Assembly (NCBI RefSeq): GCF_021028975.2
Contig: NC_059428.1
Span: forward strand, 8,122,001-8,186,000
Source of the DNA: Sphaerodactylus townsendi
Taxonomy: Eukaryota
Direction: 5' to 3'
DNA: 64,000 nucleotides
Below, in pieces: positions 1-64,000 of the stretch; position 1 is the stretch's first letter, and each line of letters starts with the position of its first letter. The notes below the pieces were generated by a model. It was given only the letters and a program-made list of their open reading frames with translations, did not search any database and was not told the origin of the DNA. Made by a program: the position numbers and the translations under genes.

Positions 1-149
1 GCCAACTTGGAAGGCTTTAAGAAGGGAATGAACGCTTTCACGAAGAAGAGGGCTATCCGAGGCTACTAGTCAAAACATATACTAGTCATGGTGCACACCT
101 ATTCTCTCCAGTGTCAGAGCAGGAGGTGCCTTCCTCAGCAGACAGCTGT

Positions 150-756
150 AGAAAACAGGGTGCGCATTACGATACCTTTTAGGCGACGTAAGCTCCACGG
201 CCACCTCATTGATAACCCGAGTCACTTTGAAGGGTTCTTTGTAGAAACATACACCAGATCTCCCACTGCAAACGGTACATCCTGGCGTTTGGTATCAGCG
301 CATTTTGGTAACTGACTTTGGCTTTATGCAGAGCTTTTTGGTTGTCCCCCCAAGAGTCTTGTAACGACCGAACGCACCCTTGGAGATCCACTGGACCCTC
401 ATCTTCTGTAGCCCCTACCAGGAAAGGCTTCCCCTTCTTCCCTGAAACAATTTTAAATAGGGGCTGGTCAGTACCTGGATGCACTGAGTTATTGCAAGCA
501 CACTCAACAGAGGGTAAAGGGTCCACCCAGTCATCCTGGTGGAAATGAATCTAACATCTCAAATATTGTTCCAAAGCTTGATTGGTACATTCCGACTGTC
601 CGTCTGATTGTGGGTGAAATGAGGAACTCAAACCTTGTTGCATCCTCCATAAAGTCCATAAATGCCTTCCAGAACTTTGCTACAAACTGCACCTCTCGAT
701 CTGTGATGATTTTAGCTGGAGCAGAATGAAGCTGATAAACACGTGTCAGCAACATG
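150..756 (-). mobile_element. Gypsy integrase fragment
   Basis: VYQLHSAPAKIITDREVQFVAKFWKAF and ..NNSVH..T.Q.LF.. resemble Gypsy integrase core/C-terminal motifs; frameshifted. Confidence 0.8.
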
Positions 757-908
757 TGTCAGGTCACCTGCCCATCAATAGCATCCCAATTCACTGCAGT
801 TTCTCGATAACTATGCAAGACGGCTTAGCTACACTTCCGATGGGACTCCTCCTTGTTGTAAGAGATTGTAATGAATTTGGATGCTATTGATGGGAAGGTG
901 GCCTTACA
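757..908. mobile_element. 152-bp element with ~37-bp terminal inverted repeats (TG...CA)
   Basis: 757-793 tgtcaggtcacctgcccatcaatagcatcccaattca is the reverse complement of 872-908 with about 4 mismatches. Confidence 0.7.
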
Positions 909-1189
909 GAGAAGCGAGCAAGACTGGTGATGCCATATTGAGGTAGAGGGCAATAATTCATCCCACTAAACGAGCCGTTACTGGGGGGGGGGCGCACTCG
1001 TCTGTTTACATGGATGAACTGATTTATTTTTGTATTTGAGCACCAAGACTGGATATGTATTGTCTTCCTGCAAGACTTCTGTGGCTAATTGTGGCTGTGT
1101 ACATGTTTATGTAGACACTAGATGTGCTGCATTTTGCTGTTCCTACAAAGTGTAGCCCAGGTATGGAATTTTTTAATGCTGAATTGGAA

Positions 1190-1370
1190 CCTCAGTCCTT
1201 CCGGGTCAGTCTTGTCTGCTCAGATCAGCAGCTGCTCTCCAGGGTCTCAGGCAGAGAAAGGGTCTTCTGTGTACTTCCTGCCTGGTCTTTTTCACTAGAA
1301 ATGCCACGGATTGAAGCTGGGACCTTCTGCACGCCAAGCAGATGCTCTACCATGGAGTGACAACCCCCTC
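1190..1370 (-). mobile_element. tRNA-derived SINE fragment (related pieces ~1400-1520, ~2010-2090)
   Basis: ggattgaagctgggaccttctgcacgccaagcagatgctctacc is the reverse of a tRNA-like head. Confidence 0.6.
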
Positions 1371-2325
1371 CCAAAATTTGTTCTTCTGATCAACACACAT
1401 GAAACTGCCTTACGCTGAGTCCGGTCATTTGCCCATCAGGTCAGTCTTACCCACTCAGACTGTCAGCTGCTCTCCAAGGTTTTATGCGGGGGTCTTTCGT
1501 ATCCCCTCCGACCTACTGGGAGTGAAGATCTTTGCAGGGTTTTTTAATCTTAGACTCTAGAGGGGGACTTGACTAGAGAGCCAAAGAGACAGAAGGACCA
1601 AGGCTTTGGGCATCGTTTCTCTACTGCTTGAACATTATCCCTCTGATGTGTGGATTGATACTTCCATGGACGTTTAATGGGAATGTCAGGAGAGAGAATT
1701 CTCACTCCTTCACTCACGTGCTGCCCTGCCTTCTCCATCTTGCAACCATGAGGGTGAAATGCAAATCCTGTATCTCCCACCATCCTATTTAGTTAGACTA
1801 CATTAAGAGATAATATTTACTCTACGTCATGCACAAATGGAGTTCCTATAATAAAATTATGTATATTAGTTTGAATAGATAAAAGGTTCTGAGTAATTTT
1901 GTTCCTGACACACAGAGAGATTAGATGGGCTTTGCTGCACATAATAGTCTTTGAAAATTCTGCTATAGAACCAGATGTTATCTTACATGAAAAATCAAAA
2001 CTACCTGTTTTTTTTATTGGAGATGCTGGGTCTTGAACTTGGGGCTTTCTGTAGGCCGAGGAGATGCTCTGCTTGTGAGCTACAGACTCTCTCTAAAAGA
2101 AAAAAAAGCAGGAGATATTTTGTTGTTCAGGAGCAGGTCTTTGGATGGTTTGAAAAGAGTGTAGCTAAAAAAGATGTCTATATTTCTCATTCAGACTCAG
2201 ACTAGAAGTATATGCTTGGGTGGAACATCAAATCCAGAAGACAGGACTGGGCTGCCCAAGTGACCGCACTGTTTTGTTTCTTTTCAGCTGGGAGGTCCAG
2301 AGGCACAAATCCTCGCAAGGCGGCC

Positions 2326-3282
2326 ATGTCCTCCTCCAACGAGTCTCTTGGCCCCCCAGCTTTCTTCTTGACGGGCTTCCCTGGCTTGGAAAAATCCCAC
2401 ATCTGGATTTCCATCCCCATCTGCTCCATGTACTTAGTGGCCATTGCTGGGAACTGCACTATCCTCTTCATGATCCGGACAGACCCAACCCTCCATGCGC
2501 CCATGTACTCTTTCCTCTCCATGCTGGCCCTCTCAGACCTGGGCTTGTCTTCGGCCACTTTGCCCACCATGCTGAGTGTCCTTTGGTTCAACCACCGCCC
2601 GATCCACTTCGATGCCTGCCTGACCCAGATGTACTTCATCCACACCTTCTCCATTGTGGAGTCAGGGATCCTACTCTCCATGGCCTTTGATCGCTTGGTG
2701 GCCATCCGCAACCCGCTGAGATACACATCCGTCTTGACCAATGAAGCCGTCATCAAGATTGGGGTGGGGGTTTTCCTGCGAGCCGCCTTCCTTGTGTTCC
2801 CTGCTTCCTTCCTCCTGAAGAGACTGCAATATGGAAAAATAAATGTTCTTTCCTATTCATTCTGTTTGCACCAGGATATTCTGAGTGTGGTGCGCTCAGA
2901 CAGGAAAACGAGTAGCATCTATGGCTTGATGGTGGTGCTCACTTCCATGGCTACTGACTCTGTCTTGCTCATTGTGTCCTATATCCTGATCCTCACAACT
3001 GTGCTGAGCATTGCCTCCACAGTAGAGCGACTGCGGGCCCTGAATACCTGCATCTCCCACATCTGTGCAGTCCTTACCTTCTACATACCTATGATTGGTC
3101 TCTCTATGATCCACCGATATGGGAAAAACGCCCCCCCAGTGGTTCACATTCTCATGGCCAACGTCTACCTTTTGGTGCCACCCCTGATGAACCCAATTGT
3201 GTACAGCGTGAAAACAAAACAAATCAGAACACGGATCGTGAAAAAGTTCTGGAAGGGTAAAGGCTCCCGTGAAGCCGCTTAG
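2326..3282 (+). CDS. Class I olfactory receptor, OR51-like (intact, 318 aa)
   Basis: 7TM ORF with LHAPMYSFLSML, MAFDRLVAI, CLHQD, RALNTCISHICAV and PPLMNPIVYSVKTKQIR. ATG at 2326 (gccATG) follows a pyrimidine tract and AG acceptor (~2271-2287). N-terminal sequon NES. The ORF-track start at 2212 is probably an over-extension. Confidence 0.95.
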   Translation: MSSSNESLGPPAFFLTGFPGLEKSHIWISIPICSMYLVAIAGNCTILFMIRTDPTLHAPMYSFLSMLALSDLGLSSATLPTMLSVLWFNHRPIHFDACLTQMYFIHTFSIVESGILLSMAFDRLVAIRNPLRYTSVLTNEAVIKIGVGVFLRAAFLVFPASFLLKRLQYGKINVLSYSFCLHQDILSVVRSDRKTSSIYGLMVVLTSMATDSVLLIVSYILILTTVLSIASTVERLRALNTCISHICAVLTFYIPMIGLSMIHRYGKNAPPVVHILMANVYLLVPPLMNPIVYSVKTKQIRTRIVKKFWKGKGSREAA

Positions 3283-3479
3283 AACCACCATCTTGACCAA
3301 GACAGGGATGGATACATGTCTTTGTTTTTCTCAGGTCAGGGCTGTACCACTTCTGATATCACGCCAATGCAGGGAGAAATGCAGTGGTAGGCTGGGTTGT
3401 GCATTGTGCAGCCAAATGCTGCGTTGGTGCTTAGCTAGGGAATAATCAGCCTCTTTTCTCCCTCTCTCTTGAGAATAGA

Positions 3480-4035
3480 AGACGGGGTCATCTGCTGAAG
3501 CAGAAGGGTGAGAGATTCAAAACAGACAAAAGGCAGTTATTTCTTCTCACAACGCAGAGGCAAATTGTGACACCCCCTTCCCTAAGATGGGGTGATGGCC
3601 GCCAACTTGGAAGGCTTTAAAAGGGGAGTGGACGCTTTCATGGAGGAGAGGGCTACCAGAGGCTTCTAGTCAACACAGATACTAGTCAGGATGCGTCCCC
3701 AGGGTGGAGCAAGGGGGAACCGTGCCCGGCACACATACGCGCCCTGCGCCCCCCACCCTGCCCCAGAACGGCCCCTCTACGGCCTGGCCATGCCCCTGCC
3801 GTCACGCCGCCCAGGGTGTTGTGTCCCCCTACTCCATTGACACTACGCCACTGTTCATACTATTCTCTGCAGTATCTCTGCCTGTTATATTAGGAGCTGT
3901 GGAAGACAGGCAGGGTACTGCTGCTGCAGGTGTCTTGCTTGTGGCCTTCCTAGAGGTGGCTGCTCACTGTGTGGACAGACTGGTGGACTTGACGGGCCCT
4001 GGCCTGATCCAGCAGGGATTTGCTTATGTTCTTAA
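3480..4035 (+). mobile_element. CR1 3' end interrupted by a ~150-bp GC-rich insertion; related fragment at 1-150
   Basis: gccaacttggaaggcttta..ggagtggacgctttc is shared with 1-60; ends with cttatgttctt. Confidence 0.7.
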
Positions 4036-5066
4036 GTTATGATCGTGGTAGTGAAGCAGGCAGCGGCCACAATCCATTGTTCAAGATCAGCTCCATGATT
4101 TGCAGTGACGCCATAGGGAGAGTGGTATTTGGTGCACTTGGGCCAGGGGTAGTCGAGGTGGTGGGTTGCCAGTTTTCCCCCCTTTGCTTTTGTTTTTGAT
4201 CATCAAAAGGACAGCTACCCTAGAACAGCAAAACTTATCCCAACTTGTCATTTTGTGTAAGGCTGTTTCCAAATGGTCAAAATATCTTGGGTTGAGCTAT
4301 AAAAATATCCCTGTATGGCCCAGAAGTTCGCATGGCTCCCAGTCTAGACTGGGTTTGCCCTGCGATATTTCCCTCATCCCAGGTATTAAGGAATTGCCCT
4401 GCTAGAACCTGCCGCCGCACGAACACCCATCGGGAGCAGAACCAGTTTAATTTTCCCGCCTAGTCGCCTGATCTCCCCGCCTTACATTAATTCAAGCTGC
4501 CACTCAGAAATAACAGCCAATTAGAATGCAGGACACCGGGCACGCTTAGATACACTTGCAATGTAAATACAGAAATCCGGGGCTCATGCAAAACAAGCTG
4601 CAGGATTTCCTCCTGGTCTCCACTGGATTCCTTCAAAAAACGGGCAGCCATACAAATGGAAAAACCAAGATAAAACAGACCTCGATTTTAAGAAACTGGT
4701 GGTACACAGGTATAATTCTGCTGCGCGGAAATATCAGAGATTGATATTTTGTTGTCAATGGTGGATTCTGCACTGCATAAATATAATGTCTTTAGAATGT
4801 TATAAAAAGTTGCCTTGGCAGTTTGTGTTCCCACAGTGCTGGAGAACCCAAGCGATGCCAGCCAAAACATATCTTCCTCCCCGGCTGCATCACAGAACTC
4901 TTGTCAGTGTCAGACCCGTGTCCTCCATTTTGTGTGCTGCAGCAGATTCATGCAATTTCACTGTGAAAAGTAGACGGATAAAGTTTGTTTTCCCTAGCGA
5001 TCCCATGCATGTGTCGGTTTTCCTTTTTTTGTTTTGAGGGGGATGTCTGTGAAGCTACTAGAATTA

Positions 5067-6520
5067 TAGAATCACGGAGTTGGAAGAGACCCCAAGGGCC
5101 ATCAAGTCCAACCCCCTGCCATGCAGGAACACACAATCGAAGCACGCCTGACATATGTTCATCCAGCCTCTGTTAAAAAACCTCCAAAGAAGGAGACTCC
5201 ACCACTCTCCCAGGTAGTGAATTCCACTGTGGAACAGCCCTGACGGTCAGAAAGTTCTTCCTAAAGTTTAGGTGGAACCTCTTTTCCTGCACTTTGAATC
5301 CATTACTCTGTGACTTGTCTCCGAGGCAATAGAAAACAGTTTTGTTTGCTCTTTGACATGGCATCCCTTCAAATATTTAAACATAGCAATCATGTCTCCC
5401 CTTAACCTTGGGTACTTCAGACTAAACATCCCCAGCTCCCTAAGTCTTTCTTCATAGGGCATGGGCTCCAGACCTTTTACCATTTGGGTTGCCCTCCTCT
5501 GGACCTGTTCCAGTTTGTCAATATCCTTCTTGCATTGTGGTGCCCAGAACTTGTTACCGCGCTGCCTGGTAACTTTTAATAACTCCAGACCAACCAGCTC
5601 TCAGCAGCGCAGGGGAACAGAAACGGGACCCAACACAGCGAGTATAGTAAATAATAAAGATATTTTATTGAGATGCTGACCTATGTGTCATTTTATTGAG
5701 ATGCTGACCTATGTGACTATACATGGGAACCAATCAAAGTCCGATGGGCAGCCCCTTCTTGAATTTCGCGGCCAGAGTAGAGCTAGGCCAGGGGTAGGGA
5801 ACCTGTGGCTCTCCAGATGTTCAGGAACTACAATTCCCATCAGCCTCTGTCAGCATGGCCAATTGGCCATGCTGGTAGGGGCTGATGGGAATTGTAGTTC
5901 CTGAACATCTGGAGAGCTGCAGGTTCCCTACCCCTGGGCTAGGCGATGACGTAGATACTAGCGGGAAAAACACATAGAAGTCCTTCTGGGTGCTAGGGTC
6001 AGGAAACGAAATTTAACGATCATGGCACCCTTATCTGCCTGCTGGTAGGATTAGGCAGATTGAGGCGCTTCTTCCGGGGTCCCTTTTGTCCGTGTCCATT
6101 CAGGGTTTTTACAAATGAAAGGAAACATACCCAGGTAGAGCAGGGGTGAATTCCTGCCTTGAGCCAAGGAGGTTCCATGCAGACATAATACAAAAGATAA
6201 CTATAATTCCTACTTTCTATCTAATACAGTTCTGCTCCTACCTATCTTACACAGAAATAAAACATTATTCCATCTTTATTAAACACAAGACCAGAAGTGG
6301 AATAGAATCACTTCTGGCTCCACTATCAAACTGAACACAGGATTCCAGGTGAGGTCTGACCAATGCAGAGTAGAGTGGTACAATTACTTCCCTCAATCTA
6401 GACACTATACTCTTATTGATGCATCCCATAGTTGCATTGGCTTTCTTGGCTGCCATATCACACTGCTGACTCATGTTCAGTTTGTAGTCTACTAAGACTC
6501 CCAGAACTCTCTCACGTGTA
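5067..6520 (-). mobile_element. CR1 LINE 3' fragment (split by LTR 5552-6328)
   Basis: ORF2 C-terminal peptides [28 protein letters not shown] and YEERLRELGMFSL; CR1 3' UTR. Confidence 0.9.
5552..6328 (-). mobile_element. Solo LTR, family B, inserted in a CR1 and containing a hAT MITE
   Basis: TGTTA...TATCA termini; 4-bp TSD AACT splits the CR1 sequence cccagaact|gaacacag; homologous to 29486-30204. Confidence 0.87.
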
Positions 6521-7311
6521 CTGTCTCGAAATACAAAGCAAAACAAATGTCCAGAAAGTCCAACACTTTTCAAAATCCTCATCAGGGTAAAATATTCATC
6601 AATCTCAATGGAGCATCTTTAAGTGGTCTCCAATTTGTTTCACAAAAGGGCCTTAAAGCGATCTCTGTTTTATTTCATTCGCTTTTGCTCCTTCTGAACT
6701 GCTCTTTGATGGGATTTGGCAAGTGCCAGTCACACAATCCAGTAATGAAGGAGTTAATTGTTGCATGCTAATTAGTTAGTGAGGTCAGAAGTCAGTGACC
6801 AGGTAATCGATACCTATTGGTTGGGTGGGCTACATTCAGGTCTGCACGTAGGCTTTAGATATATCTTCTTTGTGTTGCACTCTGCACGTGGTCAGGTCAG
6901 TTCAGTCTATCCATAGCTTAGTAGCCATGTAATAGTCTAAGCAGGAGGCTGGCTGTTGGTGCTAGCTAGTAAGAAAAATGTTCATTGTTTTTCTTCCAAG
7001 TTTCCCTTCCCTGTAGTAAGTAAACTTTATTTCAGTAAAGCAACTGGTCTCTGCCTCATTATTGCATTAACTCTGCTAATTAAGTATTTGTCCACACGAC
7101 ACTCTTCCTGTCTGCTATAAGGTGCTAAATCTTCAACCCAAGTAACTGCTCCATCCAAGATTCCATTTTCATAATGGGGATACTCTGGAAACATTGTGGC
7201 CCCCAGGCCTGAAGGACTCACCTGGCCTCATGAGCACTGCCAAGGCGGCTAACACTTAAAAACATACAAGATAGAGAGAGTGTCTTAACCTACTTGCTAT
7301 AGAGAGTGTCT

Positions 7312-7767
7312 TAACCTACTGCATCTGTGTATGGTTCTCCAGTTGCACAGTGGCAGATAGGAAGGCGCTCCAAAGGGTGATCACTACTGCACAGAGGATT
7401 ATCGGCTGCCCACTCCCCTCCTTGGAAGAACTTTATAATTCCCGAAGCCTAAAGAAAGCCCAAAATATTCTGAGAGACCCGTCTCATCCAGCACACTCTC
7501 TTTTTGAACTGTGACCATCCGGCAGACAATACAGGGCTATCAAAACTAGGACAAAGAGGCTTATAGACAGCTTCTACTCTAGAGCTGTGGCTATGCTGAA
7601 CTCCGCGGCTTCGTGTTGATGTGTTTGGGGCTGTGTAGGGATGGGTGGAGGAAGGGGAAAGGGAGGATGGGGTATGAGTCTGACATTGTGTGCATCGAGG
7701 AATGCTGCTGTGAATTTCGTTGTGCGTGCACAATGACAATAAAAGCTTATGCTTATGCTTATGCTTA
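7312..7767 (+). mobile_element. Rex1/Babar-type LINE 3' end
   Basis: CVWFSSCTVADRKALQRVITTAQRIIG..LPSL motif; aatgacaataaa(GCTTAT)n tail. Confidence 0.72.
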
Positions 7768-8647
7768 AGATAAGATGACGTGACGGAGCCATTGAAGCCA
7801 ACCCCTTCTCCCAAACAGGTATGATTAAAAGCCATTTTAAAATAACAATCAAAAAAACGAGTCATGTCTACAGTGGTGTCCCCAAGGGCAGGCCTGCAGA
7901 GTTACGGATATTTTCCCTTGCAAAGCTGAAACGCCATGCCGGTTTCTCCAGGGACGTGCGTTCATTTCCCCCCGGGGCAAATCAAAGGCTGGGATTCCCT
8001 TGGCTTGCTCCTTCCTGCCTATATCACTGAAGCAGAAGTGTTGGGAGTTGTGCCTGGCTACGTGAGCTACACGAGGGAGCAGGCACGCAGCTTCCAGATG
8101 GAGCCAGTGTGGCCTGTTGATCCAGAGCAGTGGATTCTATTCTGGAGGACCACGTTTGACTCCCTACTCCTCCCTTTAATCTGGTGAACCAGGTTTGTTC
8201 CCCAACCCCTCTACATGAAGCCTGCTGGGTGACCTTGGGCCAGTCGCAGTTCTCTCAGAACTCCCTCAGCCCCACTGACCTCACAAGGTGTCTACTGTGG
8301 GGAGAGGAAGGGAAAGGAGTTTGTATGTAGGAGAGAAAGGCAGGCATGAATCCAACCACTTCTTCTCAGCAGACTTGATGCCACATCTCTGGCTGATTCA
8401 GGGACCAAAGAACTGAGCCATTTCACAGGTATGGTGACATGTCCCAGTTAACTATTAACAGCAGCACCTGTCCCTTGGCTGTTGCATTCTCTGGAGTCAG
8501 AGGGCGTAGAAATCCTGAGCCACGGGATAAATCCTGGGAAGATCTGCCTGCCGTTTCTCTGTTGCAGGAGTGAGGATCAGCTTGGGGGGCAGGGCAGGTC
8601 CAGATAGAAGGCTGAGCTCAGGCAGCAGGGCCACATAGGTAAGCAAG

Positions 8648-9101
8648 TGTAACCCCCATGCTCAGAATGGGTTGACCCAGAAAGGGGTGGAGACTCAAAG
8701 CAGCAGGAGGCTGCAGAGCTCGTGTAGTTTGGAGGAGACAAGGCTACCAGACTCGGACCTTGGTTTCTATAAGCCCTGAACACCTTGTTAAAGGTTTTTT
8801 GTGGTTATAATGGGTGAGAGAGCTCCTGGAAACCTTCATCATGTTGAATCCTGTTCATCAAGCCCTTGGAGTCTCCAGGAGCCAACCCACTTGCAAAGAA
8901 GAATTGGACTTGGCAGTATCAGTAGACTGCAAATATAAGGACTTGAAAATGCAACCGGAACAGGACCTTGAAGTGTGATGTTAAATGTTGATGTTTGATG
9001 TTATAGGTTAAGAAAGTAAACCATTTTGTTTTTTGTTTTTAATTTGTTGTTGCAAACTCATTCCAAGTTCTGCCCCACAGAACCCACAGATAGAGGTTAC
9101 A
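8648..9101 (+). mobile_element. Solo LTR, family A (short variant)
   Basis: TGTAAC...GTTACA termini, 4-bp TSD CAAG; homologous to the copies at 28390, 46819 and 56261. Confidence 0.9.
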
Positions 9102-10572
9102 CAAGCTTGGAAGATGCCTGCCAGATTTAGAAAACCACCTGGAGAGAAGTTGAGGCATTGCCTTTCTTGACGCTTGTCTCAAGGCCAACAATCACGGGAC
9201 CTCAAACCTGCCCTGAGTAGAAGCCGTGCAAGTCTTTGCTGCTTTACTCTCTGAATCCTAAACTTCTGTCAGACCTCTTGGCAAGACTGCAGGCTGGAAT
9301 CATCAAACTGAGTGTTATATCTGGACCTACCACAGCCAATGCAATCACTGCAAATGTCCAGCTCACGCAGGGCCTGAGAAGAGGCAGAGGGGTCACTGCT
9401 TGGAGGCAAGAAGACCAGCCAATCCATTCAAAGGCCAGGCAAGTACTGGGCACCTGTTTGGCACCCCCCACCCCCCACTGTATTTCTGCCCTCCCCAATG
9501 ATCAGGAGGGCTTTGTGAAGCTTACTTGAAGCATTTGTACCATATGAGATCTGTCGAAATAATGATAGATCTAACACAGGAATATCACAATAACAAGCCT
9601 CTCTGTCCTCCTGTGGTAACAACAGCGACAGGAAGTATATTTGTGTGTGTATGGAGGGGAGGGAGGGAGGGAGAATGTCAGCACATGGTTCTCTTCTTCA
9701 GCAGCATGTGGTCCAGGGAACTGCTTTGCCTCTTTCCTTTGGAGGGGTGTTTTTTTTTGGGGGGGGAAGGGCTACAATACTGATACAACTGCAATTTATA
9801 TCAATATAACAGTAATTTAAAGGCTTTAACAAAGCCAGCAATCTGGAGATTATTGGGTGTGATGAGATCTGTGCCTTCAAGTTGATGAGTAAGTTGATGG
9901 GCAGAATTAAGAGAACAAAAAAAAAGCAGAGGCCCAGCAGAGTCCAGCAGACAGGCTGCACAGCAATGAGTGAGTGTCTCCTCATGTGTAAACAGAAAAA
10001 CACAAGGAGACTCCAAGTCCACTGCACAGTAAAGAGCCCCGAGGTAAGCATTCCATGCATAATAGGCCTTCTTCTCTCTCAAGAACATAAGATCATCAGA
10101 AGAGTCCTGCTGAGACTGGGTTTGATTCCCCACTCCTCCTACTGAGGCTTATCTGGTGAACCAGATTTATTTTCCCACTCCTGCATTCCTGCTGAGTGAC
10201 CTTGGGCTAGTCACAATTTGTTCAGAACTGTCCCTGGAGAACCAGGTTTGATTCCCCACTCCTCCACAAGAGTGGCGGACTCTTATCTGGTGAACTGGGT
10301 TTGTTTCCCTACTCCAGCGCATGCAGACCTTGGGCTAGTCCCAGTTCTCTCTGAACACTCTCAGTCCCAGCTGCCTTACAAGGTGTCTGTTGTGGGGAGG
10401 GGAAGGGAAGGATTTTGTAAGCCACCTTGAGTCTCCTGACAGGATATAAAGATGGAGTATAAATCTTCTTGTTCCTCTTCTTGTTTTGTTTGTCGTTGTT
10501 CTTCTTTTTCTTCGTACTCTCAAAGCTTTTCATGCTCCACTCTGAGTTTCCAGAGGTGCCTACCTGGCCATT

Positions 10573-11302
10573 AAGAACATAAGAACATAAGAACTAGCCA
10601 GCTGGATCAGACCAGAGTCCATCTAGTCCAGCTCTCTGCTACTCGCAGTGGCCCACCAGGTGCCTTTGGGAGCTCACGTGCAGGAGGTGAAAGCAAGGGC
10701 CTTCTGCTGCTGCTGCTGCTGCTCCCGAGCACCTGGTCTGCTAAGGCATTTGCAATCTGAGATCAAGGAGGATCAAGATTGGGAGCCATAGATCGACTTC
10801 TCCTCCATAAATCTGTCCAAGCCTTTTTTAAATCTTTCCAGGTTAGGGGCCATCACCACCTCCTGTGGCAGCATATTCCAAACACCAATCACACGTTGCG
10901 TGAAGAAGTGTTTCCTTTTATTAGTCCTGATTCTTCCCCCCAGCATTTTTCAATGGATCCCCCCTGGTTCTAGTATTGTGAGAAAGAGAGAAAAATTTAT
11001 CTCTGTCCACATTTTCTACCCCAGCATAATTGTATAGACTTCAATCATATCCCCCCTCAGCCGTCTTCTCTCCAAACGAAAAAGTCCCAAACGCTGCAGC
11101 CTCTCCTCATAAGGAAGGTGCTCCAGTCCCTCAATCATCCTCGTTGCCCTTCTCTGCCCTTTTTCTATCTCTTCAATATCCTTTTTGAGATGCGGTGACC
11201 AGAACTGGACACAGTACTCCAAGTGCGGTCGCACCACGGCTTCATATAAGGGCATGACAATCCTTGCAGTTTTATTATCAACTCCTTTCCTAATTATCCC
11301 CA
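10573..11302 (-). mobile_element. CR1 LINE 3' fragment
   Basis: [36 protein letters not shown]; (TTCTTATG)n tail; ends ~160 bp upstream of the OR52-like ATG. Confidence 0.92.
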
Positions 11303-11459
11303 TTGCTGGGGACGGAGCGATGCACTGAATGGAGTTTGATCTGAGGCCGCAGAGCTCAGCCTCTTTGTGCTTTCTGCCAACAGATTTTGCCTCTGTGGTG
11401 CTATTTGTAAGTGATAATGTTCCTTTTGAAAGCGAAGGCAGCTTTCTCCTCCTCTTGAA

Positions 11460-12428
11460 ATGAAGGCTCCCCGCGGACATAACGCCTCTGCTCCCAACAC
11501 TGACTCCACCGTGTTCTTCTTGTCTGGTATCCCTGGGCTGGAAGATTTTCACATCTGGATCTCCATCCCTTTCTGCTGCATCTTCACCGTTGCCCTTCTC
11601 GGGAACACCCTCCTCCTTTATGTGATCAAGACGGACATCACCCTCCACAAGCCCATGTTTTACTTCCTCTCCATGCTAGGCTCAGTCGATCTGGTGTTAT
11701 CCCTCACGACCATGCCCAAGACGCTCTGCATCTTCTGGTTCAGGGCCAGGGAGATCAGCTTGAACGCCTGCCTGGTCCAGATGTTTTTCCTCCATGCTTT
11801 TTCCATCATGGAATCTGCCGTCCTCTTGGCCATGGCCTTCGACCGATATGTCGCCATCTGCCACCCGCTGAGGTACAACACCATCCTCACCCACTCAATG
11901 GTAGCCAAGGTTGGGCTGGTGGCCTTGGGACGGGCGGTCCTCTTGATGTCCCCTTTGCCTTTCCTCCTTCGCTGGTTGCCCTACTGCGGCTCCCATGTCA
12001 TCTCCCACTGCTTCTGTGAACACATGGGGGTGGTGAGGTTGGCCTGCTCCAACACACGATTCAACAACATCTACGGGATCATTGTGGCCTTCTTGGTTGT
12101 GGCTCTGGACCTGACTTTTATTTTCCTGTCCTATGCCAAGATCCTAAGAGCCGTTCTCAGCCTGGCTTCGAGGGATGAGCAGCTGAAAGCGCTTGGAACG
12201 TGTATCTCGCACCTGTGTGCCATGTTGATTTTCTATACCCCGGTGGTGCTTTCATCAATAATACACAGGTTTGGTCACCAAGTTGCTCCCCACATACACA
12301 TCCTGCTTACAAACTTCTACCTCCTCTTCCCACCCATGATGAACCCCATCATCTACGGGGTAAAAACCAAACAAATTAGAGAGTGCATCCTCCGCCTCTT
12401 CCACCGGAAAAGCTTCCAAAGGGTGTGA
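11460..12428 (+). CDS. Class I olfactory receptor, OR52-like (intact, 322 aa)
   Basis: FFLSGIPGLE, LHKPMFYFL, MAFDRYVAICHPLRY, CEHMGVVRLAC (OR52-type), KALGTCISH, PPMMNPIIYGVKTKQIR. Confidence 0.96.
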   Translation: MKAPRGHNASAPNTDSTVFFLSGIPGLEDFHIWISIPFCCIFTVALLGNTLLLYVIKTDITLHKPMFYFLSMLGSVDLVLSLTTMPKTLCIFWFRAREISLNACLVQMFFLHAFSIMESAVLLAMAFDRYVAICHPLRYNTILTHSMVAKVGLVALGRAVLLMSPLPFLLRWLPYCGSHVISHCFCEHMGVVRLACSNTRFNNIYGIIVAFLVVALDLTFIFLSYAKILRAVLSLASRDEQLKALGTCISHLCAMLIFYTPVVLSSIIHRFGHQVAPHIHILLTNFYLLFPPMMNPIIYGVKTKQIRECILRLFHRKSFQRV

Positions 12429-13098
12429 ACGCCTGGCAGATGCCCCGATTTGTTGGGAAAGAACAGGGTAAACGTGGAATTGATAAAATAAGTAAGTCAG
12501 TCATTGTACCGTGGCTGGCTCCTTCCCCTTGGCTTGCAGCCTTTGTTTAACTGTTTGTGGGGTGCCGGAAAGGACAGTTTTGCTTGACCGGTAGAAGTGG
12601 AGAAAGGAGCAAAGGATTCCCAGAGGGCCTTTCTGTCTGCTGTGGAGCCACCATAAGGGAAACTGAGGCCTCTGTGCTTAAACTATGAGTTGTAGATGTC
12701 CCAGAGACTGACCAGCAAAGGAAAATTCCTCAAGAGCCCTGCAGCTGGTCAGCCCCTAAGCCCCTCTTCTTCTGTAGCTTCTACAATTGTGCCTTTGACC
12801 TCTTCATGTCCAATTGCAGAAGAGTCCTTGAGACTGGAGACAATAAGCGGACTTGTGATGGCAAGTTAGAAGTTTTTATTGATCACAGCAAGGACCTGGC
12901 TTTGGCAGAATACAGAACATTTATCTGCTCAGGCAAATTCCACCAAAAATTCTCCCCTCCCAAATTCTCACAGAATGCAAAAGGAATGAAACAGGAAGAT
13001 GGTAGTTTGGGAGTGTGAATGTCTCAAGGACAGCACAGCAAGAGTTCTGGCCGCCTGCCACCCCCTCCCTCCGAGGAGGCGCCTCCAGGGTTGCCAAA

Positions 13099-13239
13099 GG
13101 CTCATTCCGCACATGCAGAATAATGCACTTTCAAACTGCTTTCAGTACTCTTTGAAGCTGTGTGGAATGGCAAAATCCACTTGCAAACAGTTGTGAAAGT
13201 GGTTTGAAAATGCATTATTTTGCATGTGCGGAAGGGGCC
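13099..13239. mobile_element. Harbinger-like MITE
   Basis: TIRs ggctcattccgcacatgcagaataatgca / tgcattattttgcatgtgcggaaggggcc. Confidence 0.7.
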
Positions 13240-14299
13240 TTAGTTCACCAAACCTGCAAGCATCAAAGGCAGAGATAGCAAAGAGAAAGGTCCATTCACA
13301 TACCTGAGGCCAGGGCCACTGCTCCTGTCTACCCAGGTGTGAATTCTCACCCCTGCCTTAGCCCCTTTGATGGCAGAGGTCGGTACCTCCTGACACCCGT
13401 CTACCTCAGTGGTGCTATGTTCAAAGCCCTTCTGATTGCTCCAAGTTGCAAAGTTGTTGTGTTTACATTAAATGTTTGTTAACCTTGAATGTTGTTATTC
13501 CCGTACCAAGCCATAAGGATGCTCTCATTTCATTGATGTTAAATTCTCCCCAAATCCTCCCACAGAGATCTATGCAGCCAGGGGGCCCACTCTTGGATGG
13601 GAGACCCCCAAGGGCGTCCAGGAGGCAGGCAAAGGCAAACCACCTCTTGCCTTGAAACGCCTTCCAGGTGGCCATAAGGAGAGTTGCCAACTCTGGGTTT
13701 GAAAAGTCCAGGAGATTTGGGGGTGGAGTTTGGGGAGGGTGGAGTTTGGGGAAGGGGGATCCCCGTATGGCAATCCAGTCCACCCTCCAAAAAAGTCATT
13801 TCCTCCGAGAGAGCTGATCCGTCTCCCGTTCAATTCACAGAGAGAGCTGCACCACTTACTTTTTTCTCCCATCCACACGATGACGCTGTTAGTCAGAAAA
13901 TTGATCCTGAATCTCTTCCCAATTCCGGGGACCCAGGAGATGAGCTTAGAATTTTGTTTTTAAAAAAGACTCTTTTTATTTTGCCAGCGAAAGGAAGAAT
14001 ACAGAGCAACACGTCTCTTTAATGCACTATTCAACTCAGTTAAGTTTCAAGCTATAGTTTAAAGTTCTGTTTATTTCATACATGGTCATGCTAGGTCCAT
14101 GGTGGCAAACCTTTGGCACTCCCGATGTTATGGACTACAATTCCCATCAGCCCCTGCCAGCATGGCCAATTGGGGCTGTCCTAGATGTGGTGGGGGTAGG
14201 GGCTGATGGGAATTGTAGTCCATAACATCTGGAGTGCCAAAGGTTCGCCACCACTGTGCTAGGTGTTCAGCTATTTCATTGGTTAAAAGGGATGGCATA

Positions 14300-14665
14300 T
14301 TTTTTAATTCAAGTGAGCAATTCCCTGACTAACATCTAAAGCTACACTTATCAGAAACTCCTAAAAACACCAATACAACGACCATATCATCCGCAAAAGC
14401 CCCCAGTTTGTATATCTTTGCCTATTTCCAGTCCCCTTATTTTAACTATTTTCATCACTTCTTATATTTCTACTGAGCGTCTCTAAAATCAGTATGAAAA
14501 GCAATGGCGAGAGAGGGCACCCTGCCAAGTTCCCTTTGGTATCTCACATTTTTCAGACATTTCATTGTCTAAAGTTATTTTAGCATATTGTTTAAGATAG
14601 ATTGCCTCTATACCTTTCAAAAAAAAATTCCAAAGCCCATTTTTTCTAATGTACTTAACATAAAT
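14300..14665 (-). mobile_element. L1-type LINE RT fragment
   Basis: Minus-strand KGT.QGCPLSPLLF-like and ADDMV motifs. Confidence 0.7.
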
Positions 14666-14765
14666 GTGAGACGCCTTTTTGGAGAGTAGCTAAGGGGCTA
14701 CTCTCGCCAGGACCTTCCCCCCCCTATGGAAGGGCCAGGTTAGTTGTGACTTGTTCTTGTGCAGA

Positions 14766-14870
14766 CGTAGCCTCAGCGTGTGGGTTTTGTGGGGGCAGAA
14801 CTTGGAATGAATCTTGCACAACAATTTTTAAAAAATTATTTTTACTTTTCGCTTAACATATGTCAACATA
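14766..14870 (-). mobile_element. Degenerate fragment of LTR family A
   Basis: tgggttttgtgggggcagaacttggaatga..caacaatttttaaaa matches the family A end. Confidence 0.65.
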
Positions 14871-15229
14871 GAACTTAGTCCAGGGGCGTACCTAGGCAAA
14901 CTGGTGCCCGGGGACAAAACCTGAGTTTGGCACCACCACCACTCCCCAGCCCGGCATATTAATAAGATCATGGTTTTTTGTGTGTGACTAAGAGCCTATA
15001 ATTAAGTTTCAAATTCCCAGTCGGGAAAACTAGCTTCCTTCTTCTGCTTTCTCTGCATTTTGCATCCTTCTGCCTCGAGAGGCTCCACCCCTTCCTGGCT
15101 CACTTAATATTGGTGGGGGTATATTCAATTTGTTTAGTGTCCAGAGCCCCTAGGGGATGGGGCGGTATAAAAATGTAAACAATAAATAAATAAATAAATA
15201 AAATAAATAATGGGCAAGCCTTACAGTGC

Positions 15230-18100
15230 CCACAAGGGTAATGTCCTAATATGGAAGATGGTAATTTGTTGGACACATGAAAATCTGACTTAACTAGTTG
15301 CTGTTTAAAGGGTAGTGTATAAACAAATTAAAGGGATAAGGTATAAACATTGGCATGTCATTAAAGAAATGCCTGGTTACATGGTTCATCTTTTGTAGGT
15401 TTGGAGCCTCCCAGGAATGTGGAAACTAGCAATTGGTTAAGTCAGATTTTTCATATAATGTCAACACAGAATATCATCTTCAACAGTAGAACATTACCAT
15501 ATTAGTACTAATAAGTCTTAAAATTATCCCTGAACACTAAACAAATTGAATATACCCCCACCCCTACTATATCCTACAGCATCTTGAATCGCCAAAGACC
15601 TATGCAAGGGTCCTCCTCTTTGTTGACTTTAGTTCAGCATTCAATACTATCAGACCGGACATTCTTCTAACCAAACTAAATCAGCTAGCAGTACCCACAG
15701 GCATGTTTGTAGAGTGGATCACAAGCTTCCTAGCAGATAAGAGCAACCCAGGTGAAGTTAGGAAAAATTACATCAGACACCTGTAAAATGAGCACAGGGG
15801 CCCCCCAAGACTGTGTACTTTCACCACTTCTCTTCTCTCTGTATACCAATGACTGCATCTCAAATGATCCATCTATTCAAAATGCACAAGTTTGCAGATG
15901 ATACAAGCAGTGATTGGTCTCATTCAAGTTTCTTGATGAAACACTTATACAGACGGGAGGTTGAACAACTAACCCTCATTGGTGCCACCAGTTAATCTAG
16001 AACTGAACACACACTTAAAAAACCATTAGAAATGGTGGTAGATTTTCAGGAGAGCCACTCCCATCCTACCTCCTCTCACATTACTAGACAACACAGTATC
16101 AACAGTAGAGACCTTTGTTCTAGGCTCCATCATATCTCATGACCTAAAATGGACACCTAATATCAAAAATGTCATTAAAAAAAAAAAAACTTTAACAAGA
16201 ATGTTCTTTCTATAGCTCAGGAAGCTCAGAGCTACTTGAAGGAGCTGCTGATACAGTTCTACAGAGGAATCGACTGAGTCTAATCTGCACCTCTATAACT
16301 GTATGGTTTGGTTCTACCCAACCCAACAAGATCGACACAGACTTCAGAGAATAATCAGAACTGCAGAAAAAACAATTTGCTGCTAACCTGCGCTTCCATT
16401 GAGGACCTGTATACTGCACAGGTCCAAAAAAGGGCTGTAGAAAATATTTACTGACCCCTCGCATCCCTGGACATAAAACTGTTTCAACTCTTACCCTCTA
16501 GCTTGTCAGCTGGAGAGCACTGCACACTAGAGACAAGCAGCTAGACATAAGGAACAGTTTTTTTCCCAGTGCCATCACTCTGTTAAACAAATAATTCCCT
16601 CGATATTAATGTCAAGCTATTTGTTATATATTTGTTATATAATTACTGCCACTACTTTTTTCATCATTCCCTATTACCCATATCCTCTAATTATGACTGT
16701 ATGACTATAGCCTGTGCAGAAGCATTTCATTTTATTTTATGATTTTACATTTTATGTTTTTATTACTATTGATTGTTTCCTGATTGCTTACTAGACCTAT
16801 ATGACAATCATTAAGTGCTGTACCTTATGATTCTTGACAAATGTATTTTCTTTTATGTACACTGAGAGCATATGCACCGGAGACAAATTCCTTGTGTGTC
16901 CAATCACACTTGGCCAATAAAGATTCTATTCTATTCTATTCTATTCAATATTAAATGGAAACTGAACCAATTCACCAACTGTTCCATAAAATGGTCTGTA
17001 AATGTGATTTTCTGCCCATGTAATCTGCCCTATGTTGGAATGACATGTCGTGCCATAAGAACACACATTTCAGAGCATAGTAGTACAATGAAACATGCGT
17101 GTCTGAACCCATGGTGGAACATTTTCTGGACTTTAATCATGGTCCCAGGGATTTTAAATTTTGCATTGTATGTGCATATGATCATATTAAGAATTCTCAA
17201 GTAGATGTTAGAACATTACTCCTGTGTGAGGAATCTAAACGGATCTATAAATTCAATTCATATTAAACACTGAGTTTGATTTATCTTGTTTTCTTGTTTC
17301 ATCGTTGTTTATCTTGTTTATCTTGTTTCATCGTTGTATTGCTTTATTCATCTGTCTTACATGGTTTAAATATAGAAAAGACTGAGTTTGCAAACTCATA
17401 CAAAATAAATACTTTTCTTAATTGGTTAATACCCACCTGAGTGAATCCTTAATTTATTTAAGGATGCTTAGAAGGTTCTCTTTATACTACACCTGATCGT
17501 GTCCTGGATTTAATGCTTTAGGAACTGTTGAAAGTTGCTGTGTTGATGTGGCATTGAATTACCCAATGTAATTCCATGTGCACATAATTATAGTAATATT
17601 TTTACGTTGTGTTTGGAATATTGTACAATCTAGTTTTGCTTTCTATTGTCACAGCGCAGAGATCTACTACTGTACCTAGTGGTCACAGCATTCTACTGAG
17701 GAAGAGCACATGAAAACATCTACTTATCGCGAATGGTGTTTTCGAATGCCTCATTCTGAATTTTTGCACTCCTAAAGGTGTACAGCTATTGTAACAACTA
17801 ACGTAAGTCCCTTATGTATGCTGGTAGTAAAGAACTGTATCTGTAAATTGAATCTATGTTGTATTACACAGTAAAAACAAAAATAATTCCTAAATCATAA
17901 TTGTTACTATGTACACTGTTCTATCTTTGCATATGTATATTGTTAGTGGCTATATTTTTTGTATTTATGTATGCTCATAACTGTTTTAAATAGTAGTGCA
18001 CTCATATTCACTTTTCAGTTCACTTAGTAAATTAGTAAGCATCGAAGTTTGTGTGTTTGTGTTTTTAAGCAGCAGCATTGGCAGTGTCTTTTGTTTATTT
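15230..18100 (+). mobile_element. Penelope-like element (GIY-YIG endonuclease), interrupted by the Rex1 LINE
   Basis: NCS...IFCPCNLPYVGMTCRAIRTHISEH at ~16975-17080; upstream remnants KHWHVI and LVKSDF at ~15345-15450; AT-rich 3' region. Boundaries approximate. Confidence 0.7.
15541..16946 (+). mobile_element. Rex1/Babar-type LINE 3' fragment
   Basis: ILQHLESPKTYARVL..FVDFSSAFNTI, PQ.CVLSPLLF, KFADDT; 3' ttggccaataaa(ATTCT)n tail. Confidence 0.82.
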
Positions 18101-18196
18101 TTAATTGCTACTCGTACACTAAACTCCTATTTATAGTGTGTAACATTGTACAGTAATCCCACCTTGATGTTGCCAAGATATTTGTGATGTTGATCC

Positions 18197-19144
18197 TTAG
18201 GGGCTCTTGGGTGAGACTATTCTGAGGATCCTGCTGTAGATTTGATTTGTTTTGATGCTGTAAATGATGGGGTTCATCAAGGGAGGGAGGAGGATGTAGA
18301 TGTTGCCCATGATGACGTGGAGAAGGGGAGAGGCGTGCCGGCCAAAGCGGTGCACGATGGAGAGCCCGAGCACCGGAACGTAGAAGACCAGGACGGCACA
18401 GACGTGGGAGACGCAGGTGCCCAGGGCCTTGTAGTGGCCATCAGCCCCAGAGGTCATGCCCAGGACCGCCTTCAGGATCAGGCTGTAGGAGATGAGGATG
18501 AAGAGGAGATCGGAGCCCATGGTGAGGAAGATGAGGATGAGAGCATAAAGGCTGTTGAAACTTGTGTTGGCACATGCCAAGCGTATCAAGTCCTGATGTA
18601 GACAGTAGGAGTGAGAAAGGGTTGCGTCCCGACAGTAGGGGAACTGTAGAACGAAAGGCAGGAGAGGCAATAGGAGCACGGTGCTTCTCAGCAGAAGAAT
18701 CAGCCCAGATGTGGCCACTCTGCTGGAGGTCACCAGAAGTGCGTACCTCAGAGGGAAGCGAATGGCCAGGAAGCGGTCTATGGCCATGGCAAAGAGCACA
18801 GCAGACTCCATGAAGGAGAAGGAGTGGACGATGAACAGCTGAGAAATACACACATATACGCTGACCTTCCTCAGCTGGAACCAGAGGACTCCCATGACGG
18901 TGGGCACGGTGGTGAGGCAGAGCCCCAGGTCGGTGGTAGCCAGCATGGCCAGGAAGTAATACATGGGCTGGTGCAGACCAGGCTCAGTCCAGATGACATA
19001 CAGAATGGTGCAGTTGCCCAGGGTGGCAACCAGGTAAGCAGAAAAGATGGGGATGCCGATCCAGTGGTGAACCATCTCCAGCCCTGGGAAGCCACTTAGA
19101 CCAAGCACTGGTTTGCTGGCGTTGGCGGAGGTGAATGACGCCAT
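18197..19144 (-). CDS. Class I olfactory receptor, OR51-like (intact, 315 aa)
   Basis: LHQPMYYFL, MAIDRFLAIRFPLRY, HSYCLHQDLIRLAC (OR51-type), KALGTCVSHVCAV, PPLMNPIIYSIKT. Confidence 0.95.
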   Translation of the reverse strand: MASFTSANASKPVLGLSGFPGLEMVHHWIGIPIFSAYLVATLGNCTILYVIWTEPGLHQPMYYFLAMLATTDLGLCLTTVPTVMGVLWFQLRKVSVYVCISQLFIVHSFSFMESAVLFAMAIDRFLAIRFPLRYALLVTSSRVATSGLILLLRSTVLLLPLLPFVLQFPYCRDATLSHSYCLHQDLIRLACANTSFNSLYALILIFLTMGSDLLFILISYSLILKAVLGMTSGADGHYKALGTCVSHVCAVLVFYVPVLGLSIVHRFGRHASPLLHVIMGNIYILLPPLMNPIIYSIKTNQIYSRILRIVSPKSP

Positions 19145-19401
19145 TGTGACTCACCAGTAGCACTCTCCAGATCCTCTGTGGAATTCCAAGTGGTGGGGGG
19201 ACTTTTGCATCCAGAAGGAACCAGATTTTCAAGTTCCAACCTGAATGATTCCTCACATTGCTGATCGGATGGCAGGGAAGAAGGACTCTTGACTTCAGGA
19301 GACGCTGGTCATCAGATGTCAGATTATCTAGATAGGCTTTGAATAAGCATCAATGAACAGGGTGAGGAAGCAGGCCAATTGTCACAGAGCATTTCCTAGA
19401 G

Positions 19402-19541
19402 CAGGGGTCTGCAACCTGTGGCTCTCCAGATGTTCATGGACTGTAATTCCCATCAGCCCCTGGCCAATTGGCCATGCTGGCAGGGGCTGATGGGAATTGT
19501 AGTCCATGAACATCTGGAGAGCCACAGGTTGCAGACCCGTG
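19402..19541. mobile_element. Palindromic hAT-type MITE
   Basis: Near-perfect hairpin with CAG...TG ends and 8-bp TSD TCCTAGAG. Relatives: 5789-5936, 14097-14256 (TSD TGCTAGGT), 35776-35912, 38234-38371, 63083-63220; partials at ~31965, ~37325, ~37845, ~51776, ~63430. Confidence 0.9.
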
Positions 19542-19620
19542 TCCTAGAGGGATCTATTCAGCTGTACCCCAGCTGAAATTATATCCAGGGTTAGCTGTTT
19601 GGGGTCAGCCTCAGGATACC

Positions 19621-22600
19621 TGTAAGGAATTCCATAGACGCAGAAATAAAAGGCTTTGGTAGTGAAAGTCCATTTATTAAGACATCTTAGAAAGCTCAGA
19701 GTTACCTGCGCAGTGCTTGGGAGACAGCACTTCCGCCAGAAGCACAGGTTATAATACCGTCCTGTCCCCTTCACAGTTCCCATGGGAGCCCAGACTTGTC
19801 TGTATGAGATAAAGTCTCGCCCGATGCATCCCTGGCCCATCGCCAGGGCTGTGGAATGCACTCCAAAGGTTACTTCACCATCAACACCATTTAGATCCTT
19901 TACTCTACCTCCCACGAGGCCCTTCCCCTGGGTTTATAAGGCTGACAAGAAATAAGGGTGGGGGCTTCAATGTTTCAGATAAACCCATTGATTATACAGA
20001 GATATCCCACCCAAGAAACTAAATATTACAGCGGTTCACGGTCGCTTGAGAGTCCAGGATAAGCAATCTAATTTCCTGTAGATGCTTGCTTGGCCATCAA
20101 TGAAAATAGTCGGAGGGGCCTCTCCAGTAGTGCATTGCCAGACATCGAGCCGAAGAACCTCCTTGACAAGCTGGAATGGAGAGACAGGATGGATGTACTA
20201 AGAGAGTTGGCAAATCCTAAGCGGGCAGTGACATGTTAATCACTTTGTAGTAATCTGAAAAGGTCCCACAAATCTTAGGTGGAAAAGATTTATGCCACGT
20301 CTCCCAAGGATTTTTTGTAGGTATTTACCCAGAGACCCTGCGGAAATCAGGCCCGGTGTTTATCCGCTTGCAGTTTTAGAGTCCTTTTGCTTGCTGTAAA
20401 AGGCTGATTCTGGACCGACTTCCATCCCTCGACTAGGAAGAAATCCATTGGTGGGAGATTCTAGAGGTGCATGCTTCTTTCACGGGTAGTTGTGTGCCTT
20501 GGCCGGGAAGGAAGCGACCAGACACAATTTCAAAGGGGGTTTCTTTGTACTACTATGAACCCGCATTGTTGTAGTACTCCGCCATGGAATAAGCTCGCAC
20601 CAATTGTCTTAGTGGTAGTTGGTGTAACAAGCGTAAATACTGCTCTGAGGTTCTGTTCATTCCCTCGTCACCGCGTCCTTTGAGCATTAATGGTAGAGTG
20701 ACGGCACAGAGCTGACTCCCAACAACCCCAAAGCGCTTTCCAAGAACTTTGAGATGAATTAGGGGCCTTGGTGGAGACCACCTTAGCAGGGGAGCAGAGA
20801 ATGGGGCAGTAGAAACATGTTGAATAAACAGCCGTGCCAACTTAGAACGGGGATGGGAAGCACATGGAATGAAAATGGGCTTGCTTAGAGAACAAGTCTA
20901 CCACCACCCATAAAACCGTGTTGCCATGACTTTGGGCAAATCTGTAATGCAATCCCATGGAGATGACCCCAGGGCAGAGGCTTCTGGAGGGTTTCAACAG
21001 TCCATGGGGGCTTTCCCAGGATGGTTTTGGCTTCTCACACAAACCGAGGCAGCCTCTAGTAAGCAACCTCAATGTCCTTGCGCGTGCAGCGCCACAGAAC
21101 TACCCGGGCTAAGTGCAGAGTTTTCAAAAGCCAAAGATGTCCAGCCCGAGCGGGCATGTTGCTTGGCTTCAAGGGCTTGCTTGCCGGAGGGGAGAGCGCG
21201 TACCAACATTCCCCCTCCATGAAACTCCATTCTCAAAGCGCGGTGGGAGGTCCCCTTCAGCGCTGGGGCTCATGCAGCCCGCCTCCTCAATTTCCGCGGG
21301 AAAGGAGAGGCAGAGACTGGGAGCGGTGGGTGGAGAGGGGAAGACGTTTTGAGATCGGGTGACAGCCAGCAACTGGGAGGAGGAAAGAACAGTGCGTGGA
21401 ATGTCACCGCGAGGGCAGCTCCACCCCCACCTCTCCGGGTAGGGCAGCGGCCGCGTCAGCCAGTTTGTTGGTTTTCCAGGGGAAAAAATGGACTGTAAAG
21501 AGAAGCGAGAAAGAAATCATTACTTGAAGTTGTTGCGGACATCTTGAGGGGTGGAAAGAGCTGCCAGGTTTTATGATCGACCAAACTTGAAAGGGTGCCC
21601 AGCCCCTCCAATGGTGAAATACAGAGTGGGGGGGTGCTGCTTTTGGTGGCCGCCCAGTCTCTTTTGCTCCCACAGTCCAGTTAGGTTCGGCAATTTTTTA
21701 GAACAAATAAGCACTACGGAACCAGTCTACCATCTTTTATTTTTTTCTGCAACAGGGCTGCCCCGAGTGCTTCTCCGGCGTCCCAGTGAACCACAAGCCC
21801 GGGAGAGATCTGGGTGGGTCTTTAGGATAGGTTGATTAGTAGCATGATTTAATAGTTGAAAGGCTGTTTGACATTCCTCAAGATTCAGAAGAGGGCAGCC
21901 CCGGTTTGTGGGACGGTGAAAGATCTTTACCCTTAGTGCAGCCAAGAGGTCTGGCTGAGAGGAGAGTCAGTTCAGCAAATTGGGGTATAAAATCACAGTA
22001 GAAATTAGCAGGAAACCAAAGAAGCGACTGGAGTTCTTTGCGGTTGGTGGGGGCGAACCATTGGAGGACTACATCAATTTGAGATCATTTTAAGCCTCGG
22101 GCGAGATCAAATTAGCAAATAGTCAATGGAGGTCTGATGAAAACAACGTTTGAGTTTGGCAAAGAGAGAGTTGTCAAACAAGCGTTTCCAATACCTCTGG
22201 GACAGCTTGTTTCATGCTCTTCTATAGTTTACGGTAGAATTAAGCAATCATCTAAATGCTTACAACAACTCCCCTTGTACGGTAAATCCTTGGAGGACCC
22301 CGTTGATAAGGGCCATATGCAAGCTCAGGGGCCTGCCAACGAATGGCATTATTAAATATTCAAACTGGCTCAAACTTTGTATTAAAAGCGCGGTCCAGTG
22401 TTCATATCCTTCAGCAAGTTCTCTGACCTCTGTAGTAAGCTTCTCTCAAGTCTAATTTAGTAAAAATCGTCCTTTGCGAGTGCATCTAAAAGGTCCCCTT
22501 GATGAGCAAGGATATTTATTGGACAGGAGACCCCGCGTGAGACCTCGATAATCTGTACAAAGCCGTAGAGACCCATCTTTCTTTGACAAATAAGCAGGAG

Positions 22601-25600
22601 GACTTGGCGTGTGTGTGTTTGGTAGCCGCGTATGAACTGACTAGTTCTTATGTCTAAGAAAGCAAGAGTTCCTTCTCCTCATTGGGTTTTCATCACGGTG
22701 GAGTTCACCCAGCCAAGGCGGTTCGCCCTGGTTGTATGACCGTTTACGAGTCCAGTGTCTCTGTGGGGTGGCAGTTAGTGTCGCATTCTGCTCCTGAAAG
22801 CTCTGGCTGAATCCTGATATGCAGGTGGGATGTCAATAGAATCGGGAGCAATCACTGAGGAAGCCAGAGGAGGGAATTATCAGGAGGCGTTGGATTTCTT
22901 TAATTCATGCTGTTCCACATGGGGCAGGTCAGTGAATTCGGTCCTTTCTTTCAAATGAATTTTGGTTCATGTAACAACAATAAGGCATGCCAAAGGCTAT
23001 GGAGTGTTTTGTGCTATTAAGTGAAACTAATTTTCTCCCAATGGTCAGTAGCGGAGGAGAACCGGCTGTGTTTTGAATTGGGCGGTCCTTCCGTTCGAGG
23101 GGCTGCCGTCCATTTGGAGTGAATGGGTTATGGGCTTGTGGAGAATTGATCAGACCTACGCTCCTCTACCACCTGGGGAGCGCATTAAGCTGATGGGAAC
23201 AGCGGAATCCACAAGGGCCGGGGCTATAATCACGAGTGTGTTTAAGCAGGTTGTGAAATCGCAGGCTTGAGTAATGGGAAGCGCTGCCTTGCTCCGCGTC
23301 CAGGTGGACCCCATGTCCATGGGGGCTGAAGAAGACAGACAGCTACTTCCCCTCCTCTGGGTCGCCTTCGGTCACCACTTTAGACAGAGCCAGTGGGAGA
23401 AGGCGGCCCCAATCACGTGGTGGTTTGGCAGGCCAGTCTGTGAACTGGAAGCGGTTGGTTTTGCTTCTTGGGACAGTTGGCTGATGGCTGGCCCTCCGCG
23501 GTAAAGACACAACCCAAGTCGGCGGCGTTCAGAGGAGTGGTTTCGGTAGAAGTGACTGGGCTTGACTTGAGTGGGCACAGTAGTGTGGTTTTTGAGTGAA
23601 GCGGCCTCCTTGTGGCGTATTCCAAGCGAGGCCACTTGGAGACCCAAACTGGATCCAATCTACAGTAGATTACGAGGGCAGATTAAAACACGGTTTCCAC
23701 GTGGCACTATCCACAGCATCCGAAGTATTCGCATCCTCTCATGCGTTCCGGAGCCACTCAGGAGTCAAGCAGCCGCCCTTGCAGAATTCCACGGACAAAT
23801 TCCGCAAGCGGGGTTGCCTTGCTGGATGGTTTTAATTAGTCTTGGTTCAGCTTCATTCTAAGCCTGGATCTTGTAGCGCTCTAAAGCAAGATGCGAAGAC
23901 TGCAATGCGAAGTCCTCATCCTGCAAATCCAAGTGATCCACGCGAACCAGTCGACTGCCGCCCCATCTGGGACTAGGCAGTGTCCACGTATTTTTTTAGC
24001 GTTCAGACGAGGTAGAGATCATCGCCGTCTTCAAGTGGGCATTGAGTTGCAAGATGAAGTAGGAAGTTTAGGCGGTCCCATCAAAAGCCAGGCTGGTATG
24101 TCGGGGGGGCAATGGCCCCAAATGTGCAAACAGGAAATTGATTTAAGCTGGCTGAGCAGGTTGGGCAGGGGGGGCTGGAATGGCTGGCCGAGTTACCGCT
24201 GGCATTTGGGTGGCAGGACCAGATGCGTGGCTAATACCCGGCGCCGATCAGTAACAGCATAGATTTCCAACTTGCAGCCCTCTGGTCTGCCTCCCTTGGT
24301 TCCCTCTGCCAGCTCCCCTCTCGCCGCGAGCCAATGCATCTTGGTCACTTGCTGAAAGCAGCTTTCCATCTAATTTAAAGCGGATTCGTCCCGTTTAAGG
24401 GGCTTCGGGTAAAGTTCACTGCGATGCGCAGAGCCTGGAGCAGCTTTACGCATTTACCGTTATGAAATCCAGTCTGGACTGTTCCAGGACTTTATCATGG
24501 ATGAAGAAACCCAGATTCTGGGCATATTGCCGTTGGAGGCCCCAGCGTCTTTGCTTTGGTCCAGCTCGGGCTGGGCTTCTTTCTAGCGTTGCTGTTCGGT
24601 CCCTCTGCGGGGTTTATCCTGCTGCAACTGTACATTCCTCTCCATAGCTGGCGTTCCGCGGTTCCATGCAGCTTAAGGCCGAGTCGCCTACTTCCTCATC
24701 CAGTCTTCTCTCGATGGGAGAGGAAGCAGTCCGACTGAATGCAGGCTCTTCAGACTCTTAGGTCATCAGAGCGAGGCCTCCCAGGGCCCACCCGGCGCGT
24801 ATGCGGTGGCTCCCCAGGCACCTCAGGTGCAGTCGCTTGAGACCCGGGATAGGGGGGGGGGGTCCGATTGGGGCAGTGCGGATACCCCTCCCAATTCAGG
24901 TTGAGTCCGGTGTCCTTGGATGAAGACCCCCCCCAGTGCCATGCCGGTGGTTCCTTAGAGGAGCATCCACCCAAAATGTCCTGAGTCAGGAGATACATTT
25001 TCAATGGATTGCCTAGGACACACGCTATGAAAGGTAAGTCAGGCCACGTCTCACTAAGGCTGTAGGTTGCATCTGAAGGTTATAATCCACCACGAGCGGG
25101 TGAAATCCGATCCACAGGCGCTCGATCATGAACAAGCGCCCCAAGCGACTCCACGGAAGTCCCCATGAGTGATGCGTCCGTCCCACCGTTCTGGAGTAAA
25201 GGCAGACTCGTACTGATCACGGAATGGAAGAGCCACCAGCAAACCCGTTCTCCTGCTGGTTCCACTCCAGATCCAGAAGGGAAAGGTCGGAGCCCTCTTT
25301 AGGGGCTACCGCACCTTCGCGAAGTAGATTCCAACCTCTCCCTTCCATAGAGACAAGAGGTCCACTGCACAGGAATATAGATGAATTAAGATTCCTGCCA
25401 CAGTATAGAATTCCCATAGGCAGCAGAAATAAAGGAAGGCTTTGGTAGTGAAAGTCCGTTTTATTAAGACATCTTAGAAGCTCAAATTTTAGCAGTGCCT
25501 GCAGGAATGACACTTCCCGCCAGAAGCACAGGTTATAATACCATTCACTTACATCCCTTCCGTTCCCACATGGGAGCAGGAGACTTCATCATCAGCATAA

Positions 25601-25692
25601 GATAAAGTCTCCGCACGTGCATCTGGCTTATCTGCCAGACTGTGGAATGCACTCAAGGTTACTTCACCATCAACACCATTGAATCCTTTACA
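19621..25692 (-). mobile_element. Full-length Ty3/Gypsy LTR retrotransposon (chromovirus/Sushi-like), frameshifted
   Basis: LTRs at ~19621-19904 and ~25403-25692; outer ends TGTAAGGA...TCCTTTACA; 5-bp TSD ATACC (19616-19620 / 25693-25697). PPT next to 19905 and TGG PBS-like start at ~25400 on the minus strand. Minus-strand fragments: zinc-knuckle region (RRRLGLCLY), protease (ALVDS), RT (LDD, ~22250), RT/RNaseH linker (CQTAFQLL..PIL..HPD), integrase (WVVVDLFSKQAHF), chromodomain (ILDS..YLVSWVGY, ~20000-20060). Confidence 0.92.
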
Positions 25693-26065
25693 ATACCCCA
25701 AATAAGCAAAAACTGTCCTGAAATTCTGAGGGTAATGAAGATTTATTTTCTGGAATTTGGGGAGTGTTTCAAAGTTTGTGGGATTTAGAGGAGTGGGGAG
25801 AGAAAATGGAGTGGGAAATAGCAGTTAATCGGCACCCATCTTCCCTTGAGAAGAGACAGCTGATACTCTGGTAGACCTGGCCCCTGCCTTTGCCCTCTGC
25901 GTTTCCAAAGGAAAAGGACTCAGTAAACAAAATGGCCAGCTGGTTGCTGAACTACTGAAAGGTGTGGCTGTTGCCGCGGCTATTTCCTCCTCTATAACCA
26001 GGCGGGCTTTCTTTAAAAATCAGCAATTTAATAGAATTATATCAATATCAGCAGTGAGAGAGAAA

Positions 26066-26363
26066 GGAGCAGCAGTGGCGTAGGAGGTTAAGAGCTCGTG
26101 TATCTAATCTGGAGGAACCGGGTTTGATTCCCTGCTCTGCCGCCTGAGCTGTGGAGGCTTATCTGGGGAATTCAGATTAGCCTATACACTCCCACACACG
26201 CCAGCTGGGTGACCTTGGGCTAGTCACAGCTTCTCGGAGCTCTCTCAGCCCCACCTACCTCACAGGGTGTTTGTTGTGAGGGGGGAAGGGCAAGGAGATT
26301 GTCAGCCCCTTTGAGTCTCCTACAAGGAGAGAAAGGGGGGATATAAATCCAAACTCTTCTTCT
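26066..26363 (+). mobile_element. tRNA-derived SINE (Squam3-like)
   Basis: A/B-box-like head, gggtgaccttgggctagtcac core, (CTT)n tail. Other copies: ~8100-8367(+), ~10110-10500(+), ~35995-36396(-), ~38867-39172(-), ~51209-51490(+). Confidence 0.85.
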
Positions 26364-27401
26364 TCATCATCATCATCATCAAAGTGTAGCAATATGTAAT
26401 CAGATTCTTTGAATTCCTAGCTTTCATTTTTTTTAAAAGGAAGCCTGTAACTCCTTTTATTGTGGATCTCTACCTTTTCATTTATACCCCATGCTGAGCG
26501 CTGGAAGAACTGAGCCAGTAGTCCTCTTCCATAAAGGAAGGGAATTAAACTTTCTGTCATTTGACCTGCCCGCTCCTGTGGACTGGGAGCTATTTTGTGG
26601 TGCCAGGAATTTGATTTTCCTTCTTGACACAATGCTAGGATGGAAGATCCAAGAAACTTCCATTGCAAGAAGGAAAAAGCTTAGGAACGCTTTGTCTGAA
26701 GAGTCATTCTTGGACACTTCTTGAGCCCAGATAATGAAAGCAATCGTCTCTGATTCAGAAGGCTGCTCTCTTACCTGGAACTTTGCAGGTATTCTTATTG
26801 CCAAGGGCAGGACCTCAAGCGCTGCACCGATTTCTCTTCTCCAGTTCTCCCGTAGGCTCAGGGAATCCCGGATGAGCCCCCAAAACTGTCCCTTTCCCTT
26901 GCCTCCTTGGCATTCCAGGCAGCTCTGAGAGAGGAGCCTGCGAGAGGTCTACGCTGCCCTCTTGAGTCCTTTGATGATGGAGGAGATACCTGAAGGCTTC
27001 TTCAGCTGATGGAGCTGGCTGGGAGTATTTATGGGGGAACCCTGGAGGTATTTATGGGGGAACCCAGGGGGAACCCTGCCGTCATTGGGGGATCCTCAAC
27101 CAGTAGGGGAGGCAGAAAAACCCAACAGTGGCAACAACAGCTAATTTGTTATGATAGCTCTAAGTCCCTCCCAGGATCTGAGCAAGGCCTGGCCTCATTG
27201 TCACCTTAGTCCCAACCAGGGATTAAGTTATATGGCACAGAAAGTGCCGGGTCTCAAGAGATCCTTTCATTCCCTGCGAAGACACAACCCCTCGGCACAC
27301 ACCGAGGCTGATGAACTCTGCGCGTACGTCTTTCTTTCTTGTTGACTGGCATATTGCAAGGTTTACCTTCACATGACTGACCTGGCCGCCTGGATCTATG
27401 C

Positions 27402-27898
27402 CAGTGATGGCGAACCTTTTCGAGACTGAGTGCCAAAACTGCAACTCAAAACCCACTTATCTATCACAAAGTGCCAACATGGCAATTTAACCTGAATACT
27501 GAGGTTTTAGTGTAGAAAAAACGGTTGGCTCCAAGGCGTTACTCGGGAGTAAGCTTGGTGGTAGTCGGTGGCTTTGTTTTGAAGCAACTGTGCAACGCTT
27601 CGAACGGGTGAATCACGACCCTAGGAGGGTTTACTCAGAAGCAAGTCCCATTGACAGCAACCGAGCTTACTCCCAGGTAAAAGATCACGCTTTAGTTCTT
27701 CGCATGAAAATCAGTGGGGTTTAACAGCGCTTAACAGGGTTACCTGCACTGCTTCCCCTAAACTAGGTCTTAGGTTTAATGCTAATAATCTCCCTAAAAT
27801 AATTACTATTATCACATGACGAACTCTGTGCATGCGTGCCCACAGAGAGGGCTCTGAGTGCCACCTCTGGCGCCCGTGCCATAGGTTCGCCACCACTG
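27402..27898. mobile_element. Non-autonomous hAT DNA transposon
   Basis: TIRs cagtgatggcgaacc / ggttcgccaccactg; 8-bp TSD ATCTATGC. Confidence 0.9.
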
Positions 27899-28389
27899 AT
27901 CTATGCCAAACTAGACCACTGTAATGCATTTTAAATTGCACTTCACTCAAAATCAATTTGGAAACCCCAGCTGGGGCAGAATGCTGCGGTTCAGCTATTA
28001 TCGGGAGCTAGACGGAGCACGCAGATTACTTGCGTTCTACAGTGACTCCACTGGCTGCATATCAGCTAGTGGCTCAACTGGAGAATTAGCTCTCGCTTAC
28101 AAAGCCCTTCATGGCCCTGGGCTCGCATTATTTGGAAGACTGCCTCTCCCCCTTGGGGCCGCCATGACAGCTTTGCTCATCTGATCAGGGTCTTCTGCAG
28201 GTGCCCACCTGCAAATGGGCAAAATCAACAACTGCCCGCTCACGGGTCTCCTCCGTTGTGACCCCCCACCTTGTGCAAAGGTCAGGGAAGCTCCCGGTCT
28301 CCTGGAGTTCTGCAAACTATGCAAGGCTGGATTTTTTCTCTTGAACAATTTTTGCATCATTTAATGTGTTGTATTAAGACTCATGCTTA

Positions 28390-28921
28390 TGTAACCCCCA
28401 TGCTCAGAATGGGTTGACCCAGAAAGGGGTGGAGATTCAAAGCAGGAGGAGGCTGCAGAGCTCATGTAGTTTGGAGGAGACGAGGCTACCAGACTTGGCC
28501 CTTGGTTTGTATAAGCCCTGAACACCTTGTTAAGGTAACTGCAATGTTGTTGGGAACTAAGTGGGAAGGTAGTTGTTTATTTTTGCTATGTTGTAAATGT
28601 TGGAGTTTATTGTTTCAGGGTTTCTTTTTGTGGTTGTAACGGGTGAGAGTTCTCCTGGAAACCTTCATCATGTTGAATCCTGTTCATCAAGCCCTTGGAG
28701 TCTTCAGGAGCCAACCCCCTTGCAAGAATTGGACTTGGCAGTATCAGTAGACTGTAAATATAAGGACTTGAAAATGCAACCTGAACAGGACCTTGAAGTG
28801 TGATGTTAAATGTTGATGTTATATGTTATATGTTAAGAAAGTAAACCATTTTGTTTTTAAAATTTGTTGTTGCAAACTCATTCCAAGTTCTGCCCCACAG
28901 AACCCACAGATAGAGGTTACA
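28390..28921 (+). mobile_element. Solo LTR, family A (long variant)
   Basis: TGTAAC...GTTACA, TSD CTTA; internal GTATAAG and AGTAAA signals. Confidence 0.9.
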
Positions 28922-29485
28922 CTTACACTTTGCTTAAGTTCTGTGTCTGGGCAGTTCCAGGAAATGCACCCTATGAGAAGTCTGTATTTATTGTCGAAGG
29001 CTTTCACGGCTGGGATCGCTAGGGTGTTGTGGGTTTTCCGGGTTGTATGGCCATGTTCCAATAGCATTCTCTCCTGACGTTTCGCCTGCATCTGTGGTTG
29101 GCGTCAAGAATCCAGCCCCAGATGCAGGCCAAAACCCACCACACCCTAGTCTGTTTTTCATTGATTGATTCGAGCATTTGTATGCCATCCAATTTGAGCC
29201 CTCAACAAACACTAAAAATACTAAAATCAACTTTTAAAACAGTACACACGACAATATAAAACAACTGTTAAAAATAAACAGACAGGAGCATCAGTGGGGA
29301 GGGGGGACATCGAGCAAAACAAAGAGGTTTCATTCACCGGTGGAAGAGAATCATAGAGGGGGACAGAATTCCACAGTTTTGGAACCGCAACCAAGGAGGC
29401 CCTGTCTCAGGTTGCCATACTTCTAGCTCAGGTGGCGTAGGACCTCAAAGCAAGGCCCAGAAGATGACGACAACGGTACTAGGTA

Positions 29486-30204
29486 TGTTACTGCGCTGCC
29501 TGGGTAACTTTTATTCTCCCAGATCTGCCAACTCTCAGCAGCGCAGAGGAACAGAAACAGGACCCAACACAGCGAGAATAGTGAAAATAAAAATTAGTTT
29601 ATTGAGATGATGACCTATGTGTCAGCACCTCCACACCACGGCAACTGCCTAACAGCTTTACAACAACTTTTATACACAGTCTCCCGCCCGGGGATCCGGG
29701 AGGGTACAGGACAACCTACAATCATTCATTCACAAATACATAGGGACCAATTAGAGTCCAGAGGGCCGTCCCTTCTTGAATTTCACGGCAGAAGCAGGGC
29801 AAGGCGATGACGTAGGCACAGGTGGGAAAAACACAAAAGAGTCCTTTGGGTGCTTGGGGCCAGGAAATGAAACCGAACGATGACGGCACCCTTATCTGCC
29901 TGCTGGTGGGATTAAGGCAGATGGAGGCGCTTCTTCCGGGGTCCCTTTTGTCAAACGTCCATTCATGGTCTTATGAAAGGGACATGCCCAGGTGAAAGGG
30001 ACATGCCCAGGTGGAGCAGGGGTGGATTCCTGCCTTGCGCCAAGGAGGTTCCATACTGACACAAATACAAAATACAACTGTAATTTCTACATTCTACCTA
30101 ATACAACTTGTTCCTATCTAACTTATAAAGAAATAAAACATAATTTCACCTTCATTAAACTGCAAGATCAGAAATGGAATAATTTATTTCTGACTCCGCT
30201 ATCA
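29486..30204 (-). mobile_element. Solo LTR, family B
   Basis: TGTTA...TATCA, TSD GGTA; minus-strand AATAAA near 29600. Confidence 0.87.
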
Positions 30205-30636
30205 GGTATGTATGGGAGCAAGCAGTCCTAAGCCATGCAGAATTTTAAGTTCAATACCAGCACCTTGAATCGGGTCCAAAGCTAGTGTAGATGGATTAAG
30301 ACTGGATGGATATGTCCTTACAATGTAAGATTATGCCTGGCCTGGCATCGCCGGGTTGAGGCCAAGGTCACGCTTACACTTGCTGTTATCTGTGTGTTAA
30401 TGGGCCATTCTGTTTCAATCGCTGTGCTTGTAACTAGTGAAATAGGCATCCCTCATCCCTTCCCCTCCCTGGGCCCGGAATGAGCTCTATCGCTGTCCTT
30501 GAGTTTGGAACACATAACAATACTGTCTTGACATTGTCCTTTTCTAATGCTGCCTACTGAGGGAACAGCGGGGAGGGGGGGAGCACCAGAAGCGGGAAAA
30601 GTTTGGAGATATGTACTAGCTGCAAAAGCTTGAGCC

Positions 30637-31013
30637 CAGAGGTGGGATCCAGCAGGTTCTCACAGGTTCCCGAGAGTAGGTTACTAATTATTTGTGTGTG
30701 CTGAGAGGGAGTTACTAATTGGTGATTTTGCCACGTGATTTTTGCCTTCGTTACGCCCCTCCTCTCAGCAGTAGCGCGCAGGACTTGGAGCCGTCTAGTA
30801 GGAGGTGCACCGGCGTGCGTGGCAGCCTGCGCCTGCGAGCGTTCGTTTTCTGCCCAAGGACTGGCGCAGCGGCTGCGTCCTTGCCATAGCCCCGCCCCTG
30901 GAATGCCCGGCCACGCCCCCATCATGCCCCACCCAGCCCCATTGGCGCTACGCCACAGTTTGAATCCCACCACCATGGGGACCTGTTACTAAAATTTTTG
31001 GATCACACCACTG
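30637..31013. mobile_element. Non-autonomous hAT (Tip100-like) element
   Basis: TIRs cagaggtgggatcc / ggatcacaccactg; TSD CTTGAGCC. Partial relative from 45951. Confidence 0.85.
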
Positions 31014-31621
31014 CTTGAGCCCCTAGCTCTGGCTTCCTGCAGCTAAGGTCCTGACACAGTTCAATAAAGCTCTCGAACCTTTCCCGAGTCCCAATGATTG
31101 ACTGGCATAACGAAGCCTGACAGGTTGCCATCCTAATCATGCTGGCCACTAGAGAGAAATGTAACCGACTGGGGAATCACCTGCTGTCCATGTTGGGCAG
31201 GAAGACCAAGGATTCAGGGACATCCCTTCAAGTGTGACCCGGGGGGCAGTACTGGTGGAAAGGTGGGGTGTTTCCCCCTGTGGGAGACCCTCGGGTTGCC
31301 AACAAGGAAATTCCTGACGATTTGGGGGAAGATCTTGGGAAGGAAACAGTTTGTAGAGATGAGGGAGTGATGCCAAAGGGGAGTGATGCCAGAGACTCCA
31401 CTTGTTTGGGGGTTGTTTGTTTATTATTAAGCTTATTATACTACCCATCCCTGAAGGGTTCTGGGCAGTGTACAAATTAAGCACCATAAAATCCTAAAAA
31501 TTACAAGTCAATTATTAAAAACAAAACCATCAATCAATCTCAGCACAATTAAAACCTGAGATGGCGACTCGTATGCAACCGCATTCCCTCCCCTAAAAGG
31601 AGATCGAACACAATCATGGTA

Positions 31622-31853
31622 CCCTGTTTCCCCGAATATAAGACATCCCCTGAAAATAAGATGTAGTAGAGGTTTTGCTGAAGTGCGAAATATAAGGCAT
31701 CCCCTTAAAATAAGACATAGCAAAGTTTTTGTTTGAAAGCATGCCCAACAAACAGAACACAGAAAAATAAGACATCCCCTGAAAATAAGACATAGCGCAT
31801 CTTTGGGAGCAAAAATTAATATAAGACGCTGTCTTATTTTCGGGGAAACACGG
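31622..31853. mobile_element. Tc1/mariner-type MITE
   Basis: TA|ccctgtttccccga...tcggggaaacacgg|TA; near-identical copies at 33891-34126 and 52934-53165. Confidence 0.88.
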
Positions 31854-32338
31854 TAACAGTCAATGGTATGCAATTGTTTTCAATTGTTAAGCACTTATAC
31901 TATATAAAGAAGCTAATTATAGCTCAGGTTAATGCAGCAGACTTGAAGCAGACTTACAGAGAACCTAGCTCAGGAACGTTTGCAGGTCTCCAGATGTTCC
32001 AGGAACATCCAATTCTTATCAGTTTCTACCAGCATGGGCTGACAATGGCCATACAACAGAGGCCGATGGGAAATGCTGTAGTCCTGAACATCTGAGAGCC
32101 AAGCAGGTTCCTGCAATTCCTGACCTAGCCTTATATTGACTTGAATATTTATAGCCATTATAATAGGTAAGCAGACCTATATTAACTTGTTATGATAAAA
32201 TATAATGCTATTTTCTGATATTAAAATATGAATGACTATAAACAACTATATATTTTTTAATTTTTATAATATATTTTATATTTATACATTTGAGATTTAT
32301 TCTCCATAACTGTGTCTGGGTGGGGAAGTTGGGCAATG

Positions 32339-32570
32339 AAGAAAGCTGGCAGGAAGAAAGTTGCTTCCTTTGAAGTGTGGTGTTGGAGGAGAGTTTTATT
32401 GACACAGTGAACCACCAAGAAGAGAAATCCGTGGGCTGTAGATCAAATCAAGCCTGAACTGTCCCTAGAAGCTAAAATGACTAAGCTGAGGCTACAGTTC
32501 TTTGGTCACATTATGGGGGAAATCAAAGGCAGGAGGAAAAGAGGAACACCCAATATGAGACGGATTGAAC
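32339..32570 (+). mobile_element. RTE-type LINE fragment
   Basis: RKKVASFEVWCWRRVL..DQIKPELSLEAKMTKLRL.FFGHIM. Confidence 0.8.
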
Positions 32571-32742
32571 ATAAGAACATATGAACATAAGAACAAGCCA
32601 GCTGGATCAGACCAGAGTCCACCTACTCAAGCTCTCTGCTACTCGCAGTGGCCCACCAGGTGCCTTTGGGAGCTCACAGGCAGGAGGTGAAAGCAATGGC
32701 CTGTGAAATGGATTGGCCCAGTAAAGAAAGTCACTGCCTTCA

Positions 32743-33704
32743 TCAGACTCTCTTGAGCGAAACTAATCTCAGTATTTTGCTGTAGATTTGCTTAGTTTTG
32801 ATGCTGTAAATGATGGGGTTCATCAGGGGTGGGAGAAGAATGTAGAAGTTGCCCATGATGACGTGGAGAAGGGGAGGGGCATGTTGGCCAAACCGGTGCA
32901 CAATGGACAGCCCGAAAGTAACTGAACTAGAAGACCAGGGACGGGCGCAGACGCGGAGACACAGGTGCCCAGGGCCTTGTGGTAGCCTTCCTTCCCAGAG
33001 GTCATGCCCAGAACTGTCTTCAGAATCAGACTGTAGGAGATGAGGATGAAGAGGAGATCAGAGCCCAGAGTGAGAACAATGACAATGAGGCCGTAGAACG
33101 TGTTGAAGGCTGTGTTCGTGCACGCCAGTCGGATCACATCCTGGTGGAGACAGTAGGAGTGAGAAAGGGTCGCACCCGGACAATAAGGGAAGTGCAGAAG
33201 AAACAGCATGGGGGCCACGAGCAGCGTGGTGCTTCTCAGGAGGAGGACCAGGCCAATTCTGAGAACTCTGCTCGTGGTCAGGAGAACTGTGTACCTCAGA
33301 GGATAGCAGATGGCCAGGAAGCGGTCCAGCGCCATGGCAAAGAGCACGGCTGACTCCATGAAGGAGAAGGAGTGGACGATGAACAGCTGAGCGATGCAGG
33401 GGCCTTTGCTAATGTCCCTCAGCTGGAACCAGAGGACTCCCATGACGGTGGGCATGGTGGTGGGAGGGCAGAGCCCTAGGTCGTGGTGGTGGCCAAAGCA
33501 TGGCTGTGGAAGTAATACATACATGGGCTGGTGCAGACCGGGCTCAGTCCAGATGACGTACAGAATGGTGCAGTTGCCCAGGGTGGCAACCAGGTAGGAG
33601 GAAAAGATGAGGATGCCGATCCACTGGTGCATCTCTTCTAGGCCTGGAAAGCCGGGCAGGGTAAATAGCGTGGCGCTCAGATTGGCTGCAGCGAACGATG
33701 CCAT
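32743..33704 (-). pseudogene. OR51-like gene with frameshifts (pseudogene or assembly error); close paralog of 18197-19144
   Basis: ATG at 33704 (MASFAAANLS). Indel patches at ~33460-33520 (net in-frame) and ~32915-32955. The C-terminus (..PLMNPIIYSIKTKQIYSKILRLVSLKRV*) continues in another frame to TGA at 32743-32745. Acceptor-like tgtttctccctattggactcctcag at ~33781. Confidence 0.88.
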
Positions 33705-33890
33705 AACGACCGGCCGATATCGCCTTCCAATTCCTCTGGAATTCACGAGGGACGGGAACAAGTGACAACTTCAAAAGCCACTGAGGAGTCCAATAGGGAG
33801 AAACACAGCATCACATTTTAACAATTGTTGGTTTACAGGAGAAGCAGCTGCAACCAAAGAACACTCTGCTCCTATTGATATGGACATATA

Positions 33891-34126
33891 CCCTGTTTCC
33901 CCGAATATAAGGCATCTCCTAAAAATAAGACGTAGTAGAGGTTTTGCTGAAGTGCGAAATATAAGGCATCCCCCAAAAGTAAGACATAGCAAAGTTTTTG
34001 TTTGGAAACATGTCCGACAAACAGAACACAGAAAAATAAGACATCCCCTGAAAATAAGACCTATATAGCGCATCTTTGGGAGCAAAAATTAATATAAGAC
34101 ACTGTCTTATTTTCGGGGAAACACGG
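33891..34126. mobile_element. Tc1/mariner-type MITE
   Basis: Same family as 31622-31853; TA TSD. Confidence 0.88.
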
Positions 34127-34865
34127 TAGTTTATGATGTTTTAAGCCATTGTATTTAATCATACAAGTTATATGAGAGTAATTCACTGGGCACCAAGCAC
34201 TTCAGAAGCTTACTTTAGTTGGAAGACACGAAACTCATGGGGCAGCCTGACATGGAGTTTTTCAGGTGGTTTGGGGAAACAGGGCCCCACCAAGGAGATA
34301 AGGAATGAGCAGAAGCTCACAAATACGGATAAAGCTAAAATAGAAACCAGCCGTTGTTATAGAAACCTTTTGCGCAAGGTGTTTTTGACTTAAGTTTCAC
34401 CAAATATGGGAACGGGCAAGGTGTGGTAAAAGGTGGGATGAGATGACCAGGTCTGTATGTCTTCTTGACTCAAACCAACGGTCAGAAGACAAGGAGGGAT
34501 GTTTGTAAGAGGGTATGAATTATGTTGTGCAAGCAACAGCTCCCTATGAACCTCCTCCTCCTGTTGCCCTAACAGAGTGAGAGTTCCCTCCTTCTGCTTG
34601 CGAGAATTCTCGAAGGGAAAACAATAAATCTCTGGAACAGCTGAAGAAGCTTTTGGAGGGTTATTTTTGTAACCGGTCAGAGCTTTTGCTCTGTGGACAG
34701 AGCCTTTGCCCCTGTGCCTATCACTGGGTCCGAGAAGGGCAGATTCAGCCTTTTCGACCCCTGCGATAGTCTCCAGGACATGACAGGTTGCACCACTCTC
34801 CTCTCACTATTATTTGGCCCATGTCGCTGCTAGACGTCTCCGGTGTCGGCAGTTCTAGCTGGACC

Positions 34866-35508
34866 CAGTGGTGGGATTCTGTTAATTTATCTGCCAGTTC
34901 AAACCCCACAACCACTTGCTCCCCCCGCTGCTCACTTACCTGACTGCTGCGGAGGAGTGTGGCTGACCCAGCCAGGGCCTTTTCCTCCAGCCTCCCACCT
35001 TTTCGATGTTGGGCCACCGGGAGGAGGCGAGGAAAGGTGGCGGCGGAGGGGCCAAAGGGGCCAGGCTTCTTCACCAGCTGGCGGGAGGTGGCTGGCCTCG
35101 GAGCGGGCCACACACCTGGGGGCCAGCTGCACAGTCTGGGGGGAGTTTTCTCCAGCATTTGCTGGGAGGCCAGGGGGGGCAGCAGCTGCCAGAGGCCCCC
35201 ATGTGCGCCTCTGGGTCTGTGGCACAGCCTTCGAAGGAGGCCTGCTCATGCTTCGCTGCTCCGCTCGCTCTCCCCCCTGAGTTTGCTGAACTGGCCGAAT
35301 CCCACCACCCCGGCAGAGGGGGAGCAAAGGGGCTTTTAGAGCCCCGGAGCAACCTGGCACCAAGGCACCCAGCTGCTCCGGGGCTCTGAAAGCCCCCTCA
35401 CTCTCCCTGCCCTTGGGTGGTGGGACTCAGCAGGTTTGGAAAATTCAGCAAAAAAAATTAGCTACCGGTTCTGCCGAACTGGCGCGAACCATCGGAATCC
35501 CACAACTG
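34866..35508. mobile_element. Non-autonomous hAT element, GC-rich interior
   Basis: TIRs cagtggtgggattc / gaatcccacaactg; TSD GCTGGAC(C/T). Short relative at 40812-40912. Confidence 0.82.
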
Positions 35509-38193
35509 GCTGGACTCCTTCAGAGAAGCAAAAGTTCCCAGGGAAAGTGAAATCTACTCACCCGACTTGCAGCTATGAGCTGGAACAGATTGTGTTTGCT
35601 GGTCTGGATGTCCCCTGATGCTTCTGGTTCAATGCCAGGCGGACCTTAAGCAATTGGGCAAACGAGCCTTCGACCTCAGAAGATGTTGGTTACCAAATGA
35701 CAGGGAATCTGCAGAGGCGATGGAAATACATTCAGGGAGGGGCAAAAGTCTTGGAGATGAACTCTCTATCTGGATCAGGGTTACCTAAGCAACCTGCAAC
35801 TCTAGATGTTCCATGGATTATTAAGTCCCATCAGCCCCTGCCAGCATGGCCAATTGGCTGATGGGATTTATAGTCCATGAACATCTGGAGAGCCGCAGGT
35901 TGCAGACTCCTGATCTGGACAGATTCTCAGATACGAGATACTAGGCAAAAAAAATGTGTGTTAATAAAAACATTTGGAATGACTCATTCCTTGAAGAGAA
36001 GAAAAAGAGAAGGAGAGTTTGGATTCATACTCCACTTTTCTTAACCGTAAGGAGACTCAAGGCAGCTTACAAACTCCTTTCCCTTCGTCTCCCCACAAGA
36101 AGAAGAAGAGTTTGCATTTATATCCCCCCTTTCTCTCCTGCAGGAGACTCAAAGGGGCTGACAATCTCCTTGCCCTCCCCCCCTCACAACAAACACCCTG
36201 TGAGGTAGGTGGGGCTGAGAGAGCTCCCAGAAGCTGTGACTAGCCCAAGGTCACCCGGCTGGCGTGTGTGGAAGTGCACAGGCTAGTCTGAACTCCCCAG
36301 ATAAGCCTCCACAGCTCAGGTGGCAGAGCAGGGAATCAAACCCGGTTCCTCCAGATTACATACACGAGCTCTTAACCTCCTACGCCACTGCTGCTCTTTT
36401 ACCTGAAACTCCGACGCTTCACAGATCTTCTCTGGTGCCCAGTTCAGCAGTGCGTGGCCTGGCTTCATAAGGAGCCGGATCTCTTCAAGCTCCACAACTC
36501 AACGCTGTTTCTGAAGTGTCAGCTCTGCATTGAAGCCAGTACAGGTGAAACAAGGACGGTGTCCACAGGATACTTCTTCACACACGGGAAAGAGTTCCGA
36601 AAAAGTCCAAGCCTGCCCGTTCGGGGGTCCTTCCACGGCCACTCCCGCTGCAGAAGTTCTGAAGGGACCCTCGATCCGATTCTGGAGGGCTGCTCTTTCC
36701 CCCGGACCTCTGCAGCTGTTGTGGGGACTGAGGGTGGGAACCCCTTTGCCCTGATTCTTTGCCTTCTCTCTGCTCTGTGTCATCTGTGCTTCTCTGTCCT
36801 TGGATCCCTGAGAAGGACTCGCTCTGAGCAAAGCCGCCGAGGAGGGTCCTGGCTGAGACTATTTCTAGAGAAGGTGGAGCCCTTGAGAGGAGGCAGAAAA
36901 CTGAGGATGGCCGAGACGGCTAATTAGCTCCTGGCACGACGGGCCCCTCTGGAGGGTCTCATCGGAGCAAATGCCTTGTGGGGATGACCAGGTGGGGGGC
37001 GTGGCTGCTGCTCCCCCCGGTCCCTCCTGCAGAGCCGGGAATGCCCCTGCACCAGCAAGGAGCTTGGCATGATGCAAAGGGACCACAAAGGGGGGGGGGG
37101 GCAGTTTTGAAGTGGCCGTGACCAAGCGTGGGTGGAAGGGCATGAGCGTGCCCACTCTGTTCCCAGCAGCAGCACCATCGCCAGTCGGCCAAGAGCAAAC
37201 TCGCACGGCTGCCCAGAGTTCCAGAAAGGGGGAAGGAATTGTCAGAACATGTGTTTAGATGAGCAAAATCTAAATGACAGCTGGACCCTCTCTTTTCAGG
37301 TGTCATTGCAGGTGTCCACCTTTGTTCTCTCAGAAGGTTATGGATTCATAGTTCCCATCATCCCTTGCCAGCATCATGCTGGCAGGGGATGATGGGAACT
37401 GTAGTCCATAACATACGGAGGGCCACAAGTTTGACACCTATGTTCCAGCAGGTGCCGTGTGCAGATTAGGATTGAGTGCACAGCTTGAACCGTGTGCAAA
37501 ACCTGATAAGGTGAGGGCACCTGATTGGTACCACTTTTGTATATAGTTAGCACAGACAGCAGAGTGACGTGTGCCTGAAAACACCTGTGGTCCGGCGAAG
37601 CACTTTGTCAGTAGATAGCAATAAATAGAACTGCACCGGTGACTGTGTGTCTGTCGGTTCTTGTCTACATTGCGTCCTGCAAGGTGGTCTACTCCGAGTA
37701 AATCCGCTGCTTCAACAGGAATTTCCTCTACTGCCTTGATAGGAAGTGTGACTTCAGTGTCTATCTTGGGGGGGGCCCTGGTGAGCATTCCAAGGCAAGA
37801 GGTCTTCGGAGGTGGTTTGTCATTCCTTGCTTCCACCTTGTGCACAGGTGTCAAACTCGCGCCCCTCCAGATGTTATGGACTGCAGTTCTGGCAGGGGGT
37901 GATGGGAACTGTAGTCCATAACATCTGGAAGGCCGCGAGTTTGACACCTATGGCCCTAGTGACGCTGGGCCTCCTTGGCCGTGACCCATCCAAATACTGA
38001 AGAACCAGCTTAGCTTCTTGGTCTGATGAGATCAGGCTAGCCTTCTGCCAGCCCTGACCACCGCTTCCGATGCCGTCCAGCGGAACTTTGCAAAGAGGCC
38101 GCTGTCTTGGGGCTCCTAGAATATCGGCTCATTGGGACTCTTTTGCAACACAACATGTGGATTAAATCTCTTGTATCTTCTTTTCCACAACTG

Positions 38194-38230
38194 GTTTGTT
38201 TGTTTGTTTGTTTGTTTGTTTGTTTGTTTA
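38194..38230. repeat. (GTTT)n microsatellite; others (AAAT)n ~15181-15210 and (GT)n ~46474-46505
   Basis: Seen directly. Confidence 0.9.
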
Positions 38231-39631
38231 GATCAGGGGTCTTCAAACTATGGCCCTCCAAATGTTCAGAGACGACAATTCCCATGAGCCCTACCACTTG
38301 GCCATTCTGGCAGGGGCTGTTGGGAATTGTAGTCCATGAACATCTGGAGGGCCATAGTTTGAAGACCCCTGATTTAGACTGATAAGATGTCCTTCCCCCT
38401 TAAGTGCTCAGGGTACCAACAACGTTTGTGTTACGATAAAAACGTTTGTGTTACGATAAAAAAACATAAAATGTTTGTGTTACCATGAAATCCAATAAAA
38501 TCTGGTCAATAAGACAATGCCGTTTCCCCCAAAATAAGACAGGGTCATATATTTATTTTTGCTCCAAAAGATGCCGTCGTCTAGCCTGGAGGTGACCGTT
38601 GCATGGATCCCCATTGCTAGAACACTTTGGGACAGGTAAAGAGCCAGCAGCCTAACCTGGCACAGGTTGTAAAACACCCAAAGGTCCACATTCATACGGA
38701 GGCATCCAGAGGCACTCGGAGGCTCCCGATGGTGGTGCTGGTGTTAGTTGCCTTCAAGAGCAGGGAGCTGGACTCCCCCATCTGCCCTTCCCCCCCTCAG
38801 CCACCACAGAACCTCCAGTGGATTCAACTTCACCCCGTGAAAACATGTCAGCAAACATTTCAGCAAAGAAGAAGAGGAAGAGTTTGGCTTTATCTCCCCC
38901 CTTTCTCTCCTGCAGGAGACTCAAAGGCCATAATCTCCTCTGTCTCCCCTCACACAACCAACACCCTGTGGGGTGGGTGAGGCTGAGAGAGTTCGGTGAA
39001 GGTGTGAGTAGCCCATGTCACCCAGCTGGGATGTGGGTGTGTGGGAGTGCACAGGCTAATCTGAATTCCCCGTGAGAAGCCTCCACAGCTCAGGGCGGCA
39101 GAGCTGGGAATCAAACCCGTTCCTCCAGATTAGGTACACGGTGCCTAACCCTCCCTGCCACCACTGCTGCTCCTACTGGGGCAATGGGACAAAGTGTCTT
39201 CTGTGGCAGCCCCACAATTGTGGACAAACATTCCCAGTGAGATGCCCCCTGCCCCCCTCACCTTTGACCTTTGGGAGGCCGTCGAAGACAGCTTTATTCA
39301 CAATGGCAAGGAATGGTTCAACTTCTTCTGCCTATTTGCAGTTTTATTGATTATTGATTTCCAACTATTGCTTTTACTGATTTCCAACCAGGGACATAGG
39401 AAACGGGGGGGGGGGGGTTCTTGGGTTCAAACCCCTCCCATTACATGTCCGGCTTGCTTGAAACAGTGCATGGAATGGAACAGCCGGAAAGCCCTCAGTC
39501 ACCGAACACGCCCCCCCCATGAAAAATCTACACCTACATCACTGTCAAATATGGTTTTTTAATTGTGCTTTGTTGTTAAGTTCCCACCCATTCCTATAAG
39601 GTAGAAAAAAGCAGCTAATAAATATCTTAAA

Positions 39632-40644
39632 TCTATATATATAAAAAGCTAACAGTGTTTTTGTTGATGACAGTATACCTCAGTAACTGCTGGGCCAATT
39701 CCTCTGAAAATTCCCAGCCACTATAGTCAGCCAGGCGAGAGTGTTTTTAGATGTTCACATACCTGAAATTTCACACCTGGCCCAGGTAAAACGCCTTTTT
39801 CCTGGCGCTCCCTGGTGAAGGACATGCAGCCGCCTGTGTGTAACTGTCACCCTTAGAATGTTCGTGCTGCTTAGAATGTTCGCTCAGATGGCCACATAGG
39901 AGCAGTGGAAACAGTACATAGGCAGTAACTCGAGTGGAAGTGAAACACATACACACACATACACACGAGGGAGAGGGGAGGGAGGGTGAGGGAGAGAGAG
40001 GGGTGGCATGCAAGGGAAGAGAGGGAGGGAGAGGAGAGGGACGGAGTGGGAGGCATGCAAGGGAAGAGAAGTGAGAGGGGGAGACAGTGAGGGGTGGCAT
40101 GCAAGGGAGGGGAGGCAGGGGGCCCAGCATCTTGATATGACCCACCCACCCTAGCGGAGGGAAAGGGAAGGGGGGGAGGGGTGGCATGCAAAGGAAGAGA
40201 AGTGAGAGAGGGAAGAGAGTGAGGGGCGACATGCAAGGGACGGGAGGGAGGGGCCAGGCACCCTAGATTCCCTGAATACTGTGGTTACAGTTAAGAAAAC
40301 CAGGCACGCATTACTCAAGAGTAAGCTCGGTACAGCAACCGTGACATACTTTGAATGGCTGCATTTACTCTCAGAGGGTTTCCCTCAGAAGTTGACACCC
40401 ATTGCCACCAACCAAACTTACTCCCAGGTAAAGGATCATGACCAGCCAGCCTAGATGTGTGGGAGGGGTGCCTTTCCATTCCCCCCCCCAAGAATGCAGG
40501 CACACACATCAATGACATTGCACAGTATCAGGCTACGTGTTTGCATGAGCACGTACTGCTGGCCTCTGCAATTGATTTGCTGCTACTGTTCCTTTCCCAT
40601 TTCACCGCAATAAGCCACAGCAACGCGTGGCCGGGCCCTGCTAG
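39632..40644 (+). mobile_element. Non-autonomous Helitron
   Basis: 5' a|TCTATATATATAAAA; 3' GCCAC-agcaacgc-GTGGC hairpin (40614-40631) then CTAG|t; inserted between A and T with no TSD. Confidence 0.85.
39965..40255. repeat. Purine/G-rich minisatellite inside the Helitron
   Basis: About five copies of gg(t/a)ggcatgcaaggga separated by GA-rich spacers. Confidence 0.8.
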
Positions 40645-42044
40645 TAAATCAATAAAATATCACACATTGGTAGTAAAAATTCAGCATTAAAAACCTTACC
40701 AGATAATAATAATAATTTAAAAACTGAGCAGCTTAAAATTAGGGTTTGTTCATAAATTTTATTTATATGGTTCTTGACTCACTGAACTACTTATCAGGAT
40801 ATCCTTTATAGCAGTGGTGGGATTCAGCCGGTTCGCACCTCTTCGGCAGAACCGGTTGTTAAAATGGTGCTTGTAAACAACCAGTTGTTAAATTGTTTGA
40901 ATCCCACCACTGGTTTATACCCCACCCGCCTCTCTGAATCAATGTTATATATTAGACAAAGAGATCTGGATTTTGTATATATGTATTTATGTCTCTACAT
41001 TAGAAAAATATAGTCACCAAAAAATTGGGTTGCCAACTCTGGCTTGGGAAATACCTAGAAATTTGGGAGAGGAGCTTAAGAAGGTTGGAGTTCCAATGTT
41101 CTTCCCCCCAAAAGGAATCAAGCCCTGGCCCCCCCCCCATATAGAACAGCCAAGAATCACAAGAGCCAGGCCAAACTGGACCGTGGACCAGAGGATCCAT
41201 CTAGTCCAGCACTCTGCTTCTCACGGTGAGGCCCACCAGGTGCCTTTGGGAGCTCAGTGCAGGAGGAGGTGAAAGCAATGGCCAGCTCCCCGCTGCCGGG
41301 TTGCTACCGTCCCCGAAAGCCTACACAGGAGGCACGCTTTTCCAAAGCCTATGGAAAGTGAAGAGAGTTCAACATGGTGGCTCTGGTTTGGGCCTTGGAA
41401 ACCCAGCACAAAACCTCCAATCTGATGGCTGCTATTATCTTTCTCCTTTGGGCATGGCCAACTCATCCCTCAGGTATCCTGGCTCCAAGCCCCTCCTGGG
41501 ATCCTGAACAAGAAAGGACAAATATCTCCATTGTCTGCTGTCCTGACGCTGCCAAACAGATCTCTCCTCTCCGCACAAACAGAAGGACACGGGATACAAA
41601 CACGGTGAGTCTTTTGCATTCCACGTGGGGGGTTCCAAGCGATCAATTGGGAAGACCCCCCTGCTGTCAATGCACAACATTTTAATCTGGAAGGAAACAA
41701 AGAACATGGATTTACATTAAACAAGCACAGGAGGACAAAAGGAGGGGGTGGGTGGGGTCACAGTCTAGGACAGCAGGGGGGTCAGCCCGCCAGACGTCGG
41801 CCTGTTACCCGGTTTGGGGAGCCAGTATTCCCACCTCCAAGACAGCCCAAAACCGGAAAGCAGACGGGGCCTCACCATCAGACTCTGAATGGCAGCCGTG
41901 AACAGCGTTTTAGGGAAGACTATATGCGTACATTGTGAAACCAGGGGATATTCCCAGGGAGGAATTCATTGAGAAATTCCCCAACAGACAAAACGATAAG
42001 CATTAAGACCAAGCGCAGGAAAATGAAAACGCACCAGATATAGA

Positions 42045-42742
42045 TGGGATGGGGGGGGGGGGGACACCTGCCTTGACAATTGTAAGTGGGATCTGGGAGA
42101 CTTAGTAGTCCGCAAACTGAACATGAGTCAGCAGTGTGATGCAGCAGCCAAAAGCCAAACGCAATTCTTTACCGCATCAATAAGCCCGCCCAGCTCAAGG
42201 AACGTAAGAGTACCTCTCTATTCCGTACTGCCAGACTTCACCTGGAATACTGTGTACAGTTCCGCACCCGCTACCGCCAGCCACACCAGCCGGAATGGGT
42301 CCGAGTGCGGGTGACCAAACATGGTCCAAGGTCTGAAATCCACCTCTTGAGGGAGACTTAGGGAGCCGCGGTGTGTTTAGTCCGGAGAGGAGTTAAGGGG
42401 ACCTGATAGGTCTGTTTAAATTATCTGGATGCCAGCGTAATAGCAGGGAGCAAGCCGTTCTTCTGCCGCTCCAGGGCCGGGACCGGACCCATGGGTTCAA
42501 GGTGCAGGAAAAAGAGATTCCCCACCTAAACATCCAGCAAGAATTTCCTGACAATCAGAACTGTTGGGACAATACCGGGAACCTCACCGCCCTGGAGTGT
42601 GGTGGAGTCTCTTTGTTTGGAAGGGATTTTCAGGAGAGGCCGGACGGCCAGCCGACAGGAATGCTTTGACTTCACCCGTACTGCATTGCAGGGGGTTGGA
42701 CTGGATGACTCTTGGGGGTATCTTCCAACTCTAGGATTCTAT
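42045..42742 (+). mobile_element. CR1 LINE 3' fragment, indel-rich
   Basis: MSQQCDAAAK..VPLYS.L; 3' end tcttccaactctaggattct. Confidence 0.8.
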
Positions 42743-43290
42743 TTACTAAGAGCTTCCTAATCCCTGAACATAATTCTTTAGCAGTAAGAATAAAGCATAC
42801 GAACAACAAATGAGAAAATCTTTGCTAGAATCCTTTATGAATCCAATCCTCCCTATCGAAAATAGGGTCAGGGGTTTGATAAATTGCCTCATCTGTGACC
42901 ATTTGATCAGTAACTAACCAACTGGGTGTCAAATAGAGTTGAATCTTCTAGATGATGAGGAAGGTGACCCCCCCCACCTGAGCACTCTTGGGAATTACCG
43001 TAAGCCCCGTCAGTTTAGAATGTGGCCTTTTAAACTCCATTTCCGTTATCTAAAAAAATAACACCTATTAAACTAAATACACACACACACAGTTTACAAC
43101 TTTAGTGAGGCCAAATAATCGCATTGTAAAGGACCTAGCAAAACCAAATGGTTGCCTCATAAAAGACCCAACATACAAGACAGACAATGTCTAAGTAAAT
43201 TTAAAGGGATATATACACTTTCTTCGCAGACATGACTGATGCAAAAAGAATGTTATGGCTGAACCTTTATGAAGGGTGAAGTATAAACGA

Positions 43291-43337
43291 TCCTCTGAAG
43301 ATGCTGCCAGCCACAGATGCAGGTGAAACATCAGGAG
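43291..43337 (+). ncRNA. Degenerate minimal type I hammerhead ribozyme motif
   Basis: TCCT-CTGAAGA-[stem II/loop]-GAAA-CATC-AGGA; stem I TCCT/AGGA; lies in a Penelope-like fragment. Confidence 0.55.
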
Positions 43338-43511
43338 AAAATGCTACTAGAACACGGCCCAGAAACCACACAGCACCCCAGTCCTATATACCTTCCCCAT
43401 TAATATCCCTGTTAAGCAGTTAAAGCACTCGATGTCGGTTGACAGAGCAGGAGAGGTTTGGGCGAACCATCCGGCTCAGCCTAGCCTTGGCTTCTTTGAT
43501 ACTTTGATCGC

Positions 43512-44791
43512 TTTCCTTCCTTCCTTCCTTCCTTCCTTCCTTCCTTCCTTCCTTCCTTCTCTTCTTCCCTTCCANNNNNNNNNNNNNNNNNNNNNNNNNN
43601 NNNNNNNNNNNNNNNNNNNNNNNNNNNNNNNNNNNNNNNNNNNNNNNNNNNNNNNNNNNNNNNNNNNNNNNNNNNNNNNNNNNNNNNNNNNNNNNNNNNN
43701 NNNNNNNNNNNNNNNNNNNNNNNNNNNNNNNNNNNNNNNNNNNNNNNNNNNNNNNNNNNNNNNNNNNNNNNNNNNNNNNNNNNNNNNNNNNNNNNNNNNN
43801 NNNNNNNNNNNNNNNNNNNNNNNNNNNNNNNNNNNNNNNNNNNNNNNNNNNNNNNNNNNNNNNNNNNNNNNNNNNNNNNNNNNNNNNNNNNNNNNNNNNN
43901 NNNNNNNNNNNNNNNNNNNNNNNNNNNNNNNNNNNNNNNNNNNNNNNNNNNNNNNNNNNNNNNNNNNNNNNNNNNNNNNNNNNNNNNNNNNNNNNNNNNN
44001 NNNNNNNNNNNNNNNNNNNNNNNNNNNNNNNNNNNNNNNNNNNNNNNNNNNNNNNNNNNNNNNNNNNNNNNNNNNNNNNNNNNNNNNNNNNNNNNNNNNN
44101 NNNNNNNNNNNNTTCCCCACTCCTCTTCCCCACTCTTCCTTCTTCTTCCTCACTTTCCTTTCCCCTTCCCCTTCCTTCCCTCCCTCCCTCCCCTCCCTCC
44201 TTCTTTTTCCCCTTCCCCACTCCTTCCCTCTTCCTTCCCCACCTCTTCCNNNNNNNNNNNNNNNNNNNNNNNNNNNNNNNNNNNNNNNNNNNNNNNNNNN
44301 NNNNNNNNNNNNNNNNNNNNNNNNNNNNNNNNNNNNNNNNNNNNNNNNNNNNNNNNNNNNNNNNNNNNNNNNNNNNNNNNNNNNNNNNNNNNNNNNNNNN
44401 NNNNNNNNNNNNNNNNNNNNNNNNNNNNNNNNNNNNNNNNNNNNNNNNNNNNNNNNNNNNNNNNNNNNNNNNNNNNNNNNNNNNNNNNNNNNNNNNNNNN
44501 NNNNNNNNNNNNNNNNNNNNNNNNNNNNNNNNNNNNNNNNNNNNNNNNNNNNNNNNNNNNNNNNNNNNNNNNNNNNNNNNNNNNNNNNNNNNNNNNNNNN
44601 NNNNNNNNNNNNNNNNNNNNNNNNNNNNNNNNNNNNNNNNNNNNNNNNNNNNNNNNCCTCTTTCCTTTTCCTTTTCCCTTTTCCTTCTTCCTTCCTTCTT
44701 CCTTCTTTTCCTTCTTCCTCTTTTCCCTCTTCCTTCCTTCCTTCTTCCTTCCTTTTCTTCTTCCTCTTCCTTCCTTTTTCCTGAGCTTTAG
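43512..44791. repeat. (TTCC)n/polypyrimidine tract containing two assembly gaps (43575-44112, 44250-44656)
   Basis: Seen directly; ends at AG 44790-44791, 40 bp before the OR52-like ATG. Confidence 0.95.
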
Positions 44792-44830
44792 GTGCCTGGT
44801 TACCCTCCGGGGGAGAATCTCGTTCCCACC

Positions 44831-45808
44831 ATGGCAGCTGTCAATCACACAAGCTTCAGAATAGTCAAATGCATCCTGGTTGGAGTGCAAGGCATGGAGG
44901 ATGCTCACCGCTGGCTTTCCGTCCCCTTCTGCTCCATGTACATAGTTGCGCTCCTGGGAAACAGCCTCCTCCTCTTCGTCATCATCACGGAGCGCACCTT
45001 TCACCAGCCGATGTTCTTCTTCTTAGCCATGCTGGCCAGTACTGACCTCGTGCTGTCTACCACCACCATGCCCAAGACGCTCGGCATCTTCTGTCTGCTA
45101 ACGCTTGAGATCGCCTTTTGAGGCTCATGCGGCCACTAGATGTTCATTATACATTTCCTCGTTTCGGCTGAGTCGGGCCATCTTGCTAGCTTTTCATGGC
45201 TCTACAATACCGTACTGCATTATCTGCGGTGATTCATCACTGCATTACAGCAACTGCGTTGACTCCTTCTTCCTGGATCAGCAAAAGATGGCGTCACAAG
45301 GCAGTGCTGGCCTTTTGCCTGATGGCTTCGCTGACCTTCCTCCTGCTGAGGCTGCCCTTCTGTGGCCCCAACGTCATTTCCCACACCTTCTGCGAGCACA
45401 TGGGGATCGCCCGCCTGGCCTGCGCAGACATCACGCTCAACATATGGTACGGCCTGACGGTGGCTCTCTTGACCACGGGAGCAGATGCCCTTTTCATTGC
45501 CGTCTCATACTGGGCTTGATCTTCCTCATTTCTGGGTTCGTGCCCCGGCCCAAACAGGCTCGGCCAAAGCTCGGACCCAAGTGGCTCTCACCTTCATGGC
45601 CATATTGATGTTCTATGTCCCGGCCTTCTTCTCAATCTTTGCATACAGATTTGCTGTGAACAGCATCCCTCGCCCAGTTCATATCTTGCTGGCCAACCTC
45701 TTTGCCATTGTGCCCCCCATGCTAAACCCCATCGTCTATGGGGTGAGGACCAAGCAAATCCGGCAGCGCCTGGCTCTGGTGCTTTTTCCTCCTAGGAAAC
45801 ACCACTGA
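44831..45808 (+). pseudogene. OR52-like (OR52B/D-type) gene with frameshifts (pseudogene or assembly error)
   Basis: accATGG at 44831. OR motifs are spread over several frames: [46 protein letters not shown]...PPMLNPIVYGVRTKQIR. Indels cluster at ~45090-45300 and ~45510-45590. Confidence 0.88.
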
Positions 45809-46818
45809 TTGATCTCAGTGCAGGTGGAGCTCACAATCCAATTTACTCCAGAGCTGCCCCATCACCATCCATAAGATTAGTCTGGAGTATGGGGGGGAAT
45901 TCATTCATTTACACCCTGCTTTTCTTCCCGTGGGGAGGAAGGCACATAGCCAGAGGTGGGATCCAGCAGGTTCTCACCAGTTCCCGAGAGGGGGTTACTA
46001 ATTATCTGTGTGTGCCGAGAGAAGGGCTTGCTAATTTGGGTCTGTTTTTCCGTTAGAGTTCCATTAGGGTCCAAAAAATCATGAAGTCTCTTGTTGTTTC
46101 CTATGTGGCTTGGTTAGGGCTAAGGTAGAAAAATGGGATCATTCCTCCTTGTTGGGCTGTTTTAAAAGCTCATGTTTTAGGAAATATGGTCAAGTTCCCT
46201 TGTTTCAGGAAAGTCTCCTCTTTGATTCCTAGCAAAACAAAATTGGGTATGTGTAAAGTATTAAATATTTGGACAGGCAGTCAATTAGAGGAGAAGTTAG
46301 TTGTTTCCTGTTGGCAGCAGGATCGCAGAGGAGTTGCTATAGAAATGAGCTTAAATTATGGACAGAAAGAGACCTCAGCTGGAAATTAGGGGAATTTTTT
46401 TTTACAGTAAGAGTTTTTTTTTTACAGTGAACAGAGAAATTATTAATGCCCTCACATCGGAATGCCTCGCCACAGTGTGTGTGTGTGTGTGTGTGTCTGT
46501 GTGTGTTTAATTTGTATCTGAGAATGAAGGGGTAAGCCGAATCTCCTCCTCTGCCAGGGTCCCCCCCCCTTCCCTGGTACCGCTATCATCTCTCTACCTC
46601 TAACGAAATTCCAGTAGAATTTGGATTTCGTGATATAATCAGTGGATAAAAGCAAAGCAGCTATCAAGCAGGAGACTTCAAGGGTCATTGGGAGAGGGAG
46701 CAATTCAGCCTCCACCCCCCCTCAGTGGGGTCTCCAGGAGCATCTCCTGTTTTTGTCTGATCCCAGGAATGTCTGCCTGTCACTCGGGGGGGGGGGAGGC
46801 ATTGGGGGGTACTGCAGG

Positions 46819-47262
46819 TGTAACCTCTATCTGTGGGTTCTGTGGGGCAGAACTTGAAATGAGTTTGCAACAACAAATTTTAAAAACAAAATGGTTTACT
46901 TTCTTAACATATAACATCAAACATCAACATTTAACATCACACTTCAAGGTCCTGTTCAGGTTGCATTTCAAATCCTTCTAGTTACAGTCTACTGATGCTG
47001 CCAAGTCCAATTCTTCTTTGCAAGTGGGTTATTCCTTGAAGACTCCCAGGGCTTCAGAACAGGCTTCAACATGATGAGGCTCTATGAGAACTCTCACCCA
47101 TTACAAACACAAAACCCCCCCTAACAAGGTTCTAGGGCTTATAATCCAAGGTCCTAGTCTGGTAGCCCTGCCTTCCTCCAAACTACATGAGCTCTGCAGC
47201 CTCCTGCTGCTTTGAGTCTCCACCCCTTTCTGGGTCAACCCATTCTGAGCATGGGGGTTACA
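46819..47262 (-). mobile_element. Solo LTR, family A (short variant)
   Basis: Reverse-complement copy, TSD CAGG. Confidence 0.9.
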
Positions 47263-47479
47263 CAGGCAGGTTGGGAGGCCCCATCTGTCCACGATCCTCA
47301 TCAAGAGAAACCAAGTGGAGGAGAGAATCACCTCCTCATCGCCTTCTGAAGGGAGCTTGAAGGCCTCCAAGGGAAGAAGGTACATTTCCCCAGGACTGAC
47401 AAAAACCACCATGGGAAAAATGCTCTCTTAGCCCCTCATGTGCAACATAGCAAATCGTTTTGCTTCACTGTGAAATGTT

Positions 47480-47980
47480 CATTATTTATTTGTTTGTTCC
47501 CATTATGCCCTGCCCTACACCGAAGACCCAGGGCGGCTTATATGATGGGGTTAAAATCCCCATTAAAACATAAAACAGTAAAAACCACCATTAAAACATC
47601 CTTTAAAAGTCAATAAAACATCCATTAAAAATCTCCACCCCTCCCACCCCCACCCTTCTGCTGGCTTTTTGACAGCGGGGACCTGGGGTCAGCATTGAAG
47701 GTTTAAGTGAAGAGGGATATTTAACCAGGCAATGAAACCCACGAAGTGTTGGCGCCTGGCAAATGTCTGCAGGGAGGCTGTTCCACAGCTTGGGACCTAC
47801 CGCAGAGAAAGCCCTCCCGTGTGCCCCCCCCCCCCGGATCACCAGGAGGGCCTCCCCACTTGGCCTCAGTGCTCGGGCTGGCTCATATGGGCATAGGCGC
47901 TCCTCAGGCAGATGGGACCCAAGCCTTTTAGGCGCTTTAAATATGATTGTCAATACCTTGAATTGGGCCCGATAGTGAAT
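47480..47980 (-). mobile_element. L2-type LINE 3' fragment (other L2-like pieces at ~28090-28340, ~29160-29480, ~39170-39300)
   Basis: IIFKA..LG..L.ERL.PYEPARALR.SG..LL..RAFSAVGPKLWNSLP. Confidence 0.75.
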
Positions 47981-47984
47981 GGAG

Positions 47985-48715
47985 AGGCAAACTCTATGCT
48001 GGGGATAATTAGGAAAGGAGTTGATAATAAAACTGCAAGGATTGTCATGCCCTTATACAGCACACGGGGTGGTGCACCTCACACTTGGAGTCCTGTGTTC
48101 AGTTCTGGTCGCCACATCTCAAAAAGGATATTGAAGAGATAGAAAAAGTGCAGAGAAGGGCAATGAGGATGATTGAGGGACTGGAGCACCATCCTTATGA
48201 GGAGAGGCTGCAGCGTTTGGGACTCTTTAGTTTGGAGAGGAGACGTCTGAGGGGGGATATGATTGAAGTCTATAAAATTATGCATGGGGTAGAAAATGTG
48301 GACAGAGAGAAATTGTTCTCTCTCACAATACTAGAACCAGGGGCACCCATTGAAAATGCTGGGGAAGAATTAGGACTAATAAAAGGTTGACTTCTTCACT
48401 TAACGTGATTGGTGTTTGGAATATGCTGCCACAGGAGGTGGTGGATGGCCACCAACCTGGATAGCTTTAAAAGGGGCTTGGACAGATTTTATGGAGGAGA
48501 AGTCGATCTATGGCTACCAATCTTAATCCTCCTTGATCTGAGGTTGCAAATGCCTTAGCAGATCAGGTGCTCAGGAGCAGCAGCCGCAGAAGGCCATTGC
48601 TTTCACCTCCTGCAGGTGAGCTCCCAAAGGCACCTGGTGGGCCACTGCGAGTAGCAGAGAGCTGGACTAGATGGACTCTGGTCTGATCCAGCTGGCTAGT
48701 TCTTATGTTCTTATG
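47985..48715 (+). mobile_element. CR1 LINE 3' fragment
   Basis: Same subfamily as 10573-11302; ORF2 C-terminus plus (TTCTTATG)n tail. Confidence 0.92.
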
Positions 48716-49422
48716 AGAGCTAGTGCAGTTCTGTCAAGGCTGCCGTTATGTGCAACCGATGAGAAACATCTGGTGAAAAGGGACAGGGTTATTCAAGAAG
48801 AGATTTTAATTAATGCAGGAATCACACAGTGCACACTTCCAGCGAATGCGGTGCAAAAACAAACACAAACCAGGAGCAAACAGAATCCAGATGTCTCCCC
48901 GGCCCAGAGCCTAGACAGAGTACTGAAGCACACTATCACAGGAACATAGAACTGGAAGGGACCTCCAGAGTAATCTAGTCCAGCCCCCTGCACTATGAAG
49001 TGCCTCCCCTCCCCCTACCATCCCCCCAGCAAGCCCCTCACTCTATGCCCAGAAGAAGGCAACAGAACCTCTGTGGTCCTGGCCAGGCTGGCCCGGATGG
49101 TCCTTCCGCTGATTCCCCATTTTTGAAAGCTGCAGCCGAGGGATCCCGGCTTGTTGGCGAGGTGGAGCCTGCAGAGGTCTGAGCAGCCACAGCGACCAAC
49201 CTCAGCAGCGAGGTCATAAAGCCCTGGTTCCGCACCAGAAGGTTGTCGGAGCGTCTGGGGAAGGTCCGGGAGGGGTGGGGAGAAGAGGGAATCCAGAGCT
49301 TGCCTGGCGACTGAATGAAGAAGCCGCTGAATGAGAAGCCACTTTAACGGAGCCGCAAGGAAGGGTCTTGCCCGAGCTCATCACCAAGGAGAGCCGTTGG
49401 TTGTTCACGGGAGGAAGACTTG

Positions 49423-50928
49423 ATGTCCGACAGCGTCATGGTGGAAAGCCAGAAAATCTCCGGCGCGGACCTCAGGGCCACCACCGAGCCTCAAGTTGTC
49501 CGTGTCCTCGTAAAGGCCCCACGGCAGAAGGAAGAGTTTCTGGTCCACCAGGACATGCTTGTGGGAGAGTTCAAGGAACACATAGGCCGGCATTTCTCCT
49601 CTTCCCCTGACCGAGTCGTGCTGGTGTACGCCGGAAGGATCTTAAAAGACCACAAGACCCTGGGCCAGCACAGGATCCACCTCGATGATGACGCCACCAT
49701 CTTCGTGGTCCTCCGGTCCCACCGAGTGCCACAACCCCGACAAACCTCTGCCGTTCTGCCCCACCCGGCCTTGGGCCAGAAGCCCCACCCCAGTAGCGCT
49801 TTTCCCATGGCTGGCTCATGGGAGCTGATCACAGCCTGGGCCTCAACACGCCACCTGCTGTGGGAGTTCCAGACCCAGCTGATGTCCGATCCGGACCTGA
49901 TGCTCCGGCTCCTGGAAAACCCGTTCATCCAGAGCAAGCTCTCCCGCCCCGACCTGATGAAGGAGCTGGTCACCAACAACCCCCAGGTGCAGCAGGTGAT
50001 TCAGAAAGCGCCCGAGATCAGCCATGTCTTCAGCTCTCCAGAGGGCATGAAGCTGGTGGTAGAGCTGGCCAGGAACCCGGCGGTTGTGCGGGAAATCATC
50101 AAGCCTCCCCCTCAGGCCTCCGACTTCCCCAGCGGAGACAACAACGGCTCCCAGCCGGGACATTTCGTCGAGACGCCAGGCCTGCTGCACAAGGGCCTTC
50201 CGAAAAAGGGGTCGGCCAGCTCTGGCAGTGGCCACCCACCCACCCACCCCTGTGAAAAGCTGTCTGCTAAAGAGAGGTCGCTTCTGACCGGTGTCCGGCC
50301 TCCAAGGCCGGGTGCCCAGAACATCAGCTCTGGTGGCCACGATCAAAGTCACGAGGAAGGCGGTGGAGTGAAGGAAGAAGCTGGGCAGATGGTCTCCACA
50401 GCGGTGAAGAACCTGCTCCACCAAATCATACGGCACCTCCTGGAGAACGTTGCCAGCAGCCCTAGCAGGAACACCGCCGGTCAGGTGCTCAGCCATGCCC
50501 CAGAGCTGGTGGCCAAGATGATCCGGAAGAACGCCACGGTGCCCAGGAACTCCCGAGAGCAGGCCGCCACGCAGATCCCGGCCCTGCTGCAGCAGATGCA
50601 GAGCCCAGACATCTTCTGGGCCAACTGGAGTCCAAAGGAGATCCAGGGACTGCTAGAAATCCAGCAGCGGCTCCAGGCTCTCTCTGCAGACGAGCCAGCG
50701 AAAAGACCCCACCGAGACGAGCGGCCCGTGCGGAGGGCGCACTCCAACACGTCTCTCTGTGATATCGGACCCCCTGCCTCCAGGGTGGGGCACCAGGGCT
50801 TCTCTGCCCAGAGGATCTTGCAGGCTCTGGTGGGCGCAGATTGGGCAGCCGGTGCCAAACCCCTCAGCAACTTGCGGGGCTCTTCGGCCCAGCCCTCCTC
50901 CAAGCAACAGCGGACCTACAAGCTCTGA
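49423..50928 (+). CDS. Intronless ubiquilin-like protein 1 (UBL + STI1-like segments, no in-frame UBA)
   Basis: UBL: VRVLVKAPRQKEEF...VLVYAGRILKDHKTLGQH. STI1-like: LMSDPDLMLRLLENPFIQ..NNPQVQQVIQKAPEISHVFSSPEGMKLVVELARNPAV. C-terminal QIPALLQQMQSPD..IQGLLEIQQRLQAL matches the ubiquilin QLP.FLQQMQNP..QALLQIQQGLQTL segment. Stronger Kozak ATG at 49438. ATTAAA at 51031. Confidence 0.92.
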   Translation: MSDSVMVESQKISGADLRATTEPQVVRVLVKAPRQKEEFLVHQDMLVGEFKEHIGRHFSSSPDRVVLVYAGRILKDHKTLGQHRIHLDDDATIFVVLRSHRVPQPRQTSAVLPHPALGQKPHPSSAFPMAGSWELITAWASTRHLLWEFQTQLMSDPDLMLRLLENPFIQSKLSRPDLMKELVTNNPQVQQVIQKAPEISHVFSSPEGMKLVVELARNPAVVREIIKPPPQASDFPSGDNNGSQPGHFVETPGLLHKGLPKKGSASSGSGHPPTHPCEKLSAKERSLLTGVRPPRPGAQNISSGGHDQSHEEGGGVKEEAGQMVSTAVKNLLHQIIRHLLENVASSPSRNTAGQVLSHAPELVAKMIRKNATVPRNSREQAATQIPALLQQMQSPDIFWANWSPKEIQGLLEIQQRLQALSADEPAKRPHRDERPVRRAHSNTSLCDIGPPASRVGHQGFSAQRILQALVGADWAAGAKPLSNLRGSSAQPSSKQQRTYKL

Positions 50929-52775
50929 GTTGGAGAAGGCGGGAAGCGGAGACGGCGGCGGAAGGAGGCCTTTCCTGGCTCCCTGCGCTGCAGCCAGAGC
51001 TTCGTACGAGGATGAATTTCATGATTTCGGATTAAAAAGCTTTACGTATTTCAAAGGATCTCCTGTGTTGATTTCTTCTGCAGGTGAGGGAGGCGTTTGC
51101 CAACCGCTGCTTGGGAGATTCCCAGAGATTTGGGGGCAATACCAGGGGAGGGACTTCTCTTCCAAAGCTGCCATCCCATCTGGAGAACTCCTGCCCACCC
51201 AGCTTGAAGAGCAGCTAAGAGGAGCGTGGTGTAGTGGTTAAAGAGCAGGGGGATCAAGTCCGATTACTCCTCCACATGAGCGGCAGAGTTTCATCTGGTG
51301 AACTGGATTTGTTCCCCCCTCCTACACATGAAGCCTGCCGGGTAGCCTTGGGCCAATCACAGAACTCTCTCAGCCCCACCGACCTCACAAGGTGCCTGTT
51401 ATGGGGTGAGGAAGAAGAAGGAGTTTGTAAGCTGCCTTGAGTCTCCTTTCGGGAGAGAAAGGTGGGATATAAACCCAAAACTCATCTCCTTTTGAGATAG
51501 TAAATCTGAGGCAAACAGAAAGTTTCGTTTTGTAGGGAGAAGTCTGCTAAGGAGTCATCCCATTTTATCCAGAGGCAACATCAGAGGCCACCCAAGAAAG
51601 CCCAAGAAAGGAAAAATATCAGTCTCTTCCCTTTTCATCCCAGCTTTCTCCAAGGAGCGGCCAAGGCCTTCCAGTTACCTTTATGGAAGAGTGGAGATTT
51701 GGCCCCAAGCATCTCTCATTCTAGTTCCTGAGGGAGAAAGAATTCCAGGGAGAGCTTCCAGAGCTCATGGTGCCATCAGTCTCCTGCCAGCATGGCCAAT
51801 TGGCCATGCTGGCAGGGGCTGATGGGAATTGTACTCCATGAACATCTGGAGTGCCATAGGTTTGCCACCACTGTTCTAGTTCAATACCATAACCACTGCA
51901 TGATATTACCTTCCCACTGTTGCTCTTTGGCCATGGGGAGGAGATGCATGGGGAGGAGCTGTGGCCCAGTGGAAGAGCCTCTGGAAGTTGTGGGGGGGTG
52001 CTCTCTGCATGCTCCACTTTCCAAATCTCCAGGTATGTCCAAGACAGGAGCTGGAAACGTGGGTTAATATATTCAGTGGAGATACTTAGCGGCAGAGATG
52101 CGGACGCAGTCTCATGTGGAAAACGAAAGACTATAGCCAGAGATACTTTGAGTTGCTTTTGGCATAAAAATAGCTTGCTAGCTTAAAGGAAGGGTTACAT
52201 GGAATAAAACAACAAACGCTGTACTGTTCTGTTACACATTTACAGCATTGATTACAATCTAGGACTACATCTCGTTGTCTATCTGCTATCTCGCCTTGCG
52301 GCTCTAAACATGTGTGTTGAACAAAGACAACAGGTAACTTTATAACTTCAGATACATGTGCTTACTAACATGTAAGCAATGGTAGTCTGACTGACCAATG
52401 GCTAATCAATAGACCAGATCATAGAACAGCTTATTTACAGACAGACAGTTAACCCCTTAGTAACTGAATTGTGAGCGACACGTGCAAATACCAACACAGA
52501 AACCGTCAGTTTAGTCTTCCCAGGATGCCCAAAGACAAGAAGAGATAAAAGCAGGCTTGGTGGAGGAGTCAGCCCATGGGTCATCGGGGTCTGCTGCCAA
52601 CAATAAATCCCACTGAACAACAAAGTTAGTTTCAAAGGGTGCCCATGTTGGTCTGCCCTACAAGAGCTAGATTCCAGTTCAGTAGCACCTGAGAAACCAA
52701 CAAAAAGACCTGGGTAGAAGCTTTCAGGCGTGGAAGTCATTGGATGAAGGGCACTTTGGCTCTCCAAAGCTCATA

Positions 52776-53275
52776 TCGTGTTTCCCCAAAAATAAGGCAG
52801 GGTCTTATATTAATTTTTGCTCCAAAAGATGAGTTAGGGCTTATTTTCAGGGGATGTCTCATTTTTCCCCCCATGATTTTGCACCCCCCCCCCCCACGGG
52901 ACCAGATCACCTGAGCCAGGGAATCTGCAACTACCCTGTTTCCCCGAATATAAGACATCCCCTGAAAATGAGACGTGGTCGAGGTTTTGCTGAAGTGCGA
53001 AATATAAGGCATCCCCCGAAAGTAAGACGTAGCAAAGTTTTTGTTTGGAAGCATGCCCGACAAACAGAACACAGAAAAATAAGACATCCCCTGAAAATAA
53101 GACATAGCGCATCTTTGGGAGCAAAAATTAATATAAGACACTGTCTTATTTTTGGGGAAACACAGTAGGGCTTATTTTGGGAGTTGGGCTTATATTTCAA
53201 GCATCCTCAAAAAAAATCCCAAAAAATCATGCTAGGGCTTATTTTCGAGTTGGTCTTATTTTTGGGGAAACAGGG
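52776..53275. mobile_element. Tc1/mariner-type MITE with a nested related MITE (52934-53165)
   Basis: Outer TIRs cgtgtttccccaaaaataag / cttatttttggggaaacaggg, TA flanks; inner copy has its own TA flanks. Confidence 0.85.
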
Positions 53276-54331
53276 TACTTCAAAAACCGTGCTGATCATT
53301 AAATTGCTACTGGACTCAAATCTAGCTCTCCTAAACCCAAGACTTCCAGCAATTTCAACAGATATCTCAGCTGAATTATAAACAACACAGGGGTGAAAAA
53401 TGTCATGCTTAAGGTTCTTTTCTAACTTTCTAGGGAAAACTTTCTGTGTCCAGTGAAATGGGGCCTGAAGACGAATGAGTGGTCGCTCCGTTGCCTCCTT
53501 TTAAGTAGACTGGGCAGATCACTCTTGCTTCACTCCCTATGGTGTGAAATACAAATCTGGATCCACTTCCCAATCCTCCCCACCGATCTGGATTGGACAC
53601 GTGTTTTCTGAAAAGGTGCTCAATCATGCAGGTCCTAGGAAAACACATGATAAGGGGTCGAGGGAGCGCCAGAACCGGGATGAAACCGTATTCGGCAGTG
53701 TTGCTGTGGGGTTTCGTCCTGAAACCCGGGTATTTCGGGTGACTATCATGGGATTATTCGCCAGTGGGGATTCGACTGAGGGTGCAGGGTACCAATGTTG
53801 TAATGCATTTTTAAAAGGCCATTTATTGCCCCCTGCCCTCCTTATGGACCTCAAGTACAAATTAAATACATAAGACAAGGAACATAACATATGCAAAACC
53901 AACATTTTTAAAAACCACAGTTTAGGACCACTTTAATCAAAGGCAGCCCCTAAATCGAACCACCTTCAGCTGCCTCCTGATGATCGAAAGGGAGGGGCCA
54001 CGCACTCTTCTTGGAGGAGGCTCCTCTGTAATTGTGGGGCAGCCACCAAGAAGGCCCCTACATGTGTGCATCCAACGGGATTCTTTGCTCGATGGCACGG
54101 TCAGGAGGGCCTCTCTGGGTGACCTTAATTCCCAGGCAGGAGGTGTTTGTCCCAAGCCACGTAGCCACTGGGTGTCAGATGTTACGCTGGCCGTGGGTTC
54201 CAAAGCTGCCTGCTCCCCCTCTGCAGTGGCCAAAGAGAGTCCAAATGCAAAGTGATGAAGGCTGTCCCTACCACAGTGGAAATGGGGAAGGGGCTCTCCT
54301 TGCCACTTTCTGAGGTCTTTAATGCTGGCAG

Positions 54332-54351
54332 TGACCTCACCTGTGATGTCA
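54332..54351. promoter_or_regulatory. Two CRE-like octamers (TGACCTCA, TGATGTCA) upstream of ubiquilin-like 2
   Basis: About 165-180 bp upstream of ATG 54514; similar motifs at 49209-49216 and 63556-63563. Confidence 0.4.
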
Positions 54352-54513
54352 CAGTGACCCTCCCCTTGCTGCCACTCCTGAGCAGCAGCCTGGTTCAGGA
54401 GAAACGGAGGGCAGAAAGGAGGGCAGCGAGGGAGGGAGGGTGGAGCCTGGTTGGGAGGGGCTGCGATGCACCTTCGGCGGCTTCTTCCCCACTTCCTTCG
54501 GCCTCGAAGCATC

Positions 54514-55911
54514 ATGGACATTCTGGGCAAAGGTCAAGAAGGCTCGGTCCCCTGCCCGGTCATCGCCAGCAACCCCAGTTTCATCTGCGTCACGGCCAAG
54601 TCCCCCCAAACAACTGCCAAGTTTGTGCTCCCCGAGACCTGCACGATCCTGCAGTTCAAGGAAGAGATCGCCAAGCGCTTTGGCTGTGAGCCCAGCCAGC
54701 TGGTGCTGGTGTTCTTTGGGAGGCTCCTGAAGGACCAAGCCACCCTCTGGCAGTGCGGGATCAACGACGGGATGACCGTCCACATGGTGATCCGGGCCCA
54801 GCAGAGAGACCCGGAAGATCCGCCTCAGCTGCTGCCGTATGCCCCCAGGAACCCCGGATGTGCCCAGGCGCCCTCCCACAGCACCCTCCGTTCCGCCCCA
54901 TTCGGCCCGAGCGGCCAGGGCTCCTGGGGGCCTCCAGAGGCAACCCTGGCCCACTTGGAGTGGCCGCCGGTGCCCACGTCAGAGATGATCGTCCAGAAGG
55001 TGCGGCAGGTGATCCTGGCCAACCCGGAGATCCAGCAACTGGCCCAGCAGGTCCCGTCCATCAGCCACATTCTCAACAACGCCGACATCATGCGGGTCAT
55101 CTTGGACAAGATGCGGGAGATCATGGACCTGGCCCGGAGCCCTGAGATGATGCCGGACCTGAAGGGTGCGGACCAAGCCCTGGTCAGCCTCCAGAGCAAC
55201 ATCCCCGGCGGGGACAACCCCTTGAGGCAGCTGAATGGGGAGGTGCAGGAGCCCGGGCTGAACGTGGGGCAGGACGGGCCCAATCCTTACGCCACCTTGG
55301 GGAGAAGCCCTTGCCAGTACCCGGAGCAGGGCACCCTCAGGGGCCAGGTCCCCCGCCCGGATAGCCAGGACTGCGTGGCCCCCCAGCCTCTGGCCTCTCA
55401 GAGCACCACCAGCTTTTGGGGCGACGAGGGCGGCATCTCCAACCGCTGGGTGGGTGTCCCTCTGGGGCCCAGCCCCTCCGCGGCCAGCCTGACGCACTGC
55501 TCAGGAGCTGAGCCATTCGGAACGGGGGGTATCCGGAACCCAGACCCCGCCGAGATCCCCCTGATGATCGTGAACCTTTGCAACGCCTACACCAAGCGCG
55601 TGATGATCTCCCTCATGCAGAACGCGCTGCTGGCCTCCCAGAACGGGCAGGTGGGGCAGCAGGAGCAGATCAAGGACCAGGTGAGCAACCTCTCCCAGCA
55701 GATGCAGAGCCCAGAGATGACGGCGGCCATGTCCAACCCCACGGCCATCCAGGCCTGGGTGCAGATGGAGCAGGGACTGCAGACCCTCCTGGCCGAAGCC
55801 CCCGTGCTCGTCCCCTGGTTCATGCTGCGGCTGCGAGGCCTGGAGAACACGGCCGGAGGGGGCCAGGGGGCCGGGGCCCCTTCCTGCCAAGGCCCGGTCA
55901 TTGCTGAGTAG
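54514..55911 (+). CDS. Intronless ubiquilin-like protein 2 (UBL + STI1-like segments, no UBA)
   Basis: UBL: ICVTAKSP..QFKEEIAKRF..QLVLVFFGRLLKDQATL..GINDGMTVHMVIR. Also ILANPEIQQL..ISHILNNADIMR, IPGGDN, and QQMQSPEMTAAMSNPTAIQAWVQMEQGLQTLLAEAP. Strong Kozak atcATGG at 54514; in-frame upstream ATG at 54466. Confidence 0.93.
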   Translation: MDILGKGQEGSVPCPVIASNPSFICVTAKSPQTTAKFVLPETCTILQFKEEIAKRFGCEPSQLVLVFFGRLLKDQATLWQCGINDGMTVHMVIRAQQRDPEDPPQLLPYAPRNPGCAQAPSHSTLRSAPFGPSGQGSWGPPEATLAHLEWPPVPTSEMIVQKVRQVILANPEIQQLAQQVPSISHILNNADIMRVILDKMREIMDLARSPEMMPDLKGADQALVSLQSNIPGGDNPLRQLNGEVQEPGLNVGQDGPNPYATLGRSPCQYPEQGTLRGQVPRPDSQDCVAPQPLASQSTTSFWGDEGGISNRWVGVPLGPSPSAASLTHCSGAEPFGTGGIRNPDPAEIPLMIVNLCNAYTKRVMISLMQNALLASQNGQVGQQEQIKDQVSNLSQQMQSPEMTAAMSNPTAIQAWVQMEQGLQTLLAEAPVLVPWFMLRLRGLENTAGGGQGAGAPSCQGPVIAE

Positions 55912-56260
55912 GGGGGCCGGCCCTTCCACCTCCAGAGGGGCTGTGGGTCTTCTCACCTTCTCAGGCCCCAGAAACCAAACCTGGCCGAGGAACGGAGTCT
56001 CTGACGCGGACGGGAGAGCCTTCTGCAGCGGAACTGTTGGGAAAGAACGGAGGCCACCCCCCAGCGGCGGGGGTGAAGCCGAGCCTCGGCCATGGCGGCC
56101 GCAGGTGCCTGTGATGCGTGGAGTGGGACCCAGACACTCCTGTGACATAAAGAGAAACCACCACCCCCTCTCCCTTGCTTTGTCAACAGCTCTCATTCCT
56201 TTGGGGGAGGCGGGAGCAAGCGTGGGGGGTTGGGGGGCAGGGGTGGGGGCAAGCTGCCTG

Positions 56261-56791
56261 TGTAACCTCTAAGTTCTGTGGGGCAGAACTTGGAATGAGT
56301 TTGCAACAACAAATTTTAAAAACAAAATGGTTTACTTTCTTAACACATAACATCAAACATCAACATTTAACATCACACTTCAAGGTCCTGTTCAGGTTTG
56401 CATTTTCAAGTCCTTCTATTTACAGTCTTCTGATACTGCCAAGTCCAATTCTTCTTTGCAAGTGGGCTGGCTCCTGAAGACTCCAAGGGCTTGGTGAACA
56501 GGATTCAACATGATGAAGGTTTCCAGGAGAACTCTCACCCATCACAACCACAAAAAGAAAACCCTGAAACAATAAACTCCCACATTTACAACATAGCAAA
56601 AATAAACTACCACCTTCCCAGTAGTTCCCAACAACATTGCAGTTACTTTAACAAGGTGTTAAGGGCTTATACAAACCAAGGTCCGAGTCTGGTAGCCTCA
56701 TCTCCTCCAAACTACATGAGCTCTGCAGCCTCCTGCTGCTTTGAGTCTCCACCCCTTTCTGGGTCAACCCATTCTGAGCATGGGGGTTACA
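56261..56791 (-). mobile_element. Solo LTR, family A (long variant)
   Basis: Reverse-complement copy, TSD CCTG, 350 bp downstream of ubiquilin-like 2. Confidence 0.9.
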
Positions 56792-57104
56792 CCTGCAGCA
56801 TCAGGAGGAAAAGGGGGTGCAAGTGAGGGTGGGGCAGGCGGTCATGTGGGGTGGGTCCAAAGATGTCGTTTCTCCTGCCTTTGCCTGCAAAACACATCAG
56901 TGGGCAGCTTCTCCGAAGCGTGCTTGTAGCAGATCCTGCAGCATACAGCTGAAGGGACACTCCCACTGTGGAATAGCGCTTGATGCCAACTTTAGGCTTG
57001 GAAATTCCTGGAGACTCAAAACATGCAAATTGGTGCCATGCTGTAGCGTGGAGGTTCCACAGTGAGGACCTCGCTCTTGGATCAGCAGAGGAAGATGGGA
57101 ATGG

Positions 57105-57340
57105 ATCGTCGAAGACTTTCACAGATGGATTCAACTGGTTGTGGTGGATTTTCCGGGCTGTGTGGCCGTGGTCTGGTGGTTCTTGCTCCTAACGTTTTGC
57201 CTGCATCTGTAGACATAGTGTCTCATAGACTTCTCTCTGTGATACACCTCTGAAGATGCCAGCCATAGATGCAGGCAAAATGTTAGGAACAAGATCCCCC
57301 AGACCACGGCCACACAGCCCGGAAAACCCACCAGAACCAG
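57105..57340. mobile_element. Penelope-like terminal-repeat fragment in inverted arrangement (related: ~28990-29130, 43291-43382)
   Basis: gtcgaagactttcac..ttttccgggctgtgtggccgtgg and the inverted ccacggccacacagcccggaaaac; ctctgaagatgccagcc..gatgcaggc core. Confidence 0.72.
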
Positions 57341-58685
57341 AAGACGGAAATGTCCTCACTCTAGTTTTTGAGTGTTGTGGTTTTGGTTTTTTTAAAAAAA
57401 TCTTTATTTACATTGTTAAAATAACAGTGTAAATGAACACTTTTCACATTTAAAAAAAACCATAAAATTATTTCTGCATTTAACAAAACACTGCCCAAAC
57501 CAGCTCCTACCTAAGCATTTTGATATATAATATTATTATGATTTTTGTTCAAGTCACTGTTAAATAATCCTTAAACAATTTTTCTTCCCTACGAAACTCT
57601 GAAGAGATACTGTCTGTGAGAGTGATATATTCCACTTCAGAACTTTTAAAGTTATTGTTGATACCATATTTATTTATTTATTTCTTGGTTGAACTTATAT
57701 ACTGCCCTCCCCCGGAGGGCTCAGGGCGGTGAACAACAAAAGAAAATAGAGCACATAAACCAAAGACTAAAATCCGGTAAATATTAATTAAATTGGCTCT
57801 ATATAAATAAAATAACCCCACCCCATTAAAACGCAGCATACTAAAATCACCCTTGACTTCTACTCAAGTCAATAAGTTTTCCCAGTTTTTTGTGGTAAAA
57901 ATTAGGTGCCTCGACTTATACGCGGGTCAACTTGTACACAAGTATATACGGTAATATGTTCTACAGAGTGTGGTAGTTTTTAATGTCTTATGTCCATTTC
58001 TTCTTTTGTGCAGGGACTGACCTGTTTGTCGGATGTTATGTCGTGATCTGATCCTGCCCGGGACCTGGGCAGACCCCCCCCCCCCACTCAGTTAAACTAT
58101 TTTCCTTTTCTCAGACCTGTTATCACCTCGTATTCCACCTGCCATTACAACTTTCTCAATAACATAAAATATAGGTTATTTTGACCCTAGTGGGGGGGAG
58201 GTGGTTTCTCCTTCCAGCAGACTGTTGGACTGGGGAGATAACGCCCCCCCCCCGCCCCCGCCCCCCCGGGGACTAGTCAACGGGGTGGGGTGACAGGACA
58301 TAGGAATGACATGAGATGTAATAATGCTTACAATATTGACTATACTCCATTCTGACAATATAAATCTAAACATTCATTTCCTAATGCTATTCCATAATAA
58401 AGAAATCAACTAAAACCCAAGTCGTCTTATACGACTGACAGGCCATTCCATTAATTTCCCAGGTTATTCTACTGCTGACCTCTGAGTTGCCGTCCTCAAA
58501 CAGCAAAGCAAAAGGGGCGACTATAACGCAAGATTGCTGAACTTGGGATCATTCAAAAAATTAAAAACAATGCCCCCCCACCCCCCGCTGCATAAGACAT
58601 AGGATTCTTATCTCAATTCAGATAGTAATTTTCTACCCTGCACTATTTCTTGGCATGTATACCCCAGTCTTATAAGATCTAAATG

Positions 58686-59240
58686 GAGGGATGTAATTGT
58701 ACCTCTCTATTCTGCATTGGTTAGACCTCACTTGGAATATTGTGTCCAGTTCTGAGCATTGCAATTCAAGAAGGATATTGACCAGCTAGAACAGGTCCAG
58801 AAGAGGGCAACCAAAATGGTCAAAGGTCTGGAATCCACGCCCTACGAGGAGAGACTTGGGGAGCCGGGGATGTTTAGTTTGGTGAAGAGAAGGTTAAGAG
58901 GTGACATGATAGCCATGTTTAAATATTTGAAGGGATGTCGTGTTGGTGAGGGAGCAAGCTTGTTTCCTGCTGCTCCAGAGATGAGGACCAGGAGTCATGG
59001 GTTCAAGGAGCAGGAAAAGAGATCCCACCTAAACATCAGGAAGAACTTCCTGACCATCAGGGCTGTCTGACAGTGGAATGCGCTGCCTCGGAGGGTGGTG
59101 GAGTCTCCTTCTTTGGGGGTTTTTAAAGAGAGGCTGGATCAGCATATGTCGGGAGTGCTTTGATTGTGTGTTTGTGCGTTGCAGGGGGTTGGACTGGATG
59201 GCCCTTGGGGGTCTCTTCCAGCTCTATGATTCTATGATCT
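58686..59240 (+). mobile_element. CR1 LINE 3' fragment (second subfamily)
   Basis: FKKDIDQLEQVQKRATKMVKGLE..YEERL; (ATTCTATG) tail. Confidence 0.9.
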
Positions 59241-59864
59241 TGGGAACCAAGCAAGGCTGGTACTTGGAAGGAGGACCCCCAAGGGAGACTCTGCAGAGGA
59301 AGGCCACAGCAAACCGCCTCTACTTCTCCTTTGCTTTGGAAGCCCCTTGCTGGGATCACCGTACGTTGGTTGTAACTTGGAGGCACTTGACGCACACACA
59401 CCACACGCACACACAAGCATTTGATTTCCCCTTTGTGCTACCCAAGCTGACTGCAGTGTGCATTGTCACCCTGACTTGCTTATTCACAACAGGGCCCCCC
59501 CACCCCCTTCTAATAGGGATCTGAGGGCTCAGGGACCTCCTTTCCAACTGGTGTCTGACCAAAGGGAGATCTGACTGAGGAGAGCAGGCACCCGGAAAAT
59601 GCCAACGTGTCTCAGTGCTCCTGGACTACGGACCTGACTCTTCTACTGCAGACTAGGACGGCCACCCTTAAAACGATCCTCAAGACACAGCAGCTGTTCC
59701 AGCTGACCTGGTCCACCATCCCATTAAACATAAGGATTTGGAAGCGGGCCGTTCCTTTCCATAACTCTCACTCTCTTGCAAGTTTGGCGATAACATCACA
59801 AAAGGCGGCTGAGAAGATGCATCAATAACAGTTTCAAATGAGATGGGTTTTAGAATGCTGCTTA

Positions 59865-60613
59865 TGTGAAAAAGGCAAACTCTATGCTGGGGATCATTAG
59901 GAAAGGAGTTGATAATAAAACTGCAAAGATTGTCATGCCCTTATATAAAGCAGTGGTGCGACCGCACTTGGAGGACTGTGTCCAGTTCTGGTCGCCACAT
60001 CTCAAAAAGGATATTGAGGAGATAGACAAAGTGCAGAGAAGGGCAACAAGGATGACTGAAGGATTGGAGCACCTTCCTTATGAGGAGAGGCTGCAGCGTT
60101 TGGGACTCTTTAGTTTGGAGAGGAGACGTCTGAGGGGGGATATGATTGAAGTCTATAAAATTATGCATGGATGGTAGAAAATGTTGACAGGGAGAAATAC
60201 ATTGAAAATACTAGAACCAGGGGGCATCCATTGAAAATGCTGGGGGGAAGAATTAGGACTAATAAAAGGAAACACTTCTTCAGGCAACGTGTGATTGGTG
60301 TTTGGAATATGCTGCCACAGGGCGTGGTGATGGCCACTAACCTGGATAGCTTTAAAAGGGGCTTGGACAGATTTATGGAGGAGAAGTCGATTTATGGCTA
60401 CCAATCTTGATCCTCTTTGATCTGAGATTGCAAATGCCTTAACAGACCAGGTGATCAGGAGCAACAGCCGCAGAAGGCCATTGCGTTCACATCCTACATG
60501 TGAGCTCCCAAAGGCACCTGGTGGGCCACTGCGAGTAGCAGAGAGCTGGACTAGATGGACTTTGGTCTGATCCAGCTGGCTTGTTCTTATGTTCTTATGT
60601 TCTTATGTTCTTA
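59865..60613 (+). mobile_element. CR1 LINE 3' fragment
   Basis: [30 protein letters not shown]; (TTCTTATG)n tail. Confidence 0.92.
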
Positions 60614-61699
60614 TTCTGAGTTATGCATTTTAACTATTTATCACTTATGTATTGTGCACATTGTTTTAGTTGTGGTTTTGTTGTACACCGCCCAGAGCCC
60701 TTCGGGGGTGGGCAGTTTATCAAATTTAATAAACAACAACAACAACTTGCATTTCGGAACTCAGTGGTGGATGTGCCTGTGTTTTTGCACCTGGAAAAGA
60801 AGAACTGTGTGAATGCCCTCTGGCCCCCCTCACACCCAGGATCCTGGCAGGATGTGTGCCCCCCCCCCCCGCCAGCCCTTTCCGGCAGACCCCCTTCCTG
60901 TGTAGCCACATTTAGATCCAGAGAGAGGTTGCTGCTCCTGCAGTTGGAGGCTCTATGGGCTGAATTCTGTCCAGGGCCAAACAGACCTGGGCAAAAGGTC
61001 CTGCTGTCTCCAGCCAATGAGCTCAGAGGGCAAGAAGAGTCGCTGGCCACCTGCGGCCCACCCTGGCTGGCTGTCCTCAGGGTGGGATCCCAGCACAAGG
61101 TTCACTGGGGCATCCCCCTTTAGGGAGGCTGGTGGTGGGATTTCCTCCCGCAGGCTCAGCAGAGTTCATATCCTTTCATATGAGGCTTTCCTGGAGGAAA
61201 TGGGAGCTTTGGAGGGTGGGCTGTATGGTTTTGTCCCTTGCTGAAGCCCCTCCCCTCCCCAAACCCCGCCTCCCACAGGCTCCGCCCCCACACCCCCAGC
61301 TGTTCCTGGAGCTGCAACCTCAGCATTAGTTCTGCCCCCTCCTGCTGCTGCAAGGCCCTTTGGGACTCCCGTGGGCTCCTGGCACGGGGCTGCTGTCGTG
61401 TCGGAATATTTCCGGCATGTCCCAGAGACATCCTCGCCCTCCGCCTTCTTGCCCCCTTGTGCCCCTGTGCTTTTCCCGGCCTGGGTTGACCGCTGGTCCC
61501 GGGCAGGTTGGGTCCACTCTCCTCCTGCGGCTGGAGCAGAAGTCCTGCTGAGTCCTGCCCAGAACCTGGAGGAGAAGAAAGGGGGGCTTTGCTGGAGGAA
61601 CTCAACCTCGTGGGCCGGTTTTGAACCTCTCCAGCTTATGAGCTGGTTTTGTATTGATCTTTTCCTCTTTGAGAGGGAGTTTCAGGCAATTCCCGGGAA

Positions 61700-62395
61700 A
61701 CAATCCACATGAGAAACAGGCAACCTAGAAAAGCTTGATAAAACCTGGAAGATATATATATAGACTATAAGAAAAATTGTAATAAATAGGTTTTTTTGTC
61801 GTTATAGTAGATTATGTTACACGGTTGGTATTTTATAATTAGTGCATACTAAGAGACTAGGTACAATAGAGTATCTTATGTTATGTTATGTATTACTCTC
61901 ACGAGTTAGAACATCTAATCTGTATAGTTGTCGTACTTTTTTAAAAATAACTCTGAAGATGGGAAACTCCTCTTCATCTCTTATGAAGATCAGAAGTAAA
62001 ATGTTATTAACCAGTTAAATCTTTATGTTTAGATAACTTCTTCTGTCACCTTTTTCCTTCTCTCCCCCTTTCCCCTATCCCTCACCTCTATACATCTTTC
62101 TTCTTTTTTGCTTCCCTCTCTTATCCTTTCTTGTTACTTTCTCATATCCTATCTCCAATCTTTTCCTATAATCAATGGAAATACAAGTCCCCTCTTGCCT
62201 CTAAACTTTTACTCTTGTTTCCTCTTTCTCTCTTACTCTTACTCTCTTCTCTGCTTTCTACTCTCTGTTTCATCATTATCTGCTCTTTTTTTCTGTTGTG
62301 TTTTGTTCCCAAATGACAAGTTATGCTAAATGGATGTAATAATTTCTATATATTTTAAACCTAATAAAATTATTTATAAAAAAGAAAGAAAGAGA
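61700..62395 (+). mobile_element. Probable L1 3' UTR with A-rich tail
   Basis: AT/pyrimidine-rich stretch ending aataaaattatttataaaaaagaaagaaag. Confidence 0.5.
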
Positions 62396-63845
62396 AACAG
62401 GCGTTCCACAGGGGCCACGGCTCAGTGGCATGGAGAGGAAAGACTTTTCATCAAGGCTTGCCCCGAGGTCAGTTAAGTGGCTCCACCCCCCACCCCAATC
62501 ATCTTTGGGGGCAGGGGAGGCCTTCCTCACAGACCTGCCCCGGGACCTCGAACCACCTCTTCTTCGGGCCTTCTCTCAACCTTCACAGGCCAAGTTTTGG
62601 GCTGCCCCCGCCTTCTTTTCCTTCAGGTAAATAATTAATAACACCTCTGGGGACTGGGAGGTATCTGGGGGCTTCAGGATAGGAGCATCAGCAGGGCCTG
62701 GATTTTGCAGTAGATCCCAACCCTGTGTGCAAGTCTTTTGATGAGAGGATTGTGTGTTGGGGGGGGGAGTGCAGCTGTGACCTCGTCCTTGTCCCCACAG
62801 TGATGCTGAGGGTGGCCAGCTTCACAATGGGGAATTCCAGGTGATTTGGGGGTGGAGACCAGGGCTGGCGGAGTTTGGGGAGGGGAGGTAGGTCAGCAGG
62901 GCTGTGAAACCCTCTGAAACGACCTTTTCCTTCTGAGGAAGTGATCCGTATCTTCTGAAGAGCAGTTAGAATTAGAGTTGCCCAATTCAGCCTGGGAAAT
63001 TCCAGGAGATTTTGGGGTGTTGCCTGTGGTGGAGGGGAATTTGGGGAGGGGCTTCGCCTAGCATCTGTGGCATACCATCGAGCAGGGGTCTTCAAACTAT
63101 GGCCCTCCAGATGTTCATAGACTACAATTCCCATGAGCCCTACCACTTGGCCATGCTGGCAGGGGCTGATGGGAACTGTAGTCCATGAGCATCTGGAGGG
63201 CCATAGTTTGAAGACCCCTGCCATAGACAGTCTGCTCTCCGATGCTGCCATTTCCTCCAGAACGGACCTCTGCTTTTTGCAGATCCACTGTAATTCCATG
63301 GTCCACCTTGATTTTGGCAACCCTAGCATCTTTGAGTGATGGTGGAGGGATGGCCAACCTTGATTTTTTTGGGGGGGAGGAGGTTTGAAAGGTTGCAGGA
63401 GCGGTACTTTATATCAGGACCATATTTCATCAGCCCCTGCCAGCATGGGCAATTGGCAGGGGCTGATGGGAATTGTAGTCCATAACATCTGGAGTGCCAA
63501 AGGTTCGCCACCACGGCCCTAGAGGGATTTCCCAGCAGTGGTCCCTGGTTCTCTGTGAGGTCAGCAGTGATGCTGCAGCCCCTGCAGGAGCACAGAGAGG
63601 AAAGGACAGGTCAGCAGCAGCAGCAGAGGGCAGAGGAGGACCATGAAGGAACTTGCCAGGTTGTGAGTGGGCAGACAAGAAGGGCACCATCTCACTGGCA
63701 CTCTGGCCTTGGCTAGTGTTGAGACCCAGTGGCCCCTGGCAACCGCTCACCCACCCACCCACAGGGGGAGAAGAGCCCTTCCCGGATTCTCCTTGGACCT
63801 CTGCTCCTCCGGACGGCACCACCACCAGCAGGCCTCTGAGCAGCC

Positions 63846-64000
63846 ATGGCGGAGAAAAAGAAGCCCCCGAAACGGAAAGCTGCCAACCTCCACGTCATCA
63901 AAGTGACGGTCAAGACCCTGAAGCGCAAGGAGCAGTTTGACGTCTCCGAGGAGACCCTGGTGCAGGACTTCAAGAGGCAGCTCTCCGAGCGCTTCAACAC
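63846..64000 (+). CDS. Ubiquilin-like protein 3, 5' part only (runs off window)
   Basis: gccATGG at 63846 translates to MAEKKKPPKRKAANLHVIKVTVKTLKRKEQFDVSEETLVQDFKRQLSERFN, matching the ubiquilin UBL start (KVTVKTPKEKEEF..VQQFKEEISKRF). Absent from the ORF track because no stop lies in the window. Confidence 0.9.
   Translation, partial: MAEKKKPPKRKAANLHVIKVTVKTLKRKEQFDVSEETLVQDFKRQLSERFN

Follow-up and report, generated by a model that had tools for sequence, protein, structure and literature searches.

Two tandem ubiquilin genes in a 64,000-nucleotide stretch of the Sphaerodactylus townsendi genome (the window) encode proteins without a C-terminal UBA domain. Comparison with their homologs indicates that this loss is real, old, and conserved, and that the domain was destroyed in gene 1 by a frameshift and in gene 2 by premature stops.

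Results

Locus and sequence reliability

The first-pass annotation had placed two complete ubiquilin ORFs at 49423-50928 and 54466-55911, and we recovered both at these coordinates (Table 1). Orthologs share start codons slightly further in, at 49438 for gene 1 and at 54514 for gene 2, the latter giving a protein of 465 aa. A third ubiquilin at the window's edge had been missed, as had the orthology and synteny of the group. Olfactory receptor genes surround the trio and beta-globin follows gene 3, on its strand, at a distance of about 60 kb, so that the gecko has the tandem ubiquilins amid olfactory receptor genes, upstream of beta-globin, by which the mammalian cluster is recognized; in human, the distance from UBQLN3 to HBE, which it precedes upstream, is about 236 kb, and UBQLN3 too sits among olfactory receptor genes (PMC1910613). 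Homolog databases label genes 1 and 2 just "ubiquilin-1-like" or "ubiquilin-3-like".

Both stop codons were covered by contigs from four runs (three samples, one study, contig type unrecorded), and none of the listed differences falls on either stop. Each gene is spanned by two long contigs that differ little from the window, and among the differences listed, all seven coding differences outside one block were synonymous. That block (49803-49863) is an assembly error, in which the window deviates from all four runs and the orthologs match one another rather than the window.

Table 1. Features of the ubiquilin genes, in window coordinates.
Feature	Position	Strand	Description
Gene 1	49423..50928	+	single-exon ubiquilin ORF, 501 aa, no UBA
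Gene 1 UBL	49507..49716	+	substitutions within a retained hydrophobic patch: VYAGR for IFAGK, FVVLR for HLVIK
Assembly error	49803..49863	+	in gene 1; compensated frameshift that leaves about 20 codons mistranslated in window
Gene 1 STI1-I	49879..50103	+	full length, 55% identity to canonical ubiquilin; 4 Met vs 14
Gene 1 last STI1-II helices	50596..50688	+	QQMQ.P...LQAL segment
Basic Ser/Thr motif RRxxSxTSL	50731..50760	+	squamate-specific; 26/27 squamate entries
UBAA helix remnant	50800..50838	+	aligns with UBAA through turtle orthologs
UBA fossil	50861..50972	+	frame -1 to ORF; MGF positions read PAL
Gene 1 C-terminal tail RGSSAQP...YKL	50875..50928	+	old UBA DNA in new frame; motif in 26/27 squamate entries
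Gene 2	54466..55911	+	single-exon ubiquilin ORF, 481 aa, without UBAA, without UBA
Gene 2 UBL	54589..54798	+	VF[F/V/M]GR signature, common to UBQLNL
Gene 2 STI1-I	55000..55155	+	squamate 15-residue deletion and 7-residue insertion
Gene 2 STI1-II region	55546..55854	+	among most conserved blocks; residues 393-444 are the predicted homodimer interface
UBA linker and helix 1 remnant	55956..55998	+	eroded, behind gene 2 stop
Gene 3	63846..64000	+	start of third ubiquilin; 500 aa; end 1348 bases beyond window

The UBA domain is absent from genes 1 and 2

As had been proposed, neither protein contains a UBA, by Pfam or by a ubiquilin-specific UBA profile. The latter was used since Pfam missed the UBA of otter UBQLNL, and for that reason absence from Pfam alone was rejected as proof of loss. 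The six-frame scan suggested by the first-pass annotation, run with the specific profile over 163 kb (the window and 99 kb downstream of it), found no UBA exon, and a genome-wide search returned only two ubiquilin UBA exons, both on other contigs. No C-terminal three-helix bundle was seen in AlphaFold models of genes 1 and 2, whose tails were of low confidence. The C-terminal UBA with an MGF loop that characterizes canonical UBL-UBA shuttles is thus missing from both. Among homologs from lizards, snakes, turtles, alligator, and ratites, an intact UBA was found in 0/42 gene-1 entries and 0/40 gene-2 entries, indicating that the loss is old; for contrast, 115 of 119 gene-3 entries and 19 of 19 mammalian UBQLNL entries have one.

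Retained domains and UBA remnants

The UBL and STI1 segments are kept in both proteins, in agreement with the earlier annotation, with Pfam ubiquitin (PF00240) found in both, and UBQLN1 (PF23195) over cut-off and alignments supporting the internal STI1 regions. Both retain the UBL fold and most of its hydrophobic patch. Judged solely through alignment to ubiquitin, the contact residues have changed: gene 1 carries Tyr/Phe at the His68-equivalent position and gene 2 a bulky Phe at the Ala46-equivalent position. By alignment, the STI1 regions have kept their hydrophobic fraction and lost Met, and STI1-II is decayed in gene 1, where the QQMQ.P..QQ.LQ.L helix picked out earlier corresponds to the last STI1-II helices. 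The RRxxSxTSL motif further on may be a kinase site. The GFS...LQAL segment looks UBA-like by eye; we rejected it as a UBA remnant, as turtle orthologs align it with the UBAA (UBA-adjacent) helix defined in bioRxiv 2022.09.29.510132.

The UBA fossil of gene 1 spans the last codons of the ORF and the 3' flank. It ranked 1 of 325,786 six-frame positions with a 36-column profile and 3 of 325,738 with the full 44 columns, and matched the genome's own UBA exon at 53/103 nt without gaps (rank 1 of 162,897), although both the 36-column profile and the 103-nt window were picked only once the fossil had been noticed by eye. Gapped local DNA alignment was weaker, with 30 and 39 of 987 null windows equally high; a local HMM search recovered the gene 3 remnant only (E 0.028), missing the gene 1 fossil, and nhmmer queried with the genome's own two UBA exons produced no hit under E=1. 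In the old frame, 0/27 squamate gene-1 tails are compatible with MGF. Taken at the level of sequence, the conserved squamate tail of gene 1 is a new-frame translation of former UBA DNA.

Gene 2 had been thought to show no UBA remnant, which proved wrong in detail: a faint linker and helix 1 remnant lies behind its stop (rank 2 of 162,920), although with the canonical profile the signal is weak (120 of 2938 null windows). In turtle and alligator, gene 2 ends at one shared site within UBA helix 1. Foldseek with the gene 2 model gave UBL matches only, among the matches listed. Modeling predicts that gene 2 dimerizes through its STI1-II helices: a homodimer model of residues 335-450 scored 0.63, against 0.01 for the best of three controls, with at least 92% of contacts agreeing between runs and pLDDT of at least 64. 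On eukaryotes, the mark used was reached by 17/29 solved pairs and 0/30 single chains, but by only 1/7 pairs without an older solved relative, and the gene 2 pass may therefore reflect memory.

In gene 3, a stop stands directly before the UBA and a frameshifted UBA remnant follows. Gene 3 lost the domain recently, in this gecko lineage, yet remains under purifying selection, with 22/26 coding differences after the loss being synonymous versus 27% expected.

Orthology of the gecko ubiquilins

The N-terminal UBLs of genes 1 and 2 are nearest to ubiquilin UBLs, and in trees both genes fall within vertebrate ubiquilins. At about 42-83% identity, the ORFs of both are still intact in squamates. Gene 1 belongs to a sauropsid clade, for which the trees placed no mammalian ortholog. 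Gene 2 is likely the ortholog of mammalian UBQLNL, the two grouping with an SH-aLRT of 95 (96.4/96 after removal of UBA columns). AU tests rejected 0/5 alternatives, among them gene 1+UBQLN3, gene 3+UBQLN3, and a UBQLNL+UBQLN3 clade restricted to mammals (p=0.28). The UBL signature VF[VMF]GR occurs in 29/33 squamate gene-2 entries, 5/6 archelosaur entries, and 5/5 UBQLNL, versus 0/8 canonical ubiquilins and 0/4 UBQLN3. Exceptions include two squamate VYFGR in chimeric or variant entries and one archelosaur VCMGR. Gene 3 is probably the sauropsid gene named UBQLN6 by Marin, an assignment made independently of Marin's sequences. Using trees from the UBL and UBA domains, Marin (2014, PMC4230246) placed the origin of the testis cluster after the mammal-sauropsid split. 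Because gene 2 groups with UBQLNL and the cluster shares its site upstream of beta-globin, the cluster probably predates the mammal-reptile split, contrary to the published mammal-only origin.

Discussion

Our preferred reading, to which we give about an even chance, is that genes 1 and 2, their UBA long destroyed, act independently of ubiquitin as chaperones or proteasome adaptors, with spermatids as the probable site. Their STI1 groove would bind hydrophobic untagged clients, and their UBL would dock on the proteasome's ubiquitin receptors, handing these clients over or parking them. Lacking a UBA, the proteins would leave polyubiquitin unbound, would not recruit E6AP through that domain, and would probably turn over quickly. 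Orthology and synteny alone suggest that they are expressed in testis, like mammalian UBQLNL, UBQLN3, and UBQLN5. UBQLN1 without its UBA still drives ubiquitin-independent degradation, for which its UBL and STI-1/2 are required (PMC10237035), and UBQLN2 without its UBA binds PEG10 (bioRxiv 2025.03.28.646022). The ubiquitin-independent shuttle or chaperone put forward in the first-pass annotation may hold in part: the old, conserved UBA loss and its fit with the UBQLN1 deletion data favor it, and the altered UBL and STI1 regions count against it. Specifically, the client groove of STI1 is described as methionine-rich (PMC13083928), while gene 1 STI1-I has 4 Met versus 14; gene 2 is missing 15 residues from STI1-I, a region necessary in the UBQLN1 deletion study; and the UBL patches of both genes are altered. 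Two further points weigh against the preferred reading: the mammal-only UBQLNL+UBQLN3 clade survives the AU test, and mouse Ubqlnl and Ubqln3 are reportedly dispensable for sperm formation (cited in PMC8899140).

The proteins might instead be partner subunits or modulators that pair with UBQLN1/4 or a UBA-bearing gene-3 protein through STI1-II/UBAA, borrowing a UBA in trans or diluting ubiquitin sensing in ubiquilin condensates. We think this rather unlikely. The highly conserved STI1-II of gene 2 is its predicted self-pairing surface, UBQLN2 condensates require STI1-II (PMC13083928), and UBAA, of which gene 1 retains a similar helix, self-associates (bioRxiv 2022.09.29.510132); however, the model covers the homodimer alone, gene 1 STI1-II is decayed, and the loss of the gene 3 UBA in this gecko lineage leaves no neighboring donor. 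About equally doubtful is a re-purposed UBL, with the proteins serving as non-proteasomal scaffolds or holdases and gene 1 regulated via its new basic phospho-type motif and tail. The clade-specific UBL changes are constant (VFFGR in 29/33 gene-2 entries from squamates; for gene 1, a TPW/APW/SPW loop in 20/27 entries) and the new gene 1 motifs are present in 26/27 squamate entries, but the preserved UBL fold and largely preserved patch argue against this, as does the finding that the proteasome degrades human UBQLNL largely without ubiquitination (PMC10237035).

It is improbable that the genes are redundant, decaying duplicates whose UBA loss reflects relaxed selection. Long branches, repeated UBA loss, and mouse knockouts fit such decay, Ubqlnl and Ubqln3 being reported as dispensable for spermatogenesis and knockouts of cluster genes as fertile (cited in PMC8899140); the ORFs are nevertheless maintained in squamates, turtles, and archosaurs, and gene 3 remained constrained after its loss (22/26 synonymous versus 27% expected). 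Least probable is restoration of the UBA by splicing, read-through, or ribosomal frameshifting. In three UniRef turtle models a degenerate UBA (16-22 bits) is indeed fused to gene 1, and the gecko fossil frame stays open across the gene 1 stop, but the turtle remnant is out of frame (+1, versus -1 in the gecko) as well as degenerate, no UBA exon was found within 163 kb, the fossil lacks MGF, and none of 27 squamate tails can encode it in the old frame.

More broadly, and with somewhat less than even confidence, we propose that an amniote-wide testis cluster next to beta-globin shed the UBA in reptiles on three or more occasions, which gave rise to natural proteasome adaptors dedicated to ubiquitin-independent work, with the UBA DNA of gene 1 recycled in another frame as a conserved, functional tail. 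If so, the cluster's origin moves back to the amniote ancestor. Gene 1 would be a clean case in which DNA from a lost domain, now out of frame, serves again as a conserved C-terminal motif, and the pair would offer natural UBA-less ubiquilins for the open question of how untagged proteins are delivered to the proteasome, which the studies consulted probe by deletion constructs. We found no description of UBA-less reptile ubiquilins in the literature searched, which covered few subscription journals.

Comparison with known ubiquilins

Like the mammalian UBQLNL/UBQLN3/UBQLN5 testis cluster (Marin, 2014, PMC4230246), the gecko genes are tandem, divergent ubiquilins in an olfactory receptor setting upstream of beta-globin. 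Gene 2 resembles UBQLNL in its UBL signature, a PW..L.GL segment, and tree grouping. Unlike genes 1 and 2, the mammalian UBQLNL entries (mustelids, marsupials) all have a UBA. Human UBQLNL is, we assume, annotated as a 475-aa protein without one. PMC10237035 treats the human protein as UBA-bearing. Marin's UBQLN6 is a divergent reptile and bird ubiquilin to which the UBA-bearing clade of gene 3 is the likely match; genes 1 and 2, in contrast, form separate UBA-less clades, and within this gecko lineage the UBA of gene 3 is gone.

Genes 1 and 2 share the order UBL, STI1-I, STI1-II with canonical UBQLN1/2/4 and Dsk2, and gene 1 also the UBAA helix. The canonical ubiquilins of this genome, however, are UBA-bearing, multi-exon genes on other contigs, and unlike canonical shuttles, genes 1 and 2 lack that domain, carry changes in the UBL patch, and are poor in Met in their STI1 regions. 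The nearest parallel in architecture is UBA-deleted UBQLN1 (Makaros, 2023, PMC10237035), which likewise combines UBL and STI1 without a UBA and is competent in ubiquitin-independent degradation; that construct is artificial, with canonical UBL and STI1 regions, whereas genes 1 and 2 are natural and their domains have diverged.

Genes 1 and 2 lack the UBA domain

The window contains two single-exon ubiquilin ORFs, genes 1 and 2, placed as in the first-pass annotation. Pfam identified a UBL and PF23195 in each and no UBA, and ubiquilin-specific profiles agreed, bearing out the proposal that both ORFs keep the UBL and STI1-like segments and have lost the UBA. These profiles were built because Pfam overlooks divergent ubiquilin UBAs, as it did that of otter UBQLNL; they detected no UBA in either protein, and a six-frame scan, also suggested by the first-pass annotation, covered 163 kb around the genes and found no UBA exon with them. 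A genome-wide search for ubiquilin UBA exons returned two canonical ones and no others; the canonical ubiquilins of this genome are spliced and lie on contigs C7 and C1.

Contigs from four runs (three samples, one study; possibly the assembly's own source) spanned both genes. The long contigs X1 and X2 showed 17 differences over gene 1 and 2-3 over gene 2, and none of those listed fell in either stop codon. Positions 49803-49863 of gene 1 hold an assembly error, a compensated frameshift seen against 4/4 runs, that leaves the end of the ORF unaffected.

Coordinates of features at the ubiquilin cluster. Unprefixed positions are those of the window; L-numbers are working names for stretches at or past its end.
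Feature	Location	Strand	Remark
Window	contig C4 8122001-8186000		part of 1.81-Gb genome
Gene 1	49423-50928	+	501 aa
UBA DNA of gene 1	50861-50972	+	out of frame, 3' of UBAA-like helix
Gene 2	54466-55911	+	481 aa
Gene 3	63846-64000 + L010:846-2470		ubiquilin with acidic C-terminal stretch
Gene 3 ORF	start 63846, end 1348 bases beyond window		ubiquilin ORF
Beta-globin exon 2	L016:2722-2949 (C4:8247722)		sole globin match near locus among 6 matches returned
704-aa single ORF	L019:3821-5935	-	N-terminal part helical; carries NHL repeats (PF01436); Pfam gave no RING match
WD40 gene exons	~35-42 kb past window end (L013-L014)	-	within olfactory receptor cluster; presumably FBXW7-like
Frameshifted olfactory receptor gene	32823-33704	-	pseudogene or assembly error
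Frameshifted olfactory receptor gene	~44800-45808	+	pseudogene or assembly error
Similar pair	32750-33653, 18204-19093		81% identity
LINE 3' end, three copies	10572-11302, 47985-48715, 59873-60605		~90% identical; presumably CR1-like
Near-identical ORF translations	~49-52, ~67-70 kb past window end (L013-L015)		~17 kb apart; suggests recent segmental or assembly duplication around olfactory receptor gene

UBA loss among homologs

With a broader profile, 0/42 gene-1 and 0/40 gene-2 entries reached at least 40 bits for a UBA, compared with 115/119 gene-3 entries (best 120 of 1104 matches) and 19/19 UBQLNL entries; the counts are of database entries rather than species, redundant and chimeric monitor-lizard models included. 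Below that threshold, three turtle gene-1 models scored 16-22 bits and an emu gene-2 model 5.5 bits. Proteins encoded by the window itself (P0001, P0103) were left out before counting, as were canonical or UBQLNL matches (6/49 for gene 1, 14/57 for gene 2); entry P0049 was shifted into the gene-2 set and P0258 added from another search. The closest named homologs of genes 1 and 2 were gecko proteins, at 80-83% identity. UBA-less genes 1 and 2 are a real, conserved variant of the known ubiquilin family, of which we found no prior description in the literature accessible to search, where coverage was incomplete.

Gene 3 stops immediately ahead of its UBA, so that all three cluster genes here are without the domain; this stop showed no difference in 4/4 runs (two organisms). 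Since 22/26 gene 3 coding differences were synonymous (27% expected), the gene remained constrained after UBA loss. The loss is recent, in this gecko lineage, and purifying selection continues.

Remnants of the lost domain

Gene 1 keeps a UBAA-like (UBA-adjacent) helix, predicted to be the sole helix in the last 75 residues of its model. Using profile and DNA windows picked after the match had been seen, the out-of-frame UBA fossil of gene 1 came first among 325,786 positions when a 36-column profile was used and third when the profile had 44 columns, and its ungapped DNA identity to the genome's own UBA exon (53/103) was the highest in 163 kb, the runner-up being the gene 3 remnant at 50. Four null windows equalled the fossil, each containing the fossil site itself; local HMM searches did not pick it up. 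The MGF loop is lost, and the last 17 residues of the ORF are former UBA DNA in a new reading frame. This tail is present in 26/27 squamate entries, and in none is an old-frame MGF compatible. The remnant frame is +1 in turtle and -1 in gecko, so one shared frameshift event is not established.

Turtle and alligator gene-2 proteins share a stop position within UBA helix 1 and still have the UBAA helix, and squamate proteins stop earlier, ahead of UBAA. The first-pass annotation saw no UBA remnant downstream of gene 2; an eroded UBA-linker remnant, ranking second among 162,920 positions and weak against the canonical UBA profile, does lie 45 nt 3' of the gecko stop. The anatomy and evolutionary history of genes 1 and 2 are well supported.

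Relationships and origin of the cluster

About 60 kb beyond gene 3 comes a beta-globin gene in the same orientation; the interval between the two contains olfactory receptor genes. Such genes also occur in the window (PF13853 match in 3/3 tested, Pfam), and we take them to be of the OR51/52 class. In a 54-row tree, genes 1, 2 and 3 each form one sauropsid clade (support 100), with UBQLNL sister to the gene-2 clade (support 95). This pairing persisted with the UBA removed (96.4/96; 31 of the 54 rows), and gene 2 and UBQLNL have a UBL signature in common. Under an AU test, a clade of UBQLNL+UBQLN3 confined to mammals was not rejected (p=0.28), and neither were the other alternatives tried. A divergent tortoise ubiquilin with a UBA (P0244, 544 aa) falls outside all three gene clades and may be a fourth cluster gene.

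Human UBQLN3 lies ~236 kb upstream of HBE amid olfactory receptor genes (PMC1910613), and a tandem arrangement and testis-specific expression are described for UBQLNL, UBQLN3 and UBQLN5 (PMC4230246). From synteny and signature combined, the cluster quite probably arose before the mammal-sauropsid split. Marin (2014; PMC4230246) arrived at a mammalian origin, from UBL and UBA domain trees, with both domains in 619/643 sequences; trees needing both would be expected to drop UBA-less genes, and Marin's supplements could hold some of these sequences.

Predicted function

A two-copy model of gene 2 residues 335-450 scored 0.63 (best control, 0.01), with contact agreement of at least 92% and pLDDT of at least 64. 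In calibration on eukaryotes this mark was reached by 17/29 solved pairs and 0/30 single chains, but by only 1/7 pairs without an older relative, so the model backs, rather than demonstrates, a possible self-association. Whole-chain AlphaFold models had low confidence outside the UBL and STI1 (mean pLDDT 48 and 54). In known ubiquilins, according to bioRxiv 2022.09.29.510132, the UBA also recruits E6AP and UBAA associates with itself.

The function of the gene 1 and 2 proteins we infer: most simply, they would be UBL-STI1 chaperones or adaptors for untagged hydrophobic clients, probably acting in spermatids. Counting against a chaperone or adaptor role, the gene 2 UBL has Phe at the position of the canonical ubiquilin Ala, gene 2 STI1-I is shortened, and gene 1 STI1-I is Met-poor; the ubiquilin client groove is described as methionine-rich in PMC13083928. 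Mouse Ubqlnl and Ubqln3 knockouts, as cited in PMC8899140, are reported to show these genes to be dispensable. In favour of such a role, in human cells, according to PMC10237035, UBQLN1 lacking the UBA or STI-3/4 still supported ubiquitin-independent degradation, for which UBL and STI-1/2 were needed, and UBQLN2 is reported in bioRxiv 2025.03.28.646022 to bind PEG10 independently of its UBA.

Follow-up and report, generated by a model that had tools for sequence, protein, structure and literature searches.

Ubiquilin genes downstream of class I olfactory receptors

The window, by which we mean the whole analysed stretch of 64,000 nucleotides from the gecko Sphaerodactylus townsendi, contains three ubiquilin genes, here called copies A, B and C. 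Upstream of them lie five olfactory receptor (OR) genes or pseudogenes of the class I (OR51/OR52) type. The features are, in order:

2212..3282, plus strand: class I olfactory receptor gene, ORF of 356 aa (Pfam 7tm_4, 1.4e-111)
11460..12428, plus strand: class I olfactory receptor gene of OR52/OR51 type, 322 aa (7tm_4, 7.5e-117; consensus-structure bit scores)
18197..19144, minus strand: olfactory receptor gene, 315 aa (7tm_4, 5e-105)
32746..33761, minus strand: olfactory receptor, probably a pseudogene, with a frame break near 32913-32955 (Pfam profile positions 5-214 of 280; tblastn match in another frame at 32913-32746)
44876..45790, plus strand: broken olfactory receptor beside N gaps, with several frame changes (tblastn pieces in differing frames)
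49438..50928, plus strand: ubiquilin copy A, single-exon, 496 aa, with UBL, STI1-type domain and second helical block, without UBA (ORF, Pfam, AF2, dN/dS)
49807..49863, plus strand: patch inside copy A, probably an assembly error, with compensated small indels (contigs of three runs; orthologs)
51223..53422, no strand: high-copy interspersed repeats in the spacer between A and B (contig depths adding up to millions, with numerous joints and loose ends)
54514..55911, plus strand: ubiquilin copy B, single-exon, 465 aa, with UBL and STI1-type domain, without UBA (ORF, Pfam, C-terminal HMM, dN/dS)
63547..63845, plus strand: sequence just 5' of copy C, conserved in the two geckos with about 74% nucleotide identity (blastn of 63547-64000 against Paroedura L001:17066-17550)
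63846..64000, plus strand: ubiquilin copy C, of UBQLN6 type; the initial 51 codons, which include the beginning of the UBL, with the gene continuing past the window (tblastn, frame translation)

Pfam 7tm_4 matched four long OR ORFs, one of them frameshifted, with values between 1e-66 and 1e-117. The receptor at 11460-12428 was typed against consensus structures and assigned to class I, scoring 423 bits for OR52 and 410 for OR51, compared with at most 166 for class II. At the broken receptor (44876-45790), the genome annotation has a 203-aa 7tm_4 fragment.

The ORF of copy A spans 49420-50928 on the plus strand, with a first ATG at 49423. The start was set at 49438, the position common to the orthologs and the genome's own annotation. 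Pfam matched the ubiquitin family PF00240 (5.7e-11) and the ubiquilin-specific PF23195 (2.1e-25). In the AF2 model, a beta-grasp UBL was predicted at residues 25-97 (pLDDT 70-90) and a helical domain at residues 144-226 (pLDDT 72-81), with low confidence outside the domains; a C-terminal helical bundle was looked for in this model and not found. At 49807-49863, contigs from three runs all deviate from the window by small indels. The motif ..ASLGLNTAN.., present in 15 of 15 A orthologs, lies here in frame +2. This patch is probably misassembled, with the ORF still open.

Copy B is open from a TTG at 54451 to 55911 on the plus strand, and the ATG backed by orthologs, at 54514, gives the 465-aa protein. 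It matches PF00240 (1.1e-15) and PF23195 (1.9e-11), and about 240 nt of its 5' sequence are likewise conserved between the window and Paroedura. Over an alignment of 457 residues, copies A and B share 25% identity (E 1e-25). Copy C begins at an ATG at 63846, in a frame different from that of A and B, and its 51 codons in the window are 71% identical (tblastn) to the first 51 residues of copy C from Paroedura (584 aa), corresponding to the UBL start of C-type orthologs. This identity and the conserved position place the copy in the C-type lineage. In the annotation of this genome, a single gene model fuses B and C into 1148 aa.

The first-pass annotation had described three strongly diverged ubiquilins on one strand after class I receptors, two of them complete single-exon ORFs, and had assigned them to the OR-embedded, intronless kind known from mammals. 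The description of strand, divergence and ORFs was borne out. The assignment is likewise supported by the UBL and PF23195 matches, the class I receptors upstream, and the grouping with the UBQLNL genes reported below.

Domain architecture and purifying selection

Canonical ubiquilins (UBQLN1, UBQLN2 and UBQLN4) consist of a UBL, four STI1 repeats and a UBA; they are encoded by multi-exon genes and are broadly expressed proteasome and autophagy shuttles. Copies A and B resemble them in the conservatively retained hydrophobic-patch positions of the UBL, as read off the sequence, in the PF23195/STI1-type helical domain, and in a conserved second helical block that can be aligned with canonical ubiquilins. 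They differ in the absence of a UBA, in being intronless, in their locus, and in an identity of only 20-37%. Judged by tree branch lengths, the dN/dS of the array genes is also far above the expectation for the near-invariant UBQLN1.

A Pfam search for a UBA in A and B gave no match. With a custom C-terminal HMM, A scored -1.6 and B -1.8, compared with 64-120 in UBA-bearing ubiquilins. In a wider survey, the UBA was absent from squamate A and B, but present in all C-type sequences examined except one, and every mammalian member examined (UBQLNL, UBQLN3 or UBQLN5) had it, at 64-114 bits. Intermediate states were also found: turtle A has a UBA relic (29.9 bits) out of frame past the stop codon, and in archelosaur B the domain is reduced to a stub. 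The UBA was lost stepwise and in parallel in the A and B lineages, and C keeps it in the other species examined. Lacking a UBA, A and B are variant-architecture relatives of the ubiquilins and not canonical UBL-UBA shuttles. The expectation of a "new system" in the first-pass annotation was overstated, since these are automatically annotated members of a known family and the C type already bears the name UBQLN6.

Loss of this domain, together with fast-evolving, low-complexity linkers and low AF2 confidence outside the domains, could suggest that A and B are decaying, non-functional and unexpressed genes whose ORFs are open by chance. We regard such decay as very improbable. Dozens of species, up to about 280 Myr apart, have intact A and B ORFs of 460-500 codons, and conservation between geckos extends into the 5' flanks. 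The first-pass annotation had raised a dN/dS near 1 as a sign against these genes; in comparison with Paroedura, the ratio was 0.26 for copy A (95% CI 0.19-0.34) and 0.26 for copy B (95% CI 0.20-0.34). The lowest values occurred in the UBL, the STI1 domain and the C-terminal helical block, with domain values down to 0.07-0.15. A, B and C are all real genes; the first two are intact and evolve under purifying selection.

Distribution of the array and its relation to the mammalian genes

Squamates, turtles, alligator and birds were all present in each of the clades A, B and C. In the most careful tree (IQ-TREE, LG+C20 PMSF; support given as ultrafast bootstrap/SH-aLRT), clade support was 100/100 for A, 100/100 for B, 96/96 for C, 100/100 for UBQLN3 and 100/99 for UBQLNL. 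Gene order was A-OR-B-C-OR in Paroedura and A(inverted)-OR-B-C, all inside 19 kb, in Alligator. In a tinamou, intact A, B and C ORFs follow each other inside 12 kb and are flanked by ORs, and turtle copy A is flanked by ORs as well. The order A-(OR)-B-C is thus common to geckos, Alligator and tinamou, indicating that the triplication is older than crown sauropsids. We conclude, with a probability of roughly 80%, that the gecko stretch carries this species' version of an old and conserved array, made up of three intronless ubiquilins within the class I OR cluster. Genes of the A, B or C kind outside amniotes were not found among the best 150 representatives.

In databases, A and B go under the automatically assigned name "ubiquilin-1-like". 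This name and the intronless structure could hint at fresh retrocopies of UBQLN1 or UBQLN4, or at a squamate expansion, that happened to fall in an OR cluster. However, turtles, Alligator and birds lie inside each of the three clades, the gene order is the same in Alligator and tinamou, A and B are too far apart (25% identity, as above), and gecko and anole UBQLN1 fall in a distant UBQLN1 clade. A recent or squamate-specific origin was rejected on these trees and this synteny, and we give it practically no weight. Both the recent retrocopies and the independent squamate expansion considered in the first-pass annotation are thereby set aside.

To our knowledge, the ubiquilin family has been the subject of a sole evolutionary study, that of Marín. 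There, UBQLNL, UBQLN3 and UBQLN5 are a tandem, testis-specific and mammal-specific expansion dated after the mammal-sauropsid split, in agreement with the literature view given in the first-pass annotation, and monotremes are credited with UBQLNL alone (Marín 2014, PMC4230246). UBQLN6 is described as a "sauropsid-specific duplicate" from a dataset of alligator, turtles, duck and pigeon that left squamates out, with no genomic position and no tie to the UBQLNL group (Marín 2014, PMC4230246). The UBA strings of alligator and turtle in that UBQLN6 alignment recur in the C-type proteins P0119 and P0244. By this sequence match, the C-type lineage is UBQLN6. The two share the UBL-STI1-UBA architecture; the difference is that C is here the third gene of an OR-cluster array and also found in geckos and snakes. 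An unplaced sauropsid oddity in Marín 2014, UBQLN6 now becomes one member of an array conserved since before lizards and birds parted. Copies A and B appear not to have been described before, probably because the trees of Marín 2014 were built on UBL and UBA only.

The sauropsid genes resemble the mammalian trio in several respects. Both are same-strand tandem trios with a spacing of a few kb, in or beside a class I OR/TRIM region, with single-exon coding sequences, fewer STI1 repeats and fast-evolving linkers. In echidna and pangolin, UBQLNL, UBQLN3 and UBQLN5 lie in this order on one strand, adjoining a TRIM gene in pangolin. Echidna has the full trio and not UBQLNL only, so that, contrary to Marín 2014, the complete mammalian set was already present in monotremes. 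The groups differ in that the mammalian members examined have a UBA, and reptile A and B have none.

With denser sampling, seven groups were all monophyletic, and the OR-linked group split from UBQLN1/4 at 0.96 (FastTree, SH-like; 0.94-0.96 across trees); in the careful tree, the equivalent split received 77/75. With moderate support, A, B, C, UBQLNL, UBQLN3 and UBQLN5 thus appear to form one amniote clade apart from UBQLN1/2/4, which may descend from a single retrocopy inserted into the OR cluster prior to the amniote split. OR-embedded intronless ubiquilins would then be amniote-wide, and not confined to mammals as published.

How many genes the amniote ancestor had was addressed by AU tests of 29 backbones, nine of them independent-triplication trees; several pairings of sauropsid with mammalian types survived, as did independent triplication. 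In the best-scoring backbone, ((A,(B,(UBQLN5,UBQLNL))),(C,UBQLN3)), sauropsid and mammalian types are interleaved, as expected if at least two array genes existed before the mammal-sauropsid split. One of these would be the C/UBQLN3 lineage, which keeps the UBA, and another the B/UBQLNL+UBQLN5 lineage; mammals would have lost A, and the order would have been reshuffled later. In the careful tree, B and UBQLNL grouped together (88/75), and FastTree placed B with UBQLNL+UBQLN5 (0.94). Pairing the types one to one as (C,UBQLN3),(B,UBQLNL),(A,UBQLN5) gave a p-AU of 0.39. However, support for (C,UBQLN3) was 0.16-0.67, slow evolution and UBA retention in common could mimic this grouping, and arrays with an otherwise constant order would have to be rearranged. 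We put the chance of two or more ancestral genes at slightly below even.

A single OR-embedded ubiquilin in the amniote ancestor, giving rise to A, B and C in stem sauropsids and to UBQLNL, UBQLN3 and UBQLN5 in stem mammals, likewise falls just short of an even bet. All nine independent-triplication trees were 22-30 lnL below the best backbone, and the affinity of B to the mammalian types also argues against them. Nevertheless, the AU tests leave independent triplication standing: eight of the nine trees had a p-AU of 0.09-0.21 (the ninth 0.035), and the best joint tree, 22 lnL worse, reached 0.18-0.21. A clade of A, B and C alone had a p-AU of 0.19, the backbone among the six types being weakly supported. 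Each lineage has kept its own gene order for about 200-300 Myr. Pairings that preserve this order (A/UBQLNL, B/UBQLN3, C/UBQLN5, or the reverse) had a poor fit (p-AU between 0.0505 and 3e-6), as predicted by independent duplication. The first-pass proposal of an array older than the mammal-reptile split is favoured by maximum likelihood, though independent triplication survives these tests. Its choice between such an array and a squamate expansion was too narrow, as triplication in stem sauropsids is a third option.

Possible function

The first-pass annotation had proposed a "germ-line proteostasis module" in reptiles. By analogy with their mammalian relatives, whose expression is testis-specific and post-meiotic, the reptile genes may be expressed in male germ cells; our literature search found no paper on reptile expression of the array genes. 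In mice, Ubqln3 and Ubqlnl are each reported to be dispensable for spermatogenesis when knocked out singly, according to titles cited in PMC7040208. A further testis-expressed, divergent ubiquilin duplicate is CG31528 of Drosophila (PMC4230246). It is comparable as an independent, fast-evolving extra ubiquilin next to a conserved housekeeping one; it is genus-specific and of unrelated origin, so that the likeness is an analogy only.

From the domains, A and B may be UBL-docking, client-holding factors that act independently of ubiquitin, a tentative reading to which we give somewhat less than even odds. The UBL would be the part that docks on receptors, either proteasomal or UIM; hydrophobic or unfolded clients would be held by the helical domains of STI1 type. 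Because A and B have no UBA, they would not bind ubiquitin chains, and we propose that they could hold or shuttle clients independently of ubiquitin, or compete with or modulate canonical ubiquilins. A broader reading, which we consider unlikely, would combine two proposals: that over 300 Myr ago the ancestor of amniotes had at least two intronless ubiquilins in its class I OR cluster, and that A and B are functional without a UBA and act in male germ cells as proteasome-docking holdases or antagonists of canonical ubiquilins. The repeated and stepwise loss of the UBA would then be an adaptive trend and not decay.

Two old, selectively kept lineages without a UBA offer a natural experiment in ubiquilin action without ubiquitin binding, and they bear on the workings of UBL and STI1 in the disease genes UBQLN1, UBQLN2 and UBQLN4. 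The practical yield is modest and consists of improved names for genes now called "ubiquilin-1-like" and correction of the fused B-C gene model.

Three ubiquilin genes in an olfactory receptor cluster

The first-pass annotation had placed at least three divergent ubiquilins within a cluster of class I olfactory receptor (OR) genes, and this was borne out as written. Two complete ubiquilin ORFs, copies A and B, are followed on the same strand by the start of a third, copy C, and OR genes lie upstream:

32746-33761, - strand: class I OR with a frame break
44876-45790, + strand: class I OR with frame breaks, abutting N gaps at 43575-44112 and 44250-44656
49420-50928, + strand: copy A, single-exon ORF; start at 49438, giving 496 aa, backed by orthologs and the genome's annotation
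51223-53422: high-copy interspersed repeats, making up most of the 3.6 kb spacer between A and B
54451-55911, + strand: copy B, single-exon ORF; start at 54514, giving 465 aa, backed by orthologs and the genome's annotation
59854-60407, + strand: two overlapping ORF pieces, presumably from the C-terminal end of a CR1-type LINE ORF2, which they resemble
63846, + strand: ATG of copy C, in another frame, recognized by its match to Paroedura picta C; the gene exits the window after 51 codons

The OR genes 5' of the ubiquilins comprise four ORFs, one of them frame-broken, and one broken gene adjoining the two N gaps, which are bordered by purine-rich low-complexity sequence. The single OR tested was class I, with 423 bits against an OR52 consensus and 410 bits against an OR51 consensus, versus at most 166 bits for class II.

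Copies A and B both contain a ubiquitin-like (UBL) domain and the ubiquilin-specific PF23195 domain, and share 25% identity (E 1e-25). Their nearest named orthologs, with 80-83% identity, are from the gecko Euleptes europaea. The 51 codons of C match the N-terminal end of the 584-aa Paroedura picta protein at 71% identity, and about 300 nt of 5' flank are also kept between the two geckos. Queries with C-type, UBQLN1 and turtle proteins detected no further ubiquilin fragments in the window.

The genome's annotation joins B and C in a single model of 1148 aa, in which the UBL and PF23195 domains each occur twice (window position 54451 to beyond 64000; L002:15029-21491 in our locus set). The fusion is an annotation error, since a stop codon closes B, and C begins at a separate start that, like its 5' flank, is conserved. 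Within copy A (CM037617.2, assembly GCA_021028975.2), the assembly frame at 49807-49863 reads sequence unlike any ortholog. Frame +2 of this stretch contains the motif ..ASLGLNTAN.., which 15 of 15 A orthologs, squamate to Alligator, have in common, and contigs from three public runs all depart from the assembly here by small indels. The public runs matching the window, four from one study and none recorded as RNA, bear on presence and sequence variants only. The stretch probably consists of compensated indel errors in the assembly; the ORF of copy A is open either way.

Compared with Paroedura, dN/dS was 0.26 for A (95% bootstrap CI 0.19-0.34, with the doubtful stretch excluded; dS 0.57) and 0.26 for B (95% bootstrap CI 0.20-0.34; dS 0.45). 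These values make pseudogene status very unlikely for both copies and are far from the ratio near 1 that, combined with a lack of expression, the first-pass annotation had named as evidence against its reading.

Age and gene order of the array in sauropsids

The feature is real. Sauropsids have an old and conserved array of three ubiquilins embedded among OR genes, and two of the three are variants without a UBA domain. Orthologs were sampled by an exhaustive search of representatives and by name look-ups, a profile search started from C-type and mammalian proteins being swamped by UBQLN1; one protein carrying a human name (P0179) was left out of all analyses. Orthologs of A were found in geckos, other lizards, snakes, turtles, Alligator and Rhea, those of B in squamates, turtles, Alligator, tinamous and emu, and those of C in geckos, vipers, turtles, Alligator, one tinamou and the neognath Podargus. 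In a careful maximum likelihood tree (61 proteins, 572 columns, LG+C20 PMSF), support was 100/100 for A, 100/100 for B, 96/96 for C, 100/100 for UBQLN3 and 100/99 for UBQLNL. The order of the genes was as follows:

Paroedura: A-OR-B-C-OR
Alligator: A(inverted)-OR-B-C, within 19 kb
Tinamou (Eudromia): A-B-C, intact ORFs, partly unannotated, same strand, within 12 kb, flanked by ORs
Turtle (Malaclemys): A between two ORs

Because A, B and C each form a clade and gene order is kept, the triplication is older than the most recent ancestor shared by all living sauropsids. An independent squamate expansion of a retrogene, one of the two origins first proposed, was thus not borne out, and a squamate-only expansion is ruled out by the presence of the three types and their order in Alligator and tinamou. 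Recent retrocopying from UBQLN1/4, which had been raised as a possible refutation, was checked by phylogeny and synteny and is ruled out by the trees and the shared gene order.

Several details of individual genomes were noted in passing. The OR gene between A and B in Paroedura and Alligator has no counterpart at that place in the window. In Eudromia elegans, the intact A-type and C-type ORFs that flank the annotated B-type gene (L006:2413-4083 and L006:12868-14670) are absent from the called genes. A fourth turtle paralog (P0261; Gopherus L011:10001-11635) has a UBA and a long branch and belongs to the lineage of the sequence that Marín's alignment labels 'Nuevo_Chrysemys'. Its position was unstable between trees, whether as sister of the C clade or in another place, and no neighbours were found within 10 kb of the Gopherus locus. 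About eight A-type-like proteins of Varanus komodoensis (P0023, P0028-P0033, P0080, P0087) grouped together in the first tree, which suggests that monitor lizards expanded this type or that a few genes were modelled several times; the Varanus protein recovered as 'B' also fell in this cluster.

UBA loss, predicted structure and candidate function

A domain search of both proteins found no UBA domain in copy A or copy B. In a wider survey with an HMM of ubiquilin C-termini, a UBA was present in all mammalian members (64-114 bits) and in all C-type sequences examined but one, the short unnamed P0331, which gave no match. The same HMM found none in squamate, Alligator and Rhea A or in squamate B, and a stub of 8-12 bits in archelosaur B. 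In turtle A, a clear UBA core (29.9 bits) lies just past the stop codon in another frame (Malaclemys L005:11256-11755), which could be due to a recent loss by frameshift, to an error in the assembly or to a small intron; some turtle gene models (P0038, P0039, P0042) bridge into it. This distribution indicates that loss of the UBA followed the triplication, and that A and B each lost it on their own, at times that differed between lineages. At the end of the window's copy A, the HMM score for a UBA vestige (0.4 bits; shuffle 99th percentile 1.4, maximum 2.5) was not significant, as was likewise the case at the end of B; a weak out-of-frame BLAST similarity to UBA was seen at about 50817-50963 (E 0.09-0.6).

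Three parts of A and B were the most constrained: the UBL, the STI1-type domain (dN/dS 0.07-0.15) and, towards the C-terminus, a helical block that can be aligned with its counterpart in canonical ubiquilins. The AlphaFold model built for A (29 relatives) contained a confident UBL (25-97) and helical domain (144-226), weaker helices at 317-344 and 385-422, and disorder elsewhere, with no C-terminal three-helix bundle.

In canonical ubiquilins (UBQLN1/2), client binding and self-association are functions of the STI1-type domains. As read from the sequence, residues at the positions of the ubiquitin hydrophobic patch are conservative in the UBL, which makes docking of the A and B UBL on proteasomal or UIM receptors plausible. 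Without a UBA, the two proteins would not bind ubiquitin chains in the usual way. Most likely, they would act as a ubiquitin-independent holdase or shuttle, or as a modulator competing with canonical ubiquilins. By analogy with the mammalian relatives, A, B and C may be expressed in germ cells; no paper on their expression in reptiles turned up in the literature searched. Judging by the titles of papers cited in PMC7040208, mouse Ubqln3 and Ubqlnl are reported to be dispensable for spermatogenesis.

Relation to the mammalian UBQLNL, UBQLN3 and UBQLN5 genes

The mammalian testis ubiquilins and the array of the window are homologous in clade and locus, but gecko A and B differ from all mammalian members in having no UBA. 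The six types (sauropsid A, B and C, mammalian UBQLNL, UBQLN3 and UBQLN5) form one clade apart from UBQLN1/2/4 (0.94-0.96 SH-like in FastTree; matching split 77/75 in the careful tree), and all its identified members are from amniotes. Given the shared clade, the intronless coding sequence and the position in an OR cluster, the simplest origin is one retrocopy that predates the amniote split, and we infer that such a retrocopy founded the clade.

Two accounts of what followed appear about equally likely: one gene at the amniote split, triplicated separately in sauropsids and in mammals, or an array that already held several genes before the mammal-sauropsid split. In a second data set, for which FastTree subtrees and an AU comparison of 29 fixed backbones were used, an approach less thorough than free mixture-model searches, the best backbone interleaved the lineages, ((A,(B,(UBQLN5,UBQLNL))),(C,UBQLN3)), which favours a pre-split array, and the nine independent-triplication trees lay 22-30 lnL units below it. 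However, eight of these nine had p-AU values of 0.09-0.21 (0.035 for the other). In a separate AU test, a sauropsid-only clade was not rejected (p-AU 0.19). One-to-one pairings that keep gene order fitted poorly (p-AU 0.0505 down to 3e-6). As the order within each lineage has been stable for hundreds of Myr, this poor fit counts somewhat for independent triplication.

The published picture differs from ours in several respects. Marín (2014; PMC4230246), using trees of UBL and UBA domains only and a sequence set from which squamates were absent, considered UBQLNL, UBQLN3 and UBQLN5 younger than the mammal-sauropsid split, reported UBQLNL alone in monotremes, and described 'UBQLN6' as sauropsid-specific from a few divergent reptile and bird sequences. 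UBQLN6 is identical with type C, since the UBA strings that the supplementary alignment gives for alligator and turtle recur in our proteins P0119 and P0244. The name occurs in no other paper of the literature searched, in which we also found none on sauropsid beta-globin/OR synteny that deals with ubiquilins. Ubiquilins go unmentioned in a review of the beta-globin clusters of sauropsids and the OR genes that flank them. A and B appear to be new to the literature, probably because genes without a UBA could not be placed in a UBL and UBA tree. The sauropsid array corrects the published evolutionary model but does not represent a new kind of system.

The report of UBQLNL alone in monotremes also has to be corrected. 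At the locus of the echidna (Tachyglossus), intact UBQLNL-like, UBQLN3-like and UBQLN5-like ORFs (L010:4114-5454, 10001-11524 and 16435-17853, respectively) lie on one strand, in the same order as in pangolin. The Tachyglossus protein P0254 resembles a fused model of two of these three ORFs. Pangolin UBQLNL (Manis, L009:3222-4890), a possible pseudogene or patched model, has 10 stops on straight translation, with similarity in two pieces (3222-4148 and 4411-4836).
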